Source: Euryarchaeota archaeon SCGC AAA252-I15 (GTDB taxonomy: Archaea; Altiarchaeota; Altiarchaeia; IMC4; SCGC-AAA252-I15). Taken from it: a DNA stretch of 64,000 bases. The stretch spans positions 31,780 through 95,779 of the forward strand of contig AQSC01000060.1 of assembly GCA_000402775.1 (NCBI GenBank). Reading direction: 5' to 3'. Below the pieces are notes generated by a model. That model was not told where the DNA came from. It made no database searches and saw only the letters and a list, made by a program, of their open reading frames with translations. The position numbers and the translations under genes are program-made. The number at the start of each line of letters is the position of its first letter. The first letter of the stretch is position 1. Shown piece by piece: positions 1 to 64,000 of this stretch.

Positions 1-2
1 GT

Positions 3-830
3 AGGCAGGAGGATTTAACACGCAAGTCGGAAGAGACTTTCGTAAACACACTGGTCTTGCTGAATGATGAGGATCTTAAAGGTTTTTTTTCCTCGATTTT
101 GTCGGCAGCCGACGAAGACAATTCTCTGGCTCCGGCTGCAACGCATATTCTGTCAGAATTATTGCCTGAGCGCATGGAGAGTCTTGATGTGCTTTCCGAT
201 ACGCTCCTTGGGAAGTTCGCGCTCGGAGAACGAGACGACGCCGTCGTGGACTCGCTTATTAACGTGAAGATAAGGGAGGCGTTACAAGACAATACTCTTT
301 CGGATTCGACCATGTTATTTCTGGCACGTTACATGGAAAGGAGGGTTCCCGGAATGGCCGAACACTTGATCGAGCGGCTGAACTACCTGGAGCATCCGAA
401 TTCGATAGTCTGCAGTGCTCTTACCGCCTTCCACCATCCACCCGTGAACGAGCTGACTCAGCGGGGTCTTTCCGCTTCTGATTCAGATCTTTCCGCATTA
501 GGGTCCGTTCTCGCCGGTATCGGGGAGCCGGCGCTCGACGTATTAACTTACACTTTCGAGGAGGGTGTCAGGCAATTGGGGCAGAAAGCGTCCCTCCTTA
601 CCATGAGGGGATTATTCATCCCGAAAACCAGGCAGGAGACTGCAGACCCGAAAAAACGGGCTGAGCAAGAGAGGATGGAAGAGAAGCTTAGAAAATTCTG
701 GCTCGACCACGGCGCAAGCACGCTCGTGGAGGCTCAGGAATTTGAGGCCAGAGGCGGCCCTATGGCACATTCGGGCGAGCGCCTGCGAGAGCGGGCTGAA
801 AGTTTCGATCGTATGATGAATGGTCTTTGA
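3..830 (+). CDS. HEAT-like helical repeat protein, tandem family member 0 (5' end cut by window edge)
   Basis: Frame is open from nt 3 to the stop at 828-830, so the gene probably starts upstream of the window. It contains NSLAPAATHILSELLPERMESLDVL, which aligns with SLFEPAIRVLALNLADEIPDLPKVL of the downstream paralogs. The next gene starts 3 nt after the stop. Confidence 0.6.
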   Translation, partial: RQEDLTRKSEETFVNTLVLLNDEDLKGFFSSILSAADEDNSLAPAATHILSELLPERMESLDVLSDTLLGKFALGERDDAVVDSLINVKIREALQDNTLSDSTMLFLARYMERRVPGMAEHLIERLNYLEHPNSIVCSALTAFHHPPVNELTQRGLSASDSDLSALGSVLAGIGEPALDVLTYTFEEGVRQLGQKASLLTMRGLFIPKTRQETADPKKRAEQERMEEKLRKFWLDHGASTLVEAQEFEARGGPMAHSGERLRERAESFDRMMNGL

Positions 831-832
831 GT

Positions 833-2086
833 ATGCATAAGGGTTTTTTACCAAAGGATGCTGTGAAAGCGGAGATTGTCAGAAACATTGAGGTGATGTG
901 TGGTAGGGAGGATGATGCCGCCGAGGAGGCTATGGGTTTCTTAATTGGTGAGGGTGAGCACGCAGTCCCTCAATTGCTGAGGAGATACGCCTTCACGGGA
1001 TTGGGCAGTAATCCGGTAGCACATTATAGACTGTCCCAGACGGTTGCAAAAATAGGGGTTGATGGGTCGGATGCCGTAGTCGACGAGATGATTAACTGGC
1101 TTTCCCGGGACGACCAGTCGTCTAAGGCTTCGATTGCTTTAACCTTGATGTTGAAGGACGCTGAACCTGGAAGGAGGGTTAGTATCGAGGGGAAAATCAG
1201 GGGGGCTCAAGATGATCCTGGAAAGAGGGAGGCGGCGTCCCGTGCATTGGATAGGTCTGCGCACGGAGTAGGGAAGACCATTAACAGCCTTCAAACCCTT
1301 TCAGGGAATGATCTTGTGTTGGCGGTGAAGGATGTCGGGATGGTTGTGAACGAACTACTCCACTCAGACCATACTAGGGAGGCGCAGAATGCCATAAGTC
1401 ACGCCACCCGCCCACTCCTCACTGTTGTTGGTGAGGGAATGGACAAGTTGGGCTTCAGACCCAACGAAAACACACTGCAGGTCTTTAGGGAGTGGGCAAT
1501 GTTTGAGCCGGAATTCATTGCAGACCAGATAATCAAAGTCGGATCAGACTACACAGACTACTTTGAACCCGCAATACGTGTGCTTAAAATGCTTTCAAGA
1601 ACAATTGAAGGTTTTGACGAAGCTGTCGCAGACCGGCTGATATTCGACGGGAATGCAAACGACGTCGCAATGAACGGTCTGGCAGCCCTTGAAAAACCGC
1701 CTGTAGGTTATTTAATACGTAATGTGAGGGATGCTAACGACTTGCATGTTTTCGCATTGGGGGGATGTCTCAGCCACATGGGACTTAAAGGACTTAAGCC
1801 CATAACAGCGTCTTATGAAGACATGGACCCGAAGATGAAGTCGCAAAGCCTAAAGCTTTTATGGTATTTCGCAAAACGCGTGGAAACAGGCTCAGTCAAT
1901 GAGGGACAATCAGGGGAACTTAATGACATCCACCATGAACTCTGCCAGTTCTGGGAGGCTGGAGACAGCATTAAAAGCGAGGCATTCGAAAGCGGGATAA
2001 CAGAGTTTCGGGAAGCGGGTGAAAGACTTGCCGAGCTTATGGGAAAAATCGGCAAACCCGAAGGATACAATCCGATAGAGGATTAA
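833..2086 (+). CDS. HEAT-like helical repeat protein, tandem paralog 1 (uncharacterised)
   Basis: ATG at 833 (track used TTG 827). N-terminus is MHKG.., like its neighbours. HEAT/PBS-lyase-like motif AAEEAMGFLIGEGEHAVPQLL. Shared motifs RLSQTVAKIG and YFEPAIRVL. No catalytic motifs seen. Confidence 0.7.
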   Translation: MHKGFLPKDAVKAEIVRNIEVMCGREDDAAEEAMGFLIGEGEHAVPQLLRRYAFTGLGSNPVAHYRLSQTVAKIGVDGSDAVVDEMINWLSRDDQSSKASIALTLMLKDAEPGRRVSIEGKIRGAQDDPGKREAASRALDRSAHGVGKTINSLQTLSGNDLVLAVKDVGMVVNELLHSDHTREAQNAISHATRPLLTVVGEGMDKLGFRPNENTLQVFREWAMFEPEFIADQIIKVGSDYTDYFEPAIRVLKMLSRTIEGFDEAVADRLIFDGNANDVAMNGLAALEKPPVGYLIRNVRDANDLHVFALGGCLSHMGLKGLKPITASYEDMDPKMKSQSLKLLWYFAKRVETGSVNEGQSGELNDIHHELCQFWEAGDSIKSEAFESGITEFREAGERLAELMGKIGKPEGYNPIED

Positions 2087-2088
2087 GG

Positions 2089-3387
2089 ATGCATAAACAG
2101 AAGACACCTGATGATGAGTTGCGCGAAACCATTGTAGATAAGATGAGGATACTCGACGGGTCAAGGGATGGAGGATTAGTTCAGGGTGCGATGGATGATC
2201 TTGCAGGGCTTGGACCCGCCGCAGTCCAGATCATGCTTGAGGAGTACGACAATCTTTCGACGTTCAGCCACAGGTTCGGTTGGGTGAGGCTTGCAGAAGT
2301 CCTCGGGAGAATTGGATCTGATGAAGTGGTGGATCACGGACTAAAGCTCCTTGGGCAAGGAGACGACTTCCACAACGAGCCAGTTGTGAAAGGCATGCAA
2401 CTTTTAAACCATGTCTTGAAAAGCTGCAGTCCAGACAGATTCCGGCAAGTTTACGGGCGACTCGAAGAAGAGGCAGGAATGAACGAAAGCGGTGACATTC
2501 ACTCTCACTTGCACATGATTCTTATGGGTGCGAACCGAATGCGAGGTGATATGGACAGGGAGATTGACCGTTGCATCGAACAGTTGGAAGCTCCTGAGTC
2601 GAGTGATAGAGAGGATGCAATCACGACTATCACCATACACGGAAGCGAGCTACTTGACGAGCTTAAGGTAAGTGAGACTGAGGGTTTGATGGTGAAGGTA
2701 ACGCCTCCGCTTTTAAGGATTATCCACGATCGTCAGGGCGTCAAGCACGCCTTTGACTATGCAGGGGTTATGAACTGCTTTAAAGAATGGGGGGAGCATG
2801 CGGACAGGATCCAGGATTTAGGGGACCCGAAAAACGTGTTGCGGCTTAAGACCGTTGACGCGATAGTCGACCCCATAAATGCTGCGGGTGAGGGGGATGA
2901 AAGCCTTTTTGAGCCGGCGATCAGAGTCCTCGCATTGAATCTTGCTGATGAAATCCCGGATTTGCCGAAAGTACTGGTGAGGAAAATACAGGGTGAGGGA
3001 GACGTGGGTTTAGTCGCACACAACGCGCTTTTCAACATCAACCCCAAGAGAATAGTTGACTGTATTCGCACGGCCCACAAGTCGGAATTTGCGATATTAA
3101 CCGCCTCACTCGCAGATGGAGGAGAGAGGAATTGGGATGCCGCATTCGCCTACGCAAGCGAGGAGGAGCCAGAGTCTAAAGTCCGCGGCCTCGCCGTGCT
3201 CAGCGGCTTCGCAGTCCGAATAGCACACGGAAGCAGGGAACCCGAAATCCAAAGCGAACTCGCGTTAATCGAGGGAAAGATGCGGGGAGACGACATGAAA
3301 AAACTGTTGGATGCTGCTAAAGACTCTGACACCAACGAACTTCGCGAGCAGGCAACATTAATAAACTCTCTAATGAGAATAATTTGA
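2089..3387 (+). CDS. HEAT-like helical repeat protein, tandem paralog 2 (uncharacterised)
   Basis: Starts 3 nt after the upstream stop. N-terminus MHKQK. Motifs GAMDDLAGLGPAAVQIML, RLAEVLGRIGS and SLFEPAIRVLALNLADEIPDLPKVLVRKI are shared with its neighbours. Confidence 0.7.
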   Translation: MHKQKTPDDELRETIVDKMRILDGSRDGGLVQGAMDDLAGLGPAAVQIMLEEYDNLSTFSHRFGWVRLAEVLGRIGSDEVVDHGLKLLGQGDDFHNEPVVKGMQLLNHVLKSCSPDRFRQVYGRLEEEAGMNESGDIHSHLHMILMGANRMRGDMDREIDRCIEQLEAPESSDREDAITTITIHGSELLDELKVSETEGLMVKVTPPLLRIIHDRQGVKHAFDYAGVMNCFKEWGEHADRIQDLGDPKNVLRLKTVDAIVDPINAAGEGDESLFEPAIRVLALNLADEIPDLPKVLVRKIQGEGDVGLVAHNALFNINPKRIVDCIRTAHKSEFAILTASLADGGERNWDAAFAYASEEEPESKVRGLAVLSGFAVRIAHGSREPEIQSELALIEGKMRGDDMKKLLDAAKDSDTNELREQATLINSLMRII

Positions 3388-3388
3388 T

Positions 3389-4711
3389 ATGCAAAGGCAG
3401 TCTGAGAGTCCGGAAGAGAAGGAGATTGCCAGAAGGATTAATGTCTTATCCAAGAATCCGGATTACTCGCAGGAAGTTACTCGCGAGCAGTGGAGCGCGG
3501 CCGAAAAGTTTTTGAGAGCCCAGGGTGAGCGGGCGCTGCCGCAGGTGTGCGATTATTATGGGCGGACCACTGACAGCGACACGTGCGTGTTCGCGTTCGC
3601 GCGAGTCCTCGGGGACATTGCAGCCAACGGTAGCGAGGAGGCAGCCGACCAGGTGGTGGACCTCGGGCTCTCGCTCATTACAGGGGATTTCCACGACGAA
3701 CCGAAGGGGCAGAACATATTGCAGTCAGTACTCATGGAATGCAAGGACCCCGACCGTAGAAGACATCTTATCGCGCGAATGCGCGCAGCTAAAAACTCCG
3801 ACGAACCGGTTAGCGAGACTCGGGAAAGCCTCGTAAGCTATGTCGTAGGCTCCGAGGCCATGCATCCTGGCGGAGGAGAGGAAGACCTCAACACACTCTT
3901 CGAAAACCTGGAATCCCCTGATTCAAACATCCACGGGACGGCAGCAAGCCAGCTTGCAGTGCGGGTCGGAGGCGAACTGGATGAAGGAAACGTTTCCGCT
4001 GCGAGAGACATGCTTGAGAGGGGAACCCCGACGCTGCTCAAAATCATCGGACAGTCAGCGCATGTACGAGCCCAGCTCACTTTAGCCCACGGAATGGGTT
4101 TTTACGATGAGATGGGTTTGAGTATCGAGCGCATGAACGATCCCGACTTAAAGATCCGAGCGACTGACGCGCTGGTATCTGAGACTGCGAAGGCGGTAAG
4201 AGCGGACGAAAGCTTAAGTGATGCGGGAGTCCGCGCACTCTCCTTTGCCGTGGCCGGGCGCGTGGAAGGCCTTCCAAAGCTTCTCGCGCGGAGGATACTC
4301 TTGGAATTGGAAGAGGAAGATCCGGAATTCTTTGCTCAGTGCCTTTACAACATAAATACTCCGCAGCTTGTAAGAAACGGGCTTAGCGCAGACCAATACG
4401 AGATTACAGTATTAACAAGCATTATAGGCTTTAAAGGAGATGAACCTTTGACCGAAATCTTGAATGCTGGTGAATCCGAACCCGCGGTAAAGTGCCTTAG
4501 AAGGCTTGCCTTGATTGGGTCGGTGGCTTATGAAACCTACACGAAAATCTCAGAGAGGGTAGACTTAGAAGAGTCTGGGATACTGCGCGAAAGGCTTTTG
4601 GGTGGGGAGGTTGATCAATATCTCGCCAAAGCCCGGGAATCGGGTGACCCCACCGTAGACCAGCAAGTCGCCGAAGTCCGGCATGCACTACAACTTTTAA
4701 AGGATGCTTGA
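3389..4711 (+). CDS. HEAT-like helical repeat protein, tandem paralog 3 (uncharacterised)
   Basis: Starts 2 nt after the upstream stop. N-terminus MQRQ. Motifs AAEKFLRAQGERALPQV, FARVLGDIA, LESPDSNIHGTAASQLA and SLSDAGVRALSFAVAGRVEGLPKLLARRI. Confidence 0.7.
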   Translation: MQRQSESPEEKEIARRINVLSKNPDYSQEVTREQWSAAEKFLRAQGERALPQVCDYYGRTTDSDTCVFAFARVLGDIAANGSEEAADQVVDLGLSLITGDFHDEPKGQNILQSVLMECKDPDRRRHLIARMRAAKNSDEPVSETRESLVSYVVGSEAMHPGGGEEDLNTLFENLESPDSNIHGTAASQLAVRVGGELDEGNVSAARDMLERGTPTLLKIIGQSAHVRAQLTLAHGMGFYDEMGLSIERMNDPDLKIRATDALVSETAKAVRADESLSDAGVRALSFAVAGRVEGLPKLLARRILLELEEEDPEFFAQCLYNINTPQLVRNGLSADQYEITVLTSIIGFKGDEPLTEILNAGESEPAVKCLRRLALIGSVAYETYTKISERVDLEESGILRERLLGGEVDQYLAKARESGDPTVDQQVAEVRHALQLLKDA

Positions 4712-4712
4712 A

Positions 4713-6032
4713 ATGCAAAAACAGGAGCCTAAACCACCGGATGAGGGATTGACCGTCGCGAAAGCGGTGGAAAAGCTCGTTAAAGCGCTGGACAGGGAGG
4801 ATGTGTCAGCCGAGATGACGTATCTCACAACCCAGGGTCCCGCAGCAGTACCCGCGCTTGGGGAAGCACTTAAAGAAGAAGCAGGTTTTCAGGGCTCGTC
4901 GATGGGAAGGCTCGCCGAAGCTCTCGCCCGGATAGCATCGGAAGGAAGCAACGAGCCAATCGATCTCATGCTCGACTGGATGGGAAGGGACATAACAGAC
5001 TTATACGACCGCGACTCAAAAAGCGGCTACTGGTATGCGATTTTCTCCGGTGTATGCAGTAATCCCGCGCGGAAGCGCGAAGTCTTGCAGAGGATGGGGG
5101 AGGCTAGAAACGATGCAGACCACCCTTACAGAGAGCTTACTGCAGGAAACCTCATCGCATACGAGAACGTGACGGAAAGAGATAGTGGGGAAGGCCCTGA
5201 CGAAGCTGCGGAACAAATGCTTACCTCAGATTCACCTCAACAAAAATTCCCGGCAATAGAAGCGTTCACACACATAACAAAAGAACAGATTAGTGGTGGA
5301 AGAGTAAGCGAAGCCAGAGAGACTCTCGCAAAGGCAGCGCCCGCCATGCTCCAGACCGTGGCTGATTACGTTAAAACCGACAAGCCGACGCTTGAGATGG
5401 GCGGGTCAGTGGTAGGATTCACAGAACTCGCCCAAGAAGCGGCGAAACTACCGCAGCCGGAGTGCTTTCACGCGCTCGGGATGATAGCAGACTGCATCCT
5501 AGATGCGGCACACGAAAACCCCGAGCTCGCAGACCCTGCGGCAAGGGTGCTCGGACGCGTGATTCCGGCGGAAGTCCCGGGTTTTGGGAAAACACTCGTC
5601 ACGAAAGTGGCGGGCGAAGACGAGAAAAGCCCGGTGGCGTTGACGGCGCTCGCAGTCATGAAACCGGAGCAGCTTATCGGATGCGCCAACATAGCACACA
5701 TGACGGAGATGACGCTCATCGGAACCGCCCTCCACCTGCAGGGGCCTAATGCTTTCCTCTTGCTGGTGCATGAAATCGATTCGGGAGATCGGGAGCGCGT
5801 CGTCAAGGGCCTGACTCTAATGGCTGGTGTAGCTCGACACTTGCACGATCCCGAAAGAAACCCCGAACGCGTTTTAGACAACCAGGGGACATACGATTTT
5901 CTTTTGGGGGGTGATATGGTTCAACATTTATCAGCCATAAGAAGTCCCGACGATGAAGGTCTAAATCATCACATTGACTTGTTCGAAAACATGTTAGACG
6001 AGTTAAGGCAAATGGGCCCGCCAGGCTCGTGA
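4713..6032 (+). CDS. HEAT-like helical repeat protein, tandem paralog 4 (uncharacterised)
   Basis: ATG 4713 gives MQKQ, consistent with the sibling N-termini; the alternative ATG 4704 overlaps the upstream stop. Motifs YLTTQGPAAVPALGEAL, RLAEALARIAS and ELADPAARVLGRVIPAEVPGFGKTLVTKV. Confidence 0.7.
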   Translation: MQKQEPKPPDEGLTVAKAVEKLVKALDREDVSAEMTYLTTQGPAAVPALGEALKEEAGFQGSSMGRLAEALARIASEGSNEPIDLMLDWMGRDITDLYDRDSKSGYWYAIFSGVCSNPARKREVLQRMGEARNDADHPYRELTAGNLIAYENVTERDSGEGPDEAAEQMLTSDSPQQKFPAIEAFTHITKEQISGGRVSEARETLAKAAPAMLQTVADYVKTDKPTLEMGGSVVGFTELAQEAAKLPQPECFHALGMIADCILDAAHENPELADPAARVLGRVIPAEVPGFGKTLVTKVAGEDEKSPVALTALAVMKPEQLIGCANIAHMTEMTLIGTALHLQGPNAFLLLVHEIDSGDRERVVKGLTLMAGVARHLHDPERNPERVLDNQGTYDFLLGGDMVQHLSAIRSPDDEGLNHHIDLFENMLDELRQMGPPGS

Positions 6033-6066
6033 GGAATTTTAATACCTGTTCTGTGATTACTTTACC

Positions 6067-6969
6067 ATGTCTGACGTTGATATTGTGGCGGAAAGCATTC
6101 GGAGCATGAAGGTTCGGGGTGCTCGAGACATCGCAGTCGCCGCAGCCCTTGCACTCAAGAAAATAGTGGATGAAGGAGGTAAGATACCGGAACTTGAACC
6201 TGCCGGCGAAAAACTCAAGGCTGCAAGGCCTAGCGCGATAGCACTTCCCAACGCCGTAAACTACGTCATGTATCTAGCCGACGGAAACAAAAGCTTGTCC
6301 GATGAGGAATTCAAGGAAAAGACCATGAAGGATATCGACGGATTCCTCGATCAGATGGCCAAGTCGGTGAAAAAAATCGCGGAAATCGGAGCTGAAATAA
6401 TAAGGGAGGGGGAGACTCTTCTCACCCACTGTCAGAGTGACACCGTCTTTGAGATATTTTCGAAAGCGTGGGACGACGGGAAAAAAATCAAGGTCGTGTG
6501 CACTGAAGCACGGCCCAGACACCAAGGATACTTGACCGCCAGGAAATGCTCGGAACACGGGATTCCGACAACACTCGTGATTGATTCAGCAGTCCACTGG
6601 GCGATTCGCGAGCTTGACGTAGACAAGATTTTCGTGGGAGCCGACACGGTTTGCGCGAACGGCGACGTCGTAAACAAGGTGGGGACGAGCCAGATCGCGT
6701 TGTGCGCTGACGAGGCAGACATCGACTTTTTCGTCGCAGCCGACTCGCTAAAATTTTCCGCGGAAAGCATGATGGGAAGGATGGTGAACATTGAGGAGAG
6801 GGATACTTCAGAAGTCACAGAGATTCCTAACGTAACTATTCGAAACCCCGGCTTCGACGTGACCGAAGCCAAATACATCGACGCAATCATAACCGAAGAA
6901 GGAATCATGCCGCCGCAAGGAGCTTACCCGCTTCTCAAGGAAAAATACGGTTGGGAGCTTAAAGGTTGA
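6067..6969 (+). CDS. eIF-2B alpha/beta/delta-family protein (archaeal e2b2 type; candidate ribose-1,5-bisphosphate isomerase)
   Basis: 300 aa with family-typical regions VRGARDIAVAAA, GADTVCANGDVVNKVGT and RNPGFDVT. The subfamily (R15P isomerase versus aIF-2B) cannot be resolved by eye. Confidence 0.7.
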   Translation: MSDVDIVAESIRSMKVRGARDIAVAAALALKKIVDEGGKIPELEPAGEKLKAARPSAIALPNAVNYVMYLADGNKSLSDEEFKEKTMKDIDGFLDQMAKSVKKIAEIGAEIIREGETLLTHCQSDTVFEIFSKAWDDGKKIKVVCTEARPRHQGYLTARKCSEHGIPTTLVIDSAVHWAIRELDVDKIFVGADTVCANGDVVNKVGTSQIALCADEADIDFFVAADSLKFSAESMMGRMVNIEERDTSEVTEIPNVTIRNPGFDVTEAKYIDAIITEEGIMPPQGAYPLLKEKYGWELKG

Positions 6970-6971
6970 AG

Positions 6972-7883
6972 ATGAACTTGGAAAGACTTGAAGTTAAAGG
7001 TAAGAAGGATAGTTACGTCTGGATTGACGTTGTCAAACCCTCCAAAGAGGAGTTGGACGAGTTGGGTGAAAAATACAACCTCCATCACCTGGCGCTTGAA
7101 GACTGTCTGAGCGAGCTGCAGCGGCCTAAGATTGAGGATTACGGAGAATACTCTTTTGTTGTGGTAAAGCATTTGTCGTACAACCATAAATTGAGTAGAA
7201 GCCAGATGGCATTTTTTGTGGGGAAAGGATTCATCATCACAATCCACAAGGAGAAGATGGACTTCATCGATGAAATCAGAGAAAACAAGCTTTCACCGGG
7301 ATCCTATAAGATCTCGGACACGCCAGACTACACGCTATACCTTCTGATGGATAGGATCATAGACGACTACTTCAATGTCGAAGACAGTTTCTCCGATGAA
7401 ATTGCGAAAATCGAGCAGACAGTAATTCGAAAGCCAACCAGGAAGGTCTTGGAAAACATCATGAAGACGAGGAGGGAACTCATAAAGTTTCGAAGGCACG
7501 TGAGTCCGCTCAGGGAGGTTTTGCACAACATGCAGGCGGGTGTTATGCCCGGGATTACGAAGGGAATGTCCTTCTATTTTAGGGATTTGCATGACCATAC
7601 CGTCCGGATTATCGAGCTTACAGAAACTCAGAGAGAGCTTATTTCAGGGGTTCTTGAGACTTACCTTTCCTCTGCCTCCAATTCGATGAACGAGGTCATG
7701 AAGGTTTTAACCGTGCTCGCATCGTTTATTCTCGTTCCAACCTTGATTTCGGGGATTTACGGGATGAACTTCAAGTTCATGCCAGAGATTTCGTGGAGGC
7801 TGGGTTACCCCTTCGCACTGTGCCTTATGACTGCAAGCGCAATTTTCCTTTGGTTGTTCTTCAAGAGGAAGCAGTGGATTTAA
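6972..7883 (+). CDS. corA: Magnesium/cobalt transporter CorA
   Basis: GMN signature (GIYGMNFKFMPE) followed by two C-terminal TM helices, with a soluble N-terminal domain. ATG at 6972; track TTG 6966 overlaps the upstream stop. Confidence 0.9.
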   Translation: MNLERLEVKGKKDSYVWIDVVKPSKEELDELGEKYNLHHLALEDCLSELQRPKIEDYGEYSFVVVKHLSYNHKLSRSQMAFFVGKGFIITIHKEKMDFIDEIRENKLSPGSYKISDTPDYTLYLLMDRIIDDYFNVEDSFSDEIAKIEQTVIRKPTRKVLENIMKTRRELIKFRRHVSPLREVLHNMQAGVMPGITKGMSFYFRDLHDHTVRIIELTETQRELISGVLETYLSSASNSMNEVMKVLTVLASFILVPTLISGIYGMNFKFMPEISWRLGYPFALCLMTASAIFLWLFFKRKQWI

Positions 7884-7889
7884 AGTTAA

Positions 7890-8339
7890 ATGATTTCCGC
7901 AGTAATCTTCTTTCTAGGGGGGCTTGCACTCCTCCTTAAAGGCAGTGACATGTTCGTCGACTCCTCAGTCCGGATTGCCAAGTACGCGGGAATTTCAGAG
8001 GTCGTTATAGGATTAACTTTGGTGGCGGTCGGCACGTCCCTTCCAGAGCTTGCCACCTCTGTCACGGCAGCATACTACGGGAACACGGGACTTGCCGTGG
8101 GAAACGTCGTCGAATCCAACATAGCAAACCTTTCGCTTGTCGTGGGAGTCTCTTCTTTCGTCTCTCCGATAATTATCCCGGAAACCTCGATTTCAGTCAC
8201 AATACCGCTTATGATAATATTGTCTTTTGTGACCGTCCTGTTCATTCGTAGTGGATGGCAGGTTCGAAGGCGTGAGGGAGTCTTCTTCTTGATATCTTAT
8301 GCTTCAATAATTATTTGGACGCTCCTAAGACTTAGATGA
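7890..8339 (+). CDS. Na+/Ca2+ exchanger-family membrane protein, half-size (single alpha-repeat)
   Basis: 149 aa, hydrophobic. Alpha-repeat motif GTSLPELATSV, and GNVVESNI in place of the usual GNVVGSNI. Only one of the two repeats normally found in YrbG/CaCA proteins is present. Confidence 0.6.
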   Translation: MISAVIFFLGGLALLLKGSDMFVDSSVRIAKYAGISEVVIGLTLVAVGTSLPELATSVTAAYYGNTGLAVGNVVESNIANLSLVVGVSSFVSPIIIPETSISVTIPLMIILSFVTVLFIRSGWQVRRREGVFFLISYASIIIWTLLRLR

Positions 8340-8358
8340 AACCGGCAAAAATATTAGT

Positions 8359-9126
8359 TCACCTGATTATCGAGAAGATGAGGTTTAGTATATCATTAAA
8401 CAACAGTTTAATCCAGCCGATGTATGGTAGCCTAACCCAACCCCTGGCCTTTAGCTGGGCTTCGTTTACGGGGAGCGCAATACCGCCGTTTAAGCCGCAC
8501 TGGTCGGCTGAAGGATTATTGTCTCCTTTAGTCACATAGATGTTATAGGAACCACTGTCAGGGTATTTCGTATACGGGCATCCTTCAAGGCCTTCCCTGC
8601 ACACCTTAATGTTTTGGATTGTTTTCTTGATCGTTTGATCGGTAAGACAGACTAGAGCTCCTTCTGTCTGAACTACTTCCTCATTGTTTACTGTGATTAC
8701 ACCCACCACCCGGTGGATTATCGGCTCTGTGGAGGAATACTGGTGCAAGTGAGCCAAGTCCCTCTCATAGATCACGACGTCTCCAAGTTTTGTGTCTGGA
8801 ATGATGTGGTATTTGCCGGGTGAGACCGTGAAGATCATGTCCCCGCGGGCGAAACCGTTTTGAAATTTAAATGAGTCTATTACTGAGGGGTCGTCAAGGT
8901 TGTCTGCAAGCCAGGTGTGCCATCCACCCCCGACATGTAGCATGCTGCCTGAGGTTACGACGACCAGGGGTACAAGGGTTTTTGAGCCGAAAAGCATTTT
9001 CAAAACGATGATTAAGACGAGTACTGTCACTCCAACTTCTATCAAGTCCTTGATCCAAAGCCATAGAGTATTTAGTAAACCGGTTTTTTTGCTTTCATCA
9101 GCCCTGAAATTCTGTCCGCCATTCAT
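8359..9126 (-). CDS. Signal peptidase I, archaeal/Sec11 type (S26B)
   Basis: N-terminal TM anchor followed by the SGSM box (VVVTSGSMLH), GDMIF, IIHRVVGV and KGDNNPSAD boxes typical of type I signal peptidases. Confidence 0.75.
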   Translation of the reverse strand: MNGGQNFRADESKKTGLLNTLWLWIKDLIEVGVTVLVLIIVLKMLFGSKTLVPLVVVTSGSMLHVGGGWHTWLADNLDDPSVIDSFKFQNGFARGDMIFTVSPGKYHIIPDTKLGDVVIYERDLAHLHQYSSTEPIIHRVVGVITVNNEEVVQTEGALVCLTDQTIKKTIQNIKVCREGLEGCPYTKYPDSGSYNIYVTKGDNNPSADQCGLNGGIALPVNEAQLKARGWVRLPYIGWIKLLFNDILNLIFSIIR

Positions 9127-9168
9127 TTTAAAAAGATTTTATTAATTGCAATCTCATGAATAAAAGAC
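9127..9168. promoter_or_regulatory. AT-rich divergent intergenic region with TATA-like boxes
   Basis: 42-nt spacer between divergent starts at 9126 and 9169: tttaaaaagattttattaattgcaatctcatgaataaaagac. ttttattaa lies about 23-32 nt upstream of the argD-like ATG. No experimental support. Confidence 0.3.
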
Positions 9169-10290
9169 ATGGATTTTAAGGGACTTGAAAAAGAGGTTTA
9201 CGCGAATGTGTTTAAAAGGCTTCCATTATTGATTACTTCAGGAAGCGGAAGCTACGTGTGGGATGATGACGGAAGGAAGTACCTCGACTTTTACGCGGGG
9301 ATTGCCGTAAACTGCCTAGGCCACGCACACCCCCGCCTTACGAAAGTGATCGAAGAGCAGTATAAAAAACTCGCTCATGTTTCAAACTGGGTTTATACGA
9401 AGCCGCAGCTTGAACTCGCTGAAAAGCTTTTGGATTTGACGGGACTGGAAAAAGTTTTTTTTACGAACGACGGCTCCGAGTCTGTTGAATGCGCGCTGAA
9501 ACTGTCCCTGGCAAATTCAGGTAAAAGCGAGTTTATTGCCATGAAGCATGCGTTTCACGGGCGGACTTTAGGAGCTCTCTCTCTCACATGGGGGGACAAT
9601 TACGTCGACCCCTTCTCACAGTACATGAAGAGGGCTACTTTCGTGGATTACGGTAACGTAGATGCAGTGAGCGAGGCTATCGGCAATGATACGTCGGGTG
9701 TTTTCGTCGAACCCGTTCAGGGCGAGGCTGGAGTCCTCGTGCCTCCGAGAGGGTACTTGAAGGCTCTTGCCGATGTGACTGAGGATAAGGGAGTGCATTT
9801 GATAGTCGATGAAGTGCAAACCGGTTTCGGGCGGACTGGTAAGATGTTCGCCTTCGAACACGAAAAGATTAAGCCGGACATCCTCTGTCTTTCAAAGGCT
9901 ATGGGCAACGGCTTTCCAATCGGTGCTTGCATTTATGAGGGCATGGATTTTTCCGGGGGACAACACGGAGGTACTTTCCTTGGAAGCCCGCTTGCGTGCG
10001 CGGTAGCCAGTGAAGTAATAAGTGTCATCGAGGATGAGAACCTTGTTGAGAATTCAAGGATTATGGGAGAATACCTTGAAGAGGAGATTTCAGGGTTAGG
10101 TTTAAAATCTCATGGAATCGGGTTAATGAGGGGTGTAGACGTAGCTGACGGTGAAAAGGCCGTGTTGGATTTGATCGCGAAAGGAGTCTTAACCATTTAT
10201 TCGAAAAATGTGGTCCGAGTATTGCCTGCGCTTAATATAGGGAAAAAACATATTAATGAATTCATTGAAGCACTCTCAGAGGTGATTTAG
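9169..10290 (+). CDS. argD: Class III pyridoxal-phosphate aminotransferase (acetylornithine / LysW-lysine aminotransferase type)
   Basis: 373 aa. Motifs DEVQTGFGRTGKMFA and the PLP-lysine context LSKAMGNGFPIG. Overall ArgD/LysJ-like layout. Confidence 0.8.
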   Translation: MDFKGLEKEVYANVFKRLPLLITSGSGSYVWDDDGRKYLDFYAGIAVNCLGHAHPRLTKVIEEQYKKLAHVSNWVYTKPQLELAEKLLDLTGLEKVFFTNDGSESVECALKLSLANSGKSEFIAMKHAFHGRTLGALSLTWGDNYVDPFSQYMKRATFVDYGNVDAVSEAIGNDTSGVFVEPVQGEAGVLVPPRGYLKALADVTEDKGVHLIVDEVQTGFGRTGKMFAFEHEKIKPDILCLSKAMGNGFPIGACIYEGMDFSGGQHGGTFLGSPLACAVASEVISVIEDENLVENSRIMGEYLEEEISGLGLKSHGIGLMRGVDVADGEKAVLDLIAKGVLTIYSKNVVRVLPALNIGKKHINEFIEALSEVI

Positions 10291-10293
10291 GAT

Positions 10294-10488
10294 ATGTTAG
10301 ACCATGACCTTGTTGCAAGGATTTACGTGAAGCTTCCGCTGACAGACTGTGGCGAGTGTGGACTACCCACATGCAGGGAGTTCGCCGAAAAAATAGTGGT
10401 CGGAGAGAAAACAGTTTTTGACTGCACCCAATTGGAAAACGACATTGCGCAAGAGATATCGCTTATGATCGACGAGTACTTGAGATGA
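10294..10488 (+). CDS. Small stand-alone putative Fe-S cluster domain protein (RnfB N-terminal-like)
   Basis: 64 aa with the Cys pattern CGECGLPTC...C, resembling the putative 4Fe-4S FeS domain. Stop overlaps the dcd start (ATGA). Confidence 0.5.
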   Translation: MLDHDLVARIYVKLPLTDCGECGLPTCREFAEKIVVGEKTVFDCTQLENDIAQEISLMIDEYLR

Positions 10489-10973
10489 TTCTGAGTGCAA
10501 GCGAGATAAAAAAAAGGGTTGATTCAGACGGACTCATCTCAGACTATTCTGACAACAGTCTTGAAAGTTGCGGATACGACCTCCGATTCAAAAAAGCATA
10601 CAAAATCGAGTCCGATTCGTTTATGGGTGTATCCGAGCGGAAAACCCCTGAAGTAGCCGAGATTTTAGTAGACCCGATTGTAATTAAGCCTAAAGAATAC
10701 ATCCTGGTTGAATCCATTGAGGCGGTGAACATGCCGGATGATCTTATGGCAAGAATCCTCCCGAGGTCGAGCATATTTAGGATGGGCTGCATTCTAGCGA
10801 CTGCAGTGGTTGACCCTGGATTTCAGGGAACACTGACGATGGGGTTATCCAACCAGTCGGAATACGATTTCACTCTGGAGAAAAAATCCAGGATAGCCCA
10901 AATAGTATTCGAAAAAGTCGAAGGAGAAACCGCCCTGTATGACGGGAAATACCAAGGCGGGAAAATCGTATGA
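10485..10973 (+). CDS. dcd: dCTP deaminase / dUTP diphosphatase family protein
   Basis: 162 aa. Motifs GYDLR, SSIFRMG and VVDPGFQGTLTMGLSN are typical of the trimeric Dcd/Dut family. Confidence 0.8.
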   Translation: MILSASEIKKRVDSDGLISDYSDNSLESCGYDLRFKKAYKIESDSFMGVSERKTPEVAEILVDPIVIKPKEYILVESIEAVNMPDDLMARILPRSSIFRMGCILATAVVDPGFQGTLTMGLSNQSEYDFTLEKKSRIAQIVFEKVEGETALYDGKYQGGKIV

Positions 10974-11018
10974 CTTACCCCCCTTAAACCGCAACTTCTT
11001 AAACGACTTGTATAGGTA

Positions 11019-11984
11019 CTAGACTGCTTCAATCGTGGATGGAGGCTTCGACCCGATGTTGTAGGTAACGCTCACAACGCCGGGTACCTCGCCGGTAATC
11101 CTTTCAGCAAGTTTTGAAAGCGTCTTGAAAGACAGTTCGGTGGGCGTTGCAGTTCTTGCGTCAACACTATCCCAGCAACGAACCTCAATCTGCAAGCCGA
11201 AATCCCTCGCACCATCCCGCATGCCAGTGACCTTATCCTCATGCAAAATCGCCAGATACTGGAAAGCCGAAGTGTTGGAAAGCTCTTCCTCGACGATCAC
11301 GGTCGCCTTCCGGACCAGCTCAACCCTCTCCGAAGTCGCCTCACCGATAACCCTTGCAGACAAGGCAGGACCTGGGAAGGGCATCCTATTGTAGATGGAC
11401 TCTGGCAGGCCCAACGCTTGGCCAACCTTTCGGACACCGTCTTTTCGAAGCTGAACGAGCGGTTCGATGATGTTGTAGCCGAAAGCGTCGTTAGGGTCTA
11501 TGCCCAATTGCTCGAAGACGTTGTGCTGTCTTTTTATGCCGGCGACTGTTTCGTCCACGTCCGTTAAGATTGTCCCTTGAAGTAGGTGTTTCGCGCCGCT
11601 TTCTTTCACGAGTTTTCCGAACACGTCCTTGTAGAAGGTTTGGGTTATGGCCTCCCTCTTCTCCTCAGGATCGGTCACTCCCGAAAGTGCGTCGAAGAAC
11701 TGTTTTTTAGCGTCAACCACTTCCACGGAAACTCCCAAATCCGCAAACACTCCGACTATTTCTTCGGCTTCACCCTCCCTCATGAGACCGTTTTCGATGA
11801 AAATCGTTTTAAGCCTTCCCCCCAAAGCCTTGTGGGCGAGAAGGGTGACTACGGAGGAGTCTACTCCACCAGACAATGCATTAATCGCGACTCCGTCACC
11901 GACTACGGATGCGATCTTGTCAGCCTGCACTTTAATAAATTTCTCGGCATCCAAATCCCTAATACTTATTTCAGTTACATCCAT
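11019..11984 (-). CDS. guaA: GMP synthase (glutamine-hydrolysing) subunit B, ATP pyrophosphatase
   Basis: PP-loop SGGVDSSV near the N-terminus, and a C-terminal GMP synthase dimerisation region ending ..PPSTIEAV. The two-subunit form is typical of archaea. Confidence 0.9.
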   Translation of the reverse strand: MDVTEISIRDLDAEKFIKVQADKIASVVGDGVAINALSGGVDSSVVTLLAHKALGGRLKTIFIENGLMREGEAEEIVGVFADLGVSVEVVDAKKQFFDALSGVTDPEEKREAITQTFYKDVFGKLVKESGAKHLLQGTILTDVDETVAGIKRQHNVFEQLGIDPNDAFGYNIIEPLVQLRKDGVRKVGQALGLPESIYNRMPFPGPALSARVIGEATSERVELVRKATVIVEEELSNTSAFQYLAILHEDKVTGMRDGARDFGLQIEVRCWDSVDARTATPTELSFKTLSKLAERITGEVPGVVSVTYNIGSKPPSTIEAV

Positions 11985-12007
11985 CCCTAAAACACCTCAT
12001 ATTCAAT

Positions 12008-12427
12008 TTAATCACCAACAATTTTCACGACAAGCAATCTATCCCTGCCCCTTGTATCAAGTTCTAAAAAGACTATCTGCTGCCACGTGCCAAGTACTGG
12101 CTTTCCATCAGATACTGGGACGGTGATGTCTGGACCTAGGATGGTCGCCCGAACATGACTTCTGCCGTTGTCGCAACCCCACGTTTGATTGTGCTTATAG
12201 TCAATGTCACTCGGAGAAAACCGCTCGAAAGCTTCGGGCATGTCTTGCATAAGACCAGGCTCGAATTCAATAGTTGAGAGAGCTCCGGTCGAGCCGGGAC
12301 AGAAGATTAGGCAGATGCCGTCCTTGATTTTTGACGTGATGATTTCCTCGGCAACTTGATTTGTGATGTCTACGATCTCCCCCTCCCTCCTGGTCGTAAT
12401 CCTAATGTCTGATGAAAAAGTAGTCAT
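12008..12427 (-). CDS. YjbQ/UPF0047 family protein (secondary thiamine-phosphate synthase family)
   Basis: 139 aa. Conserved block DNGRSHVRATILGPDITVPVSDGKPVLGTWQQIVFLELD. Confidence 0.8.
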   Translation of the reverse strand: MTTFSSDIRITTRREGEIVDITNQVAEEIITSKIKDGICLIFCPGSTGALSTIEFEPGLMQDMPEAFERFSPSDIDYKHNQTWGCDNGRSHVRATILGPDITVPVSDGKPVLGTWQQIVFLELDTRGRDRLLVVKIVGD

Positions 12428-13332
12428 TTCAAAATCCTGGCTGCGCGATTGTTAGTCTTAGCCTCAACAACAGTACCATCAAATGATCGCCAAGCATCCT
12501 TAACGTCGTCGACTGAATCATCAGCCAAGGCGACCACTGAGGGTCCAGTGCCGGATAGGCCTGCAGCCAAAGCTCCCGCCTTCAAAGCCTCGATCGCGAT
12601 GTTCGGATCCTGTCCGAAAATCAAGGAGTGCATGAGACCGTTAATCGTTATTGCGGGATAAATCCTTCCCTCCTTCGCAGTGTTCCAGGCGAAATCGATT
12701 TCCCGTGCAATAGATTTGACTTTGCCTACGTCCACGCCACCAGAATAAATCTTTCCTTCAGGAAGGAAAACCAAAACTGTGAGATCCTCCATTTCCCCGG
12801 AAGCCACTATCGCCTTTGCCTTATTGTCTGTCACAGTATAGCCCCCAAAATATGAGGCTGAAGCATCATCGAAGGCGCCGGTAACCGTAACCTTAGCATC
12901 AAATGCAGCCTGAATCCCAGTCTTGATTATGGAAACCGGGTCAACAGGCATATTCCGTAAAATAATCTTTAGACTACCATCCTCTTCAACCAGCTCACCA
13001 TGCTCTTTAGCAAGCGCCCCCATAAGAGCGAGCGTTGTGGCGTTTGCGGCCGTGCTCGAGCTTTTAAGCCCGGCGGCTATGGGAATGTTCGATTCGGTTT
13101 CGACGTCGGCTCCGTAGGAGTGGTCGAAGCGTTCCATGACGCGTTTAACGCAAGACTCTAGAAGGAGCGTGTTTTCGTCGGGGTGGCCAATAATTTTTGC
13201 GTTTACTACTCCGTCGTCGCGGAGTTTCACGGTCGCCTTAGTCTCAAGGTCGACGCCGAACGCCCCTCCCTTGCCGGTTGCGAAAGCGCAGATGATTGTC
13301 GCGGCCCCGTGTGAAACAGCAGAAGATTCCAT
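12424..13332 (-). CDS. aroK: Shikimate kinase, archaeal GHMP-kinase type
   Basis: 302 aa. GHMP motif IPIAAGLKSSSTAANA and N-terminus GAATIICAFATGKG, as in archaeal shikimate kinases. Stop overlaps the start of yjbQ. Confidence 0.8.
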   Translation of the reverse strand: MESSAVSHGAATIICAFATGKGGAFGVDLETKATVKLRDDGVVNAKIIGHPDENTLLLESCVKRVMERFDHSYGADVETESNIPIAAGLKSSSTAANATTLALMGALAKEHGELVEEDGSLKIILRNMPVDPVSIIKTGIQAAFDAKVTVTGAFDDASASYFGGYTVTDNKAKAIVASGEMEDLTVLVFLPEGKIYSGGVDVGKVKSIAREIDFAWNTAKEGRIYPAITINGLMHSLIFGQDPNIAIEALKAGALAAGLSGTGPSVVALADDSVDDVKDAWRSFDGTVVEAKTNNRAARILK

Positions 13333-13360
13333 TCCCGTAAGTATTGTATACTGACACTAT

Positions 13361-14288
13361 TTAAGTTCTTGTTAAAGCCGCTTTTATTCGCGCGGTTAAT
13401 TCTTCGTTTACGGGTGTTGGTATTCCAAGACGCACTCCTTCGGAGACTATGTAGCCGTTTATCGCGTCGACTTCCGTCCTCCTACCACTTGCTACGTCCA
13501 TCCACATCGAGTTCTTGTTTGAGAAAGTGGCTTTCGAAACAGAAATTGCCTTTTCTAAGGGATTTTCAGGCAAGGTGATGCCGGCTGCTTTTGCAACCAA
13601 CTCTCCCTCGGAAATGGCATTCTCAGCCAATTCGGAAGTCTCCTCGTCCTCGAAAACCTGCCCGTTCGTCTTTTCATACAACGCCCCGATTGCGTTTATC
13701 CCGGCGTTTACTAGCGTCTTCAACCAGACGTCGGCGGCAATATCCTCCGAAATCCGCGTCTGAATGCCAGCGCGATCAAACACACCCTTACACTCTGAAA
13801 CCAAACCTTCCTGGCGGCTCGTCAAAGACCCCACAACAGTCTCACCGACCCCTGTATGGCGAACCATGCCAAAACCCTCGATCAATGCTCCGTGAGAAGT
13901 CACCCCCCCGGACAAGCTGACGAAGAGGAACCAAATCCTGGATAAGCCGCTCCTGACCTAAACCGTTTTGGAGAAGCAGGACTATAGTGTCTTTTCCGAC
14001 TAGGGGTTTAGAAGACTTCACAGCATCCCTTACCGAATACGTCTTTGAAGTGATTAACACCAGATCTTGCGGCTCAATTTCAGAGGGATTTGTAGAAGTT
14101 TCAAGTAGTTTAAAGACTCCCACAGTCTTTCCAGACAAGACAAGCCCTTCCTCTGAAATTTTTTTCAAGTGAAACCTGCTTTGACCGTCAGAGCGTCCAA
14201 TAAAGACAACCTTATTATCCGAAATCCTGCTTAAAAGCCCGCCAAACAAGCTTCCAATCGCCCCCGGCCCGACAACGGAAATCTTCAT
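13361..14288 (-). pseudogene. panE: 2-dehydropantoate 2-reductase (PanE/ApbA), split by a +1 frameshift in a G7/C7 homopolymer
   Basis: The N-terminal ORF (13842-14288, MKISVVGPGAIGSLFGG Rossmann motif) and the C-terminal ORF (13361-13915) overlap. The frames switch exactly at C7 (13903-13909). Removing one base gives a continuous protein of about 308 aa reading ..LRQLVRGVTSHGALIEG.. Confidence 0.8.
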
Positions 14289-14327
14289 GACAGTATTTTA
14301 TTATGAGGATGTATTAATTATTTCACC
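14289..14327. promoter_or_regulatory. AT-rich divergent intergenic region with TATA-like boxes
   Basis: 39-nt spacer gacagtattttattatgaggatgtattaattatttcacc between divergent panE and ribA. tattttatta lies about 24-33 nt upstream of the ribA ATG, and aaataattaata is at a similar distance on the other strand. Confidence 0.3.
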
Positions 14328-14903
14328 ATGATCGAGAAGATTGATTCTGCCCTGCTTCCGACAAAGTTCGGCGACTTCGTAGTCCACGCGTATAAGTCCG
14401 GCGAGGGTGATGAAATACTGGCCCTCACAAAGGGTGACGTAGCCGGTGATGACGTACTCGTTCGCGTGCACTCGGCATGCCTTACTGGAGACGTCTTCCA
14501 CAGCCGGAGGTGTGATTGTGGAAACCAGCTTGAACTAAGCATTGATGAAATAGACCGCGAGAAGCGTGGGATAATAATTTATATTCCAACCGATGAGGGT
14601 CGGGGAATAGGTATTTTAAACAAGATTAAGGCTTACCACCTTCAAGACGAGGGGTTGGATACTGTCGAGGCTAATGAGGCTTTGGGTTTTAAGGCGGATT
14701 TACGCCACTATGAATACATTGTGGACGTCTTGAAGGATTTGGGTGTGAAATCCTTACGCCTTCTCACAAACAATCCGGACAAGCTGGCTGGATTTAACAA
14801 CTCCGATATTTCAGTGAAACGGGTTCCCATAATCATCCCTGAAGATAGGATAAGTGAATCATACCTCAAAACAAAGAGAGACAAGATGGGGCACATACTG
14901 TAA
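14328..14903 (+). CDS. ribA: GTP cyclohydrolase II
   Basis: 191 aa. Zinc/catalytic signature VRVHSACLTGDVFHSRRCDCGNQL, followed by EGRGIGILNKIKAY. Confidence 0.9.
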   Translation: MIEKIDSALLPTKFGDFVVHAYKSGEGDEILALTKGDVAGDDVLVRVHSACLTGDVFHSRRCDCGNQLELSIDEIDREKRGIIIYIPTDEGRGIGILNKIKAYHLQDEGLDTVEANEALGFKADLRHYEYIVDVLKDLGVKSLRLLTNNPDKLAGFNNSDISVKRVPIIIPEDRISESYLKTKRDKMGHIL

Positions 14904-14906
14904 AAG

Positions 14907-17582
14907 ATGAGTCTTAAAGGCCTTGAAAAGATATTCTCCCCTAAGACGGTTGCCGTGATAGGCGCAAGCAACCAAGAAGGAAGCGTGGGCTACTCGATCA
15001 TGGCAAACCTGTTAGGCCACGGATTCGAGGGCACGGTCTATCCCGTCAACCCTAAGAGGGAGAGCGTTCAGGGAGTCCACGCCTACAAGTCCATCGGTGA
15101 AGTCCCAAGGAGGGTGGATTTGGCAGTAGTGGCAACGCCCGCCAAAACAGTGCCGAAAGTCGTGGAAGAATGCGGTAAGGCGGGTGTTAAGGGGCTTGTC
15201 GTAATATCCTCGGGTTTTAAGGAAGCGGGAGAGGAAGGTAGTAAACTCGAATCCGAAATCGGGGAAATCCTGAAAAAATACCAGATGCGGCTTGTAGGGC
15301 CGAACTGCCTGGGAGTCATAAACCCCCGCCTAAAACTAAACGCAAGCTTCGCGATAAAGATGCCCCGGGAGGGAAACATCGCCTTCATATCCCAGAGCGG
15401 GGCGATATGCTCCGCGATAATAGACTGGGCCGACGAAAAGAACATCGGATTCAGCTACTTTATATCGATAGGCTCCATGCTCGACGTCGACTTCGGGGAT
15501 TTAATAGACTTCTTCGGATATGATGCGAAAACTCAAAGCATTGTCATATACATGGAGTCGCTTAAAAACGCGAAAAAATTCATGAGTGCTGCAAGCGGTT
15601 TCGCAAGGAAAAAACCGATCATTGTTGTCAAGTCGGGCCGTTTCGAAGAGGGTAGGAAGGCTGTCATCTCCCACACGGGTGCTATCGCAGGCATGGATGA
15701 AGTGTACTCCGCTGCTTTCAAGCGTGCGGGCGTGGTGAGGGTGAAGGAGGTGTCCGACCTGTTTGAGAACTCCGAGAAACTTGCCATGGGTCCCCTCCCC
15801 AAAGGCCCGAACATAGCAGTCATCACAAACGCGGGTGGGCCGGGAGTCATGGCAGCAGACAAGATAATGGAGCTTGGAGGTGCGCTTGCCCCGATTTCAG
15901 ACGACACTGTGAGGAAGCTTAGTGAGAGACTTCATAAAAACTGGAGTAAAGGCAATCCCATCGACGTTTTGGGGGATGCTGGCCCTGAAGAATACGGGAG
16001 TGCAATTTCAGCCGTAATCGAGGATGATAGTGTAGACGGAATAGTGGTTATCTTAACTCCTCAGGCGGGGACGGATCCAGAGGAGGTGGCTAAATCGGTT
16101 ATTGATGCGTGGAAGGGCTCGAAAAAGCCCATAACATCCTGCTGGATGGGTGGGGGGAGTATTCATAAGGCTTCCGAGCTTTTGCTTGCGAGTCGGATAC
16201 CAACCTACCAGACGCCAGAGCAGGCGGTGAAACCCCTGCTTCACGGATTCGAGTATTATCATAACTTAAAGCTTTTGCATGAGACTCCGAGGGAGTTGAG
16301 CAATGGTTTGAACCCTGACCGAGGAATGCTTTCAAGGCTTGTTAAACAGCACGTGAAAAAGGGTGAGCTTGTTTTGTGCGAGAGGGATTCTAAGGAGTTC
16401 GTCAGGGAATATGGTATACCCACGACCAGGATGATTCTTGCCAAGACAAAAAAGGAGGCTGTTGAGGCTGCCGAGAAGATAGGCTATCCCGTGGTCGCAA
16501 AGATTGAATCCCCAGACATAACCCATAAGACCGATGCTGGCGGCGTGGTTTTAAGCATTCTTTCCTCAAGGGAGGTTGAGGAGGCGTTCGACAGGATTAA
16601 GTTGAATGCCAGAAAATTCAACCCAAAGGCGAGGATTAACGGCGTGACGGTCTGCAAAATGATCCAGAAGCGCGGCTTCGAGCTTCTTTTAGGCGCCAAG
16701 CGTGACGAAATCTTCGGGGAGGTGATAGTCTTCGGAGCTGGAGGCACGTTAGTCGACGTTTTAGGAGACAAGGGCATCGGGCTGCCACCTTTAAACCAGA
16801 CGCTTGCAAGACGCATGATGGAGGAGACGAAAAGCTACAGGCTTCTTAAGAACGGTTCGAGGGATCGTCCTCCCGCAAATTTGATCGAGATCGAAAAGGC
16901 CATAGTTAATTTCTCGCAGATGATCGTGGAAAACCCCGAGATAATTGAAGTAGACTTGAATCCTCTACTGGCCACTCCAGAAGGCGTCGTCGCCCTAGAC
17001 GCCCGAATCATACTCGACGAGAAAAAAGCTTTAAAGTCACCAAACCACCTTTGCATAACCCCATACCCTACAGACCTCACCGAGGAATGGAAGACCAAGA
17101 CTGGGGAGCCCATAACGCTTCGACCGATTAAGGCGGAAGACGAGTACAAGCTTAAAGAACTTTTCGAATCCCTAACCGAGAAGACTGTGAGATTCAGGTT
17201 CTTCCACCCTATAAAGGAGATGACCCACGAAATGCTCGTCAGGTACTGCCACAACGACTACGACAGGGAGCTAGCTATCGTCGCGGAAAATCACGGCCGG
17301 ATCATGGGAGTAAGCAGGCTCATGCTCGATCCGGGGGAAAAGACTGCTGAATTTGCGGTCGTCGTCACTGATTCATGGCAGAACAAGGGTCTCGGCTCCA
17401 AACTCGTCTCCAAGATGATTGAGATAGCCTTAATGAAGGACCTTACGAAGGTTTATGCAACGGTCATCAAGGAGAACATTGTAATGACCCACCTTGCGAA
17501 AAAAATGGGTTTCACGGTCGAGGACAGTGAGGATGAGGACATATACAATCTTGCGCTTTACTTGAAGGGTGGTGGGAGATGA
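14907..17582 (+). CDS. ADP-forming acetyl-CoA synthetase (alpha-beta fused) with C-terminal GNAT acetyltransferase domain (Pat-like)
   Basis: 891 aa. Domains in order: CoA-binding N-terminus (VAVIGASN), a succinyl-CoA-synthetase-like flavodoxin domain with the SHTGAIAG loop, an ATP-grasp (YGIPT..GYPVVAKI), and a GNAT (VVVTDSWQNKGLGSKL). Confidence 0.85.
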   Translation: MSLKGLEKIFSPKTVAVIGASNQEGSVGYSIMANLLGHGFEGTVYPVNPKRESVQGVHAYKSIGEVPRRVDLAVVATPAKTVPKVVEECGKAGVKGLVVISSGFKEAGEEGSKLESEIGEILKKYQMRLVGPNCLGVINPRLKLNASFAIKMPREGNIAFISQSGAICSAIIDWADEKNIGFSYFISIGSMLDVDFGDLIDFFGYDAKTQSIVIYMESLKNAKKFMSAASGFARKKPIIVVKSGRFEEGRKAVISHTGAIAGMDEVYSAAFKRAGVVRVKEVSDLFENSEKLAMGPLPKGPNIAVITNAGGPGVMAADKIMELGGALAPISDDTVRKLSERLHKNWSKGNPIDVLGDAGPEEYGSAISAVIEDDSVDGIVVILTPQAGTDPEEVAKSVIDAWKGSKKPITSCWMGGGSIHKASELLLASRIPTYQTPEQAVKPLLHGFEYYHNLKLLHETPRELSNGLNPDRGMLSRLVKQHVKKGELVLCERDSKEFVREYGIPTTRMILAKTKKEAVEAAEKIGYPVVAKIESPDITHKTDAGGVVLSILSSREVEEAFDRIKLNARKFNPKARINGVTVCKMIQKRGFELLLGAKRDEIFGEVIVFGAGGTLVDVLGDKGIGLPPLNQTLARRMMEETKSYRLLKNGSRDRPPANLIEIEKAIVNFSQMIVENPEIIEVDLNPLLATPEGVVALDARIILDEKKALKSPNHLCITPYPTDLTEEWKTKTGEPITLRPIKAEDEYKLKELFESLTEKTVRFRFFHPIKEMTHEMLVRYCHNDYDRELAIVAENHGRIMGVSRLMLDPGEKTAEFAVVVTDSWQNKGLGSKLVSKMIEIALMKDLTKVYATVIKENIVMTHLAKKMGFTVEDSEDEDIYNLALYLKGGGR

Positions 17583-18679
17583 ACACGGGTATCGTATTCC
17601 ACAACGAGTATTTAAAGCACAAGCAGATTGAAAACCACCCGGAAAACCCGCAAAGACTTGAAACAACCATGGAGTATTTCTTGAAAACACAAATACTAGA
17701 CGTCGTCGAACAGTTAAATCCAGAGCCCGCTTCATTGGAGGATTTGGAGAGAGTCCACTCTAAAGCGCACGTCCAGCACATCAAGAGTCTGAGCGAGATG
17801 GGTCACGGACGCTTCGGAGTTATCGACTCCGACACTTACGTGTGCGAGCACACTTACTCGGCGGCGCTTCTTGCCGCCGGCGGCGTCATGGCAGCTGGCG
17901 AGGCGGTTTGGAAGGGCGAGTTGGACAACTGCTTTGCATTAGTCAGGCCTCCCGGACACCATGCATCCAAGAACCAGGCGACTGGATTCTGCTACTTCGA
18001 CAACATCTCCATCATGGTGAAGTACCTTCAAGCCAGACACAATGTTAAGAAAGTGTTCATTTTCGACTGGGACGCCCACGCCCCGAACGGGACGATGGGC
18101 ACATTTTACACAGACCCCGGCGTCTTGAACATGTCAATCCACCAGGATCCGCGCAATTTCTACCCGGGACACGGCTTCATAGACCAGATGGGTGAGGAGG
18201 CTGGCAGGGGCTACACCATAAACTTTCCCGTGCCGGCGGGCACAGGAGATGCAGACTACCTACACTTTCTTAATGAATTCGTAGTCCCGAGAGTCAGGAA
18301 ATTCAAGCCTGATTTAATAGCGGTCGCAGCAGGCCAGGACTCACATATAAGCGACCTCATATCCCAGTTGAACGTGACGGATGCGGGATACGCCTCGATG
18401 ACAAAAACCCTGATGGATCTTGCCGACGAAGTCTGCAAGGGAAAACTCGTCCTCGAACTTGAGGGAGGCTACAACCTTAAGACTCTTCCAGCCACAAACC
18501 ACAAAATCCTTTCGACTTTGACTGGCATCCCGCCTGAAAAGGAGATTGAGGGAAAGATACTAGAGTCGACGAGAACACTGCTACAAAAACTTAACGACTC
18601 ATTGAAGTCGAGCAAGCTCTGGCAGGAAGGGCCCGACCCAGTTGAAGCGGACGTGCCGTGTGAAGAAAAGCAGAAATGA
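17579..18679 (+). CDS. Histone deacetylase-family (class II HDAC/AcuC-like) deacetylase
   Basis: Motifs RPPGHHA, FDWDAHAPNG and LEGGYN. ATGA overlap with the upstream gene. Confidence 0.85.
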   Translation: MNTGIVFHNEYLKHKQIENHPENPQRLETTMEYFLKTQILDVVEQLNPEPASLEDLERVHSKAHVQHIKSLSEMGHGRFGVIDSDTYVCEHTYSAALLAAGGVMAAGEAVWKGELDNCFALVRPPGHHASKNQATGFCYFDNISIMVKYLQARHNVKKVFIFDWDAHAPNGTMGTFYTDPGVLNMSIHQDPRNFYPGHGFIDQMGEEAGRGYTINFPVPAGTGDADYLHFLNEFVVPRVRKFKPDLIAVAAGQDSHISDLISQLNVTDAGYASMTKTLMDLADEVCKGKLVLELEGGYNLKTLPATNHKILSTLTGIPPEKEIEGKILESTRTLLQKLNDSLKSSKLWQEGPDPVEADVPCEEKQK

Positions 18680-19716
18680 TCGAGGTTGACGGAGCCTTGG
18701 GGGAAGGAGGCGGCGCCGTGCTTCGGGTTTCCGTGGGACTTGCGCAAGCTTTGGGGGTGCCGGTTAAGGTGTTCAACATAAGGTCTAACCGGCCGAACCC
18801 GGGTCTTCGCCCCCAGCATCTAAGCGGACTTAAAGCTTGCGCGAAACTTACTGGGGGGAAGGTTTCCGGTGCCTGTGAAGGCTCAAGCGAAATCGAATAT
18901 TCGCCTGGAGGAAAGCTTGAAAAAAGGATTACTGTTTCAGTCGGCACCGCCGGCTCGGCAACACTCGTCCTGCAGACCCTAATGATTCCGCTCGCATTCT
19001 GCCGTAAGAAGAGCGTCGTCGAGGTTTCGGGCGGGACCGATGTTAAGTGGAGCCCGCCAGCGGATTACCTGAAGAATGTTGCGATTCCGGTTCTTGCCAA
19101 GTTCGGTCTTTCAGCCAGGCTTTCAATAGAGAGGAGGGGTTATTATCCCAAGGGGGGTGGGAGACTTAAACTCACATCGGAACCCACAGGCAAGTTGAGG
19201 CCCGTTGAGCTTGGATTTCGGGGGAAAGTCCTTCGTGTTTGCGGGGTCTCCCACACCCACAATAGTCTTTCTAAAGCCCGAGTATTCGAGCGTTGCGCAA
19301 AGGCCGCCCGAAAGACCCTTTCCAACGCGCTCATTAAAGAAGGCCTCCACGACGTTTATTTGGGAATTGAATCAGAGTACTGTGACACACCCTCTCCCGG
19401 CGCGGGAATAACCCTTTGGGCGGAATGCGAAAACAGCGTCTTAGGTGCCGACTGCCTGGGCGATAAAGGAGTCCGCGCAGAGGATGTTGGCGTAAAGGCA
19501 GCGCAAGCACTCGTTAGGGAGATCTCCCATAAACGCCCTCTCGACACGTACATGACCGACCAGATAATACCGTACCTCGCCCTCTTAGGCGGGAAGATTA
19601 AAGTCCGAAATCTTTCAAAACACGCCGAAACCAATATTCAGGTCGCCGAGAAATTCGGCGCCAAGATAAAAGTCGGCGAAGACGAAATAGCGGCAGACCC
19701 GCTTTTCCCGTCTTAA
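18676..19716 (+). CDS. rtcA: RNA 3'-terminal phosphate cyclase
   Basis: 346 aa. N-terminal GALGEGGGAVLRVSVGLA (RtcA GEGGGQ-type motif) and TDQIIPYLAL near the C-terminus. ATGA overlap with the HDAC gene. Confidence 0.85.
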   Translation: MIEVDGALGEGGGAVLRVSVGLAQALGVPVKVFNIRSNRPNPGLRPQHLSGLKACAKLTGGKVSGACEGSSEIEYSPGGKLEKRITVSVGTAGSATLVLQTLMIPLAFCRKKSVVEVSGGTDVKWSPPADYLKNVAIPVLAKFGLSARLSIERRGYYPKGGGRLKLTSEPTGKLRPVELGFRGKVLRVCGVSHTHNSLSKARVFERCAKAARKTLSNALIKEGLHDVYLGIESEYCDTPSPGAGITLWAECENSVLGADCLGDKGVRAEDVGVKAAQALVREISHKRPLDTYMTDQIIPYLALLGGKIKVRNLSKHAETNIQVAEKFGAKIKVGEDEIAADPLFPS

Positions 19717-19717
19717 G

Positions 19718-19728
19718 TTTTTTTTTTT
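19718..19728 (+). terminator. Poly-T tract (T11) immediately after the rtcA stop
   Basis: taa at 19714-19716 is followed by g and then 11 consecutive T. Oligo-T tracts are the usual archaeal intrinsic termination signal. Confidence 0.5.
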
Positions 19729-19754
19729 ATTCGGCGAATCCATTTAAATATCTT

Positions 19755-20414
19755 ATGATTTTTGACATCCACGTTCACACAAACGTGGTTGACGGGAAGA
19801 ACACTCCAAGGGAAGTCGTCGAGCAGACTAGAAAAATCGGCTTGGACGGTATTGCTATTGTAGACCACAATGAAGTGTGCGGGAACGTCGCAGCCCAAAG
19901 ATTAGCGGGTAAAGGTTTCACTGTAGTTCCGGGGATAGAGTTTTCCACAACCAGAGGGCATATCATCTGCCTCGGTTCCGTGGACGTACCGGAAAAATAC
20001 TTGGGAGTCACCTACAGGAGGGAGAAGTACGCGGCTCCTGAAGAAATTCTCGACTTGATAAAAGACATTGGCGGAATCGCAATCGCCGCACACCCTTATG
20101 ATAAGATACGCAAGGGTGTGGGAGACGTGGTATACGACCTGTCTTTTGACGCAATTGAAGTGAAAAACGGCCACACGCTATTGAATACGAAAAATCCATT
20201 GCAAGTCGCCGACGAACTTGGCTTGCCCAAGGTCGGGGGCTCAGACGCCCACAACATAAACGAGATCGGAAACATTTGCATTGAATTCGAGGGAGAAGAC
20301 GTAATTGACGCCATACGGAAAAACAGTGTGAAAATCGTTTCTAAGAGCCGGCTTACGATTCTGGCCTCCTTTATGAGAAGCGGGATACTCAAAGCCTACT
20401 TCGGATTCGAGTAG
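19755..20414 (+). CDS. PHP-domain metal-dependent phosphoesterase
   Basis: 219 aa. Motifs IFDIHVHT, IAIVDHN, GIEFST and AAHPY are typical of the PHP fold. Confidence 0.75.
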   Translation: MIFDIHVHTNVVDGKNTPREVVEQTRKIGLDGIAIVDHNEVCGNVAAQRLAGKGFTVVPGIEFSTTRGHIICLGSVDVPEKYLGVTYRREKYAAPEEILDLIKDIGGIAIAAHPYDKIRKGVGDVVYDLSFDAIEVKNGHTLLNTKNPLQVADELGLPKVGGSDAHNINEIGNICIEFEGEDVIDAIRKNSVKIVSKSRLTILASFMRSGILKAYFGFE

Positions 20415-20423
20415 TATTATCTC

Positions 20424-20439
20424 TTTTTTATTCTTTTTT
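20424..20439 (+). terminator. Two T6 tracts after the PHP gene stop
   Basis: ttttttattcttttttg directly downstream of tag 20412-20414. Confidence 0.35.
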
Positions 20440-20460
20440 GTGAAATCCTTAAAATTAACG

Positions 20461-21876
20461 ATGATCGTAAACCAGTTTTCAGAAGAGTTCGACGTAGTCG
20501 AATTGGAGCCGCTCGCAGTGTACGAAGAGTTTATGGGGGAGGGAACGTACATCCTTGAGTCTGCGGAAGGGGGGGAGAAGGTTGCCAGATACTCTATCTT
20601 GGGTTTGAATCCGGCATTAAGGTTTAAGATAAAGGACGGGAAAGCTGATGTTTCACGCAATAATTCTTTCCTTGAAGAAATCAGGGTGCCTGACTCAGAC
20701 CCTTTGACGGTGGTAAGGGAGATTCTAGGTCAAGTACAGCTTACGGAAGGTCTAAAATCAAGGTTTGCGGGAGGGCTTGTAGGCTACATTTCATACGACT
20801 TTATAAGGTATCTCATAGACCTGGACTCAAACAGGAAAGACGTTTTAAAGCAACCTGACTGCGAGTTCGTGCTCGCCAGAAACAATATTGTATTCGACCA
20901 CGTTGCGAGAAAAATACACCTGATATCAAACGTCTTCGGGAAAGAAGACGAGCAGGACGCAAAAAGCGACCTTGAAAAACTCAAAGAAAAGTTCCTGGAC
21001 CTCCCGTTAAACATGCCTTCAGTGTCTGCGAAAAACTATTCTGAAAGAGAGATAGACTTTTCTTCGAACATGAACCAGCATGAATACGAGGAGTCAGTGC
21101 GCGCGGGAGTTGAATACATTAAGGCTGGCGACATTTTCCAGGTTGTGTTAAGCCAGAGGCTTTCCTGCGACTACAAGAAAAACCCGATTCCAGTGTATGA
21201 GGCGCTAAAAAAGATTAATCCGTCGTCATACATGTACTACCTAGATTTTGGTGAACGGCAGATTGTGGGATCCTCCCCGGAAATGCTAGTTCGAGTGGAA
21301 GGAAGACAAGTCTTAACATACCCTATTGCAGGCACCCGCTCCCGGGGGAAAACGATTCGGGAGGATGATTCCCTGGCAAAAGAGATGACAGCCGACGAGA
21401 AAGAGCGTGCAGAGCACGTCATGCTCGTAGATCTTGGTAGGAATGATTTAGGCAGGGTTTCGGATTTTGGATCTGTCAGGGTTAACAAGTTCATGGATGT
21501 TGAGAAGTATAGTCACGTCCAGCATATGGTAAGCGAGGTCGAAGGCATTCTTAAGAAAGATTGTGATGCCATTGACGCATTGAAATCAGTCTTCCCGGCG
21601 GGGACTGTTTCCGGTGCTCCTAAAGTGCGCGCCATGGAGATTATTGACGAGCTTGAACCAGACAGACGAGGAATCTATGCAGGGTGTGTGGGATACGCAT
21701 CCTTCAACGGGAACATGGATACTGCGATAACGATTAGGACTCTGGTTTTCGAGGGGGGTAAAGCGTACGCTCAAGCAGGTGCGGGGATAGTGGCAGACAG
21801 CATCCCGAAAAACGAGTTCAAGGAGACTCTGAAAAAAGCCAAGGCAACCCTCAAAGCAGTCAGCGTCACGATATAG
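20461..21876 (+). CDS. trpE: Chorismate-utilising enzyme, anthranilate synthase component I family (TrpE/PabB)
   Basis: C-terminal chorismate-binding signature (GTVSGAPKVRAMEIIDELE, RGIYAGCVGY, AGAGIVADS). ATG 20461 is preferred because the track GTG 20440 abuts the poly-T tracts. No trpG or trpD is adjacent. Confidence 0.8.
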   Translation: MIVNQFSEEFDVVELEPLAVYEEFMGEGTYILESAEGGEKVARYSILGLNPALRFKIKDGKADVSRNNSFLEEIRVPDSDPLTVVREILGQVQLTEGLKSRFAGGLVGYISYDFIRYLIDLDSNRKDVLKQPDCEFVLARNNIVFDHVARKIHLISNVFGKEDEQDAKSDLEKLKEKFLDLPLNMPSVSAKNYSEREIDFSSNMNQHEYEESVRAGVEYIKAGDIFQVVLSQRLSCDYKKNPIPVYEALKKINPSSYMYYLDFGERQIVGSSPEMLVRVEGRQVLTYPIAGTRSRGKTIREDDSLAKEMTADEKERAEHVMLVDLGRNDLGRVSDFGSVRVNKFMDVEKYSHVQHMVSEVEGILKKDCDAIDALKSVFPAGTVSGAPKVRAMEIIDELEPDRRGIYAGCVGYASFNGNMDTAITIRTLVFEGGKAYAQAGAGIVADSIPKNEFKETLKKAKATLKAVSVTI

Positions 21877-21923
21877 GGAGAAGCAGTATTTATTAAGGGG
21901 GGCTAAATAATGTTTCTCGCGTG

Positions 21924-22160
21924 ATGAATTCCATAAAAATCATGTTAGAGTTGCCGGAGGAAAACGTTAAAGCCATCTTGGACTCGATCGAGCCTGAGAC
22001 GAAAAGCGAGCTTATGCGAAGATCAAAAGTCTTGCTTGAAGGCGATGATGGGAAACTGACTTTAAACATTAAGGCAGACGACCTCTCCTCGCTGAGGGCT
22101 TGCCTTAACACTTACATGAGGTGGACTATCATGGTCTATGAATTATTAGAGGTGAATTAA
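21924..22160 (+). CDS. pcc1: KEOPS complex subunit Pcc1
   Basis: 78 aa. LELPEENVKAILDSIEPE ... LTLNIKADDLSSLRACLNTYMRWT matches the archaeal Pcc1 pattern. It lies directly upstream of prefoldin beta, as in many archaea. Confidence 0.7.
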   Translation: MNSIKIMLELPEENVKAILDSIEPETKSELMRRSKVLLEGDDGKLTLNIKADDLSSLRACLNTYMRWTIMVYELLEVN

Positions 22161-22162
22161 GG

Positions 22163-22525
22163 ATGGACATACCAAAACAATTACAGGACAAGTTGGCGCA
22201 ATTTCAAAACGTGCAAAACCAACTGCAAATGCTGTCAATACAAAAACAACAGCTTGTAGTGCAGTCTGCGGAAGTGGAAAACGCATTGATAGAACTCGGA
22301 AAACCAGGTAAAGGAAAGATTTACAAGGCTGCTGGAAGCATTCTAATCGAAACCAGCAAGGAAGACAGCGAGAAATTCTTGGGTGAAAGCAAGGAGACTG
22401 TTGCAGCAAGAATTGGAATCTTCGAGAAACAAGAGAAAAAACTCGCCGAAAAATTCGGCGAACTAAAGACCGAGATTGAGTCAATGATTGGCCAGGGTGC
22501 AGGCAAACCTCCAAACGCAGGATAA
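22163..22525 (+). CDS. pfdB: Prefoldin subunit beta
   Basis: 120 aa coiled-coil protein. LQDKLAQFQNVQNQLQMLSIQKQQL ... central beta hairpins ... EKQEKKLAEKFGELKTEIE. Confidence 0.8.
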   Translation: MDIPKQLQDKLAQFQNVQNQLQMLSIQKQQLVVQSAEVENALIELGKPGKGKIYKAAGSILIETSKEDSEKFLGESKETVAARIGIFEKQEKKLAEKFGELKTEIESMIGQGAGKPPNAG

Positions 22526-22529
22526 GCTC

Positions 22530-23108
22530 ATGCGGTTTCTCCTGACAGTAGTTTTCCTACTACTGGCTTCCGGTTGCCTTGGCAACCCCGACAGGACTCT
22601 ATCCTACAAGGAGTTTTTTTACGCTTACGGCAGGTTTGTTGAATCCGACTACTTGATGGGCAAGTGGCGCGGGACGTGCGTTTTTCCCTTAAACGATGAG
22701 TCCAACGTCATCCTAATCGCGAAGGTGATCGAACGGGGGGAGGAAGCCGAAGTCAAGTGTTATTGGAAAAACGAGCCTGTTGGAGTAGGTGAGGGAGTTG
22801 GCGTACTACTTTCTGACGGGCAAAGCGACATAGACCCTGGCTGGTACGGCTGCGGGAAAAGCCAAGAGTTTTCCAGACTACTTAGGGATGCAGTCCACAA
22901 TCCAGGCTCAAATCTCGCCCACCTCGGATCCGGATTAGGCGGGAAAGAGAATGCAACATCATATGTGATAGTATCGAAATGCCATTTCTGGGATGAAAAC
23001 TATTGTGAGCGGATAAAGAGCAGGTTTTGCAGGCTAGATAACTCTTCAGATATTATTAGCGTCGCCTATGCCGTACTGGATGATGAATCTGGGGGAGTCT
23101 ACTGGTAA
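22530..23108 (+). CDS. Putative lipoprotein (uncharacterised)
   Basis: ATG 22530 gives MRFLLTVVFLLLASGCLGN, a signal peptide with a lipobox-like LASGC. The track start at 22488 would overlap the prefoldin gene. Confidence 0.55.
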   Translation: MRFLLTVVFLLLASGCLGNPDRTLSYKEFFYAYGRFVESDYLMGKWRGTCVFPLNDESNVILIAKVIERGEEAEVKCYWKNEPVGVGEGVGVLLSDGQSDIDPGWYGCGKSQEFSRLLRDAVHNPGSNLAHLGSGLGGKENATSYVIVSKCHFWDENYCERIKSRFCRLDNSSDIISVAYAVLDDESGGVYW

Positions 23109-23111
23109 AAC

Positions 23112-23381
23112 TCACTCCTCAAATCTTACGAGATACTGTTCGTGGCTGAAGTCTGCGACATCGATCACGGTTCGCCCGTAGTATTTTCGCATGAACTCGA
23201 TCATGTCTTCCCTGCCCAGGATGACCGCGTTTATTGGCTCTGAAGGATTGAAGCAGACCCGGTAGCTGTCCAGCTCGGTTTCTATGCGAATGATCTTTTC
23301 CTTAAATTGAGAGTTGAGGATATTCATAAGCTTGCGTTCGCTTAAGAGTATGCCCGACACGTCTTTTGCGTTTACTTTCAT
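23112..23381 (-). CDS. Hypothetical protein (89 aa)
   Basis: Intact ORF in otherwise non-coding space, divergent from the 23420 gene. No recognisable motifs. Confidence 0.45.
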   Translation of the reverse strand: MKVNAKDVSGILLSERKLMNILNSQFKEKIIRIETELDSYRVCFNPSEPINAVILGREDMIEFMRKYYGRTVIDVADFSHEQYLVRFEE

Positions 23382-23419
23382 CGTGAAGAGTATATTAACT
23401 CCATCAATATATAAAGGAG

Positions 23420-23719
23420 ATGGCGAGCAAGAAATTTAATAATCAGGGTAAAAGCCAAATCTTAAAGCATCTGGAACACCTGTTAAATTCTAGTGCGTCA
23501 TACAACCTTTTTGTCGACCCCCTCGGGATTTACCTTGAGATTAAGGAGTCTTTGGGAAAGCGGAAGAAGATGAGTGTGAAACGGGAGAAGCTTAAGTCCG
23601 AGTCAAACCATTTGTCCAAGGGCAAGCGGAAGCGGATTTCGACGAACAAGCGGACTCGCCCGAAGATTCGGACGGTGAAAAAAGGCAGGACCGTGAAGCT
23701 TAAAGGGATAGTTTATTAA
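23420..23719 (+). CDS. Hypothetical small protein with a highly basic C-terminal tail
   Basis: aaggag Shine-Dalgarno-like sequence 4 nt upstream of the ATG. C-terminal half is Lys/Arg-rich (KGKRKRISTNKRTRPKIRTVKKGRTVKLKG). Confidence 0.5.
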   Translation: MASKKFNNQGKSQILKHLEHLLNSSASYNLFVDPLGIYLEIKESLGKRKKMSVKREKLKSESNHLSKGKRKRISTNKRTRPKIRTVKKGRTVKLKGIVY

Positions 23720-23725
23720 GATAGT

Positions 23726-24007
23726 ATGGCCCAGAAAAAAAAGAGAAGGGTAAAGGAAAACCAGGTCGTTTCCGAGTTCATAGACCAGATCGATGAGGGA
23801 ATTGTCGAGTCAGGGGATAAGATAATAGTGACACGCAGGGTTGATGAAGGTTCAAAATTGAGTACAGGGGAAGTTGTTTTCTCCCACTTCGACAGCATCA
23901 TGGGTCCAACAATCTTGCATCATGACATTCCCGGCCAAGGGGAGTATGGGATAATTCCTGTGGCAGACATAAAGAAAATAAGAATCATCTATCCGAGGAA
24001 AGTGTGA
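23726..24007 (+). CDS. Hypothetical protein (93 aa)
   Basis: Starts 7 nt after the previous stop. Basic N-terminus MAQKKKRRVKE. No recognisable motifs. Confidence 0.45.
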   Translation: MAQKKKRRVKENQVVSEFIDQIDEGIVESGDKIIVTRRVDEGSKLSTGEVVFSHFDSIMGPTILHHDIPGQGEYGIIPVADIKKIRIIYPRKV

Positions 24008-24013
24008 TTTAGA

Positions 24014-24712
24014 TTACTTTAGTGGAATGTTTTCAAGTTCAACTCCCCCTGAAGTCAGATTCACTATCGGAACATCCGTTTTCCCGGCCAACTCGGTAAG
24101 AAGCTTCTTTCCAATATAGAGTTTCTTCTTTTTCCTAATTGGATCGAATGTGCCGGAGTACTCCCCGATTTCCTCTCCAAAGTCCATGCCTGCGAGGTAA
24201 ATGGTCTTAGGCTTGTAGTGCTCCGCCAGATAAATGGCCCGGTCGCCGTCGGTGAAACCCCCGAAGTTTTTGACGTTCTTTGAGGGCTCAACCTGAGTCG
24301 TCCCGAAAACTGTGCCTTCAAGCTCGGGGACAACATCCTTGAGTTTCGCGATGTTGTCGCCGTGGGCGTGGACGACTGTGACGACACCTTCACAGTTAGC
24401 CTTAATCGTGGAGGGGATGTCGCCGTCCAAGTCAGTCACGTGAAAGTTAGGTAGTATGCTCTCCCCCATAAAAAGCCGGATAGAACCATCCACTGAAATG
24501 AGCACGTCCTCATCTGCCCTACCCCCCACTACCCTAAAGAAATCCTCTTTAAGCGACGGTCCGCACCCGAAAACATAAACCTCCTTCCCACGAATACCTT
24601 CGCGAAAAAGAACATCATCCCACAAGGAAACTAAACCATCCAAAACGTCCCGGGCCCGCTCATCATCAACCCGGCTTAAACCAATCAGCCCCTGAATCTC
24701 CGCGTAATCCAT
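24014..24712 (-). CDS. mptE: 6-hydroxymethylpterin diphosphokinase MptE-like protein (DUF115)
   Basis: 232 aa. Motifs VFGCGPSL, VTDLDGD, VVHAHGDN and GFTDGDRA as I recall them for archaeal MptE/DUF115. Assignment is from memory of the family pattern. Confidence 0.55.
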   Translation of the reverse strand: MDYAEIQGLIGLSRVDDERARDVLDGLVSLWDDVLFREGIRGKEVYVFGCGPSLKEDFFRVVGGRADEDVLISVDGSIRLFMGESILPNFHVTDLDGDIPSTIKANCEGVVTVVHAHGDNIAKLKDVVPELEGTVFGTTQVEPSKNVKNFGGFTDGDRAIYLAEHYKPKTIYLAGMDFGEEIGEYSGTFDPIRKKKKLYIGKKLLTELAGKTDVPIVNLTSGGVELENIPLK

Positions 24713-24746
24713 ATTCTTTTAATCTAAAAGAGATTAGTCTACTAAA

Positions 24747-25457
24747 ATGCTTCCTTTAGGCGATGGTTTGAGCGGCCGCTACATAATGGTGGACGATGCT
24801 CTTTTAGAAAGGCTCTGCGAGTATGCGGATGTAAGGAAAGGAGACACCATCCTCGAAATCGGCGCGGGCACGGGGAATCTCACGGAAGTCTTGCTTGAAC
24901 ACGGGGCGAATGTTGTGGCCATAGAGAAGGATCCGAGATATTTTAACTACCTTGAAAAATCCTTTAAAGGAGAAGTGGGGCTCACAGTAATTCGCGGGGA
25001 TGCCGTGAAAATCGACTTGCCCGCAGCCAGCAAGGTCGTCTCAAACATCCCTTACGCAATTTCGAAAAAACTAATTCTAAAGTTGATTCGAATAGATTAT
25101 GAAAAAATTGTCATCGTCTGTCAAAGAGAGTTTGCAAAAAAGCTTAATGCAAATGCAGGAGAAAATAACTACAGATTCATCTCAGCCATCACTCAGACCG
25201 TCTGCAAGGTAAAAGTGCGCGAGGAAGTGCCACCTAGCGCATTCAACCCTAAACCCAAGGTCTGGTCGGCGGTAGTTGAGTTGACACCTAAAAGCCACTT
25301 TAACGAAAAGTATGCGAAAACTCTTCAAAAACTTTTCAACCACAAAAACAAGAATATCCGAAACATCCTGGAAGACGCCCCTAAAGCATATTCAGAGGGA
25401 AAACCGTGTGACCTATCACCCCAACAGCTTATGAATTTGATTAAAAAAGTAAATTAA
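24747..25457 (+). CDS. rsmA: 16S rRNA (adenine-N6,N6)-dimethyltransferase (KsgA/RsmA/Dim1)
   Basis: SAM motif ILEIGAGTGNLT, catalytic SNIPYAIS, and FNPKPKV. Confidence 0.8.
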   Translation: MLPLGDGLSGRYIMVDDALLERLCEYADVRKGDTILEIGAGTGNLTEVLLEHGANVVAIEKDPRYFNYLEKSFKGEVGLTVIRGDAVKIDLPAASKVVSNIPYAISKKLILKLIRIDYEKIVIVCQREFAKKLNANAGENNYRFISAITQTVCKVKVREEVPPSAFNPKPKVWSAVVELTPKSHFNEKYAKTLQKLFNHKNKNIRNILEDAPKAYSEGKPCDLSPQQLMNLIKKVN

Positions 25458-25504
25458 TTTTTAACTCATATTCCACAATAACATAGTTACGTAAGTGATT
25501 CACG

Positions 25505-26392
25505 ATGAAAAAGAAGACTGGAACGAAACTGCTTAAGGAAGGATTCGCCAAAATGGTGAAAGGCGGGGTCATCATGGACGTGACCGACGCCAAGCAAGCG
25601 AAGATTGCAGAGGAGGCGGGGGCTGTCGCCGTTATGGCCTTAGAGCGAGTGCCCGCAGACATTCGCGCAGACGGGGGTGTGGCTCGGATGAGCGATCCCG
25701 CAAAGATTCTTGAGATTATAGATACTGTAACGATTCCTGTCATGGCGAAGGCGAGGATCGGCCACTTCGTCGAAGCCCAGATTCTTGAGGCGTTGGGCGT
25801 TGACATGGTGGATGAATCCGAAGTCTTAACGCCTGCCGACGAGGCCCACCACATCGACAAGACAAAGTTTACCATACCTTTTGTTTGTGGCTGCAGGGAT
25901 TTGGGTGAAGCTCTCCGAAGGATTTCTGAAGGAGCCGCGATGATACGGACTAAGGGTGAGGCAGGGACAGGAAACATCGTTGAGGCGGTAAGGCACATGA
26001 GGGCCGTTCTGGGAGAGATTGAGAAAATCAAGTCCATGAGCGAGGACGAATTATACAAGGAGGCGAAGGACCTTCAAGCGCCTATCGACTTGGTGAGGGA
26101 AGTGAAAATATTGGGTAGGCTTCCAGTCGTTAATTTTTGTGCTGGAGGGATTGCAACTCCCGCTGACGCAGCCCTTATGATGCAGCTTGGAGCTGACGGA
26201 AACTTTGTGGGCTCGGGTATTTTCAAGAGTGAGGAGCCTGAAAAGCGGGCTAAGGCGATTGTTGAGGCGACATTGCATTTCAACGACCCTAAGCTTTTAG
26301 CCGAGATTTCCAGGGGGCTTTCAGGCCCTATGAAGGGTATTGACATTCGCGAACTTGATGAGAAACAACTCTTGCAGACTAGGGGATGGTAA
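25505..26392 (+). CDS. pdxS: Pyridoxal 5'-phosphate synthase subunit PdxS
   Basis: 295 aa and highly conserved throughout ([58 protein letters not shown]). Confidence 0.95.
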
Positions 26393-27201
26393 TGCTTGTT
26401 AAGGAGTTTATGCGGAAGGATTTTTTAACTGTTAGTCCGGGAGAGGACGTTGTTACTGCCGGAAACCGCCTCCTTGAGAAACACACTTCTTGTGCGGTGG
26501 TTGAGGATTCTGATGGAATGCTTTTGGGGATGCTTTCTAAGGAAGGTTTTGTCTTGAGTGTGAAGTATCTTGGAGGGAATCCTTTAGCCGATTTCAAGGT
26601 TTCCGACTTTATGGAACACAACGTCGAGACAGTAAAGCCTGACGACACTATAATGGATGCCGTGGAGTCGCTCCTTGAAGTGCCGTACAGGATTGACCGG
26701 CTTCCCGTTGTGGATGAAGCCGGGAAAGTCCAAGGGATTCTGACAAAGGAGAACATAATGCATTTTTTCAGGGACGAGATTCACGGTAAATTCAAGGTTA
26801 AGGATCTTATGCGATATGACCCAACTTGCGTTTATGATTACATCCCAATTAGGGATGTTTTAATCAAATTAGACACGTCAAGCGAAAAGAGAGTCCTAGT
26901 CCTTGAAGGGAAAAAACTTGTAGGAATTATTACAATACTTGATCTCGCCATGGCTTTTTTCAAGGAGCGGTTGGAGAAAGGTGATGTCTTTGACTGGGAT
27001 ATTTACGCAGACATTAATGCCGAACACGTGATGACAAGAAATCCGATTACTGTTGGTAATAAGGCAGACGCCAATGAAGCCGTGACCATCATGTTAGACA
27101 ATAAGATAGGGGGTGTCCCAGTTTTAAACGATATATTAAACGGGGTGATTTCAAGGACTGAAATCGTTAAGGGATACAAAATATTCTGCGATCAGGGATA
27201 G
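26386..27201 (+). CDS. CBS domain-containing protein (four CBS motifs)
   Basis: Four repeats of the CBS pattern (..V.P.D....A......H..S...VVD..G.L.G..T..D..). Start overlaps the pdxS stop (ATG 26386 or 26392). Confidence 0.75.
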
Positions 27202-27253
27202 ACTCCCCTAATCCCTTTTTATGCCCCAAAGGGGATAAATTATAATAACTGAG

Positions 27254-29911
27254 ATGGCTTCTTGGCACTCTATTGAAAAAACCGATGTTTATGAAAAGCT
27301 TTCCTCCAGCGAGGATGGGCTCTCGGAAGCCGAATCTTCAAAGCGGCTTGAATCGTATGGAGTGAACGAGCTTAAGCGCGAGAAGAGAATCACTCCATTA
27401 CAACTTTTTCTGAATCAGTTCAAGGATTTCCTGGTTTTGATTCTGATTGCCTCAGCCTTGGTTTCTCTCGGCATCGGCTTCATTCAACACACTGAGGAGG
27501 AGGTCGTCGAGGCATTGGCAATACTGGTCGTTGTCGCATTCATCACGATTGTGGGATTCGTCCAGGAGTTTAAGGCCGAGAAGGAGCTTGAGGCGTTGAA
27601 GAAGATGGTGTCCCCCGAGGCGATTGTCGTCCGTGATGGGGAGCAGGTGAAAATCGACGCGAAATTGATTGTTCCGGGAGACATACTCGTCCTTGAGGCG
27701 GGGGATAAGGTGCCGGCGGATGCGAGAATCATCGAGGAAATCGATCTTCGAGTTAATGAGTCGGCTTTGACCGGAGAGTCACTTCCAGTCCAAAAAGAGG
27801 ATGCGATTCTAACCGAAAAAACACCTCTCGCAGACAGACGGAATATGGTGTACACCGGAACAATAGTAACTTACGGGAAAGCCAGGGCTGTGGTAGTCGA
27901 AACCGGAATGAACACCGAACTTGGGAAAATCGCAGGCCACATTCAAGACATTGAATCCGAGAAAACCCCCTTGCAGATTCGACTCGACACTGTGGGAAAA
28001 CAAATCGGGTTGATTGTAATCGTGTTAAGCATAATCATGTTCATCATAGGATTGATTTCGGGTGCGGGAAGCCCCATAACCCTTTTTCTCGCAGCAGTAG
28101 CCTTGGCTGTTGCGGCAGTCCCTGAAGGCCTTCCAGCAGTCGTAACTGTAACCCTGGCTCGCGGAATGCGGAAGATGGTTGAAAAACACGCCATAGTTCG
28201 CAGGCTCACAGCAGTCGAAACACTCGGGTCAACCACCGTGATCTGCTCTGACAAAACAGGGACTTTAACGAGAAACGAGATGACAGTCAGAAAAATATAC
28301 GTTGGAGGAGATCAAGCATCAGTCACAGGAAGAGGATACGAACCCAAAGGAGACTTCTCCCTCGACAAAAATCGCAAAGACTTAAGACTGCTCCTTGAAA
28401 TCAGCTCCCTATGCAACAACAGCTCGCTTACAAAAACCGGCGGCAGCTGGACGATAGTGGGCGACCCTACTGAAGCATCACTCGTAGTGGCAGCCTCCAA
28501 AGCAGGATTATGGCAGAAAAACCTTAAAAAAGAGTACCCCCGCGTAGGAGAACTCCCCTTCAGCTCTGAGCGTAAGATGATGACTACTTTGCACAAGAAT
28601 CCTGGTGGGGTTGAGGTGGCTTATGTTAAGGGTGCTTTGGACATCATACTCGGCTTGTGCACTAAAGTTATTCTGGGGGGTAGGGAAGTAGAGCTGACTG
28701 ATGAGAGGAGGGATGATATTCTTTCGATGAATGACGAGTACACTTCCCAGGCTTTGAGGGTTTTGGGGATGGCTTATCGAAAGGTTCCTAAAGGTTTGTC
28801 TCACGATGAAATCGAAAAAGACCTTGTTTTCGTAGGCTTCGCAGGCATGATCGACCCGCCCCGAATTGATGCCGTAAACGCCATTAAAGTGTGCAATACT
28901 GCGGGAATACGCACCGTCATGATCACGGGAGACCACAAGGGTACTGCAGTAGCCGTCGCAACCGAGATGGGTTTGTTTACCGGCAAGGAAAAAGTGCTTG
29001 AAGGAGTGGATCTTGAGGAAATCTCTGACGAGGAACTTGAAGATGTCGTCGGGGAAGTGGCGATTTATGCGAGAGTTTCGCCTGAACACAAACTTCGAAT
29101 AGTTAACGCACTGAAAAAACAGGGTGAGATAGTCGCAATGACTGGTGACGGAGTGAACGATGCGCCAGCACTGAAGAAAGCAGACATCGGAGTTGCCATG
29201 GGAATTACGGGAACCGAAGTCTCAAAGGAGGCGGCGGACATGGTCTTAGCCGACGACAACTTCGCATCCATTGTCTCGGCCGTTGAGGAGGGAAGGGGAA
29301 TATTCGACAACATAAAGCTTTTCATAAAATACCTTTTGTCGTGCAACATCGGGGAGGTGTTAACGATATTCATCGGAATAATAGGTTGGGCTAGACTCCC
29401 ACTCCTACCCCTTCAAATCCTTTGGATGAACCTGCTCACGGACGCCGCCCCCGCCCTAGCTCTAGGATTCAATCCCAAAGACCCGGACATCATGGAGCGG
29501 CCACCGCGAGACCCGGAGGAAGGAATTATCACAAAACAGACTTTAACGCGGTTTCTAGGCATCGGCATTCTTATGAGCGCTGGAACACTTATAGTGTTTG
29601 CATTGATGCTCTCTCAAGACCCGGGCAAGGCGCAGACGCTGGCTTTCACAACGCTGGTACTCTTCCAGATGTTTTATGTCCTCTCTTGTCGAAGCGAGAA
29701 GTTCACTTTATTTAAGGTTGGATTACTCTCAAATGCGTATCTCATCCTCGCAGTCGTATTTTCCGTCTTAATGCACATTGCAGTTGTGAGTATACCATTT
29801 CTTCAAGACATATTCAACACAGTCTCCTTATCCTATTCTGACTGGTTTATCGCGGTCGCCATCTCTTCGACCGCATTTATTATCCCGGAGGCTTTAAAGC
29901 TTAGGAAATGA
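27254..29911 (+). CDS. P-type ATPase, type IIA (Ca2+-transporting, SERCA/PMR-like)
   Basis: 885 aa. TGES, phosphorylation site CSDKTGTLT, TGDHKGTA, MTGDGVNDAPALKKADIG, and 10-TM topology. Confidence 0.9.
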   Translation: MASWHSIEKTDVYEKLSSSEDGLSEAESSKRLESYGVNELKREKRITPLQLFLNQFKDFLVLILIASALVSLGIGFIQHTEEEVVEALAILVVVAFITIVGFVQEFKAEKELEALKKMVSPEAIVVRDGEQVKIDAKLIVPGDILVLEAGDKVPADARIIEEIDLRVNESALTGESLPVQKEDAILTEKTPLADRRNMVYTGTIVTYGKARAVVVETGMNTELGKIAGHIQDIESEKTPLQIRLDTVGKQIGLIVIVLSIIMFIIGLISGAGSPITLFLAAVALAVAAVPEGLPAVVTVTLARGMRKMVEKHAIVRRLTAVETLGSTTVICSDKTGTLTRNEMTVRKIYVGGDQASVTGRGYEPKGDFSLDKNRKDLRLLLEISSLCNNSSLTKTGGSWTIVGDPTEASLVVAASKAGLWQKNLKKEYPRVGELPFSSERKMMTTLHKNPGGVEVAYVKGALDIILGLCTKVILGGREVELTDERRDDILSMNDEYTSQALRVLGMAYRKVPKGLSHDEIEKDLVFVGFAGMIDPPRIDAVNAIKVCNTAGIRTVMITGDHKGTAVAVATEMGLFTGKEKVLEGVDLEEISDEELEDVVGEVAIYARVSPEHKLRIVNALKKQGEIVAMTGDGVNDAPALKKADIGVAMGITGTEVSKEAADMVLADDNFASIVSAVEEGRGIFDNIKLFIKYLLSCNIGEVLTIFIGIIGWARLPLLPLQILWMNLLTDAAPALALGFNPKDPDIMERPPRDPEEGIITKQTLTRFLGIGILMSAGTLIVFALMLSQDPGKAQTLAFTTLVLFQMFYVLSCRSEKFTLFKVGLLSNAYLILAVVFSVLMHIAVVSIPFLQDIFNTVSLSYSDWFIAVAISSTAFIIPEALKLRK

Positions 29912-30495
29912 AGCGGGTAGGCGTGCTCTCAGTTCAAGGGGATGTGAGTGAACACACAACTTTTCTAAGTAAAGTTTGCACGACTGATTTTAAGGTCTCC
30001 GAAGTTAAGACTAAAGACACAATAGAACAGGTTGATGCCCTTGTTTTTCCGGGTGGGGAATCAACGACCATCGGCAAGCTTTTGAGAGAGTATGAAGTCG
30101 ATATCGTTTTGAAAAAGATTGCTTCTAAAGGAATCCCAATCCTCGGCACCTGCGCGGGACTTGTCCTTCTAGCAAAAGAGGGGGACGAGCAAATTGAAAA
30201 AACCCGGCAGCCACTTCTCGAAGTCGTCGACATTAAGGTTTCGCGCAACGCCTTCGGCCCCCAGCGGGAAAGCTTCGAGCACACCCTTGAAATACCAGTC
30301 TTGGGTGGGAAACCTTATCCCGGAGTCTTCATCCGCGCTCCCGCAATCGACAAGAGTTGGGGTAAAGTAAAATCCTTGTGCGAGTTCGAGGGAAGGATTA
30401 TCGCAGCCCAACAGGAAAACATAATCGTCACGGCATTTCACCCCGAACTTTCAGGCGACATGCGCCTGCACGAATACTTCCTGGATTTAATCTAG
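29908..30495 (+). CDS. pdxT: Pyridoxal 5'-phosphate synthase glutaminase subunit PdxT
   Basis: GVLSVQGDVSEH, PGGESTT, catalytic GTCAG, and FHPEL. ATGA overlap with the ATPase stop. Confidence 0.85.
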   Translation: MKRVGVLSVQGDVSEHTTFLSKVCTTDFKVSEVKTKDTIEQVDALVFPGGESTTIGKLLREYEVDIVLKKIASKGIPILGTCAGLVLLAKEGDEQIEKTRQPLLEVVDIKVSRNAFGPQRESFEHTLEIPVLGGKPYPGVFIRAPAIDKSWGKVKSLCEFEGRIIAAQQENIIVTAFHPELSGDMRLHEYFLDLI

Positions 30496-30518
30496 AAAAC
30501 CCTTTTATTAAACCTAAA

Positions 30519-31430
30519 ATGCGTTTTTTCCGTCGCAAGCGTAAAAGAACGGTGATGCCGGGGGAGCTTACTCGCAAGAACGCCTGCGAGGCGATTGAGG
30601 CGGCACTCGACCCCCTCCTTGCCGCTCGAGCGCACTTTGACAGGGGTGAGAGCGTTTCTACGAGACTTGACTGGTGTGGTGAGCCCGTTGACACAAAGGA
30701 GTTTCTAGCCAAGTTTAACGCGCCCAAAACGTTTCAGGGGTCTTCCGGGGAGATTCATTTCAGCTTTCCGCAGGCTTTTAAACCAATCCTCGCAATACCC
30801 CCCACACATAGCAGAGACTGTTTTTTGCGGGAGGGTGATGTGGACGTCGCAGTCTACCCGTTTGTTCTGGGACTTGGAAGAAGCGTTTTCCCTGAAGAGT
30901 CAGAGTATCCGACGAGAGACCCTTCATCAGGCGACGTGAAAAGACACTGGAACGACCACCTCAAAAAAATGTACGCACTCTCGTTTGAGGGCGACGACAT
31001 GACGTGCTGGGGAATCTACGATCTCATGCTTTTTAAAGACCATCCACCGGTCGTAAGACAATATGAACTGCAGAACACAGTATTGTTCATGGATGAAAAC
31101 GTGAGGGATGAATTGCGAGGGCTTAAGGACGGGCTCTCTGGAAGGGACCGCAATAAATGGGGTAACCATTACTCGCGTATACTTCGTAAAACGGAAAACC
31201 GGCAGTTCACTCAGGCGGTCCCCGCCTTCGCCTACCAGCACAGGGCGAGCCTGCTGCCGCTCACAGTTGCCGACGCCATGGGCAGGATGGGCGTGAAACA
31301 CTTTTCCACGAGAGGCTCAATACCCAACGACAGATCAGTCTACACCCAGTCCTACAACTTCTTAAAAAACTGCGAAACCGGCTTAGAGATCATGAGCTTC
31401 GATGACCTGGAGTGTATGATACGAAAATAG
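30519..31430 (+). CDS. Uncharacterised protein, paralog A of a two-member family in this window
   Basis: ATG 30519; the track start at 30378 lies inside pdxT. Shares with the 32195 gene the blocks W.GEP.D, F.AP..FQG, FPE.S..PTRDP, GRDR..W..HY.RILR and VPAFAYQHRA.LLPL. Confidence 0.65.
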   Translation: MRFFRRKRKRTVMPGELTRKNACEAIEAALDPLLAARAHFDRGESVSTRLDWCGEPVDTKEFLAKFNAPKTFQGSSGEIHFSFPQAFKPILAIPPTHSRDCFLREGDVDVAVYPFVLGLGRSVFPEESEYPTRDPSSGDVKRHWNDHLKKMYALSFEGDDMTCWGIYDLMLFKDHPPVVRQYELQNTVLFMDENVRDELRGLKDGLSGRDRNKWGNHYSRILRKTENRQFTQAVPAFAYQHRASLLPLTVADAMGRMGVKHFSTRGSIPNDRSVYTQSYNFLKNCETGLEIMSFDDLECMIRK

Positions 31431-31470
31431 ATTAAATAGCCGATGAAATAAACTCGAAGAGAATATCTTA

Positions 31471-31989
31471 CTATGCAAGCGGCGGATGCCGTCTACCAAG
31501 CTCCTTTCCTGCGATTCTTTTCGCGTCGAATCGATCGGTTTCAGCTATGTGCGATAAAAGTTTTTCAATCCGGTCTTGAGTAGGCTTGTCTTGAGCGTTA
31601 GTCGAGTTTCCTATGCGAATAATGGATCTTGCTGCCTTCACCCGCACCGTTGAAAAAAATTTTTTCTCGCCATCATCCGGTTGTTTAAAAACCTTTTCCA
31701 GATAATCGAATGCAAGGGGATTTTCCGTATCCCCCAATGCTTCAGCAGCTTTTTCACGACCGGTCGTATAGGGCGCGTCCTCGGTCAAGTATGAACCTAT
31801 ACGGGATATACACTCTTGGGCAAGCTCGGGTTTGGGGGAATGTGAAATACGGGCAAGTTGAGTTAAAGCGAGCATCCTTTCAGTCTCCACTCCCTCGTCT
31901 AGGATTTTGGAGAAATGCTTGAACTCGGTGATTGCTACTGAATAGGGGGTTGGTGTCTTGGAATCCGATTTTTCAACTGTTTTTACCAT
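31471..31989 (-). CDS. HEAT (PBS-lyase-type) repeat protein
   Basis: KAAEALGDTENPLAFDYLEKVF and VRVKAARSIIRIGNS are classic HEAT_PBS-like repeats. ATG 31989 is preferred; the track TTG 32082 would add a weak hydrophobic N-terminus. Confidence 0.55.
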   Translation of the reverse strand: MVKTVEKSDSKTPTPYSVAITEFKHFSKILDEGVETERMLALTQLARISHSPKPELAQECISRIGSYLTEDAPYTTGREKAAEALGDTENPLAFDYLEKVFKQPDDGEKKFFSTVRVKAARSIIRIGNSTNAQDKPTQDRIEKLLSHIAETDRFDAKRIAGKELGRRHPPLA

Positions 31990-32085
31990 CACTAATAATA
32001 GGATTATGGAGAATAAAATATCTTTCGATAAGATAGCTAACTTAGTTGAATATGAATAATTATTGTAGGTCTTGCAAGTCAAGGT

Positions 32086-32157
32086 AACTTCTTAAAAGCC
32101 TGTAAGAGGGGGTTGAGTGTAATGAGCTTCGACGACCTAGAGAATATGATACGTTAA
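32086..32157 (+). pseudogene. Decayed 3' fragment of a third copy of the 30519/32195 family
   Basis: Translates to NFLKACKRGLSVMSFDDLENMIR*, versus the C-terminus of paralog A, NFLKNCETGLEIMSFDDLECMIRK*. By hand alignment, 50 of 68 nt are identical to 31347-31414. No upstream coding body remains. Confidence 0.7.
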
Positions 32158-32194
32158 AACTGATTTAATCTAGTTCTCCAATGGGTTATTGTTT

Positions 32195-33094
32195 ATGGAA
32201 AAGGTTTCAGAAGCGCCCGATCCTTTGACGGTCGGCAATGCGGGTAAACGGCTTAAATTAGCGCTCATGCCTTTTATCGCAGCGGTTGTTGACGTGCCTG
32301 AAACTCAAACTATTGGTATTGGTACTGACTCGAATGTTTCTGACAAGCTTAAGTGGGTGGGAGAGCCAATCGACGTAGCAAAGCTTCTTGAAGGGTTTCA
32401 CGCGCCCTCTTCTTTTCAGGGTCCTAAGGGGGATGTACCGTATAGTTTCCCACGTAAGGTAAATATTTTACTTTTAAATCCCCCCATACTTTCAAGGATG
32501 TTTGACACATATCCAGGAGACATGGACGTTATGACGTACAAGTTCTCAATCGGCATGGCCAGGAGCAGGTTTCCTGAAGACTCTGGCATTCCAACAAGAG
32601 ATCCTGAAGGTGGAAAAATCAGAGGGCTTTGGCGTTGGAGCGCGAAATCAACTAGTGACGTTAAATACACGGGTAGTGAAGCAACCTGCTGGGCTAACTG
32701 CGATCTGTATATCCCAGGCAATGGGAAGCCTTTCATGGAATTAAAGGACCTTCAAAATAGCAGACTTAGCCTCGACTCTTCAACTTACAGGGAAATCGAG
32801 AATATTCGCGACGGCTTAACTGGGAGGGATAGAAAATCCTGGAAATCCCACTACAATCGTATTTTAAGAGATACAATTGAGAGTGTCCCAGCTTTCGCCT
32901 ACCAGCACCGCGCGATGCTGCTTCCGCTTGTCGTAATCTCGGCGATGAAGAACTTGGGTGTGGAAGATTTTGTATTACGTCACGACGAACACTCAAGGAG
33001 CATTTATCAACAAACCTTCGGCTTCCTCTCCCAGTGTGAGACGAAAGTGAACTTGCACGACCCTGAATTCATTGACAAGTTAAAAAAGACTTAA
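32195..33094 (+). CDS. Uncharacterised protein, paralog B of the 30519 family
   Basis: ATG 32195 (track TTG 32189). Conserved blocks shared with paralog A (see that entry). Confidence 0.65.
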   Translation: MEKVSEAPDPLTVGNAGKRLKLALMPFIAAVVDVPETQTIGIGTDSNVSDKLKWVGEPIDVAKLLEGFHAPSSFQGPKGDVPYSFPRKVNILLLNPPILSRMFDTYPGDMDVMTYKFSIGMARSRFPEDSGIPTRDPEGGKIRGLWRWSAKSTSDVKYTGSEATCWANCDLYIPGNGKPFMELKDLQNSRLSLDSSTYREIENIRDGLTGRDRKSWKSHYNRILRDTIESVPAFAYQHRAMLLPLVVISAMKNLGVEDFVLRHDEHSRSIYQQTFGFLSQCETKVNLHDPEFIDKLKKT

Positions 33095-33111
33095 GTCTTA
33101 ATACTTATTTT

Positions 33112-33489
33112 ATGGCGGAAGTCTTAGACTATAAAATCGTCCAAAAGTTGTTGAACCACAGCGAGGGATTGCATGTATTCCAGGTTATGGCCAGGAATGA
33201 GTATTTGAGTGGGAAAACCCAGAGGCCCTCAGTCCTCTTAATTTCCGACGAAGACTTGTTTTACGGCGGAATCACGGGAGAGAGAAAGTTCAACCGAATC
33301 CCTAAAACATCGATTAATTCAGTTAGGAAAGTTGGAAAGCTCCTGCTAACCTCAATAAAAGTCGAATACTCCTACAAAGACGCTTCAAAAAAAGTTTTTT
33401 TCTGCCCCTTTACCGGACACCCGGAATTGCCAAAAATCGATTCAAAAGAGCTCGAGGAACTTGAAGACTTGATACAAGTTTTAGGGTGA
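33112..33489 (+). CDS. Hypothetical protein (125 aa), possibly a PH-like fold
   Basis: Intact ORF 17 nt after paralog B. The pattern of short beta-strand-like segments followed by a C-terminal helix (SKELEELEDLIQVLG) is only suggestive. Confidence 0.45.
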   Translation: MAEVLDYKIVQKLLNHSEGLHVFQVMARNEYLSGKTQRPSVLLISDEDLFYGGITGERKFNRIPKTSINSVRKVGKLLLTSIKVEYSYKDASKKVFFCPFTGHPELPKIDSKELEELEDLIQVLG

Positions 33490-33660
33490 ATAGTCTCGCG
33501 TGTACACTCCGTATTCCCGGAGGTTGCAGTATGCGCGCTCTTGCTAGACGTCATATCAAGCCTCACGGCGGATTCGGATTAAGCTTCAATTTAAGAAGAG
33601 GATATGATGCCTCCTTACGTGTTTACAACTCAAAAGGAAAAGTTTTTCAAACCGCTTTTT

Positions 33661-35133
33661 TTATTGCGTGTTTGGCTGGTTTATGGGGTTTAAGGGTCTT
33701 TGGTTGTTTATTATTTGGATGCTGTTTGCGAGCATTTTCCCGGTCATTTTTTCGTCTCGGGTGGCTCGTGAGTTTGAGGCTGTGTGGCCTGAGCAGTAGA
33801 ATGTTGTGCCTCCTTCGGCTGCGGCTTCGTAGAGGCGGTTGGGCCTGGCCCATTCGTTTATTATTACGTCCGTCACGTATCCACCGATGGTGTGAGTCCT
33901 CAACGCTTCTTCGACGTCTTCCTCCACGACCAGAGGGCCCCTTGCAATGTTTACGAGAAGCGCCGTCTTCTTCATTTTGGAAAGTGCTTCAGCGTTTATC
34001 ATTCCTTCAGTGGGTTTGGAGCCTGCCGCTTTCGCTTCAGCGGTCAGGTCGGATTCCTTGATCAATGCGGGGGATAGGATGACTACGTCCGCGGTTGCCA
34101 GTGTTTCGTCGTCGAGCTCTGTTTTGAACGAGACAGGATTTTCGCCTTTTTTTACGGCCTCGTCTGGGTGAGCCACGGCGAGGCCTTTGTAGGTCGAATC
34201 GAAGAAGCCTGCAAGTACAGCCTTCTTTTCGTCTGCTAACTTGGGTTTCGGGTCGACAATCGTGATGGATCCTTCCCCGCCCACGTTGGGTAAAAAGGGT
34301 ATAATCCGTTTGGCGGTTTCGAATCCGACGTCTCCTCCACCCACGATGACTACGTTTTTCCCTTGCAAGTCCTCGTGCCTGCCCCACGTCATCGAGCATC
34401 CAGTCTGACGGCCCCTGTGCGTCTGGTCGATCCATTCCGGAAGGTTTAAGACGCCGGTCAAGGTGAGTGCAAGCGCCGTCTCAGAGACGGTGTGCATTAG
34501 GGCTCCGGGTGCGTTGGTTAGTTGGATGCCTTTTTCTCCCGCATAATCTTTGTTTTTGTTGTCGTGGCCGGTGCCGCACGAGCAAATCCATTTGACCCCT
34601 TTTTCGGCTGCCGCGTCTATGACTTGCTCGTCGACGGGTTCTAAAAAGCAGTATACCCCGTCTAAGGGCCCTTCATGCTCTCGGATGATTTTCGTAATCT
34701 GGGGGGCCTTAAGCGGTGTAGGGTGATTGTACTCGTCAACGGTTATGTGCTCGCGTAGAAAACGAACCTCTTCAGTGTTAACATCCTCAAGGCTCGGCAG
34801 AGGATACGTCGAAAGCGCCCGCGCCCTAACCTCTCCGGTTGCCTCGTGGTGTACGACATGATCCCACAATTGGTCATCTGGCACGATAGCCGGGCCCAAG
34901 GGGTCGAAGCTGTTTCCAAAAAGCTCTGCAGCCAGTCCGGGGTTTGCTCCGACTTGGTTGAAAATCCTCGCCTGGTCTTCGGGAGGCAATTGGGAGATTA
35001 CTGAAAGCGCGGAAGCCAGCGGGCGCGAAAGCTCGGGGTGTTGTACGAGTTGCCCGTTTATGAAGGAGTTTGCGCGAGTAACATCCCCAAAATCTGCGGA
35101 TGCCTGGGAAACCCTCTTCTGAGTAATCTTCAT
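33661..35133 (-). CDS. D-isomer-specific 2-hydroxyacid dehydrogenase family protein with a ~130-aa N-terminal extension
   Basis: NAD motif VVIVGGGDVGFETAKRI, NIARGPLVVEEDVEEAL, and catalytic-His context CSGHTAS. The N-terminal ~130 aa has no recognisable match. Confidence 0.7.
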   Translation of the reverse strand: MKITQKRVSQASADFGDVTRANSFINGQLVQHPELSRPLASALSVISQLPPEDQARIFNQVGANPGLAAELFGNSFDPLGPAIVPDDQLWDHVVHHEATGEVRARALSTYPLPSLEDVNTEEVRFLREHITVDEYNHPTPLKAPQITKIIREHEGPLDGVYCFLEPVDEQVIDAAAEKGVKWICSCGTGHDNKNKDYAGEKGIQLTNAPGALMHTVSETALALTLTGVLNLPEWIDQTHRGRQTGCSMTWGRHEDLQGKNVVIVGGGDVGFETAKRIIPFLPNVGGEGSITIVDPKPKLADEKKAVLAGFFDSTYKGLAVAHPDEAVKKGENPVSFKTELDDETLATADVVILSPALIKESDLTAEAKAAGSKPTEGMINAEALSKMKKTALLVNIARGPLVVEEDVEEALRTHTIGGYVTDVIINEWARPNRLYEAAAEGGTTFYCSGHTASNSRATRDEKMTGKMLANSIQIINNQRPLNPINQPNTQ

Positions 35134-35160
35134 ATAAAGTTTATGGAACGTAATCTTTAA

Positions 35161-35673
35161 ATGATGTTATCCTTTATCGACAAGGCAGGTTTGAATGAAG
35201 GTTGGATTTACGAGGTGATCGTCGAGTCTTCGGACGGGCATGCCGCCCCCATGGGTGTGAAATTTGGAAGATCAGATGGGGTTGAGGTTTCCATTTATAA
35301 TTCTTCAAAGACTGCGAAAAAGATTTCTAGAGAGGATTCTTTCAGGATTTATTTCGTGGATGATGTTTCCGACGTCAAGATTGTGTTGGATTCCAAGCGG
35401 ATGAGAAAGGATTTTGCGAGTGCTTTACTTGAGGTTTCGGTCGAGAAGACAGTGGAATTAAAAGACGTGGTGAAAGTTTTCGGAAGAATTTCTTCCTGGG
35501 AGATTAAAGATGACTTCACTCCGATAAATCGGGCTCCATCCCTGTTTCTTGAAGCCTTGATCGAGTCGACAAAGCCCAATCCGCGGAAGGGAACAATCCG
35601 TGAATGCCTTAGAGTTATTTCAAAGGTGGCTCCCAAATCAGCCTATGAAAAGAAGATTAAGACGCTTCTTTAA
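35161..35673 (+). CDS. DUF447-like protein (putative flavin-binding split-barrel)
   Basis: 170 aa. N-terminal GWIYEVIVESSDGHAAPMGVKF resembles the DUF447 pattern (E.I.tT....APmGv). Assignment is from memory. Confidence 0.45.
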   Translation: MMLSFIDKAGLNEGWIYEVIVESSDGHAAPMGVKFGRSDGVEVSIYNSSKTAKKISREDSFRIYFVDDVSDVKIVLDSKRMRKDFASALLEVSVEKTVELKDVVKVFGRISSWEIKDDFTPINRAPSLFLEALIESTKPNPRKGTIRECLRVISKVAPKSAYEKKIKTLL

Positions 35674-35951
35674 AACCTTAATTCAAAGGATTCTAATTCT
35701 TCAGTCGGCTTTTCCCAGTGTATTTCAACTCCTTCGACGTGGGACATTTCAGGGCCCTTCCCACACCACTCAATCCCGCGGTCCACGTCCGCGGATTTTC
35801 CTTCAAAGACGACTTCCACCCTGCCTGATGGGAGATTTCTAACCCAACCGTACAGACCCAGCCTTTCAGCCATGTTTTTAGTGCTCGCCCTAAAATACAC
35901 TCCCTGAACGACGCCAGAAACCAGTAGGTGAGCTCGCTTTTTCTCTTCCAT
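35670..35951 (-). CDS. acyP: Acylphosphatase
   Basis: 93 aa. VSGVVQGVYFRASTKNMAERLGLYGWVRNLPSGRVEVVFEG is the canonical acylphosphatase signature. Confidence 0.85.
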   Translation of the reverse strand: MEEKKRAHLLVSGVVQGVYFRASTKNMAERLGLYGWVRNLPSGRVEVVFEGKSADVDRGIEWCGKGPEMSHVEGVEIHWEKPTEELESFELRF

Positions 35952-35954
35952 GAT

Positions 35955-36533
35955 TCACCTTTGAATCCTGGTGGTGGTCTCACAGATTTTTTCGGCAAGA
36001 TTTCGGACTGTTGCAAGGCCGATATCATCTTTCAGTACATCCCCCGGATTTCTTCCGACCGCGATTCCCCCGAAGTGGGCTGTTTTTTTGTCTGACACGA
36101 CAACCATTTCATGAACAAACATCCAGTCGACGATACTTGATAATGCCTTCTCCTGACCTCCGTTTCTGGAGCCGCCCACGGTAATGACTCCCCCAACCTT
36201 GCCGGCGAGCAGCATCCCGTTTCTTCGAAGCGGCAGCGTCCTGTCGAAGAAGGCTTTTAACCTCCCCGAGACCGAGGCAAAGTAGGTGGGGCTTGCAATG
36301 ATGATGGCGTCTGCATCCCGCATTTTCTCAAGAATTGGGAAAACATCATCTTTTACAGAGCATGTGAATCCGGTCTTGCACGCGTCACATGTCGTGCAAA
36401 ATCCGATACTTTTTTCTGCCAGGGATACGAGTTCGGTCTCAAAACCCATCTTCTCGCAGACAAACAATGCTTTTTCAAGAAGCTGTAGAGTATTCCCCTG
36501 CCGGTGCGCCCCTGAAATCCCAATAACCCTCAT
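35955..36533 (-). CDS. NADPH-dependent FMN reductase / iron-sulfur flavoprotein (Isf-like)
   Basis: ATG 36533 gives MRVIGISGAHRQGNT. Compact Cys cluster CTTCDACKTGFTC, then IIIASPTYFASVSG. Confidence 0.75.
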   Translation of the reverse strand: MRVIGISGAHRQGNTLQLLEKALFVCEKMGFETELVSLAEKSIGFCTTCDACKTGFTCSVKDDVFPILEKMRDADAIIIASPTYFASVSGRLKAFFDRTLPLRRNGMLLAGKVGGVITVGGSRNGGQEKALSSIVDWMFVHEMVVVSDKKTAHFGGIAVGRNPGDVLKDDIGLATVRNLAEKICETTTRIQR

Positions 36534-36544
36534 TTTCCCTTCTT

Positions 36545-38146
36545 TTACATAACGTATCGCGCAAACAACTTCTTCATCTGCCTCCAAAGCATTGTGGATG
36601 CGTCAGTGTTTTTTTTAATGTCCTTGATAAGATCATTGTATAGCCTCCTCTCTTCCTCCCCTAAAAGATCCTCTTGCTCCTTCTTGTGCTTCACCGTCAT
36701 CTGACCCTGATCGCCCCCTCCGCTCGACTGAGTAGGGCTCATATCAACGATGTCCCTGAAAATCTTTCCCGTGAAACTACCGCTCCGACCTTTTTCATCC
36801 TCTTCCTCCTCCTCGATTAAAAACTTTTTCACTGAAGAATACCAGGCTGGGAGGGAAGAGTTAACTGCATGCTTTCCTGACGTCGCTTGCCTGAAGTCTG
36901 AAAACGTGATATTCCTCTCCTTCTTAGTCTTCAAAGCCTCCTTCCAGGGAATAGAAGCGGCGGCATTACAAACCTCTTTAACGTCAGCGCCTGAATAGCC
37001 TTCACTAAGCCGCGCAAGCCTTTTAAGGTTGAGTTTAGGATCCACTGGCCGACCTTTAATATTCAGCTTGAACAATTCAACACGAGTTTCATAGTCTGGT
37101 TCAGGGAAATAAATCGATTTCGAGAAACGGCCGGCACGGCGAAGCGCGGAATCAGTGTCCCAAGGAGCGTTCGTAGCGCCCACAACGAGAATGCCTTCAT
37201 TGTCGAATTCGACACCGTCCATCTCAGTCAGAAACTGGTTGATGGCACGGCGTTCAAAGCTCTGTTGCATGTCGTCTCGCCGCCCTCCCATACCGTCTAT
37301 CTCGTCGAAGAAGAGTATGCAAGGCTTGTGATTTCTGGCCGTCTCGAATGCGGAGTGCAAATTCTTTTCCGTGTTTCCTGCATACATGTCCACGATGTCG
37401 GAAATCTTCACGTTGATGAAGGAAGCCCCCGTCTCCCCTGCACAAGCTTTTGCAATGTATGTTTTTCCCGTTCCAGGAGGCCCGTAAAACATGACCCCCC
37501 CACCAGCCTTAGTACCATACCTTCTAGCAAGCTCTGGATCCTTTAGCGGATAAACAATGTAGTCTTTGATAAGCTCTTTCGTCCTTCCAAGTCCTGCAAC
37601 ATCCTTGAATCCGATATTCGGTTTCTTCAAAACATCGAATTGTTTGACAGCGCCCTCTTCCTCGCCGCCGCCACCCCCAGAGGCTCCGCCTCCACCTCCT
37701 CCGAAACCTCCGGACGGGGCGCCGGATGATGGTTTGGCGGCAGACATCTTGCTCTGGGCGACCTCTTTTTGGGTTTGAGCGCGGCTGTATCCAGGGTCTA
37801 CTTTCAATGCTTGATCATAGTCCGCTATAGCCTTTTTGTAGTCCTGCTTGTACTCGAAAACAAGGCCCCTGGTATAGTAGGCTTCTGCGAGATTCGCATT
37901 CAACTGGACTACTTTGTTCAAATCCTCCAAAGCCTTGTCGTAATCCTGCTGCCTAGTGTAAGCCAAACCCCTGTTGAAATATGATTCTAAAAGATCGGGT
38001 TTCAGTTCAAGGGCCTTATTGTAGTGTTCGATCGCCTTGTCGAACTCCCCGATCTTGTAGTAGTCGTTTGCGAGGTTGTGATACTCATGCTCGAGTTTCA
38101 CACCCTGCTTTGAATTTTTGTCTGGAGTGGGCTTGCCGGCGGCCAT
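36545..38146 (-). CDS. TPR-repeat + AAA+ ATPase fusion (Vps4/katanin-like clade AAA domain)
   Basis: Three to four TPRs at the N-terminus (YHNLANDYYKIGEFDKAIEHYNKALELKPD ...), then a Gly-rich linker (GGFGGGGGGASGGGGGEEEG). Walker A GPPGTGKT, Walker B ILFFDEID, and ATNAPWDTDSALRRAGRF. Confidence 0.8.
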   Translation of the reverse strand: MAAGKPTPDKNSKQGVKLEHEYHNLANDYYKIGEFDKAIEHYNKALELKPDLLESYFNRGLAYTRQQDYDKALEDLNKVVQLNANLAEAYYTRGLVFEYKQDYKKAIADYDQALKVDPGYSRAQTQKEVAQSKMSAAKPSSGAPSGGFGGGGGGASGGGGGEEEGAVKQFDVLKKPNIGFKDVAGLGRTKELIKDYIVYPLKDPELARRYGTKAGGGVMFYGPPGTGKTYIAKACAGETGASFINVKISDIVDMYAGNTEKNLHSAFETARNHKPCILFFDEIDGMGGRRDDMQQSFERRAINQFLTEMDGVEFDNEGILVVGATNAPWDTDSALRRAGRFSKSIYFPEPDYETRVELFKLNIKGRPVDPKLNLKRLARLSEGYSGADVKEVCNAAASIPWKEALKTKKERNITFSDFRQATSGKHAVNSSLPAWYSSVKKFLIEEEEEDEKGRSGSFTGKIFRDIVDMSPTQSSGGGDQGQMTVKHKKEQEDLLGEEERRLYNDLIKDIKKNTDASTMLWRQMKKLFARYVM

Positions 38147-38243
38147 GTCAATTTACTTATCTCCTTTAAATTAAATTAATAGCTTGAGTGAGTTGAAGGT
38201 GGTTTACAGACGCTATTATACAATAATATCCACATTATTTACC

Positions 38244-39572
38244 ATGGCTCGTGATAAGACGGCCGCCGTAGTTGGGGGTTACGGGGGCATGGGGAAGATT
38301 TTTGCCGCACTTCTAGCGCAAGAGGGATTTAACGTTACGATTTCAGGCCCCTCCGAAACGAAAGGAGGGAAGGTTGCGGGAGAATTGGAAGTCACTTACG
38401 AGCGAGACAACATTAATGCAGTCTCCCATGCGGACGTCACCATTATTTCAGTTCCCATCGACAAGACGGTGTCCGTCATAGCGGAGGTTGGTCCCGCCCT
38501 CAAGAAGGGGTCGCTTCTTATGGATGTGACTTCTATCAAGCAGCTGCCTTGTAAAACTATGGAGGAGCACTGTCCGAAGGGTGTTGAGATTCTTGGGACG
38601 CACCCGATTTTTGGACCGCGCGTGAATAAAGTTGACGGCCAAGTCTTTGTATTAACCCCAATTAGGGAAGGCAAATGGAGCAGACTTTTCATCGACATTT
38701 TAAAGAAGCATAAAGTGAGGGTTCACGCGACTTCCCCCGAAACTCACGACGAAGTGATGGCTGTGGTTCAGGGTTTAACCCATTTCACTTACATTTCTCT
38801 TGCGAAAACCTTGCACGAGCTCTCATTCGACATAAAGGATTCTAGGAATTATTCCTCCCCTGTTTACGAGATGATGCTTGACATGGTGGGAAGGATTATC
38901 GGGCAGGACCCTCACCTTTACGCCGAGATTCAGATGAGAAATCCAAAGATCCCGCGAGTCCACAAGGCCTTCCTTAAGGCTTCAAAGACGTTGAGCGAAA
39001 TCGTAGGCAAAGGAGATGAAAAAGCGTTCGTAAGCTTTATGGTCGAGGCTGCCAAACACTTCGACGACGTTGAGAGGGCTATGGGACGCTCTGACAAGGC
39101 GATTGAATCGCTTGTCGCAGAGCTTAAACTGATTAAGGGTTCAGTGGGTCGAGAGCTGCTTTTAGAGCACATTTATTCGGGGAAAAAGCATCTTGGCGTC
39201 GTGGAGGATGTTTCGCCGGATGAAGTTTTGCTCTTGGAGGGTGGTGGGAAAAAGAATCTTAAGCTTTCTAACATTCGAGTTCTTGGTGGTGGGGAGAAGA
39301 AGTCGTTTAAGATTGAGAAGTTTGGCGCGGTCGCAAGGGATTTCTCAATCCTTATCGACTCGCCTGCAGACGAGGACTTTATTTCAAAGCTTCTCATGCA
39401 GTATGACGACCGCATTATCTCGGTGAACGTAAAAGACGTGTATGAGGGGAAACAGCTTCCTGAAGGGAAGAAGAGTGTTTGTTTTGGCATTGAAATAATA
39501 AACGAGGACGCAAAGGACGCTGACGCAGGCGTCTCCGACTTCTTCGAAAAATTAGGAGGGGTTCGAAGGTGA
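38244..39572 (+). CDS. tyrA: Prephenate dehydrogenase with a C-terminal extension (FDX-ACB-like domain)
   Basis: ATG 38244 gives MARDKTAAVVGGYGGMGKIF (Rossmann). Also HPIFGP and a PDH core. The C-terminal ~150 aa ends with RDFSILID..VNVKDVYEGKQLPEGKKSVCFGIEI. Confidence 0.8.
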   Translation: MARDKTAAVVGGYGGMGKIFAALLAQEGFNVTISGPSETKGGKVAGELEVTYERDNINAVSHADVTIISVPIDKTVSVIAEVGPALKKGSLLMDVTSIKQLPCKTMEEHCPKGVEILGTHPIFGPRVNKVDGQVFVLTPIREGKWSRLFIDILKKHKVRVHATSPETHDEVMAVVQGLTHFTYISLAKTLHELSFDIKDSRNYSSPVYEMMLDMVGRIIGQDPHLYAEIQMRNPKIPRVHKAFLKASKTLSEIVGKGDEKAFVSFMVEAAKHFDDVERAMGRSDKAIESLVAELKLIKGSVGRELLLEHIYSGKKHLGVVEDVSPDEVLLLEGGGKKNLKLSNIRVLGGGEKKSFKIEKFGAVARDFSILIDSPADEDFISKLLMQYDDRIISVNVKDVYEGKQLPEGKKSVCFGIEIINEDAKDADAGVSDFFEKLGGVRR

Positions 39573-40066
39573 AGGTTATAAGCGTGATCGGAAAAGACGG
39601 CGAAATCCCCGAAAATCTTGAGGATGCGGCCTACATTGTTGGAAGTATAATTGCAGAAAAAGGTTTTGTGCTCGCCTGCGGGGGACACACGGGAGTCATG
39701 GAAGCAGCCTGCAGAGGTGCTAAGGACAACGGGGGCTTGACTGTGGGGATAATGCCCGAAGACTCGACTGAGGGTGCGAACCCCTACGTCGACATCATCC
39801 TACCCACCGCGATGGGCTACGCCCGAAACACGCTCGTAGCGCTCGCCGGAGAAGTCGTGATAGCTGTAGGCGGGAGCACGGGCACTCTCTCCGAAATTGC
39901 CCAAGCCTTGAACTTCGGCCGGCAAGTAGTCGTGGTCACTGGAGTAGACGGTATCGGAGAGAAAATCCCGTCCGTCTTCAACGTCGACGGGAGGAAAGTA
40001 AAACTTCACATGGCTTCGGCCGAAGAAGCCGTCGAAGTTGCCGTGAAACTAATTGAAGAAAAATGA
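39569..40066 (+). CDS. TIGR00725/LOG-like (SLOG) family protein
   Basis: 165 aa. ACGGHTGVMEAACRGA and AVGGSTGTLSEIA. GTGA overlap with the tyrA stop. Confidence 0.7.
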   Translation: MKVISVIGKDGEIPENLEDAAYIVGSIIAEKGFVLACGGHTGVMEAACRGAKDNGGLTVGIMPEDSTEGANPYVDIILPTAMGYARNTLVALAGEVVIAVGGSTGTLSEIAQALNFGRQVVVVTGVDGIGEKIPSVFNVDGRKVKLHMASAEEAVEVAVKLIEEK

Positions 40067-41115
40067 CTGACCAGACGGAAATACTAGAAGGACTTCGAAA
40101 TGATGACCTATTAAAGTGGGCGGAGGCCGCGGTAGCGGCAAAGAAACTCGCAGAGAATGAGAGCCTGACTATCGATGTTCTTCGCGAACTTGTCGCAAGA
40201 CGTGAGGAAATGGCGCCTTTTCCAGGCAATGACAGATATCTTGTTACGGAAGGCCACGCCGCTTTAGATGCCTTATCAAAGGCTGCTAGCCATCAAGAGC
40301 TTCCTGAAGGGGAGATTCTATCTCCCATACTTGATACTCTTGCAGGCCCTCCAGGAAATCCAGATTCAAGGTATGACGATGATATAACCCGCAGGTATTG
40401 CGCCGCAATTTTCATAAACAGGATGGCCAGTCAAAAGCTCTCCCAGACAACACTTGAACGGCTTGCGTGGGTTATGGGAACCCAAGAAGTAAAGGAGAAA
40501 AGAGATGCTCAAGGAAGACAGATTCCAGGTCCAGATGGGCAGCCTGAGATGGATTATATTCTACTAGACGGGGATCCCGACTTTGAGGCTGACAGGCTTG
40601 TCGCAAATGGGTTTGAAAACGGGGCCGAGCTCCAGGATTTTGAGGGGCCTATTATGGACAGACTGATTGATGTTTCACATAGGGGTAGATCTCATACAGC
40701 ACCAACTATTACTAAAACCCTTAAAATTTATGGGGCCAGTCACCCGCTACCGGATAGGATTTTAAATAAGTGGGGTGCTTGGCTTAAACACGGAATAGAC
40801 TCTGTTAAGGGATCTGGATTAAGCCATCTTCACTCAGTAGCCGGTGCGAACACTTTTTCGGATGAGATTTTAGCGGATGCCGCAAGCCTTCTTGGAAGCG
40901 AAGAAGAAGTCTTCGAGTTTGCGGAATTCCAGCCGTTGGGGGCTGTGGCAGAACAATTTTTAGTAAAGTACGGCCAAAACCATCCCGCTGAAGTGTGGGC
41001 TGCCGTGGGGGCGGTCGCACAGGCGGCTGAGGGTCCGGAAAATCAGGCGCTTTCAGAGCGGGCTTCTAGGATTTTGGAAGTTGTAAAGCCTCCTCAAAGG
41101 AAGTTGAAACAATGA
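40063..41115 (+). CDS. Hypothetical helical protein (350 aa)
   Basis: ATGA overlaps at both ends. Ala/Leu/Glu-rich, probably alpha-helical repeat. No enzyme motifs. Confidence 0.55.
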   Translation: MTDQTEILEGLRNDDLLKWAEAAVAAKKLAENESLTIDVLRELVARREEMAPFPGNDRYLVTEGHAALDALSKAASHQELPEGEILSPILDTLAGPPGNPDSRYDDDITRRYCAAIFINRMASQKLSQTTLERLAWVMGTQEVKEKRDAQGRQIPGPDGQPEMDYILLDGDPDFEADRLVANGFENGAELQDFEGPIMDRLIDVSHRGRSHTAPTITKTLKIYGASHPLPDRILNKWGAWLKHGIDSVKGSGLSHLHSVAGANTFSDEILADAASLLGSEEEVFEFAEFQPLGAVAEQFLVKYGQNHPAEVWAAVGAVAQAAEGPENQALSERASRILEVVKPPQRKLKQ

Positions 41116-42524
41116 GTTATTCCGAGGGAAAACTAGACGTCCCACATGCAGCATTAGTCATTGTCGTGCTAGCCTACACGTTCTTCTTCGTGTATTCACC
41201 CCACCTTGAATACGATTTTCCATTCCACGTCGACGAGTGGAGGCACATCACCGAAGCAAGGCGGGTAATTGACGGTTCATACCATCCCGCGCTTGAAGTG
41301 GGATTCCACATCTTCCTCGCACTCCTTTACAAAACCACGGATTTGGTTTTAATTTACAGATTCCTGCCCGCAGTTTTCGCATGCATCTCCTCAATAGTAC
41401 TTTTCTACACGACACTCAAGCTTTCCAAAAACTATAGCATATCAGTCCTCTCAATGGTTTTTTTCACATCCATAAAATCCAACGTAAACATCACGGGCAT
41501 GTGGTTTTTCACACCGCTAACTTTTAGCATACCATTAATCTACCTTTTCGCCTGGCTTTACAGTGAAGCAGTATCCAAAGACGACGTAAGAAAACTACTC
41601 TTAAGCTTCCTTGTATACCTTACGATCGCCTTCTTCCACATAATCTCTGCGACATTTCTGATCCCCGCAATAATATTATATTCTCTATTAAACCGCAAGT
41701 TCTTCATTAAACACTGGAAGACAAGCGCCATCGCACTACTAATCCCCATCGCAACCTACATTGCCTTCACAAGCGTTTTGAACGTCGACATACCCAAAGA
41801 CCCCAACCAAACACAGCTCATCTTCAAACACGGATGGGGAATCTATGAAATAGACCTTCCAATAATCCACGGATACTCCCACATAGCCGCACTACTCGCA
41901 GTACTGGGAATCCCAATCGCGTACAAAAAACGGCAACACCTCCACCTCTTATGGATGCTCACAACACTCACCGCAGTCTACGCTTTCCCGCATCTAGGAT
42001 ACAGCGTATTCGCCCCGTACCAGAGAAACTACTACTACTTCCTCTTAAGCCTACCCTTGCTTAGCGCATACGGAACTAACACGCTCTACGGTTTCATAAA
42101 GTCAAGGATTAAAAATGAAAATAAAACCCTCATAGTATTTTCGATCATGATGATCCTAGCCCTCACATTCACCTTCAAAGACTACTGGAGCCTGCCCGGC
42201 GACGTCAAAATCTACCAGCTCATAGACGAAAATGATTATCAAGCCTTAAAATTCCTCGAATCAATCGACCAATCCGATTCGAAAGTCATGGCCGACTCCA
42301 GAAAATCCATGGCAGTATACCCAGTATCAGGCCACGAGATCGTAGGTGGATTCTTCTTCTGGGGCAATAAAGACGACACCGAAAGATTCTTCAAAGAAAA
42401 CTGCACGATAAAACAGGATTTAATAAAGAAACATGCCGTAAGATATATACTCTCGAAGGAACCGCTAGACTGCGAGTGGGAGACAATATACAACAAAGAA
42501 AATTTCATCTACAATATCCAGTAA
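41112..42524 (+). CDS. Polytopic membrane protein, GT-C-like putative glycosyltransferase
   Basis: 470 aa with about 11 TM segments, an acidic first-loop motif (FHVDEWRH) and a ~120-aa C-terminal soluble domain. Lies directly upstream of the glycosyltransferase genes. Confidence 0.45.
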   Translation: MSYSEGKLDVPHAALVIVVLAYTFFFVYSPHLEYDFPFHVDEWRHITEARRVIDGSYHPALEVGFHIFLALLYKTTDLVLIYRFLPAVFACISSIVLFYTTLKLSKNYSISVLSMVFFTSIKSNVNITGMWFFTPLTFSIPLIYLFAWLYSEAVSKDDVRKLLLSFLVYLTIAFFHIISATFLIPAIILYSLLNRKFFIKHWKTSAIALLIPIATYIAFTSVLNVDIPKDPNQTQLIFKHGWGIYEIDLPIIHGYSHIAALLAVLGIPIAYKKRQHLHLLWMLTTLTAVYAFPHLGYSVFAPYQRNYYYFLLSLPLLSAYGTNTLYGFIKSRIKNENKTLIVFSIMMILALTFTFKDYWSLPGDVKIYQLIDENDYQALKFLESIDQSDSKVMADSRKSMAVYPVSGHEIVGGFFFWGNKDDTERFFKENCTIKQDLIKKHAVRYILSKEPLDCEWETIYNKENFIYNIQ

Positions 42525-42547
42525 AAAACAAGGGGAAAAGGGATAAA

Positions 42548-44371
42548 GTGGACGCACTCGAATTCATGCTAAGAATAATAGGAACAATCCTCTTCTTCAC
42601 GCCAGGAATCCTCATAAGCTACCTCACATTCAAAAAAACAAACCTAACCGAACGAACCGCATACTCCATCGTCTTTACTGCTGCTTACTCAGCCATTTTG
42701 GGACTGATACTTGCAATTTTCAAGGTTTTCACCATCAAATCCATGATCGTAACGATTGTTTGCCTAAATACTTTTTTGTTTCTGCTCATTCGAAAATTAA
42801 AACGTAAATACACTTTCGCCACCTGTAAGGTTGATAAAAAATTTATTTTTTTGATTTTTATAACTCTCCTTGGAGTTATTTGGAGATTATTTTTCAGATT
42901 AAAAGTCAACGCCTGGGGTGATGGGTATCATCATGTGGGTATTCTACTTGAAAGAGAATTAAGTGAAAGCAATAGCCTTTCAATATCCTTACCTGACTTG
43001 AATTTTTATACGGGTATGGCAGTGAATAAAGGTAGTTTCTTAGGAGGGCAATTATCCTCCATGATTTTTGACTCGTTATCTTTTAATTCTGATTTTATTA
43101 AAATTCCGTTATCTGTTTTTTTATTGTGTAGTTTTACTTACATTGTTGTAAAAAAGTATACTCATAGAAGGGACTTGGCAGTATTTGGATCAGTTGTAAT
43201 GGCTATTGGTCCTGTTGAAATATGGCAAAACACTCTAGGATTTCTAGGAGGGGATTTAGCTTATATTTCGTTAATATCACTATTCATTTATTTTAAAACT
43301 AAGGTCCGAGGGTATTCGTGGCTTGTATTTTTCCTCGCGATAACTATGATGATTAGTTATTACACGCCTACCGTCGTAATGGTTATCTCATCAGCGGGAT
43401 TTATACTTGCACTTGTATTAAAACAAATATTTGAAAAGAGAAACACATTCAGGATTACGTTTGGCATTATATTCAACAAAAAGATTTGGGTGTATTCAAT
43501 AATATTAGTTGTATTATCATCTTTTCTATTGAACTTTTCTAGTGAAGGGATCACCCAATATTCAATAGAAACTTTTAAAGAGACAACTAAGTATACAGTT
43601 GAAAAAGCAAAATCTGAAATTTCAGATTCCGAGAAAGAGGTCAAAAAAGATATCTCAACTGTTAAACCACCAAAACCTTATAAGTCTAATATCAGATTTC
43701 TAGGTTTACCCGTAATAAGCTGGCAAGACCTATATTTCACACTCTTAGGCTTTACTTTTATTTTTCACTTAATTTTCGGGAAGAAGAGTCAAATTGAATA
43801 CGACATTTTTTTAGCTGGAATACCCGCTGTAATGCTAGCTCTTGCATTTTACAATGTGAATATGCCTGAGAGGGCCTTTTCATATCTCGCTTTTTTCGGA
43901 ATACTCACAGCTAAAATCCCAAAAAAACTCTTTAAAATTTTCACGGTTTTGTCTATCATTTTCCTTTTAACTACGAGTCACATTGTCGCAAGCGAGAGAA
44001 TAAAATTCTTCAATAATTCCCCTGGAGAAATCGAAGCTGCTAGATGGGTGAAAAGTAACTTAAATGGGATACTATTAAGTGATGAACGATTTATTAGCCT
44101 CCTTGTCATTGAAGATTACAATAAGGTAAACGGATTCGAAGATGATTCAAAATATATGAGTCCAACATATTACGAATCAAATGTGGAAAATGCGAAAATC
44201 GTATTTGAACAGAATAACGTAGAGTATTTTGCATCCTCCAAGCGTATGAGGGAGGAGTATATATTAATGTTGAATTTCCCTCAGGAGCCTATGACAAACA
44301 TACGAATGTATGAACGGAATTTCCGGCTCATATTCGACAACGGCGACGTGAGGATTTATAAAATCAAATAG
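42548..44371 (+). CDS. Polytopic membrane protein, GT-C-like putative glycosyltransferase (second copy, AT-rich)
   Basis: GTG 42548 (or ATG 42566), preceded by aagggga. Many TM segments, a loop motif AWGDGYHH, and a C-terminal soluble domain ending ..DNGDVRIYKIK, similar in layout to the 41112 protein. Confidence 0.45.
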   Translation: MDALEFMLRIIGTILFFTPGILISYLTFKKTNLTERTAYSIVFTAAYSAILGLILAIFKVFTIKSMIVTIVCLNTFLFLLIRKLKRKYTFATCKVDKKFIFLIFITLLGVIWRLFFRLKVNAWGDGYHHVGILLERELSESNSLSISLPDLNFYTGMAVNKGSFLGGQLSSMIFDSLSFNSDFIKIPLSVFLLCSFTYIVVKKYTHRRDLAVFGSVVMAIGPVEIWQNTLGFLGGDLAYISLISLFIYFKTKVRGYSWLVFFLAITMMISYYTPTVVMVISSAGFILALVLKQIFEKRNTFRITFGIIFNKKIWVYSIILVVLSSFLLNFSSEGITQYSIETFKETTKYTVEKAKSEISDSEKEVKKDISTVKPPKPYKSNIRFLGLPVISWQDLYFTLLGFTFIFHLIFGKKSQIEYDIFLAGIPAVMLALAFYNVNMPERAFSYLAFFGILTAKIPKKLFKIFTVLSIIFLLTTSHIVASERIKFFNNSPGEIEAARWVKSNLNGILLSDERFISLLVIEDYNKVNGFEDDSKYMSPTYYESNVENAKIVFEQNNVEYFASSKRMREEYILMLNFPQEPMTNIRMYERNFRLIFDNGDVRIYKIK

Positions 44372-44378
44372 GAAAAAT

Positions 44379-45365
44379 ATGAGAATGAGTGTTTTGTTCT
44401 TGTCTCATAATCCGCATGAAGTCCACCTCAATTTCGCAAGGGCGGTTGGTGCTCGGGTGGAGGTTCTCCCCTTTGACGAGAGTGTCAGAAGGGGTAAGCA
44501 CCATCCAGCGTTTAAGCTACTACACCCCCTACAATCATTTCTATATAGTAAAAAACTGAAAGTAAAAGAGGATGTTTTACTTGTTGACGGAGGGTCATCG
44601 ATTTTTACTGCCGCATTCTTGAAGATGAGATATAAGCACTTAAAATTGGTTTATATCGACGGAGACTTGTTCATCCTGACATTAAGTAAAAATAATTTTC
44701 TGACAAAGATTGTGAAAAAATTTTTCTTGAAAAGAATCGATGCAATAATCTCTGTATCCGAAATGAATAAGGATGAAGCCTCAAAATATTTAACCGTTCC
44801 AATTGAAGTCGCCGAACCCTACCCTCAACCTGTATGTCAGAATAAAAACGGAAGGAAAAATTATGGATTATATGTTGGAAGGTTAGATCCTGACAAGAAT
44901 ATCGACCGAATCATAGATTTCGGACTCAAATCCCCTTTCCTTGAGAAATTCATTGTTGTCGGAGAGGGTACATTAAGCGATTACATAAAAGAAAAGGCTA
45001 GTGTAAACAAAAAACTTGTGTATGTGGGGGAAACTGGTAATATTTCAAAATATTATTCTGAATGCAAATTCCTAGTCCATTTACCCGACTTCGACCCACA
45101 CCCATGCACAACAATGGAGGCAGCGGAATGCGGTTGTTATCCCATAATTTCAGAGGGAGTTGGTTCAAAATACCTTTTCGACGAAATGTTTATCGTCAAT
45201 GCAAACGATTTTGATGAAGTGAACGACAAGATTGATTATATCTTAAAACATGATGTTGAAGTGAAGAAATCGTTGGAAAAAACTGTTGAAAAAATCCCAT
45301 CTAAAAGTGATTCGATTAAAAAGTTCAAACTCAAGTTTGATACAGTTATGGGTGAGATCACATGA
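44379..45365 (+). CDS. Glycosyltransferase (GT-B fold, GT4-like)
   Basis: 328 aa. C-terminal half has FVGRLDPDKNI-type (YVGRLDPDKNI) and E....E(A)..G motifs (TTMEAAECGCYPI). Confidence 0.6.
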   Translation: MRMSVLFLSHNPHEVHLNFARAVGARVEVLPFDESVRRGKHHPAFKLLHPLQSFLYSKKLKVKEDVLLVDGGSSIFTAAFLKMRYKHLKLVYIDGDLFILTLSKNNFLTKIVKKFFLKRIDAIISVSEMNKDEASKYLTVPIEVAEPYPQPVCQNKNGRKNYGLYVGRLDPDKNIDRIIDFGLKSPFLEKFIVVGEGTLSDYIKEKASVNKKLVYVGETGNISKYYSECKFLVHLPDFDPHPCTTMEAAECGCYPIISEGVGSKYLFDEMFIVNANDFDEVNDKIDYILKHDVEVKKSLEKTVEKIPSKSDSIKKFKLKFDTVMGEIT

Positions 45366-46444
45366 GAATCGCAATCTTCCATAATTTCCTTGACAATATT
45401 GGAGGTGCCGAACGAGTTGGACTTACTCTTGCACGGGAACTTAACGCTGATGTATATTCCACAAATATTGATCAAGAAAAAATAGTGAAAATGGGTTTTT
45501 CCGACGTGAAAACGATTTCCATCGGAAAAGTCCCTGTTAATCCCCCATTCAGACAGCAGATAGCCACCCAAAAATTCAGAAGAGTTAATTTAAAGGGAAA
45601 ATACGACTTTTTCATTATCGACGGGGATTGGGCGTGGTCTGCAGCGGTAAACAATAAGCCGAACTTGTGTTACGTGCACTCACCTACAAGAGAATTATGG
45701 GATTTATATGAATACACAAGAGAAAAAATCCCTTGGTATACAAGACATTTCTTTGATTTATGGACTTCTTTTAACAGAAGGTTGGTGATGAAATACAGTA
45801 ATAACATAAAGATTATGGCGTGTAATTCAGAAAATACGAGAAATAGGATAAAGAAATATCTTGGTAGAGATGCTACCGTCATCCACCCCCCCATAGAAAC
45901 TTCGAAATTCCATTATGTGAAAAATGGGGATTTCTGGCTTAGTGTCAATCGCCTCATAAATCATAAGAGAGTCGATTTACAACTGAAGGCTTTTGAGAAG
46001 ATGCCCGATGAAAGATTAGTGGTTGTGGGATGCTATGAGAGCTCAGATCACTGGAAGGAATACAAGAAATACATTGAGGATATCAAACCCTCCAATGTGG
46101 AATTAATTCATCAAGTCGAATTTGAGAAGCTCGTTGACCTTTATGCCAATTGTAAAGGATTCATTACGACAGCCCACGACGAGGATTTCGGTATGACACC
46201 TGTGGAGGCGATGGCATCGGGAAAACCGGTTATCGCGCCCAAAGAAGGGGGGTATGTCGAATCTATTGTCGATGGTGAGACAGGATTTCTTATCGAGGAA
46301 ATTGATGAGGGGAAAATTATCCTGGCTGTAAGAGACTTAGGGGAAAATCCTGAAAGCTACAAGAGGGCTTGTCTAAATCAAGCTGAAAAATTCACCACAG
46401 AAATCTTCACCGGAAAAATCAGAAACCTTATTAATGAAAGATAA
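45362..46444 (+). CDS. Glycosyltransferase family 4 (GT-B)
   Basis: 360 aa. EDFGMTPVEAMASGKPVIAPKEGG is the canonical GT4 E-X7-E region. ATGA overlap with the upstream gene. Confidence 0.8.
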   Translation: MRIAIFHNFLDNIGGAERVGLTLARELNADVYSTNIDQEKIVKMGFSDVKTISIGKVPVNPPFRQQIATQKFRRVNLKGKYDFFIIDGDWAWSAAVNNKPNLCYVHSPTRELWDLYEYTREKIPWYTRHFFDLWTSFNRRLVMKYSNNIKIMACNSENTRNRIKKYLGRDATVIHPPIETSKFHYVKNGDFWLSVNRLINHKRVDLQLKAFEKMPDERLVVVGCYESSDHWKEYKKYIEDIKPSNVELIHQVEFEKLVDLYANCKGFITTAHDEDFGMTPVEAMASGKPVIAPKEGGYVESIVDGETGFLIEEIDEGKIILAVRDLGENPESYKRACLNQAEKFTTEIFTGKIRNLINER

Positions 46445-46457
46445 ATGTTATTGAAAG

Positions 46458-47324
46458 ATGGCTGAAAAAACAAACGAAAACCCTCTTGTTTCAGTAGTAA
46501 TCCCGGTTTACAATGGAGAGAAAACATTAAAAGAGTGTTTAGACTCTGTAGTCAACCAGACTTACGAAAACTATGAGGTTATTGTAGTCGACAATAATTC
46601 CACCGACTCGACAAAAGAAATCATCAGTCAATACGAGAAGGCCAAATATGTTTTTGAAGGAAAACCAGGAAGAGGAGCAGCCAGAAACGCAGGAATAGAT
46701 AATTCTCACGGGGAGATTATCGCAATGATTGATTGTGATTGTGTCGCAGAGGAAAACTGGCTGGAAGAATTGATTATGCCGATAATTTATAAAAAAGAGG
46801 ATGTGGTTCAGGGTTCGGAAATAAATTCAGACGATAATTTCTGGCAAAACAAAATCCAAAAAGCCAATGAAGGATTCATTGAACGGCATAGGATGGGGGA
46901 TTATTTAACTTCATTAGACTCTAAAAATTTTGCGATCAAAACAGATCTCGCAAGAGATTTGATGTTCGATCCAGAAGCGATTGTCTTTGAAGACTTTGAA
47001 TTCTATATTCGCCTTAGAAAAGTAGTAAAAATCCGATTCCTCCCTGAAGTCAAGGTTAAACACTACCATAAAAGCTCTCTATCAAGCACAATTAATATGA
47101 ATTTTGACAGGGCTCAAGGAACCATCAGAATATGGAAAAAATACCGGAAAGACCTTGGGGGTGAACCCATGACAGAAAGTATCTCATTGAAGAACCTAGT
47201 GATATTTCCGTTTTGGATGGCACTACAATTTATTAAACAACCAATAGGAGATTGCGTCTACCTAATGGTGTCCGAGCTTTCCTGGCGTTTTGGTTTGTTG
47301 TGGGGTTTTGTTAAGTGGCGTTAA
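46458..47324 (+). CDS. Glycosyltransferase family 2
   Basis: VSVVIPVYNGEKTLKECLDSVVNQTY, VVDNNSTD and DCDC (DXD-like). Confidence 0.85.
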   Translation: MAEKTNENPLVSVVIPVYNGEKTLKECLDSVVNQTYENYEVIVVDNNSTDSTKEIISQYEKAKYVFEGKPGRGAARNAGIDNSHGEIIAMIDCDCVAEENWLEELIMPIIYKKEDVVQGSEINSDDNFWQNKIQKANEGFIERHRMGDYLTSLDSKNFAIKTDLARDLMFDPEAIVFEDFEFYIRLRKVVKIRFLPEVKVKHYHKSSLSSTINMNFDRAQGTIRIWKKYRKDLGGEPMTESISLKNLVIFPFWMALQFIKQPIGDCVYLMVSELSWRFGLLWGFVKWR

Positions 47325-48054
47325 CGGGCTTTTGTTGTAAGTAATTTGGGATGACATCTTCTGTATTTCCGTGTCTTTTTATTTTACCTTCCTCCATCCA
47401 GATTGCTTTGTCACAGTATTTTTGTATCATCCATAGTTCGTGGGTTACGAGCAGGATTGTTGCTCCTTTTCCGACTAGTTTTTTAAGTGTTTCCGTGCTT
47501 TTTTTCTTGAAGTGTTCGTCTCCGACCTCGAATATTTCGTCGAGAAGAAGTATTTCGGGATTGCAGTGTATTGCCATTGAGAAGGCGAGGCGCTGGAGCA
47601 TTCCGCTTGAAAACTGGTATAGTTTAGTGTTTGTGAATTCGTTGAGTTCCGCATAGTCAACGATTTCGTCGAATCTCTCTCTGATTGTTTTCCGGCTTAA
47701 ACCGAACATGGAGCAGCACAGGTGTATGTTGTCTTTCATTGTGAGGCGGTCTTGAAGGCCTATGTTCAGGCCGATGAGTGAGATTATCTTTCCATTGGTT
47801 TTTATTGCGCCTCCGTCGGCTTGGTAGATTCCTGCTATGACTCGAAGGAGCGTGCTTTTGCCGGAGCCGTTTTCCCCGAGGATTCCGAGTATGGTACCTG
47901 AGTCTACGGTAAGCGTTACGTCCTTTAAAGCCCACAATTCTTTCTGAGGTTCCCTCCCCGAGAGAGTGCTCGCTACGCGTGCGAGCGCGGTCTGGTTTTT
48001 TGTAAAACCTATCCGAAACTTCTTGGAAACCTGATCTAAAATGATTTTTTTCAT
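47311..48054 (-). CDS. ABC transporter ATP-binding protein (polysaccharide/teichoic-acid export Wzt/TagH type, no C-terminal glycan-binding domain)
   Basis: Walker A GENGSGKST, signature FSSGMLQRLAF, Walker B ILLLDE. 3' end overlaps the convergent GT2 gene by 14 nt. Confidence 0.85.
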   Translation of the reverse strand: MKKIILDQVSKKFRIGFTKNQTALARVASTLSGREPQKELWALKDVTLTVDSGTILGILGENGSGKSTLLRVIAGIYQADGGAIKTNGKIISLIGLNIGLQDRLTMKDNIHLCCSMFGLSRKTIRERFDEIVDYAELNEFTNTKLYQFSSGMLQRLAFSMAIHCNPEILLLDEIFEVGDEHFKKKSTETLKKLVGKGATILLVTHELWMIQKYCDKAIWMEEGKIKRHGNTEDVIPNYLQQKPVNAT

Positions 48055-48839
48055 ATGAGTTCGGGAAGCCTCTTATCCAGTTTTTTAAACAAGATTGTTC
48101 CGATGAGAAGTGTGATGAGCGTGTAGCCGACTCCTCCCGCGATAAGCCATGTTTCCGGCGTTTGCCCATAGACTACGACGTCGCGGGCTACTGTGAGAAA
48201 GTAGAATAGCGGATTGAGAAGCCCGACTGTATACAGCCTTGTCCCAGGCTCTGTAGAGTAGAAGATTGGAGTGGCAAACCATAATATCCGCGACAGGAAT
48301 GCCCAGATGTTTTCAATGTCGACGAAGTATACGTAGAGGGAGGAGAGGATTATGGATGCGCTGAAGATGAATACTGTGAAGGGGATGAGGATTAGGGGGT
48401 AGAGGAGGAGGCCTTTGAGCCCGACTCCGTAGTATACCAGAAATGCCGCTATCACAATCATCTCAAACAGGTGTGAGAGCAGCGTCTTCAAGACGACGGA
48501 ACTGTTCAGTACTTTGTGGGGGAATTTGATGGATTTTATTATGTGACGGTGTTCCCGGATCATGCGCGTTGATTCGAGCGTCACCTTCTGGAAGAAGTTG
48601 AACATGACGATTCCGAGTAGTAGGTACATCGGGTAGTGGATTATTTCCTCGCCCATGCGCCCTGAAAAGATTATGAGGAGGACGAGAAACATGAGCAGGG
48701 GGTCGAGCAGGTACCAGATTATTCCGAGGTAGCTTCCCTCGTTTCTAAGCTTGAATTCGGCTTTAGCAAGCGATAGGCTTAATCCCGCGAAATTTTTTAT
48801 CTTGGCTGAAAAATCCGTCATGATAGTAACTAAATTCAT
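48051..48839 (-). CDS. ABC-2 type transporter permease (Wzm/TagG type)
   Basis: 262 aa with 6 TM segments. N-terminal EFKLRNEGSYLGIIWYLLDP is typical of ABC-2 permeases. 4-nt overlap with the ATPase gene. Confidence 0.8.
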   Translation of the reverse strand: MNLVTIMTDFSAKIKNFAGLSLSLAKAEFKLRNEGSYLGIIWYLLDPLLMFLVLLIIFSGRMGEEIIHYPMYLLLGIVMFNFFQKVTLESTRMIREHRHIIKSIKFPHKVLNSSVVLKTLLSHLFEMIVIAAFLVYYGVGLKGLLLYPLILIPFTVFIFSASIILSSLYVYFVDIENIWAFLSRILWFATPIFYSTEPGTRLYTVGLLNPLFYFLTVARDVVVYGQTPETWLIAGGVGYTLITLLIGTILFKKLDKRLPELI

Positions 48840-48873
48840 GGCATTTTTCTTTAAATAAGGCGAAAATTAAACA

Positions 48874-49389
48874 ATGGTGTTAAGGCGTAAGGAGGCTTCT
48901 GGGAGGGGGGGAGAGGACAATGTTGCTGAATTCCTGCAGGGTCTTGCTGCGGGAGGGCAGGACAAGCATGGTCCACCGCCTATTCCAGGAAAAGCTGGTG
49001 TTGACGTTCAGCCGATACGGTTTCTCCCAGACGAGTGCAGGCTGGTGAACGCCTTCACCCTGGCTATGGATTCTGTGAGATCGGGTTCATCCGACCTTGA
49101 GGAAAATGCGATATTAACACTTGAAAACGTTCACAAGCTCGTGCCGGTCGTGACAAGCAATGCAGCCAAGTATTTCAAGGGGAAGAGGGCAAGATTCGAC
49201 GAAACCCCTCCGGATAGTGCGGAAGCGAAGGATACGCTCTTTTTCAAGGCCGCAAAACTCCTCGCAATAGGAGTCTCGGAAAATCCGGAACTGCTTTCAA
49301 GATACTTTGACAGGCAGAATCCAGCCGCAGCCATGACTACACTTAGATCAGTTAGGGCCGAAAAAGCCTTTAAAAGAATTCTTTCCTAG
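48874..49389 (+). CDS. Hypothetical protein (171 aa)
   Basis: Intact ORF with no recognisable motifs. Contains a G7 run at 48905-48911 near the 5' end. Confidence 0.45.
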   Translation: MVLRRKEASGRGGEDNVAEFLQGLAAGGQDKHGPPPIPGKAGVDVQPIRFLPDECRLVNAFTLAMDSVRSGSSDLEENAILTLENVHKLVPVVTSNAAKYFKGKRARFDETPPDSAEAKDTLFFKAAKLLAIGVSENPELLSRYFDRQNPAAAMTTLRSVRAEKAFKRILS

Positions 49390-49703
49390 TTTCTCTTTAG
49401 TTTCACTGCGGTCCCGTATGCGAGCAGTTCTGCGGCGCCGGCCATGGTTTGGCTTGTCGTGAAGCGGACGTTTAATACTGCGTCGGCCTTGAGCTTGCCT
49501 GCTTCATTTATCATACGGTTCATGGCCTCTGCCCGCGCGTTTGAGAGCATGTCCGTGTATTCCTCAAGCTCACCGCCCACAATGTTTTTCAGGGCTGCGA
49601 GGATGTCTTTCCCGATGTTTTTAGCCCGAACAGTATTCCCGAAGACGACTTCAATAATCTCGTACTCGAATCCGGGGACTTTTTCCGTTGACGATACAAT
49701 CAT
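49386..49703 (-). CDS. YbjQ/UPF0145 family protein
   Basis: 105 aa. GFEYEIIEVVFG, ...GGELEEY..ML..AR..A..RM...A..L.ADAV...RF pattern. Confidence 0.8.
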   Translation of the reverse strand: MIVSSTEKVPGFEYEIIEVVFGNTVRAKNIGKDILAALKNIVGGELEEYTDMLSNARAEAMNRMINEAGKLKADAVLNVRFTTSQTMAGAAELLAYGTAVKLKRN

Positions 49704-49879
49704 GTTTTCACCTCAATTTCTTCAATAACGTCCTCCCTGCCCACATTAATGACTAATGCTACCCCAATCAGTAGTAATGGTATTCCGTAAACAAGGCGGA
49801 TTAGGTTGTGTTGGATGTAGATAAGAAAGACTATTCCTAAGGCAATCGAAACGATACCGGAAATAACCTGAATTCTCAT
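49700..49879 (-). CDS. Small membrane protein (59 aa, two predicted TM helices)
   Basis: Hand-translated as MRIQVISGIVSIALGIVFLIYIQHNLIRLVYGIPLLLIGVALVINVGREDVIEEIEVKT. Starts 2 nt after the beta-CASP stop and ends in an ATGA overlap with the ybjQ-like start. Below the 60-aa ORF-track cutoff. Confidence 0.4.
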   Translation of the reverse strand: MRIQVISGIVSIALGIVFLIYIQHNLIRLVYGIPLLLIGVALVINVGREDVIEEIEVKT

Positions 49880-49881
49880 TT

Positions 49882-51144
49882 TTAGATATCTAAATCGATT
49901 TTCTCCCCGTTTTTGGGAGTGTAAACCTCATATCTTTCGGAAAGCTTTTCCGCCAGAGCCTGCCTGCTCTCGTCCTGGCCGTGCACGAGAACAATCTTTT
50001 TGGGAGACACTTCACCAGCCATTTCAACCAAGTCGTTTTGATCCGAGTGCGCTGAGAAGTCGAAAAAATGGACTTGCGCTTTCACGGGAATCCTCTTGTC
50101 TATCAACTCGTCAATCACGTACCCTTCCTCCAATAGCCTTCTGCCGTTGGTCCCCTCAACTTGGTATCCGACAAGCAACACCGAGTTTTTAGGGTTCTTA
50201 CCGGCTCTTGAAAGATAATCCAATACGGGGCCTCCAGTCAACATTCCCGCAGTAGTTACTATGACGCACGGCTCTTTCACAGCCTCCCTTCTCGTGCGGC
50301 TGTTGTAAACCCATTTAGCATTGTTGGCGGCCTTTTGAAGGAGATCCGGATCCCTCAGGTATTCAGGATAATTTAGAAAAATCTTGATAACCGACTTTGA
50401 CATGCCGTCGAGATAGACTGGGTAAGGCAGTGAGTCGAGCATCATGAGAATCTCTTGGCTGCGCCCCACTGCGAAAGAGGGGATTATTGCGACTCCGCCT
50501 CGGTCACACGTGTCTTCAATAGTATTTATAAACTCCGAAACTGTCTCATCCCGGTCTGGGTGAAGCCTGTCCCCGTAAGTCGACTCCGAAATCAATACGT
50601 CAGCCTTAGGGTAATCCGCCCTGGAGAGGAGGAAAGTATCCTCAGACTTCGTATCCCCTGAATAAAAAATCTTTTTGTCATCCACTTCGGCCAAAACCCC
50701 CGAGCTTCCCGGAATGTGGCCGGCGTCAAATAAGGTCACCTTGAATTCCTCGCCAAGCTTCCTCTCCTTCCCATACTTTAAGGAAATCTCACATTCCTCA
50801 AGACGGTCAACGTCCCCGTCGGAATAATATTGGTGTAGTTTTTTAAGCTCGTTCACTTTCACGGAATCATGGAGTAGGAGTCTTGCCACGTCGAAGGTGA
50901 CATCAAGACCGTATACTGCGAAGTATTTCCGTTTCCGAAGGTAGGGTAGTCCCCCGCTGTGGTCTAGGTGGGCGTGGGATAATATGATTGAATCAACTTT
51001 TTCGGGGACTTCAGGGAAAGTTAAGGGTTCAGTCATCTGCAGTCCATAGTCGAACAAGAGAGCCTCACTTTCAGCAGAAAGTAAGTACCCGCTCTTCCCC
51101 ACTTCATTCGCACCGCCGAGGAGAGTAAGTGTTGGAGATGGCAT
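49882..51144 (-). CDS. Metallo-beta-lactamase / beta-CASP family ribonuclease (aCPSF2 / aRNase J-like)
   Basis: HAHLDHSGGLP (motif 2), DAGHIPGS, ESTYG, DFSAHSD and LVHGQ. ATG 51144 is preferred because the track start at 51216 would overlap the divergent antiporter start. Confidence 0.8.
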   Translation of the reverse strand: MPSPTLTLLGGANEVGKSGYLLSAESEALLFDYGLQMTEPLTFPEVPEKVDSIILSHAHLDHSGGLPYLRKRKYFAVYGLDVTFDVARLLLHDSVKVNELKKLHQYYSDGDVDRLEECEISLKYGKERKLGEEFKVTLFDAGHIPGSSGVLAEVDDKKIFYSGDTKSEDTFLLSRADYPKADVLISESTYGDRLHPDRDETVSEFINTIEDTCDRGGVAIIPSFAVGRSQEILMMLDSLPYPVYLDGMSKSVIKIFLNYPEYLRDPDLLQKAANNAKWVYNSRTRREAVKEPCVIVTTAGMLTGGPVLDYLSRAGKNPKNSVLLVGYQVEGTNGRRLLEEGYVIDELIDKRIPVKAQVHFFDFSAHSDQNDLVEMAGEVSPKKIVLVHGQDESRQALAEKLSERYEVYTPKNGEKIDLDI

Positions 51145-51210
51145 AGACTTAGTTATCTGATTCGGTGCATAAAAACAGGTATTTTTGTGCTCGAACTTCC
51201 ATAACAATGT

Positions 51211-52323
51211 ATGCATAACACCCTTTGGATTGTAGCGCTAGCAGTACTCGGGGCGGGAATATTAGCCATTGAATTAGGCATTTCACCCGCTATAACAGAG
51301 ATTCTCGCAGGAGTGGTAGTCGGATCAGTGCTGGATTTTCAACCAGGCCAATACCTTGAATCCTTAGCCTCCCTTGGGATCCTAACGCTCATGTACGTTG
51401 CAGGCCTTGAAATCGACTTAGACCTTATGCGAAACCGATTTCGTGAAAGCGTCACAATAGGGTTTTCCTCATTCGCACTCCCATTCACCTCAGTGACTAT
51501 AATCGCCCGATACGCACTTCATTTTACAAGTATGCAAAGCTTATTGATCGGAATAGCCCTCTCAACAACCTCAATAGCGATAGTATTCCCCTACCTTCGA
51601 ATGCAAGGGCCCCTATCTGAAACAAGCAAGGGGATACTCGCAGCAGCCATGGTAGCAGACTTAACCAGCATGCTCATGCTATCTATCTTATTCACTGAAA
51701 TATCAAAGAATGCAGTTATCTTAGTAGGACTGATCATCGTACTCACACTACTTATCCCAAAGATGGGTAAAAGGATTTTCTCCCACTTCCACGGCAACGC
51801 CGTCGAATTCGAATTCAGGATAATTCTTTTCATCATAATCGGGCTTGCAATCGCTTCAGAGGAGGCTGGTGTTGAGGCGGCGCTTGTCGCGTTCCTGCTG
51901 GGTATGATAACCTCAGGAGTCGTTGTCGGCCACAGCGACCTTCAGGAGAAGTTTCAGGCAATGGTATTCGGATTCCTCGCCCCCATCTTCTTTTTCTGGG
52001 TGGGACTTACAGTGTCATTTTCGGAGATAGCAAGCAATATCGGCATGATATCCATCCTTTTTGTATTATGCTATTCGACAAAGTTTATTGGCACATACTT
52101 TCCAAGCAGAAATTTTTACCCCAAAATTGCACTTGAAATAGGGTTCCTGTTCAACAACCGCTTATCCTTAGGACTAGTCGCAGCTTTATACGGGCGGGAG
52201 TCTGGACTTCTAAGCGATAAAGTTTACGCGTCACTAGTCGGATGCATTCTTATGACCACCTTCATCTCAACAGCACTGTTAAAACGGAAAAAACACGGAC
52301 GATGGAAAAAGAAGAAGAAATGA
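51211..52323 (+). CDS. Cation:proton antiporter (CPA2/Kef-type membrane domain)
   Basis: 370 aa with about 11 TM segments. N-terminal ISPAITEILAGVVVG and GLEIDL are typical of the Na/H-exchanger family. Confidence 0.75.
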   Translation: MHNTLWIVALAVLGAGILAIELGISPAITEILAGVVVGSVLDFQPGQYLESLASLGILTLMYVAGLEIDLDLMRNRFRESVTIGFSSFALPFTSVTIIARYALHFTSMQSLLIGIALSTTSIAIVFPYLRMQGPLSETSKGILAAAMVADLTSMLMLSILFTEISKNAVILVGLIIVLTLLIPKMGKRIFSHFHGNAVEFEFRIILFIIIGLAIASEEAGVEAALVAFLLGMITSGVVVGHSDLQEKFQAMVFGFLAPIFFFWVGLTVSFSEIASNIGMISILFVLCYSTKFIGTYFPSRNFYPKIALEIGFLFNNRLSLGLVAALYGRESGLLSDKVYASLVGCILMTTFISTALLKRKKHGRWKKKKK

Positions 52324-53192
52324 TTAGACTCCTTGAGGATTCCATCTCAAAGAGCATTGTAGGTGAGAAAGCTGTCGGCCTGATTTTTTCGGCTGGAGTC
52401 GACTCGACGCTAATTGGAGTATTAGCCTGCAAATTCACTTCCGTTTCAGCTTACAACGTGGGGATTTACGGGTCAGTAGACAGTGAGTATGCAAAAAAAG
52501 TTGAAAAAGATTTGGGTTTCAAGGTGAATTTTGTGGAAGTTGATGAAGAGGAAATCGAGAAAACACTGTCCACAGTACTTAAGGCTATTGGGGAACCTAA
52601 CCCGCTTAAAGTCGCAGTGGGGCTTCCGTTTTATTTCGCATCCAAAGCTGCCAGTAAAGACGGATTCTCAGTCATGCTTTGCGGGCAGGGACCAGACGAA
52701 TTGTTTGGAGGTTATGCTAGATACCTCACAGACTTTGAAAACAAAGGTTTTGATGGTGTCGCACAATCCATGCGAAATGATGTAACCAATCTCTATGAAT
52801 CCCAACTACAATACGATGAGAAAGTCTGCAAACTAAATAACATGACGCTTAAGTTCCCATTCCTAAACAAGGATTTAGTCGAATACGTAAGCAAAATCCC
52901 AATCGAGGAAAAAATCAGGGTTGTTGCGGGCAAAGCCGACTATGATTGCGTGGATGACGTGGGAGAATTGGAAGTGATACGTAAATTCATCCTCCGTGAA
53001 GCCGCAAAAAGTGTAGGAGTCCCAGACCCTATTTTAAACAGGCCGAAAAAAGCCGCTCAATACGGAAGCGGGACGTCAAAGGTGATTGAAAAGCTCGCAC
53101 GAAAAAGAGGGTATAAAAAAATGGCTCTTGACGAAGGTCGCACCGACTACGTTCGATACTACATCGAATCAACATGGAATGAAATCAAATAA
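52320..53192 (+). CDS. Asparagine synthetase-domain (PP-loop ATP pyrophosphatase) protein lacking a glutaminase domain
   Basis: PP-loop FSAGVDST and QGPDELFGGY. Start is either ATG 52320 (ATGA overlap with the antiporter stop) or ATG 52302. Confidence 0.65.
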   Translation: MIRLLEDSISKSIVGEKAVGLIFSAGVDSTLIGVLACKFTSVSAYNVGIYGSVDSEYAKKVEKDLGFKVNFVEVDEEEIEKTLSTVLKAIGEPNPLKVAVGLPFYFASKAASKDGFSVMLCGQGPDELFGGYARYLTDFENKGFDGVAQSMRNDVTNLYESQLQYDEKVCKLNNMTLKFPFLNKDLVEYVSKIPIEEKIRVVAGKADYDCVDDVGELEVIRKFILREAAKSVGVPDPILNRPKKAAQYGSGTSKVIEKLARKRGYKKMALDEGRTDYVRYYIESTWNEIK

Positions 53193-53586
53193 AAAAACCC
53201 TTCAAACCGTAAGCTTAGGGGGTAAAAAAAGGTTGAAACTCCCCTCAATTATCAAGAAAAAACAAGCTGGAAAAAAAATCAGGGCCACAAAACAACAAGC
53301 TCAAAAATACGCAACCGAGTCCGAGCAAGCAGGTTTAAAGGCGCGTGAAAGGTTTAAAAAGTCTACTGCGGTTTTTCTGCTCGGTTTTGTGCCCTTGGGT
53401 ATTGTTGGCTTACTCACGGCTGTTAAGGTTTCTGGGGGAGACAGTAAAAACACTTTATTGTTCATTGCAGTTTCTGTTGTAGTGTGTATTATATTCGGAT
53501 TATATTTATCCAAAAGACTTGAAAAAAGCTTCACTGACTTGGAAAATACTATTGAACACAGAGGCCTTACGAGAAAGAGTAGGTAA
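53179..53586 (+). CDS. Hypothetical basic membrane protein (two TM helices)
   Basis: ATG 53179 gives MKSNKKTLQ.., a Lys-rich N-terminus, followed by two hydrophobic helices (AVFLLGFVPLGIVGLL; LLFIAVSVVVCIIFGLYL). Confidence 0.4.
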   Translation: MKSNKKTLQTVSLGGKKRLKLPSIIKKKQAGKKIRATKQQAQKYATESEQAGLKARERFKKSTAVFLLGFVPLGIVGLLTAVKVSGGDSKNTLLFIAVSVVVCIIFGLYLSKRLEKSFTDLENTIEHRGLTRKSR

Positions 53587-53590
53587 GGAG

Positions 53591-56500
53591 TTACATCCAG
53601 AGTATTAGCTTTGCTTTTATTGGCCCCCACAGACTTTGAACTCCCCCAGTCCTCCCAAATTCGAACTCTATCATAGATTGATCGAAAACCACGTCGACCC
53701 TACCGTCTGAGTCGACGTCAAGTTGCTTGAGAAGCCTTACCACAGAATCAGAGTAAGAGTCTTCTGGTGGATAAACTCCTGTGGAATTGATACTTGTATA
53801 ATAACACAACTCAGTACCATTATAGGATGTGGGGATTGGTGCATGCATTGTTGAACCGTCTTCAAAGTCGATTGTCCAATTGCATCCCTCGCTTTTTGAG
53901 AAAACATCCCCGTATCCCACAAGACGGGAGAGTTTTATTTTGTATATTACGCAGTCATCTGCACTGCAACCCGTGTGATTGGAAATGTTTAATCCCGTTT
54001 CCACTAAAACGGTGTTATTGATGCTTGAGGGGAGCATGTCGGCAGGGATGTTTACAATAAATGGGTCGCCGAGTATCTGATAGTTTGAGCCAAAGTGAGA
54101 ATCTCTTAGAGTGTATGCGTCTTCGAAACCAGAGCCGGAATCAACTCCCACGTAGTCGGTCCAGTATTCTGATGAGAAAGAGGTTACTTTCGCATCCACG
54201 ACATAAGTGCCTGAGGGCGTATAAAGGATTCCCGAACAGTCTACTGTGTCGTTGAATCGTTCAGTATTCATAGACAGGGTAATCTCACAGTAGCCCGTAG
54301 TGTTTACGGGGGTGTAATCGAATTTTATATAGGAGTCAGGATACAGAATCGATTCGTAGGTCATTGATATATTTATCGCCTGTGCCTGATAGACGGCCTC
54401 AATAATTTGGCTTGCTATTTCATCGTATATGTCTTCGAGTTCCTCTGGATTGTCTGAGACGTAATACGAGCCGTTTCCGCAAGTTGCGATACGCTGGAGT
54501 GTGTCCAAGCCCGCGTCACTTCCAAAGCCTACAGCGTGCACGGTTATGTTGTAGTCTTGGTGGGCTGTGCACGCAGACTGTATGGCGTCGTCTTTGGCAG
54601 TAATCTGACTGTCGCCGTCCAAGTCAGATTCTGCGTTACCGCATCGTACGTTGGCTTCCCCGTCCGTCATGGCAACAATAAACTTGAGTCTGGAGGCATT
54701 AGTCGCCTGAAATAGGGTTACCGCATCGTTTATCGCACAGCATATACACGTCTCCCCGCCGGCAAAATATGAGTTGATTTCCGATGAAAGAGAACCTGAA
54801 TCATTTGACAATGCATGGGTGCTGTATGAATCATCCCCGTAGGATACAAGCCCTATCATGTTACCGCTTATGTTAAGGATTCTCTCCGTGAACTCATCAT
54901 CTACCTGTTTAGCTAGTCCAACCCCTGTGAGATCGCATGCGAAACACTGTTTTGGGCAGTACAGGTGTTCTATCATCGGTAGACCGCCTAGGTCGTAGAT
55001 TGTGTGCTGGTGGACATAAGCCGGGTCACAGGCGTGGTGGGTGTCAAACCAACACGACGACCTGTCTAAGCTTGCGCAGCGGAACAGGCTGCACTGTCCT
55101 GGAGGGGCAGGTTCGGTCGGGTCGGCTGCTGTTCCGTTAACACCCCAGTAGGCGTAGACGTTTTCCCCGCAGGAGAGGGCGCACCACTCGTTAACTTCGT
55201 CTAACTCAAAGCAGTAAGTACACCCCAGGTTCGTACAGTCATAGCAGTAGGAGCCTCCAAAAGGGTTCCCAGCCGTATGATTTCCCTCACCCCCATACCA
55301 CTGGCACGTGTAGCAGGGGAGCGTGCAAACTGAGCCAGGATTCTGGCCGCAGCCGAAACTACGCCAACACCCGTATACACAATTACAGCATTCAGGGTAA
55401 CCCCCCGAGCAGTCGTTATAATGACATAGCAAACCGTCGTTTCTCACGCACTCGCTCGTGCACACCTGCGCGGCAATCGCCGTGTCGTTCATGGCTGGAT
55501 TGTCTCGGTCGTAGATCATATGCCAGCTACCTTCCATGCATCTGTCCTGCCACATACTGAAGGATAAGTCAGTAGTCAAAACGACATCAGCGTTACCTCC
55601 CTCAAATCCAATCGAAAGGTTTTGCGATCCAAGCCGTATTGGCGTAGTTGTCTGGCTTAACTCAGAGTAGGATAAAGAAGACAAGTTTTCGTCGTATAGG
55701 CTTGCGGAAAACTCACCCCCATTAAGCGTGTGATTAAAGACAACAGTGTCTCCGACAGTCAAGTAAGTCGTGTAATTACTCTTAAGGTGAAGGTAAACAG
55801 ACAGATTACTCAGCTGGCCCGGGACATAAAATGATGAATAATAGTTTACGAGACCGTAGATTCCGGGAAAAAAGTAGCTACCTGTACCAGTGTCTTGCAC
55901 AGTCTCCATGGAAGAAGTGTTGTAGGTGACTTTCACGAATCCACCGCCGATGTATTGGGTGCTCAAGTCCGATCCCGTAAACTTAAACTCAAGGACGTTG
56001 TCGCCGGAAGTAAATTGGTTTTCTGGGTTGGCTATGTGTGATTTTATGTTAGCTGACATACCATTGGAGGAGGGTGTATAAACTCCGGTCGAGTTATCGT
56101 TTACAAAAAGCTCGAATTCAGAGCCGGCATTCAATTCGAGGTAAGCTTGGATTATGGAGTCGATGTCATCGGGGAGTGTTATTTTTTTAGTGAGATTACC
56201 TTCACCTACGAACCCACCAAAAAACGCGTAAACCGAATTTGTCTTGGATTTAATGTTGGTTAGAAAAGCCCTGGAAACATCCCCTCTCGTGGGAAGACCC
56301 AACCCATAACCTACAAGAAGCCGGATTGAATTAGTCTTCGCAATAGACTTGGATTCCTCAGACCTCGAAATATTTTCAGCTAAAACATCATTCTCGATAT
56401 AGAACCGGTATCCCACATTAGGAGGTACGAGCTGTTCGAGGTAAAACTTGCTCAGATTAGCAGCATAAGTCCAATTCGCAGAGGAATTATCACCATCTGC

Positions 56501-56716
56501 AGAAGCCCAGGCAGCTCCAATCTCGTCTAAAATCTCTTTCTTGTTTAATACATCAAGACTATCCTCAGAGACATAGTGGAGTCTTTTAAAAGAGGATATA
56601 GAAGTGTCAGATGGTTTGTAGTGTATGGCACCCCACAGCCCTGCGAAAAGCATGACTGTAATGGTGAATGCGAAAAGCGAGTCCAATATGACAGTGTAAC
56701 CCTTGTTGTTTATCAC
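53591..56716 (-). CDS. Large secreted vWA-domain protein with a class III signal-peptide-like N-terminus and a Cys-rich insertion (1041 aa)
   Basis: GTG 56716 shares a GTGA overlap with the upstream stop and has GGAGGAG 5 nt upstream. N-terminus is MINNKGYTVILDSLFAFTITVMLFAGLW. vWA MIDAS motifs DLSFS, GGET and AMTDGEAN. About 28 N-X-S/T sequons. C-terminal DVDSDGRVD. Confidence 0.8.
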   Translation of the reverse strand: MINNKGYTVILDSLFAFTITVMLFAGLWGAIHYKPSDTSISSFKRLHYVSEDSLDVLNKKEILDEIGAAWASADGDNSSANWTYAANLSKFYLEQLVPPNVGYRFYIENDVLAENISRSEESKSIAKTNSIRLLVGYGLGLPTRGDVSRAFLTNIKSKTNSVYAFFGGFVGEGNLTKKITLPDDIDSIIQAYLELNAGSEFELFVNDNSTGVYTPSSNGMSANIKSHIANPENQFTSGDNVLEFKFTGSDLSTQYIGGGFVKVTYNTSSMETVQDTGTGSYFFPGIYGLVNYYSSFYVPGQLSNLSVYLHLKSNYTTYLTVGDTVVFNHTLNGGEFSASLYDENLSSLSYSELSQTTTPIRLGSQNLSIGFEGGNADVVLTTDLSFSMWQDRCMEGSWHMIYDRDNPAMNDTAIAAQVCTSECVRNDGLLCHYNDCSGGYPECCNCVYGCWRSFGCGQNPGSVCTLPCYTCQWYGGEGNHTAGNPFGGSYCYDCTNLGCTYCFELDEVNEWCALSCGENVYAYWGVNGTAADPTEPAPPGQCSLFRCASLDRSSCWFDTHHACDPAYVHQHTIYDLGGLPMIEHLYCPKQCFACDLTGVGLAKQVDDEFTERILNISGNMIGLVSYGDDSYSTHALSNDSGSLSSEINSYFAGGETCICCAINDAVTLFQATNASRLKFIVAMTDGEANVRCGNAESDLDGDSQITAKDDAIQSACTAHQDYNITVHAVGFGSDAGLDTLQRIATCGNGSYYVSDNPEELEDIYDEIASQIIEAVYQAQAINISMTYESILYPDSYIKFDYTPVNTTGYCEITLSMNTERFNDTVDCSGILYTPSGTYVVDAKVTSFSSEYWTDYVGVDSGSGFEDAYTLRDSHFGSNYQILGDPFIVNIPADMLPSSINNTVLVETGLNISNHTGCSADDCVIYKIKLSRLVGYGDVFSKSEGCNWTIDFEDGSTMHAPIPTSYNGTELCYYTSINSTGVYPPEDSYSDSVVRLLKQLDVDSDGRVDVVFDQSMIEFEFGRTGGVQSLWGPIKAKLILWM

Positions 56717-57279
56717 ATGAACTCCTCCGCTGAAGTATACCAGACTGTGAGAGCCGTTTTGACGATTTCCCCATCGAGGAGGGCGTTCCGTGTGACTGAT
56801 AGTAGTCGGGTCTGATTTTGGGGTGCCTTGCCTGTTGCAGGAAATACTCCGCCAATCGTAAGGTTTGAACCGTTTAAGTTGGTTATTAGGTAGTAAAAGT
56901 CGTAGCCCCCAAGTCCGAGTAGATAACGGTTGCACATGTAATTTGACAGTGAAATGTCGTTGCAGAGGCCATCATACTGTGAGTTATCGAAGAGTGTCAC
57001 AAAGCCCACAATCTTTTCACTGGATAGAATCCGGGATTCATTCACAAGACCCACAGATTCTATGTTACTAGTATTCCAGTTGCCTGGGATTCCTGAAGTT
57101 TTTACTAATTGTTCCGCAGCATCAACCGACCTTTCCTCCATAATCCGGTAGGATTCAGCTTCAGTCAGATCCCGCGTCGTATTATACCACAAGAGAACGC
57201 ACAAAATCAAAACTACCATAAAGATGAAGTAGGCTAGGAGAAACTCCCCCGAAAAAACCTGCGCCCTACGATTTATCAT
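56713..57279 (-). CDS. Class III signal peptide (archaeal type IV pilin-like) protein, 188 aa
   Basis: ATG 57279 (ATGA overlap with the upstream stop) gives MINRRAQVFSGEFLLAYFIFMVVLILCVLLW: a short charged N-terminus, a small residue, then a hydrophobic helix. Confidence 0.65.
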   Translation of the reverse strand: MINRRAQVFSGEFLLAYFIFMVVLILCVLLWYNTTRDLTEAESYRIMEERSVDAAEQLVKTSGIPGNWNTSNIESVGLVNESRILSSEKIVGFVTLFDNSQYDGLCNDISLSNYMCNRYLLGLGGYDFYYLITNLNGSNLTIGGVFPATGKAPQNQTRLLSVTRNALLDGEIVKTALTVWYTSAEEFM

Positions 57280-58004
57280 GCACCAATCACCCACGAAACA
57301 TTAAGAAAATTATCCGACTCGATGCCCTCATCAAGCTGCTCTATCGGATCGATCTCAAAGGGGAGAATGTGTGTTCCTACCGAAGGAACCGTAACATTGA
57401 AGAATACTGTCGTTTCAGCCTCAGCCTCAAGAGAAGGAACCACATCATCCAAAGAACCATTCAACCGCACTATAAAAGCTGAAGCGCGAACATGAGACTT
57501 GTCCCGCACTCTGACAGAAATCGTTGTGTTCGTCCCAGAAACATTCGAAGAGGAGCTAAAGCTTTCTCGCACGAAAAAAAGGTTGGGTTTGTGACAGGTT
57601 ACGATAACAGCATCCCCAGTATTCTCAATCCTATTTTGCAGGGTCTCCCCCTTATCCAGGCAATAAATCGTAACATTAGCTGCTAGAACCTGAGTCACCC
57701 ACTCTGAACCGTCAAAGTGAATCGAAAGAAAATTCTTGGAGGAAGAAACATTATAATCGACGGAACCGAAAAGATAATATGGAACCGAAACATACCTATA
57801 GTATCCGTAAGACTGTTGGCTGATGGTATTTATGTTGAATGCGATTGAATCAAGAACTGATTGCGCATCCATTGAAAGCTTGAGATTGTTTGCCAGAATA
57901 TTCTTTTCGAGGGCGAGGATTACAACGATTATGAAAATGAGAAGTATGAACCCGACTGTGATAATCAACTCTAAGCTAACCTGTCCCCTGGAAAAAAATC
58001 GCAT
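57276..58004 (-). CDS. Class III signal peptide (archaeal type IV pilin-like) protein with a CARDB-like C-terminal domain, 242 aa
   Basis: MRFFSRGQVSLELIITVGFILLIFIIVVILAL matches the archaeal prepilin pattern [KR]G-Q-[IV]-S-x-E. The C-terminus FNVTVPSVGTHILPFEIDPIEQLDEGIESDN resembles CARDB domains. Confidence 0.7.
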   Translation of the reverse strand: MRFFSRGQVSLELIITVGFILLIFIIVVILALEKNILANNLKLSMDAQSVLDSIAFNINTISQQSYGYYRYVSVPYYLFGSVDYNVSSSKNFLSIHFDGSEWVTQVLAANVTIYCLDKGETLQNRIENTGDAVIVTCHKPNLFFVRESFSSSSNVSGTNTTISVRVRDKSHVRASAFIVRLNGSLDDVVPSLEAEAETTVFFNVTVPSVGTHILPFEIDPIEQLDEGIESDNFLNVSWVIGA

Positions 58005-58048
58005 CGTATTAAAGAGATTATTTAATTTGCTTGATTAAATTAGTATTA

Positions 58049-60802
58049 ATGGGAAAAAACACGCTTCTACCCGTAATATTAATCCTATGCCTTACAGGAT
58101 ATTGTTCGGCTGATGGGGAAGATTGGCCCACATTCAAGCAGAATACTGGAAGAACCGGGTTTCAGCAAGGATATTCAAATTACTCACTGGAAGATATCAC
58201 CCTCATTTGGAATTATACTGTAGGATCTGCCGTGGAATCATCTCCCGTAGTATCCGATTTTGACGGCGACGGGAGATTAAATGTCGTGTTTGGATCAGAC
58301 GACGGCAACCTTTACTGCTTAGACTATCAGGGAAAAGAAATCTGGAATTACTCTGTAGGTGCGAGGATCAGGTCCACCCCAACACTTGCAGACCTAAACT
58401 TGGACGATAAGATAGAGGTTTTGTTTGGTGCTGACGACGGAGTACTCTACGTACTTGACGGCAATGGAAAACTCCTTTGGAGTTTTACGACAAATAAGTC
58501 AATACTGTCCTCACCTCTTGCAGCGAATTTCGACGACAGCAAAGATCTTGAAATCATAGTCACTTCAATGGACGGATTCGTTTACGCTCTAAATAGTAGG
58601 GGGGAATCCAAGTGGAGTTATGAGACAAGCGATTCCATAAGAACTAGTCCCGCAGTGGGGGATCCAAACGATGACGATAATTTTGATGTTATTTTCGGCT
58701 CCTCCAACAACGTCTTGTATGTTCTATCATATCCACCATACAGGATCTGGCAGTATCAGACGAACGGAAACATTTATGCGACTCCCGCAGTCGTCGATTA
58801 TGACAGAGACTACAAGGAAGAAATCATTCTAGCATCCTCCGACTCGGTAATCAAGCCAATTTACTGGGGGACTGCAATAAGCAGTGCCGGAAAGAGAAAA
58901 GTATGCAGGATTGTTGATTGGAGGGAAGTCTGCGAGTTCGTAACCCCCGCCTACTCTAAATTGTATGAAGAATGGAATTACACTACCTCGGGAAGCATTT
59001 ATTCATCCCCTTCTGTAGCTGACTTCACAGGTAATTCCAAACAGGATATCGTTTTTGGAACCGACAAACACACCCTCCACATTATAAACACTGAGGGACA
59101 GCGGATTGGAGGATACACTACAAACAAGGCCATTAAGTCCACTCCAGCAATAGCGGACTTGGACGGGGACGGTATACCAGAGATCATCTTCGGCTCTGAC
59201 GAAGGCATGGTTTACGTCATCGACTACCCGTACATTGCAAGCTTATCCACTATAGTCGCAAATCTTTCTTTTGAGGAACTCTACCTGGGGCTTTCGAAAC
59301 TTGGGGGAAAAGCAGAAGAGATGGCACTTGAAGTTGGAATAAACGAGACAGTTGAAACTGTTAGCGAACAAGAATGGAATATTCTGAAAACCCTGGATAA
59401 TAAGACTTTTAAGAAGGGTTCAATCAAGTACTTGGAGATGAATCGTAAAGTCGAAATTTCAGTTGGAGAGTCGAAAATAACCGTAGACGCAAGGAAGAAC
59501 GGAAACAACATCGTATTATTCAATTACCCCAATAAAAAAAGGTTCAGCTTTAAGACTGAAGGAACGGTTAGATCATCTCCCGCCATCGCAGACGTAAACA
59601 GTGACGGACACCTTGAATTCTTCGTGGGTTCGAGTGAGGGAGTACTCTGGGCTTTCGGAAGCCTGAAGGAATTTACGAGATCAGAGGCCGGAGACCTTCT
59701 TGATGAAGCTGAATACTTGTATAGCTTAGACGACTATAACGCAACCTACGAAACCACCATTAAAGCCCAAAACCTGTACGAGTCAATAGGCGACTCCCAA
59801 GGCATGTCGAGGGCACAGTCCATTCTCCTTCGGCTTGAAGCCGATGAAATTCTTGCCAAAGCATTAGACTTATACAACAAAAGCCTTATTGCAAACGCCT
59901 CAGACTACCTGGATCAAGCAGCAATGATCTATGCCAACATCAACTACACAAGATCCGGTGAAAACACAAGCAGGCTATCCGACCTCCTTGAAGCTGAATT
60001 ATATTACAGGGAGGCGAAGATGCTCTATAATACTGGAGACCTTGAAAACGCCTCAAGATACGTTTTGAAGGCTCACGAGATTTTCACGGCATACAACGAT
60101 ACGCGAGGGAAAAACAAGTCTACTATCCTCCTTGAACTCTCGGTAGAGCAAAAGGATGCTGACGCATACTATGTTTTAGCCTTAAACTTGTTTTTCGAGG
60201 AAGGCTACAGCGAGAACGTGACTGAATACTTGAACATCGCGAAACTAGTATACGAGGACGTTAACGCCTCAGGGGGTGTGGTTTTAGTTGAGAAGATGCT
60301 TTCAAGGGTGATCGCAACCAAACTCACAGACAATGCATACGAGATGTATGAGCAAGGCAATATTGAAGGCGCCTTTGAAGCTTCCCTAAATGCAAGCAAG
60401 ATTTTTTCAAGCATAAATTATGCGCCAGGACTCTACAGGGCAGAGTCTATGGCAAACAAGACCGGCCAGTTCATAAAGGCAAGCCAGTTATTCGAGCAAT
60501 CAGTAAGCCTTTATTCAAACAAGCAATACGCTCAAGCCATCGACATCGCAGAGAAATCGAGGGAAATCTATGATAAATTCAACGACACCGCATCCCGAGA
60601 GGAAGTGGATAAATTCATCGAAAAGATGAGGGAACAATACTTCGAGAAAGTGAAAAAACCAAAATACTTGATCATATTATTGAACATAATGGTGGGCGCA
60701 ATCGCGGGAATAATGCTTATATACTCGATTGAAAAGCTTCTGAAAAACAAACGCGGGAAAATCGAGGAAAAAGAGACTGCGACACCTCCATGGAGGTATT
60801 AG
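58049..60802 (+). CDS. Secreted beta-propeller (PQQ/FG-GAP-like repeats) + helical-repeat protein with a C-terminal TM anchor
   Basis: ATG 58049 gives the signal peptide MGKNTLLPVILILCLTGYCSADG. Repeats of SSPxxxDxDGDGxxEIxFGSDDGxLYxLD. Then six TPR-like units of about 52 aa. The C-terminal TM segment YLIILLNIMVGAIAGIMLIYSI is followed by a basic tail. Confidence 0.75.
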   Translation: MGKNTLLPVILILCLTGYCSADGEDWPTFKQNTGRTGFQQGYSNYSLEDITLIWNYTVGSAVESSPVVSDFDGDGRLNVVFGSDDGNLYCLDYQGKEIWNYSVGARIRSTPTLADLNLDDKIEVLFGADDGVLYVLDGNGKLLWSFTTNKSILSSPLAANFDDSKDLEIIVTSMDGFVYALNSRGESKWSYETSDSIRTSPAVGDPNDDDNFDVIFGSSNNVLYVLSYPPYRIWQYQTNGNIYATPAVVDYDRDYKEEIILASSDSVIKPIYWGTAISSAGKRKVCRIVDWREVCEFVTPAYSKLYEEWNYTTSGSIYSSPSVADFTGNSKQDIVFGTDKHTLHIINTEGQRIGGYTTNKAIKSTPAIADLDGDGIPEIIFGSDEGMVYVIDYPYIASLSTIVANLSFEELYLGLSKLGGKAEEMALEVGINETVETVSEQEWNILKTLDNKTFKKGSIKYLEMNRKVEISVGESKITVDARKNGNNIVLFNYPNKKRFSFKTEGTVRSSPAIADVNSDGHLEFFVGSSEGVLWAFGSLKEFTRSEAGDLLDEAEYLYSLDDYNATYETTIKAQNLYESIGDSQGMSRAQSILLRLEADEILAKALDLYNKSLIANASDYLDQAAMIYANINYTRSGENTSRLSDLLEAELYYREAKMLYNTGDLENASRYVLKAHEIFTAYNDTRGKNKSTILLELSVEQKDADAYYVLALNLFFEEGYSENVTEYLNIAKLVYEDVNASGGVVLVEKMLSRVIATKLTDNAYEMYEQGNIEGAFEASLNASKIFSSINYAPGLYRAESMANKTGQFIKASQLFEQSVSLYSNKQYAQAIDIAEKSREIYDKFNDTASREEVDKFIEKMREQYFEKVKKPKYLIILLNIMVGAIAGIMLIYSIEKLLKNKRGKIEEKETATPPWRY

Positions 60803-61791
60803 TTTAAACTTGCCTTGCCTGAGAGATCACCGATCTTTCTCGCACCCGATAAAAACATGCTTATCTTCAATTCCTCAACAATTCTTTCAAGATAACATTC
60901 AACCCCTTTTGTTCTGCCTTCCTCCCAAGCCTTCAGCACAGGCAGTGCAATACCAACACAAGAGGCCCCTAAGGCAATCGCCTTGGCAGCGTCAAGACCA
61001 GAGCGTACTCCGCCCGAAGCTATCACTGGTTTTTCAAGACCTGATAGTTCGATCACGGATTCAACGGTTGGAATCCCCCAGGTCGAAAAGACTCTCCCAG
61101 TATCTTGTCTTCCAGACCGTATTCCCTCTACTAAAGCCCAGTTAGTACCACCCAAACCGCCAACATCATATGCCGAAACCTTAAGCTTTCTAGCAGTTTC
61201 ACGGGAAATCCCGCACCCAACCTCTTTTAGAATCACAGGAGACTTGATCTTTTTGGCCACCCCATTTATTTTCCCGACAAGACCCTTAAAATTCCTGTTT
61301 CCCTCGGCTTGAATAAGCTCTTGAAGCGGATTAACGTGCAATGCAATGGCGTCTGCAGAAATCATTTCTACTGCCCTCTCACACTCGGCAACCCCCAAGC
61401 CGTAGTTTAACTGGACTGCCCCAAGATTTGCGATGAGAAAAATATCGGGTGCTACATCACGGACTTTATAAGTCTGCTCTAAAGCAGCGTCTTCTATTGC
61501 AGCCCTCTGGCTTCCCACCGAGAATCCGACGTTAAGCTTCTGGGCGACTCTCGCAATATCCTGGTTAATCTCTTTTGACTCATCAGCCCCGCCAGTCAAG
61601 GCCTCAATGATTATTGGGGAGTCAAGAGTCTTTCCGAGGAATTCGCATGACGTGTCGATTTCATCGAAGTCTAGTTCAGGGAGAGCGTCGTGAGCAAGCC
61701 TTACTTTTTCAAATCCGGGGGAACCCGCTTCAACTTCCTCGGTCAGACAGATTCTTATGTGTTCGAGTTTACGGTGGTTTATTTTTCTCAT
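60799..61791 (-). CDS. fni: Isopentenyl-diphosphate delta-isomerase, type 2 (FMN-dependent)
   Basis: N-terminal RKLEHIRICL, TIM-barrel flavoprotein motifs, and GGLGGTNWALVEGIR and ASGGVRSGLDAAKAIALGA. Confidence 0.85.
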   Translation of the reverse strand: MRKINHRKLEHIRICLTEEVEAGSPGFEKVRLAHDALPELDFDEIDTSCEFLGKTLDSPIIIEALTGGADESKEINQDIARVAQKLNVGFSVGSQRAAIEDAALEQTYKVRDVAPDIFLIANLGAVQLNYGLGVAECERAVEMISADAIALHVNPLQELIQAEGNRNFKGLVGKINGVAKKIKSPVILKEVGCGISRETARKLKVSAYDVGGLGGTNWALVEGIRSGRQDTGRVFSTWGIPTVESVIELSGLEKPVIASGGVRSGLDAAKAIALGASCVGIALPVLKAWEEGRTKGVECYLERIVEELKISMFLSGARKIGDLSGKASLN

Positions 61792-61792
61792 T

Positions 61793-62806
61793 TTAATGCG
61801 TCCTCTCGATTATGTAGTCGGCAAGGCCGAGGAGTATCTCCTTAGGCTCGCCATCGGAAATCACCTCTAAAGACTTTTTCGCCGAAACAATTAATTCTGA
61901 AAGCTTGTTTTCAGCGTACTTGATGGAGCCCACCTCATTCAAGACGGCTATGAATTCACTTATTTTCTCTTCGTCACAGTCTTTTCCAAGCGCATTAAAA
62001 ATTGATTTTTTCTGCTTTTCGCTTCCGTGAGCTAGTGCGTGAACTATAATCAAGCTTTTCTTTCCCTGGCAGATGTCGGATCCAACTGGTTTCCCGAGCT
62101 TTTGTTCGTCCCCGGTCAGATCGAGCAGGTCGTCTTTAATCTGGAATGCCACGCCGATGTCCCGGCCATAATTCGATAACAATCTTACCTGATCGTCAGT
62201 CCCTCCCCCGAGGATTGCTCCGATTTTCACCGACCCCTCGATTAAGGCCCCGGTTTTCTTCGAAATCATGACTAAGTAATCTTGCTCAGAGACTTCTTTT
62301 TGTTTTTCGAAGAACATGTCCATCATCTGGCCTTCATGCACTTCGGCGTTGGCGTGGTTTAAGGTTTCGAGGGCGTCGAGCACTTTACTGTCGTCGATTC
62401 CTTCATTGCGCACGTCCACGAGCGATTCAAAAGCCTTCGCATATACTGCGTCTCCCACGACTATCCCCATCTCTATCCCCCAGAGCGCGTGCACTGTGGG
62501 TTTTCCCCGGCGCATGTCGTCGTCGTCCATGATGTCGTCGTGCACGAGCGTGAAAGTGTGAAGTAATTCCACAGAAGCTGCGGCGGCAAGTATTTTTTCG
62601 GAGTCGCCGCCGACGGCTTCGCATGCAGTCAGAACCAGTGCCGGGCGAATCCGCTTTCCACCAGATGCCGCAGTATGCGCAAGCATCTTCTTTAAGGTGG
62701 CATTTTCAGAATCCAAATACTTTCGAATAACAGGCTCGACCAGAGCCCCCTTCTCCTTTAAGGCACTTCGCGCGTCCATGAATCCCCTTAAAGTATTCGG
62801 ATACAA
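61793..62806 (-). CDS. idsA: Polyprenyl (geranylgeranyl) diphosphate synthase
   Basis: FARM LVHDDIMDDDDMRRG and SARM FQIKDDLLD. Adjacent to idi2. Confidence 0.85.
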   Translation of the reverse strand: MYPNTLRGFMDARSALKEKGALVEPVIRKYLDSENATLKKMLAHTAASGGKRIRPALVLTACEAVGGDSEKILAAAASVELLHTFTLVHDDIMDDDDMRRGKPTVHALWGIEMGIVVGDAVYAKAFESLVDVRNEGIDDSKVLDALETLNHANAEVHEGQMMDMFFEKQKEVSEQDYLVMISKKTGALIEGSVKIGAILGGGTDDQVRLLSNYGRDIGVAFQIKDDLLDLTGDEQKLGKPVGSDICQGKKSLIIVHALAHGSEKQKKSIFNALGKDCDEEKISEFIAVLNEVGSIKYAENKLSELIVSAKKSLEVISDGEPKEILLGLADYIIERTH

Positions 62807-62836
62807 GTTAAATAAAAACAGGGTATGTTGAGCGGC

Positions 62837-63547
62837 CTATTCCTGTTCTTTAAGCGTTTGATACCGCTCTTGGATTCGCACTGGACAGGTGTCGTCCATA
62901 ACACGAGCCACTGCATCCACCCTCTTCCAGTACTCTTGTGCTATCCCGGGTATTGGTACTTGACTCAAGGTTTGTGTTATCTGCCATTCGTTCACTTGTC
63001 TTGCATAATCGACGAAATATAGTAATTTCTCTTTTGACAATGGAATCGAAAGATGAGGGCCATCACCCTCTTGTTGCGCGTCGAATTGGGATGCAATATC
63101 CTTGAGATGGGGGACCCAATCTTGCGGGGGCGGCGAAATAGGAATTCCCATGTGTGCTTGAATCGTATCTAGCCCAGCCGTTGCCTCAGTACCTTCCGCA
63201 AACTTCCTGAAAAAGGCGGCATACTCCGCAGAGGGTATAGGTTCTAAGGGGTTGAAATCGGTTTCACTGCCCCCCGGACGATGCGCGACCATAATCTTGT
63301 TCGTCCTAGTGGCCTGATCTTGAAGCCCGGCGATCTTCGAGTCTACGTCATCCGGAAGCCGAAGACTTTTTCGGGCAAGACCACAACCCCGCCGTCGAAG
63401 CCCTTCTTCAAATAAAAAGTAAGACCACTTGTCCCCGTCGAAACCCTCAATGTCGCCTACACCAAGCTTGTCGACTTCAGCATCTAAAAAGATGTCCAAG
63501 GCAGTAATGAACGAGCCGTAAGGTTGAAAATGAGATTCCTTCTCCAT
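62837..63547 (-). CDS. Hypothetical protein (236 aa)
   Basis: Intact ORF with no recognisable motifs. Confidence 0.5.
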   Translation of the reverse strand: MEKESHFQPYGSFITALDIFLDAEVDKLGVGDIEGFDGDKWSYFLFEEGLRRRGCGLARKSLRLPDDVDSKIAGLQDQATRTNKIMVAHRPGGSETDFNPLEPIPSAEYAAFFRKFAEGTEATAGLDTIQAHMGIPISPPPQDWVPHLKDIASQFDAQQEGDGPHLSIPLSKEKLLYFVDYARQVNEWQITQTLSQVPIPGIAQEYWKRVDAVARVMDDTCPVRIQERYQTLKEQE

Positions 63548-63577
63548 AGAATAATTTAGAATAGTAAAAGTAATAAA

Positions 63578-63937
63578 TCAGGGTTGTGTGGGGGTGAGAA
63601 GCCCAAGGTCATAGAGTATTTCCGCGTCGTATGCGCTTTTATCCTTTAAGGCTTCAACCACATGCGCCCCCCAGGTTCCGCCTTCCGCTTCCTCACCAAG
63701 GCAGAAAGTGCAGAATGTATCGAGTCCAGCCCGCTTAGCCGACCAGAGAGTACGGCCCACCTGCCCCCAACTTCCGGAAGCGACCTGCTCGTCGAGTGAA
63801 CTTCGAACCTCACCTTCCCGCCCGGCAAGATACTTGCCCACATCCAATCCGGCCTGAGTAAGCTGGGCGAGCTCGAAAAGATCTAGGTACCCTAGTTTAT
63901 ACGGGGGCTCTGGAGGCCTCTTTCCATCCCGTATCAT
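63578..63937 (-). CDS. Hypothetical protein (119 aa)
   Basis: Intact ORF with no recognisable motifs. Confidence 0.45.
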   Translation of the reverse strand: MIRDGKRPPEPPYKLGYLDLFELAQLTQAGLDVGKYLAGREGEVRSSLDEQVASGSWGQVGRTLWSAKRAGLDTFCTFCLGEEAEGGTWGAHVVEALKDKSAYDAEILYDLGLLTPTQP

Positions 63938-64000
63938 TTCCAGATTATCCCTTGTTTGTGCTCCTTCTTGATCATGGGCTGCTAACTCTGCAGGGGGGGT

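Follow-up and report, generated by a model that had tools for sequence, protein, structure and literature searches.

The 64-kb window analyzed here (the whole stretch of 64,000 nucleotides, from an uncultured Altiarchaeota archaeon) carries an array of five tandem genes, g0 to g4, whose products form part of a newly defined, previously unnamed protein family of about 20 sequence clusters that has no entry in Pfam or NCBIfam. The array is real and unannotated, and its fold is already familiar. On balance we favor, as reasonably probable, the reading that the region is an operon of ancient, divergent HEAT-like paralogs from this small family, likely functioning as scaffolds or adaptors. Coordinates of the array and its surroundings are collected in Table 1.

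Table 1. Features of the array and its surroundings, in window coordinates.
Feature	Position	Strand	Description
g0	3..830	+	First gene of the array; 5′ end cut by window edge
g1	833..2086	+	417-aa HEAT-like solenoid paralog; ATG 2 nt past g0 stop
g2	2089..3387	+	432-aa paralog; ATG 2 nt past g1 stop
g3	3389..4711	+	440-aa paralog; ATG 1 nt past g2 stop
g4	4713..6032	+	439-aa paralog; ATG 1 nt past g3 stop
Segment missing from sister-species MAG	1063..5570	+	L012, GCA_043823295.1; 4.5-kb deletion
Dimorphic allele tract 1	1675..2316	+	g1 aa 281–417, g1/g2 junction, g2 aa 1–76
Dimorphic allele tract 2	2837..2973	+	g2 aa 250–295; 17 differences from L001 (12%)
g4–isomerase spacer	6033..6066	+	34 nt; T-run and TATA-like ATTTTAATA about 26 nt before next ATG
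Ribose-1,5-bisphosphate isomerase	6067..6969	+	TIGR00511, 315.3 bits (cutoff 314.1)

All five genes lie on the plus strand without internal stops and each ends in a stop codon, with stop-to-ATG spacings of 2, 2, 1 and 1 nt along the array. The original prediction, made from the window's sequence, had proposed these open reading frames and their 1–2-nt gaps, and we reproduced its coordinates exactly. Its eight sequence strings, four from an N-terminal block and four from a central block, all recurred exactly upon re-searching, and its RL-A/S-E block and four N-termini are readable directly in the translations. It also proposed searching related genomes for the upstream gene; the fuller contig L002 completes g0 as the first gene of an array of exactly five. 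There g0 has a full length of 357–362 aa (P0005/P0026) and probably starts at MEKQEMGDG; its paralogs are longer, and the family alignment locates the part that g0 lacks in the protein's middle portion. g4 bears the canonical family motif RNDADHPYRE. The five reading frames are intact in several independent assemblies, and no further family copy was found elsewhere in the 64-kb window.

Pairwise identity among g0–g4 is 18–28%, and BLASTP alignments, mostly spanning the full length, give E-values (database size 1e6) of 1e-26 for g2–g3, 2e-19 for g2–g4, 5e-14 for g1–g2, 7e-14 for g3–g4, and 4e-8 for g0–g1. An independent HMM, built from 11 distant non-window members only, also recovers every copy (g2, 3e-43; g1, 2e-34; g4, 2e-27; g3, 2e-15; g0, 5e-12), while the top score among 1,038 shuffled controls is 7.8 bits. 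The proposal of five divergent paralogs therefore stands, and all-against-all alignment puts their paralogy far beyond chance. The family is tiny: an exhaustive search of 1.84 billion representatives returned 24 matches, the only ones from outside the family being the true HEAT/PBS repeat proteins P0023 and P0024. Its named members are Altiarchaeota.

The duplications are old. g3, which has a single sequence across eight public contigs, pairs with the single-copy P0008 of locus L009 at 100% bootstrap, so the copies had already arisen when the L009 lineage split off, and all of them have since been kept; together with dN/dS values of 0.18–0.39, this grouping bears out the predicted old and retained duplication. 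In a distant clade, L015 again carries a tandem divergent pair (P0018 and P0014, 24% identical), a recurrence that speaks for our favored reading; that its genes are 164 nt apart and uncoupled counts against it. Moreover, the majority of family members are single-copy, so the family cannot originally have worked as an obligate hetero-oligomer.

AlphaFold models of two paralogs are all-helical, complete solenoids (g2, pLDDT 84.8, 23 helices; g4, pLDDT 85.2, pTM 0.79, 22 helices) and display the stacked two-helix repeats of the HEAT-like superfamily, whose repeats span ~30–40 residues. Foldseek searches with both models returned ARM/HEAT scaffolds only, namely importin-α, designed ARM proteins, CAND1, PP2A-A, and β-catenin, with probability 1.0 and E-values of 1e-6 to 1e-4; sequence identity is 9–15%, and the low TM-scores (0.2–0.35) mean that the models establish a fold class and point to no specific relative. 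The family profile matches alphaRep-7 (4zv6_A) with an E-value of 6.6e-8, over three stretches in 31-residue repeat register that share the pattern a..AL..iG(d).a(i/v).pLi..l.d.d, and matches other alphaReps at 2e-3 to 2e-2. AlphaRep is an artificial protein whose design began from Mth187 and drew on thermostable HEAT-like repeats (PMC3754942). The proteins studied here make up a distinct orthologous family; its own repeats are degenerate and irregular, most so in the N-terminal half, and its length is fixed at about 400–450 aa, with characteristic motifs WLG, ND..HP.R, F..WA..PD, and SGD.

None of the Pfam HEAT models (HEAT_2, HEAT_PBS, HEAT_EZ) matches g0–g4 at E ≤ 1, and across 18 members none reaches a Pfam HEAT gathering threshold, the best values being 0.021 for HEAT_2 and 0.024 for HEAT_EZ, in two members each. 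No Pfam, NCBIfam, or PADLOC model scores above threshold for g0–g4, public copies are named "hypothetical protein", and our literature search found no published account of the family. An alignment of 18 sequences contains no invariant residue except the initiator methionine, hence none of a polar or catalytic type. With pI values of 4.7–5.1, negative GRAVY, and polar N-termini, the products are predicted to be acidic, cytoplasmic proteins. These data agree with the original prediction of uncharacterized, HEAT/PBS-like helical proteins devoid of a catalytic motif; profile searches did not place them in a characterized family, nor did the array prove to be a common, already annotated feature.

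The array occupies a slot between a divergent gene for the N-terminal half of RqcH (minus strand) and the ribose-1,5-bisphosphate (R15P) isomerase gene, which lies outside the family and forms the slot's right edge. The slot holds five copies in the window lineage and zero, one, or two in related Altiarchaeota. In L017/L018 and L019 it holds none: the flanking genes sit immediately next to each other in divergent orientation, with no insert. The array is thus a variable insert flanked by a pair of conserved backbone genes that are transcribed divergently. The order RqcH-N (−), family member(s) (+), isomerase (+) recurs in four lineages (that of the window, L012, L008, and L009), with spacers of 26–34 nt before the isomerase, and could suggest that the family supplies accessory factors to the RqcH-type ribosome-rescue protein, or to the isomerase in nucleotide salvage. 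We regard such a partnership as highly improbable. The adjacency of the flanks in L017/L018 and L019 indicates that their pairing is backbone synteny, independent of the family; more distant members occupy unrelated contexts; and the TATA-like box in the g4–isomerase spacer suggests a separate promoter for the isomerase.

Further analysis of the slot revealed a deletion in the sister species L012, which retains two copies, g0 and a 229-aa in-frame hybrid (P0006) joining g1 aa 1–76 to g4 aa ~287–439, with junction microhomology of only about 2 nt. The loss of the C-terminal part of g1, all of g2 and g3, and the N-terminal part of g4 shows that the full five-gene set is not essential. It also invites the view that the array is a largely neutral by-product, in which redundant tandem copies of a dispensable gene drift and are lost, their multiplicity carrying no distinct function. 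The three and a half genes deleted here, the several relatives with zero copies, and the shortened g0 fit this view, as do dN/dS values of 0.24–0.39 that exceed those of CorA (0.08) and R15P isomerase (0.18). We nevertheless consider it unlikely, given that the five reading frames are intact in independent assemblies, the copies have all been retained since before the L009-lineage split, both modeled paralogs are confident, complete solenoids, and the tight 1–2-nt junctions are kept. Selection argues in the same direction. We calculated dN/dS for g0 (0.18), g1 (0.24–0.29), g2 (0.38), and the C-terminal part of g4 (0.38), leaving out g3 since its orthologs are identical; every copy tested lies far below 1, and these genes are under purifying selection.

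The family nevertheless outpaces the flanking genes in evolutionary rate by a factor of about 4–5: g0 shows 80% identity where the flanks show 95–96%, and g3 and P0008 share 25% identity against 55–72% for the flanks. Two dimorphic allele tracts lie within g1 and g2. Compared with L001/L002, tract 1 contains 141 differences in 642 nt (22%) and no indels, within surroundings that differ at 0–1 positions over about 10 kb; we rejected the possibility that it was copied from another paralog. Tract 2 and the g2 portion of tract 1 occur in all four allele combinations among public sequences. Third codon positions account for 55% of the tract differences which, with dN/dS well below 1, suggests that the alleles resemble variants of long standing that have passed through purifying selection, and not the outcome of positive selection still at work.

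These observations bear on a third possibility, that the locus is a conflict or recognition module of fast-evolving binders (sensors, decoys, or immunity-like proteins) directed against viral, mobile-element, or competitor proteins, with balancing or diversifying selection maintaining the diversity of its copy number and alleles. The patchy, accessory distribution of the few known members, with the slot empty in close relatives, is compatible with such a module, as are the copy numbers of 0, 1, 2, or 5, the elevated divergence, dN/dS above CorA and R15P isomerase, and the sharply bounded divergent tracts in an otherwise identical background, with the two g2 modules found in all four combinations. 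Moreover, the distant member P0012 adjoins a SUKH/SMI1 immunity-type gene, and polymorphic-toxin systems reportedly show tandem arrays of divergent immunity paralogs. Against it, g0–g4 match no PADLOC-DB v2 model at E ≤ 0.1, neither the operon nor its immediate neighborhood encodes a nuclease, toxin, ATPase, or other effector, the flanks being housekeeping genes, a search for viral homologs found none, and other members sit in ordinary housekeeping contexts. The low dN/dS and third-position bias weigh the same way, and HEAT solenoids generally evolve fast because constraint falls on the hydrophobic repeat pattern alone. A conflict module therefore seems to us to have only a small chance of being correct. 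Its most specific form, an archaeal "recognition panel" of five diversified HEAT-solenoid binders made polymorphic through conflict with viruses, mobile elements, or competing strains, has a slimmer chance, although it is consistent with the variable copy number, the mosaic g1/g2 alleles, and the 4–5-fold divergence relative to the flanks.

Base composition does not mark the array as acquired. The original prediction's G+C spot counts (43/60 and 31/60) are both exact, and its suggestion that the array is GC-richer than the window holds, as this is the 6-kb stretch of highest G+C (0.523 against a median of 0.477). The excess sits in codon position 1 (0.58–0.64), while GC3 (0.52–0.58) is similar to that of the neighbors (0.49–0.64); the enrichment thus stems from amino-acid composition rather than from a foreign origin.

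A protein-binding scaffold or adaptor role for paralogs that are probably co-expressed remains the most likely reading. The divergent spacer upstream of g0 is 35 nt long and contains TTTATAT and, on the opposite strand, TTTAATAAAAA, each about 26 nt from the respective ATG. SD-like GAGGA lies 8–9 nt ahead of the g2 ATG, and AAGGA precedes the g4 start. The five genes may therefore share one leaderless mRNA, transcribed from a single TATA-box promoter in this divergent intergenic region, with the g4–isomerase spacer probably marking the 3′ limit of the transcription unit. g1–g4 would be translated by termination–reinitiation coupling across the 1–2-nt junctions. The products would be subfunctionalized, non-enzymatic protein-binding scaffolds or adaptors, either as a putative hetero-oligomeric solenoid assembly of paralogs or as an adaptor panel in which partners differ per paralog; the original prediction had likewise proposed co-expression at fixed ratios and a possible hetero-oligomeric scaffold or cage. 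We infer the scaffold role solely from fold class and absent catalytic motifs.

Altiarchaeota are an uncultured phylum, important for carbon cycling in the subsurface and in anoxic lakes. With the array's fold being familiar, its immediate value lies in annotation and as a population-genetic marker rather than in mechanistic surprise: one chromosomal slot offers a clean gain/loss series of zero, one, two, and five copies, dimorphic alleles that recombine, and a 4.5-kb deletion whose extent is mapped. Should the five proteins form a joint assembly, it would be a rare prokaryotic HEAT scaffold built from several paralogs, similar in kind to the HEAT/ARM machines of eukaryotes. Should they instead be diversifying binders, they would point towards a novel type of conflict system in archaea, and a true recognition panel would be a defense- or immunity-like system lacking a recognizable effector, in a phylum hardly explored for such systems.

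Among known systems, polyimmunity loci reportedly consist of small, divergent, non-enzymatic binder paralogs in tandem, with strain-variable copy number and fast evolution. The array likewise comprises tandem divergent paralogs of variable copy number that evolve rapidly, but it differs in having housekeeping flanks and neither a toxin gene nor a known immunity domain in or next to it. We rejected assignment to a polyimmunity locus, as there is no Pfam immunity domain and no adjacent toxin, P0012 being the only member to neighbor a SUKH-domain gene, and likewise rejected a known anti-phage defense system on the PADLOC-DB v2 result for the five proteins. The phycobiliprotein lyase CpcE/CpcF, encoded by adjacent genes, consists of paralogous PBS-type HEAT-like solenoids working as a heterodimer, and offers a precedent for neighboring HEAT-like paralogs that form a hetero-complex. 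However, CpcE/CpcF is a cyanobacterial two-gene system with a known role in chromophore attachment, whereas the array has five genes, no HEAT_PBS (PF03130) match, and a non-photosynthetic archaeal host; these features, together with the RqcH N-terminal-half and R15P isomerase neighbors, led us to reject the CpcE/F family as an assignment. The eukaryotic ARM/HEAT scaffolds (importin-α, β-catenin, the PP2A A subunit, and CAND1) are non-enzymatic protein-binding solenoids of similar length and helix count, but at TM-scores of 0.2–0.35 and 9–15% identity the likeness is one of fold class, with shared partners or specific homology unsupported. PBS-type HEAT-like proteins of archaea and bacteria (Mth187-like; Pfam HEAT_PBS/HEAT_2) and alphaRep, their designed derivative, are, like this family, all-α solenoids of ~31-residue hairpins. 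The family departs from Pfam HEAT_PBS/HEAT_2 proteins in falling below all HEAT thresholds and in its irregular repeats, fixed length, and own motifs, and it has in common with alphaRep, via Mth187, an archaeal origin.

The five head-to-tail genes at the 5′ end of the window (g0–g4; g0 truncated by the window edge) lie exactly where the original prediction had placed them: an ORF scan reproduced every coordinate without internal stops, and the stop-to-ATG gaps between successive genes are 2, 2, 1 and 1 nt. The motif strings reported for the shared blocks were likewise exact (8 of 8 re-searched). That these genes are divergent paralogs was borne out both by pairwise BLASTP and by an HMM built without window genes. 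The proteins align mostly over their full length at 23–28% identity, with E-values (computed at a database size of 1e6) ranging between 1e-26 for g2–g3 and 4e-8 for g0–g1. The independent HMM comprises 11 distant members only and detects g2 (E = 3e-43), g1 (2e-34), g4 (2e-27), g3 (2e-15) and g0 (5e-12); the maximum score among shuffled controls was 7.8 bits (n = 1,038). The paralogy is real. The first codons of all five genes are A-rich and nearly identical (ATG-CAT/CAA/GAA-AAG/AAA/AGG, giving MHK, MQK, MQR or MEK), a similarity kept at the DNA level though the proteins are ~25% identical elsewhere, which may provide a translation-initiation or re-initiation context.

Coordinates of the array, related loci and other features (window positions unless a contig or locus is named)
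Feature	Position	Strand	Remarks
g0	3-830	+	open at 5′ edge
g1	833-2086	+	
g2	2089-3387	+	
g3	3389-4711	+	
g4	4713-6032	+	
A-rich gene starts	833-845, 2089-2100, 3389-3400, 4713-4725; L002 5519-5533 (g0)		
Dimorphic tract 1	1675-2316		g1 aa 281-417 through g2 aa 1-76; 141 differences/642 nt (22%), no indels
Dimorphic tract 2	2837-2973		g2 aa 250-295; 17 differences (12%), L001 only
RqcH/NFACT N-terminal half	L002 4347-5483; L017 8803-9966; L019 8820-9965	-	model match
g1/g4 hybrid	L012/L013 5545-6234 (JBDRAY010000093.1)		replaces g1-g4
Large ORFs before glycosyltransferases	41112-42524, 42476-44371		no Pfam match
Glycosyltransferase genes	44379-45365, 45362-46444, 46458-47324		in low-GC island
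Acidic ORF, VWA domain	53591-56935	-	1114 aa
Acidic ORF, FG-GAP/beta-propeller repeats	58031-60802	+	923 aa

Contig L002, from the same strain, shares 8.8 kb with the window (mostly identical, 98.4% overall) and supplies a full g0 of 357–362 aa, preceded by a gene for the N-terminal half of RqcH (RqcH-N). The unit order there is RqcH-N (minus strand), a 35-nt spacer, g0, g1–g4, a 34-nt spacer, ribose-1,5-bisphosphate isomerase (R15P isomerase; TIGR00511, 315.3 bits against a cutoff of 314.1) and CorA. The g0 protein probably starts MEKQEMGDG, which resembles the paralog starts MQKQE and MHKQK. RqcH-N (378 aa) matches positions 1–371 of the 645 in archaeal RqcH and scores 287 bits, below the NCBIfam cutoff of 400; in every Altiarchaeota locus seen, this RqcH/NFACT gene comprises the N-terminal half only (378–387 aa). 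The divergent spacer between RqcH-N and g0, AGTTTATATCTTTTGAGGCCCATTTTTATTAAATC, carries a TATA-like box ~26 nt from each start codon. Read in the light of established archaeal promoter architecture, the boxes would fit back-to-back promoters and leaderless mRNAs. The g4–isomerase spacer holds a T-run and a further TATA-like box, so the array probably forms a transcription unit separate from the isomerase gene.

Searched exhaustively with HMMER, 1.84 billion representative proteins gave just 24 matches, including four g1–g4 orthologs, one full-length g0, one hybrid and ~15 genuine distant members; out-of-family matches were confined to true multi-HEAT/PBS proteins (P0023 and P0024). Such a census needed exhaustive HMM searching: across 5.8 billion proteins, a word-indexed search found a single 93% ortholog and, with the profile, two proteins only. 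Peptides of g2 matched no genome contigs, and R15P isomerase was used in their place as the anchor for related loci. The original prediction called these proteins uncharacterised, which agrees with Pfam, NCBIfam and PADLOC scans of g0–g4 (no model at threshold) and with the source names recovered, all ‘hypothetical protein’; a Candidatus Altiarchaeota MAG is the source of one distant member. We found no paper combining Altiarchaeota with HEAT repeats. The best named isomerase homologs, from 76% down to ~50% identity, all belong to Candidatus Altiarchaeota or Altiarchaeales, identifying the window as Altiarchaeota chromosome; outside the array, the window carries ordinary housekeeping DNA, and an Rfam scan of the window gave no match. 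A viral origin of the family was rejected, with no BFVD match at E <= 1e-3 and no relative in IMG/VR.

The gain-and-loss history of the slot between the RqcH-N and isomerase genes is instructive. Among related Altiarchaeota, the slot is empty in L017/L018 (isomerase 75% identical to that of the window) and in L019 (62%), where the flanks are direct neighbors, 34–35 nt apart, as the family HMM confirms. It holds one family gene in L008 (P0007; isomerase 64%) and L009/L010 (P0008; 72%), two in L012/L013 (sister species; GTDB representative MAG GCA_043823295.1; 95%), and five in the window and the same-strain contigs L001 and L002. The empty slots mean that the placement of family genes beside RqcH-N and the isomerase amounts to backbone synteny, not to evidence of shared function; a functional tie between the array and these flanking genes is essentially refuted, and we regard it as highly improbable. 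In L012, a g0 ortholog is followed by a 229-aa hybrid (MFH1835746.1) in which g1 residues 1–76 are joined in frame to g4 residues ~287–439, a clean loss of window positions 1063–5570. This deletion is supported by one assembly only, and an assembly artefact was judged unlikely given ~2 nt of junction microhomology, the lack of shared long k-mers between g1 and g4, and the in-frame fusion. Remoter family members are single genes in unrelated housekeeping contexts, with the exception of L015, where P0018 and P0014 are neighbors, 164 nt apart and only 24% identical. Downstream (3′) of P0014 in this MAG (GCA_042584505.1; L015 2182–4854) lie five consecutive small same-strand ORFs of 173, 143, 135, 122 and 135 aa, which have no Pfam match and may represent a further array of paralogs.

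A bootstrapped NJ tree joins g3 to P0008, a single-copy gene, with 100% support, and ten distant members form a clade, also at 100%, that leaves the window paralogs, P0007 and P0008 outside. BLAST scores agree (g3–P0008, 143 bits; g3–g2, 107 bits). At least some of the duplication is therefore older than the separation from the L009 lineage, and loss dominated the evolution that followed. Against orthologous arrays, dN/dS is 0.18 for g0, 0.24–0.29 for g1, and 0.38 for both g2 and the C-terminal part of g4, compared with 0.18 for R15P isomerase and 0.08 for CorA; g3 orthologs are identical. Selection on the testable paralogs is thus purifying, if comparatively relaxed, and together with the g3–P0008 pairing this upholds the predicted old, retained duplication. 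That the array is a set of neutral duplicates in decay we consider unlikely. Family proteins have diverged far more quickly than the products of the flanking genes: between the window and L012, RqcH-N is 96% and the isomerase 95% identical, g0 80%; relative to L009 the corresponding values are 55%, 72% and, for g3/P0008, 25%.

Within the strain, the window differs from L001/L002 at 0–1 positions over ~10 kb outside two tracts, both sharply bounded within otherwise identical DNA. Third codon positions account for 55% of tract 1 differences. Public g2 protein alleles include 4 of 4 combinations of the dimorphic modules at aa 5–76 and aa ~243–305, and several contigs from independent samples end within 1409–2080, which would be expected if the assembly graph forks at alleles present side by side. 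Paralog gene conversion was rejected as the source of the tracts, the alternative allele resembling no other part of the array at the nucleotide level. The tracts appear to be old, purified alleles that recombine while the surrounding DNA is near-clonal. Some of the apparent mosaicism could stem from chimeric consensus assembly; the dimorphism itself is present in several datasets. Dimorphic alleles, accessory distribution, copy-number flux and fast evolution suggest a conflict or recognition module, yet no effector, PADLOC match or positive-selection signal was found, and we think such a role improbable.

Of all 6-kb stretches in the window, the array is richest in G+C (0.523; median 0.477), confirming the predicted enrichment, for which both spot counts were exact on recount. 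Its GC3 (0.52–0.58) resembles that of its neighbors (0.49–0.64) and the surplus sits in codon position 1, so the enrichment reflects Ala/Gly/Asp/Glu/Val-rich composition, and horizontal transfer as its source is rejected. Elsewhere, a low-GC island (42000–47300; 0.36–0.37 against ~0.48) is a typical variable surface-glycan island, in which the ORF immediately before the glycosyltransferases (42476–44371) probably encodes a membrane protein, given its pI of 9.6 and positive GRAVY. Within 14907–18679, an 891-aa ORF with CoA-binding, succinyl-CoA-ligase-like, ATP-grasp and C-terminal GNAT domains has the architecture of a Pat-like protein acetyltransferase. A gene of the histone deacetylase family begins in overlap with the stop of this ORF, suggesting a possible acetylation/deacetylation pair, and an RtcA RNA cyclase gene follows. 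Both large acidic ORFs probably encode proteins that are secreted or exposed at the surface.

The HEAT-like character proposed for the array proteins is supported by structural and profile comparisons. AlphaFold2 models of g2 (pLDDT 84.8, 23 helices) and g4 (pLDDT 85.2, pTM 0.79, 22 helices) are confident and all-helical, and Foldseek against the PDB returned ARM/HEAT solenoids only: designed armadillo proteins, importin-alpha/-beta, CAND1, beta-catenin and the PP2A A subunit. With E-values of 1e-6 to 1e-4 and TM-scores of just 0.2–0.35, these model-based matches settle the fold class alone, not a specific relative. Queried by sequence, the PDB yielded no match to g2 on its own; only an 18-sequence family profile reached alphaRep-7 there (E = 6.6e-8), a design based on thermostable HEAT-like repeats with Mth187 as starting point (PMC3754942). 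The family is new and unnamed, of a well-known structural kind. Its alignment contains recurrent motifs (WLG, ND..HP.R, TP.LL, F..WA..PD, AL.N.G, GL.LL..FA, SGD) and no invariant residues beyond the initiator Met, and suggests no hint of catalysis. All five proteins are acidic (pI 4.7–5.1) and hydrophilic with polar N-termini, making a cytoplasmic location most likely.

HEAT/ARM solenoids without catalytic residues serve as protein-binding scaffolds and adaptors. On balance we favor, with somewhat better than even confidence, one operon from which g0–g4 would be co-expressed with coupled translation, yielding predicted non-enzymatic HEAT-solenoid scaffolds or adaptors that bind proteins and have subfunctionalized; the interpretation first offered is supported. 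The paralogs may bind one another, or each may bind different partners. Bearing against an obligate complex, most relatives are single-copy and the sister species has lost the greater part of the array; cooperation between paralogs is favored by the tandem divergent L015 pair and by how long all five genes have been kept. The array proteins share their solenoid class with known ARM/HEAT scaffolds and their family profile aligns in register with the 31-residue repeat of alphaRep. CpcE/CpcF, a heterodimer encoded by adjacent PBS-HEAT paralogs, offers a precedent for neighboring HEAT-like paralogs in a hetero-complex. A tandem-paralog operon of this kind is unusual, not unprecedented.

Follow-up and report, generated by a model that had tools for sequence, protein, structure and literature searches.

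A 26-cysteine module inserted in the MIDAS loop of an archaeal vWA protein with a prepilin-like N-terminus

The window analysed here is a 64,000-nucleotide stretch of contig AQSC01000060.1 (assembly GCA_000402775.1) from Euryarchaeota archaeon SCGC AAA252-I15, a member of the Altiarchaeota, and all nucleotide positions below are those of the window. Three overlapping genes lie on its minus strand, every one of which encodes a protein with a class III-like N-terminus, and the third encodes a vWA protein of 1041 residues (P0001). The genes, and the parts of the vWA protein, are as follows.

57276-58004, minus strand: the operon's opening gene, encoding 242 aa; CARDB domain (E=1.5e-6) and class III signal peptide (MRFFSRGQVSLE...)
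56713-57279, minus strand: upstream gene of 188 aa that also encodes a class III signal peptide (MINRRAQVFSGEF...) and whose stop runs into the start of the vWA gene
53591-56716, minus strand: gene for the 1041-aa vWA protein, with its stop codon at 53591-53593
56621-56716, minus strand: class III (prepilin-like) signal peptide and hydrophobic helix, VINNKG followed by YTVILDSLFAFTITVMLFAGLWG, residues 1-32 (KG motif and AF2 helix)
55592-56620, minus strand: conserved N-terminal module, residues 33-375, three helices and then a beta-rich domain (AF2 pLDDT mostly 84-97)
55541-55591, minus strand: vWA strand beta-1 and MIDAS loop 1, residues 376-392, with the DxSxS motif (D383-S387) at 55556-55570
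54935-55540, minus strand: Cys-rich insert of 202 aa with 26 Cys, residues 393-594
54956-55219, minus strand: beta-rich sub-domain of the insert, residues ~500-587, confidently predicted (AF2 pLDDT and invariant columns)
54392-54934, minus strand: remainder of the vWA domain, residues 595-775, helices alpha-1 to alpha-6 (Pfam VWA, AF2 and Foldseek)
53594-54391, minus strand: conserved beta-rich C-terminal module, residues 776-1041

The vWA gene starts with a GTG at 56716, with GGAGG just 5' of it, and this start shares 4 nt with the stop of the 188-aa gene, which has no Pfam match and whose position is occupied by small genes at homologous loci. A search of the organism's own genome showed the vWA protein to be single-copy, with no paralogue. 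Its N-terminal module is found in all family members, including those that lack a vWA domain.

The initial annotation had described an insertion of about 200 residues with 26 cysteines that splits the vWA domain right after its DxSxS motif. Minus-strand translation of 54935-55540 confirms this, yielding exactly 202 residues, 26 of them cysteine (12.9%), compared to 12 cysteines (1.4%) in the other 839 residues of the protein. The cysteine motifs originally quoted are all present, and the residues then numbered 466-667, which follow a longer 1114-aa open reading frame, correspond to 393-594 in the 1041-aa protein. Pfam VWA (PF00092; 42.2 bits, cut-off 23.8) matches residues 618-765 only, with profile positions 37-173, so that the first ~36 profile positions fall across the insert from the matched part; the insert itself begins 5 residues past DxSxS and ends just before helix alpha-1. 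The MIDAS is complete and in canonical order, with D383-L-S385-F-S387 followed by T656 (54749-54751, minus strand) and then D685 (54662-54664, minus strand), and its residues are invariant in a 31-sequence alignment and at least 90% conserved (some invariant) in alignments of 79 and 144 sequences. In P0067, a homologue without the insert, the vWA domain is contiguous: the loop measures 7 residues and positions 2-52 of VWA_2 match residues 385-434.

The two flanks of the insert are predicted to form one alpha/beta (Rossmann-like) vWA fold, as had been expected. The AF2 model of the whole protein (pLDDT 85.2) places strand beta-1 at residues 376-383, followed by the insert and then by helices alpha-1 (598-614) to alpha-6 (757-775) in canonical order, with high pLDDT and alternating helices and strands. 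Foldseek matches of this model to vWA proteins include PilB (7b7p), SpaC (6m48), Mfa5 (6tnj) and PitA (7w6b), with E-values of ~1e-8 to 4e-7 and target-normalised TM-scores of 0.64-0.69 against compact vWA domains.

Far from being the poorly conserved low-complexity region that the initial annotation had named as its possible undoing, the module is maintained at 35-74% identity across 11 insert-bearing homologues, in which 14 cysteine columns are invariant, four further cysteines are present in 10 of the 11 sequences, and aromatic and glycine motifs are conserved. Within the close clade the insert is 57-74% identical, at least as high as the N- and C-terminal modules (44-69%). Confidence in its predicted fold is uneven: the model of the insert alone has a mean pLDDT of 61, and the first half (residues ~400-480) reaches 42-67, while over residues ~500-587 block means rise to 75-95, or to 72-92 when the whole protein is modelled. 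This latter, beta-rich segment contains the invariant cysteines C516, C542, C547, C555, C563 and C587 as well as a conserved N527-G-T sequon.

By sequence and by fold, the insert fits none of the known Cys-rich families, EGF, TNFR, zinc ribbons and ferredoxin-type domains among them, in agreement with the original remark that it resembled no such domain that could be named. Pfam and NCBIfam yielded no match at E<=0.1, the best PDB sequence hits (E 0.55) were unrelated aminotransferases, and zinc-ribbon and ferredoxin families showed no Pfam or PDB similarity to it; the best Foldseek match had an E-value of 1.6, with half of the query model at low confidence. A known repeat family, which would have undercut the proposal of a distinctive module, was likewise not matched, and the insert has no internal repeats (hhalign of its N-terminal against its C-terminal half, probability ~1%). 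When a profile of the insert alone, as had been suggested, was searched against 1.84e9 representative proteins, only three clusters of its own family and one further protein were recovered. The latter, P0156, a repeat protein of 3565 aa whose features are typical of Bacteroidota surface adhesins, matched weakly in ten stretches and was judged spurious.

The insert is present in 5 of the 41 genomes searched (the organism's own and 4 of 40 relatives). On a tree of the scaffold its carriers fall into two non-sister clades, which contradicts their monophyly, and the module may have been lost or transferred in the course of its history. In the organism's own genome the GC3 of the insert is 0.64, compared to 0.47-0.51 in the rest of the gene. 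A recent foreign origin was considered but is at best tentative: the insert has no higher GC3 in the homologue at locus L002, and the GC content of a same-genus orthologue is 0.53-0.585 along its length.

The protein belongs to a family of at least 171 clusters (90% identity) in Altiarchaeota and DPANN, in which the beta-1/alpha-1 loop is an insertion hot spot, its length ranging from 0 to 878 residues. This loop carries FG-GAP repeats, probably forming a propeller, in P0086, and a ConA-like lectin domain together with 46-48 cysteines in P0091 and P0112; within the 877-aa inserts of these two proteins, hmmsearch found no significant match to the 202-aa module. Four members (P0117, P0134, P0125 and P0128) lack the vWA domain altogether and retain the N- and C-terminal modules. 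Other paralogues have short loops with an even number of cysteines (2 in P0045, 6 in P0013 and 10 in P0097) on the same scaffold and at the same insertion site, the first cysteine lying 3-4 residues past DxSxSM and the last just before or within alpha-1, but these loops comprise only 25-87 residues (measured over residues 381-612). A derivation of the insert by expansion of such a loop was not borne out by hhalign (~1% against the 6-Cys and 8-10-Cys loops) or hmmsearch (E>0.4), which leaves a shared position as the sole tie between the insert and the short loops. The initial annotation had mentioned neither this family-wide hot spot nor the type IV pilus context described next.

At the N-terminus of the vWA protein, conservation across the family is 90% or higher for both the KG motif and D12, and AF2 predicts a helix over residues 5-32. 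N-X-S/T sequons number 29, compared to ~11.6 expected (2.5-fold enriched). On the basis of this enrichment and of the conserved N527-G-T sequon in the insert, the protein is almost certainly extracellular, as originally proposed. At the homologous locus L002, two small genes are followed by the vWA gene, a Big_7 protein, DUF2226, a T2SSE ATPase and two T2SSF (platform) genes; locus L004 resembles it, but there the vWA gene is followed by a Big_7 gene only, and no T2SSE or T2SSF is annotated at the DPANN locus L003. Next to the operon in the window, likewise, there are no ATPase or platform genes, and a T2SSE ATPase lies on another contig of the genome. Prepilin peptidase (Peptidase_A24) was found in 18 of 21 genomes searched (the organism's own and 20 relatives); it was not found in the organism's own genome, a MAG that is only 57% complete.

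The initial annotation had suggested either a disulfide-knotted or a metal-cluster-binding module, and the behaviour of the cysteines across homologues argues for the former and against the latter. Their number in the 11 insert-bearing sequences (26, 26, 26, 24, 24, 24, 24, 26, 18, 20 and 26) is always even, and the pairs 393/594, 436/444, 491/591 and 502/512 are gained or lost jointly, with CxxC neighbours retained. An even count, from 0 to 48, is also seen in the beta-1/alpha-1 segment of 132 of 136 family members, although these sequences are mutually related, so that p-values for the parity overstate their independence. Disulfides are favoured over metal sites because of this even parity and the co-variation of distant cysteine pairs, which suggest that disulfides would indeed form in the insert.

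In bacteria, RrgA and PilB are already known as vWA adhesins of pili in which arms flank the MIDAS (PMC8179133). PilB of Streptococcus sanguinis (7b7p) shares with the archaeal protein a class III signal peptide, a pilin-like N-terminus with a vWA domain whose MIDAS is functional in PilB, protruding arms by the MIDAS and a gene in a type IV pilus locus (the last two presumed for the archaeal protein), but it is bacterial, comprises ~420 residues and has short arms that do not appear to be Cys-rich (PMC8179133). The structural match between the two (E=3.1e-8) has ~12% identity in the structural alignment, with no significant match at the sequence level, and the archaeal protein differs from PilB in its extra modules of ~340 aa (N-terminal) and ~265 aa (C-terminal) and in an arm that consists of a 202-aa, 26-Cys domain directly after DxSxS. 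A vWA/MIDAS head at the pilus is also found in RrgA of S. pneumoniae, SpaC and PitA of sortase pili and Mfa5 of type V pili, the last three being alike by Foldseek structure and RrgA by its inserted MIDAS arms (PMC8179133). These four differ in that they belong to pili built by unrelated machineries, and none of their inserts is Cys-rich or related in sequence. For a Cys-stapled loop next to the MIDAS, the nearest functional analogue, by analogy only, is found in integrins. In the I-like domain of the integrin beta subunit, a disulfide-stapled specificity-determining loop beside the MIDAS contributes to ligand specificity; it differs in being eukaryotic, ~30 residues long, closed by one disulfide and located in a different loop of the fold.

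We propose, with a probability of roughly 0.6, that the protein is a modular type IV pilus adhesin whose MIDAS loop bears an all-disulfide module of ~13 bonds, serving as an arm or cap that sets binding. The protein would be a large, modular, pilin-like adhesin on an Altiarchaeota type IV pilus, and from vWA topology the loop bearing DxSxS would open onto the metal- and ligand-binding face, so that the insert presumably sits on the MIDAS face. With all 26 cysteines paired, a staple between the first and last (C393-C594) would draw the ends of the insert together at the MIDAS loop, and the insert would form a rigid, protease-resistant, glycosylated arm or cap beside the MIDAS that defines the binding target of the pilus-borne vWA head. 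By analogy with the arms of RrgA and PilB, and with the lectin and FG-GAP modules at the same site in paralogues, as well as from vWA topology, the insert may shape ligand specificity.

The cysteines might instead hold Zn, an Fe-S cluster or another thiophilic metal as thiolates, in a structural, zinc-knuckle-like role or for the binding of metals or metal-sulfide surfaces. Altiarchaeota are known from anoxic, reducing habitats. This, the dense Cx2C, Cx3C and CxC spacings of the insert and the conserved histidines beside its cysteines (the CHY motif C431-H432, and H571 in YVHxH) are in keeping with metal binding, as is a search for VKOR (PF07884) alone, in which none of 21 genomes of the order (the organism's own and 20 relatives) scored above cut-off, so that 13 disulfides would lack an obvious oxidant and catalyst. 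We nevertheless regard a metal-binding module as unlikely, since the cysteine counts are always even yet not all multiples of 4, and since CxxC motifs lose a single cysteine while a distant one is lost in step (C594 with C393, C502 with C512 and C591 with C491), as is expected of disulfide partners and not of metal knuckles. Moreover, the family loops with even counts include a common 2-Cys form that is incapable of a metal site, a class III signal peptide means that the chain leaves through Sec in an unfolded state, which disfavours pre-assembled Fe-S clusters, and the likeness to zinc-ribbon or ferredoxin families that such a module might show is lacking in Pfam and the PDB.

A disulfide-rich insert could also be devoid of any role in recognition, serving instead to brace the structure, to shield it against proteases or redox chemistry, to act as a spacer, or to regulate access as a lid that occludes the MIDAS, while the MIDAS itself or the N- and C-terminal modules would do the binding. 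The universal conservation of these modules, even in members without a vWA domain, fits such a division of labour, and so does the conservation of the insert at the level of the vWA core, unlike many hypervariable receptor-binding tips; we consider it improbable all the same, given that paralogues carry recognisable binding modules at the same site and that in every vWA domain characterised so far the DxSxS loop belongs to the ligand face. Least plausible by far is that the insert is no real domain at all, but low-complexity filler, a product of misassembly or frameshift, or a selfish insertion. Its raised GC3 is the one feature in favour; against it, the frame is unbroken, ten other proteins, from independent assemblies, carry the module in frame, internal repeats are lacking, and the conservation of its cysteines and of its aromatic and glycine motifs across homologues already refutes an artefact. 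An intein or other mobile insertion was rejected in particular, as the segment has neither intein motifs nor a Pfam match and ends in CFAC-D rather than HN-C/S/T.

A search of the literature, including surveys of archaeal type IV pili, found no equivalent archaeal family and no 26-Cys domain in a MIDAS loop. The Cys module may be a new small-domain fold and a useful stable scaffold, and even if ordinary it would be a well-delimited target for structural genomics. If it is disulfide-bonded, one would have to ask how exported proteins are oxidised in anaerobic archaea that have no VKOR, and an unrecognised route of extracellular thiol oxidation in Altiarchaeota and DPANN would be possible; if the thiols stay reduced, the pilus head could instead use them to grip metal-sulfide minerals or metal ions. 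We offer only tentatively the wider proposal that ~13 disulfides in 200 residues make up a new fold from anaerobic archaea without VKOR-type oxidases, or else that its thiols are reduced, and that vWA MIDAS loops are plug-in sockets for interchangeable binding domains, whether Cys-rich, FG-GAP or ConA-like lectin. For Altiarchaeota and DPANN, attaching to surfaces or host cells lies at the heart of their ecology, and the family displays a clear socket architecture, with very different modules accommodated in its MIDAS loop.

Translation of the minus-strand segment 54935-55540 yields 202 residues, 26 of them Cys; outside this insert, the host vWA protein P0001 has 12 Cys in 839 residues. As the initial annotation had claimed, the insert splits the vWA domain right after its DxSxS motif: Pfam VWA scores 42.2 bits against P0001 (cut-off 23.8), and the match is confined to residues 618-765 (profile positions 37-173), thereby setting strand beta-1, together with the MIDAS loop, apart from the remaining vWA. 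The vWA is uninterrupted in homologues whose loop is minimal; the loop of P0067 spans 7 residues, with VWA_2 positions 2-52 falling on residues 385-434.

Features of P0001 (1041-aa numbering; AF2, predicted structure)
53591-56716, minus strand: gene for vWA protein P0001, 1041 aa, GTG start preceded by GGAGG
Residues 5-32: N-terminal helix (AF2)
Up to residue 365: three further helices, then the beta-rich N module (AF2)
Residues 376-383: vWA strand beta-1, with the insert coming next (AF2)
D383-S387: DxSxS motif
Residues 393-594 (54935-55540, minus strand): insert
From about residue 598: helix alpha-1 of the vWA domain
Residues 598-614 (alpha-1) to 757-775 (alpha-6): remaining vWA in canonical order (AF2)
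After vWA: beta-rich C module (AF2)

The whole of P0001 was modelled with AF2 from a 79-sequence alignment (mean pLDDT 85.2, pTM 0.60). The two flanks of the insert, whose folding as a single vWA domain had been proposed as a check, do so in the model, with beta-1 followed by the canonical alpha-1 to alpha-6. Confidence varies along the insert: it is low at residues ~400-480 (pLDDT 42-67) and higher at residues ~485-594, which form a beta-rich sub-domain (pLDDT 72-92); a model of the insert alone is concordant, with insert residues 108-195 at pLDDT 75-95.

The N-terminus of P0001 (VINNKG/YTVILDSLFAF...) is prepilin-like, and the whole family conserves its KG motif and D12. Two genes lie upstream, encoding proteins of 188 aa and of 242 aa with a CARDB domain; both begin with a class III-type signal peptide, their translation is coupled, and there is a 4-nt overlap between the stop of the gene just upstream and the P0001 start. 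The same cassette on the contig of homologue P0006 is followed by genes for a Big_7 protein, DUF2226, a T2SSE ATPase and two T2SSF platform proteins, and at the P0008 locus the vWA gene is accompanied by the small genes and by one for a Big_7 protein. In contrast to the P0006 locus, the window's pilin operon has no adjacent assembly genes. In the window's own genome a T2SSE ATPase is found on another contig (C58), and no prepilin peptidase (Peptidase_A24) was detected in this 57% complete MAG; the peptidase is present in 18 of 21 genomes searched (its own and 20 relatives). P0001 also contains 29 N-X-S/T sequons against about 11.6 expected, a richness typical of archaeal surface glycoproteins, and the N527-G-T sequon within the insert is conserved.

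Two homologue searches yielded a large family whose members, where named, belong to Candidatus Altiarchaeota or DPANN (Nano-, Pace-, Woese- and Aenigmarchaeota). Among 144 aligned members, the length of the segment from DxSxSM to alpha-1 varies between 0 and 878 residues. In its common form it is about 30 residues long and the loop contributes a single Cys, a second lying in alpha-1 (SLAKC); a loop of 36 residues with 6 Cys is frequent in DPANN members. Five FG-GAP repeats (338 aa) occupy this position in P0086, and in P0091 and P0112 it is filled by an 877-aa insert containing a ConA-like lectin/3-keto-disaccharide-hydrolase domain and 46-48 Cys. Two more vWA loops take large inserts, around residues 671-685 (up to 856 residues) and 685-711 (up to 316), and precomputed Pfam matches in these larger-insert proteins include CUB, Laminin_G_3, BetaGal jelly roll and BNR. 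Four members of ~640-656 aa (P0117, P0134, P0125 and P0128) lack vWA entirely and keep the N and C modules, so that, judged from these sequences, the N+C scaffold looks to be the older part, with vWA itself inserted into it. Elsewhere in the window, 58031-60802 (plus strand) encodes a divergently transcribed 923-aa protein with an FG-GAP/PQQ-like beta-propeller, helical repeats and a C-terminal transmembrane segment; it shares its repeat type with the P0086 insert.

The 26-Cys module is carried by 11 family members and occurs in 5 of 41 genomes searched (the window's own and 40 relatives of its order). Identity of the insert to the window's copy is 57-74% within the close clade, compared with 44-69% for the N and C modules; in the distant clade the Cys framework is kept although non-Cys identity drops to about 30%. 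With 14 invariant Cys columns among the 11 inserts and conserved motifs including CWxSxGC, PCYxC, YxGVNGT, CSLYxC and CDxxYV, poorly conserved low complexity does not describe this segment; the initial 35-50 residues are dispensable in P0010 and P0012. The earlier impression that it resembles no nameable Cys-rich domain held: the insert alone matched nothing in Pfam, NCBIfam or PDB sequences, and a search for internal repeats found none. An 11-insert profile searched against 1.84 billion representative proteins recovered three clusters, all of the P0001 family; a fourth match, to a repeat protein, was judged spurious. A tree built on the shared scaffold places the module in two non-sister clades, and its history has involved loss or exchange. 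The insert in the window's genome has GC 0.558 and GC3 0.64 (N and C modules, about 0.44 and 0.47); the contrast is absent from the P0006 locus homologue, and a same-genus orthologue has GC 0.53-0.585 over its whole length. The vWA/insert segment may have a mosaic or recombinant history.

The initial annotation had left the module as either disulfide-knotted or metal-cluster-binding, and the Cys patterns favour the former. The 11 inserts contain 26, 26, 26, 24, 24, 24, 24, 26, 18, 20 and 26 Cys, every count even. C393 and C594 are jointly lost in P0010 only, C502 and C512 in P0010 and P0011, and C491 and C591 in P0011 and P0012; C436 and C444 are jointly present only in P0001, P0003 and P0004. 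CxxC neighbours (C591, C499, C494) can stay when such distant pairs change together. Even counts extend to the beta-1/alpha-1 segment (132 of 136 family sequences, counts 0 to 48), vWA plus inserts (122/136) and the C module (124/136), figures from related, not independent, sequences, for which parity p-values overstate the evidence. Parity and paired gain or loss form a signature from which disulfide-bonded exported proteins are predicted, an established approach, and are a poor fit to metal knuckles; we consider a metal-thiolate module unlikely. A putative C393-C594 bond would staple both insert ends together at the MIDAS loop. Against disulfides, the lineage of SCGC AAA252-I15 is anaerobic, and neither the window's genome nor any of 20 relatives yielded a VKOR above cut-off. 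Separately, the MIDAS Thr is immediately followed by three Cys (GGET-C-I-C-C, residues 657-660, window ~54737-54748) that are conserved in most members, C657 and C660 at ≥90% in 31- and 79-sequence alignments; together with C692, C716 and C746 these amount to six, an even number, in the vWA core, and may form core disulfides adjoining the metal site.

A purely structural or shielding role for the insert seems quite improbable beside the lectin-like and other domains occupying the same loop. That the insert is an artefact is scarcely credible given its recurrence in 11 members. We favour, at a probability of roughly 60%, the reading that P0001 is a vWA adhesin associated with type IV pili and bears, in its MIDAS loop, a lineage-restricted, disulfide-stapled module as a ligand-defining arm. 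Its closest characterised analogue is the modular type IV pilin PilB of S. sanguinis, in which two arms flank the vWA MIDAS, as in RrgA (PMC8179133). Pilus adhesins in which arms surround a vWA MIDAS are already known, and P0001 is a variant of these. Large adhesin-like proteins bearing class III signal peptides are mentioned in surveys of archaeal type IV filaments, whose consulted passages contain no description of the P0001 vWA family. The wider interest lies in the plug-in architecture of this uncharacterised archaeal adhesin family.
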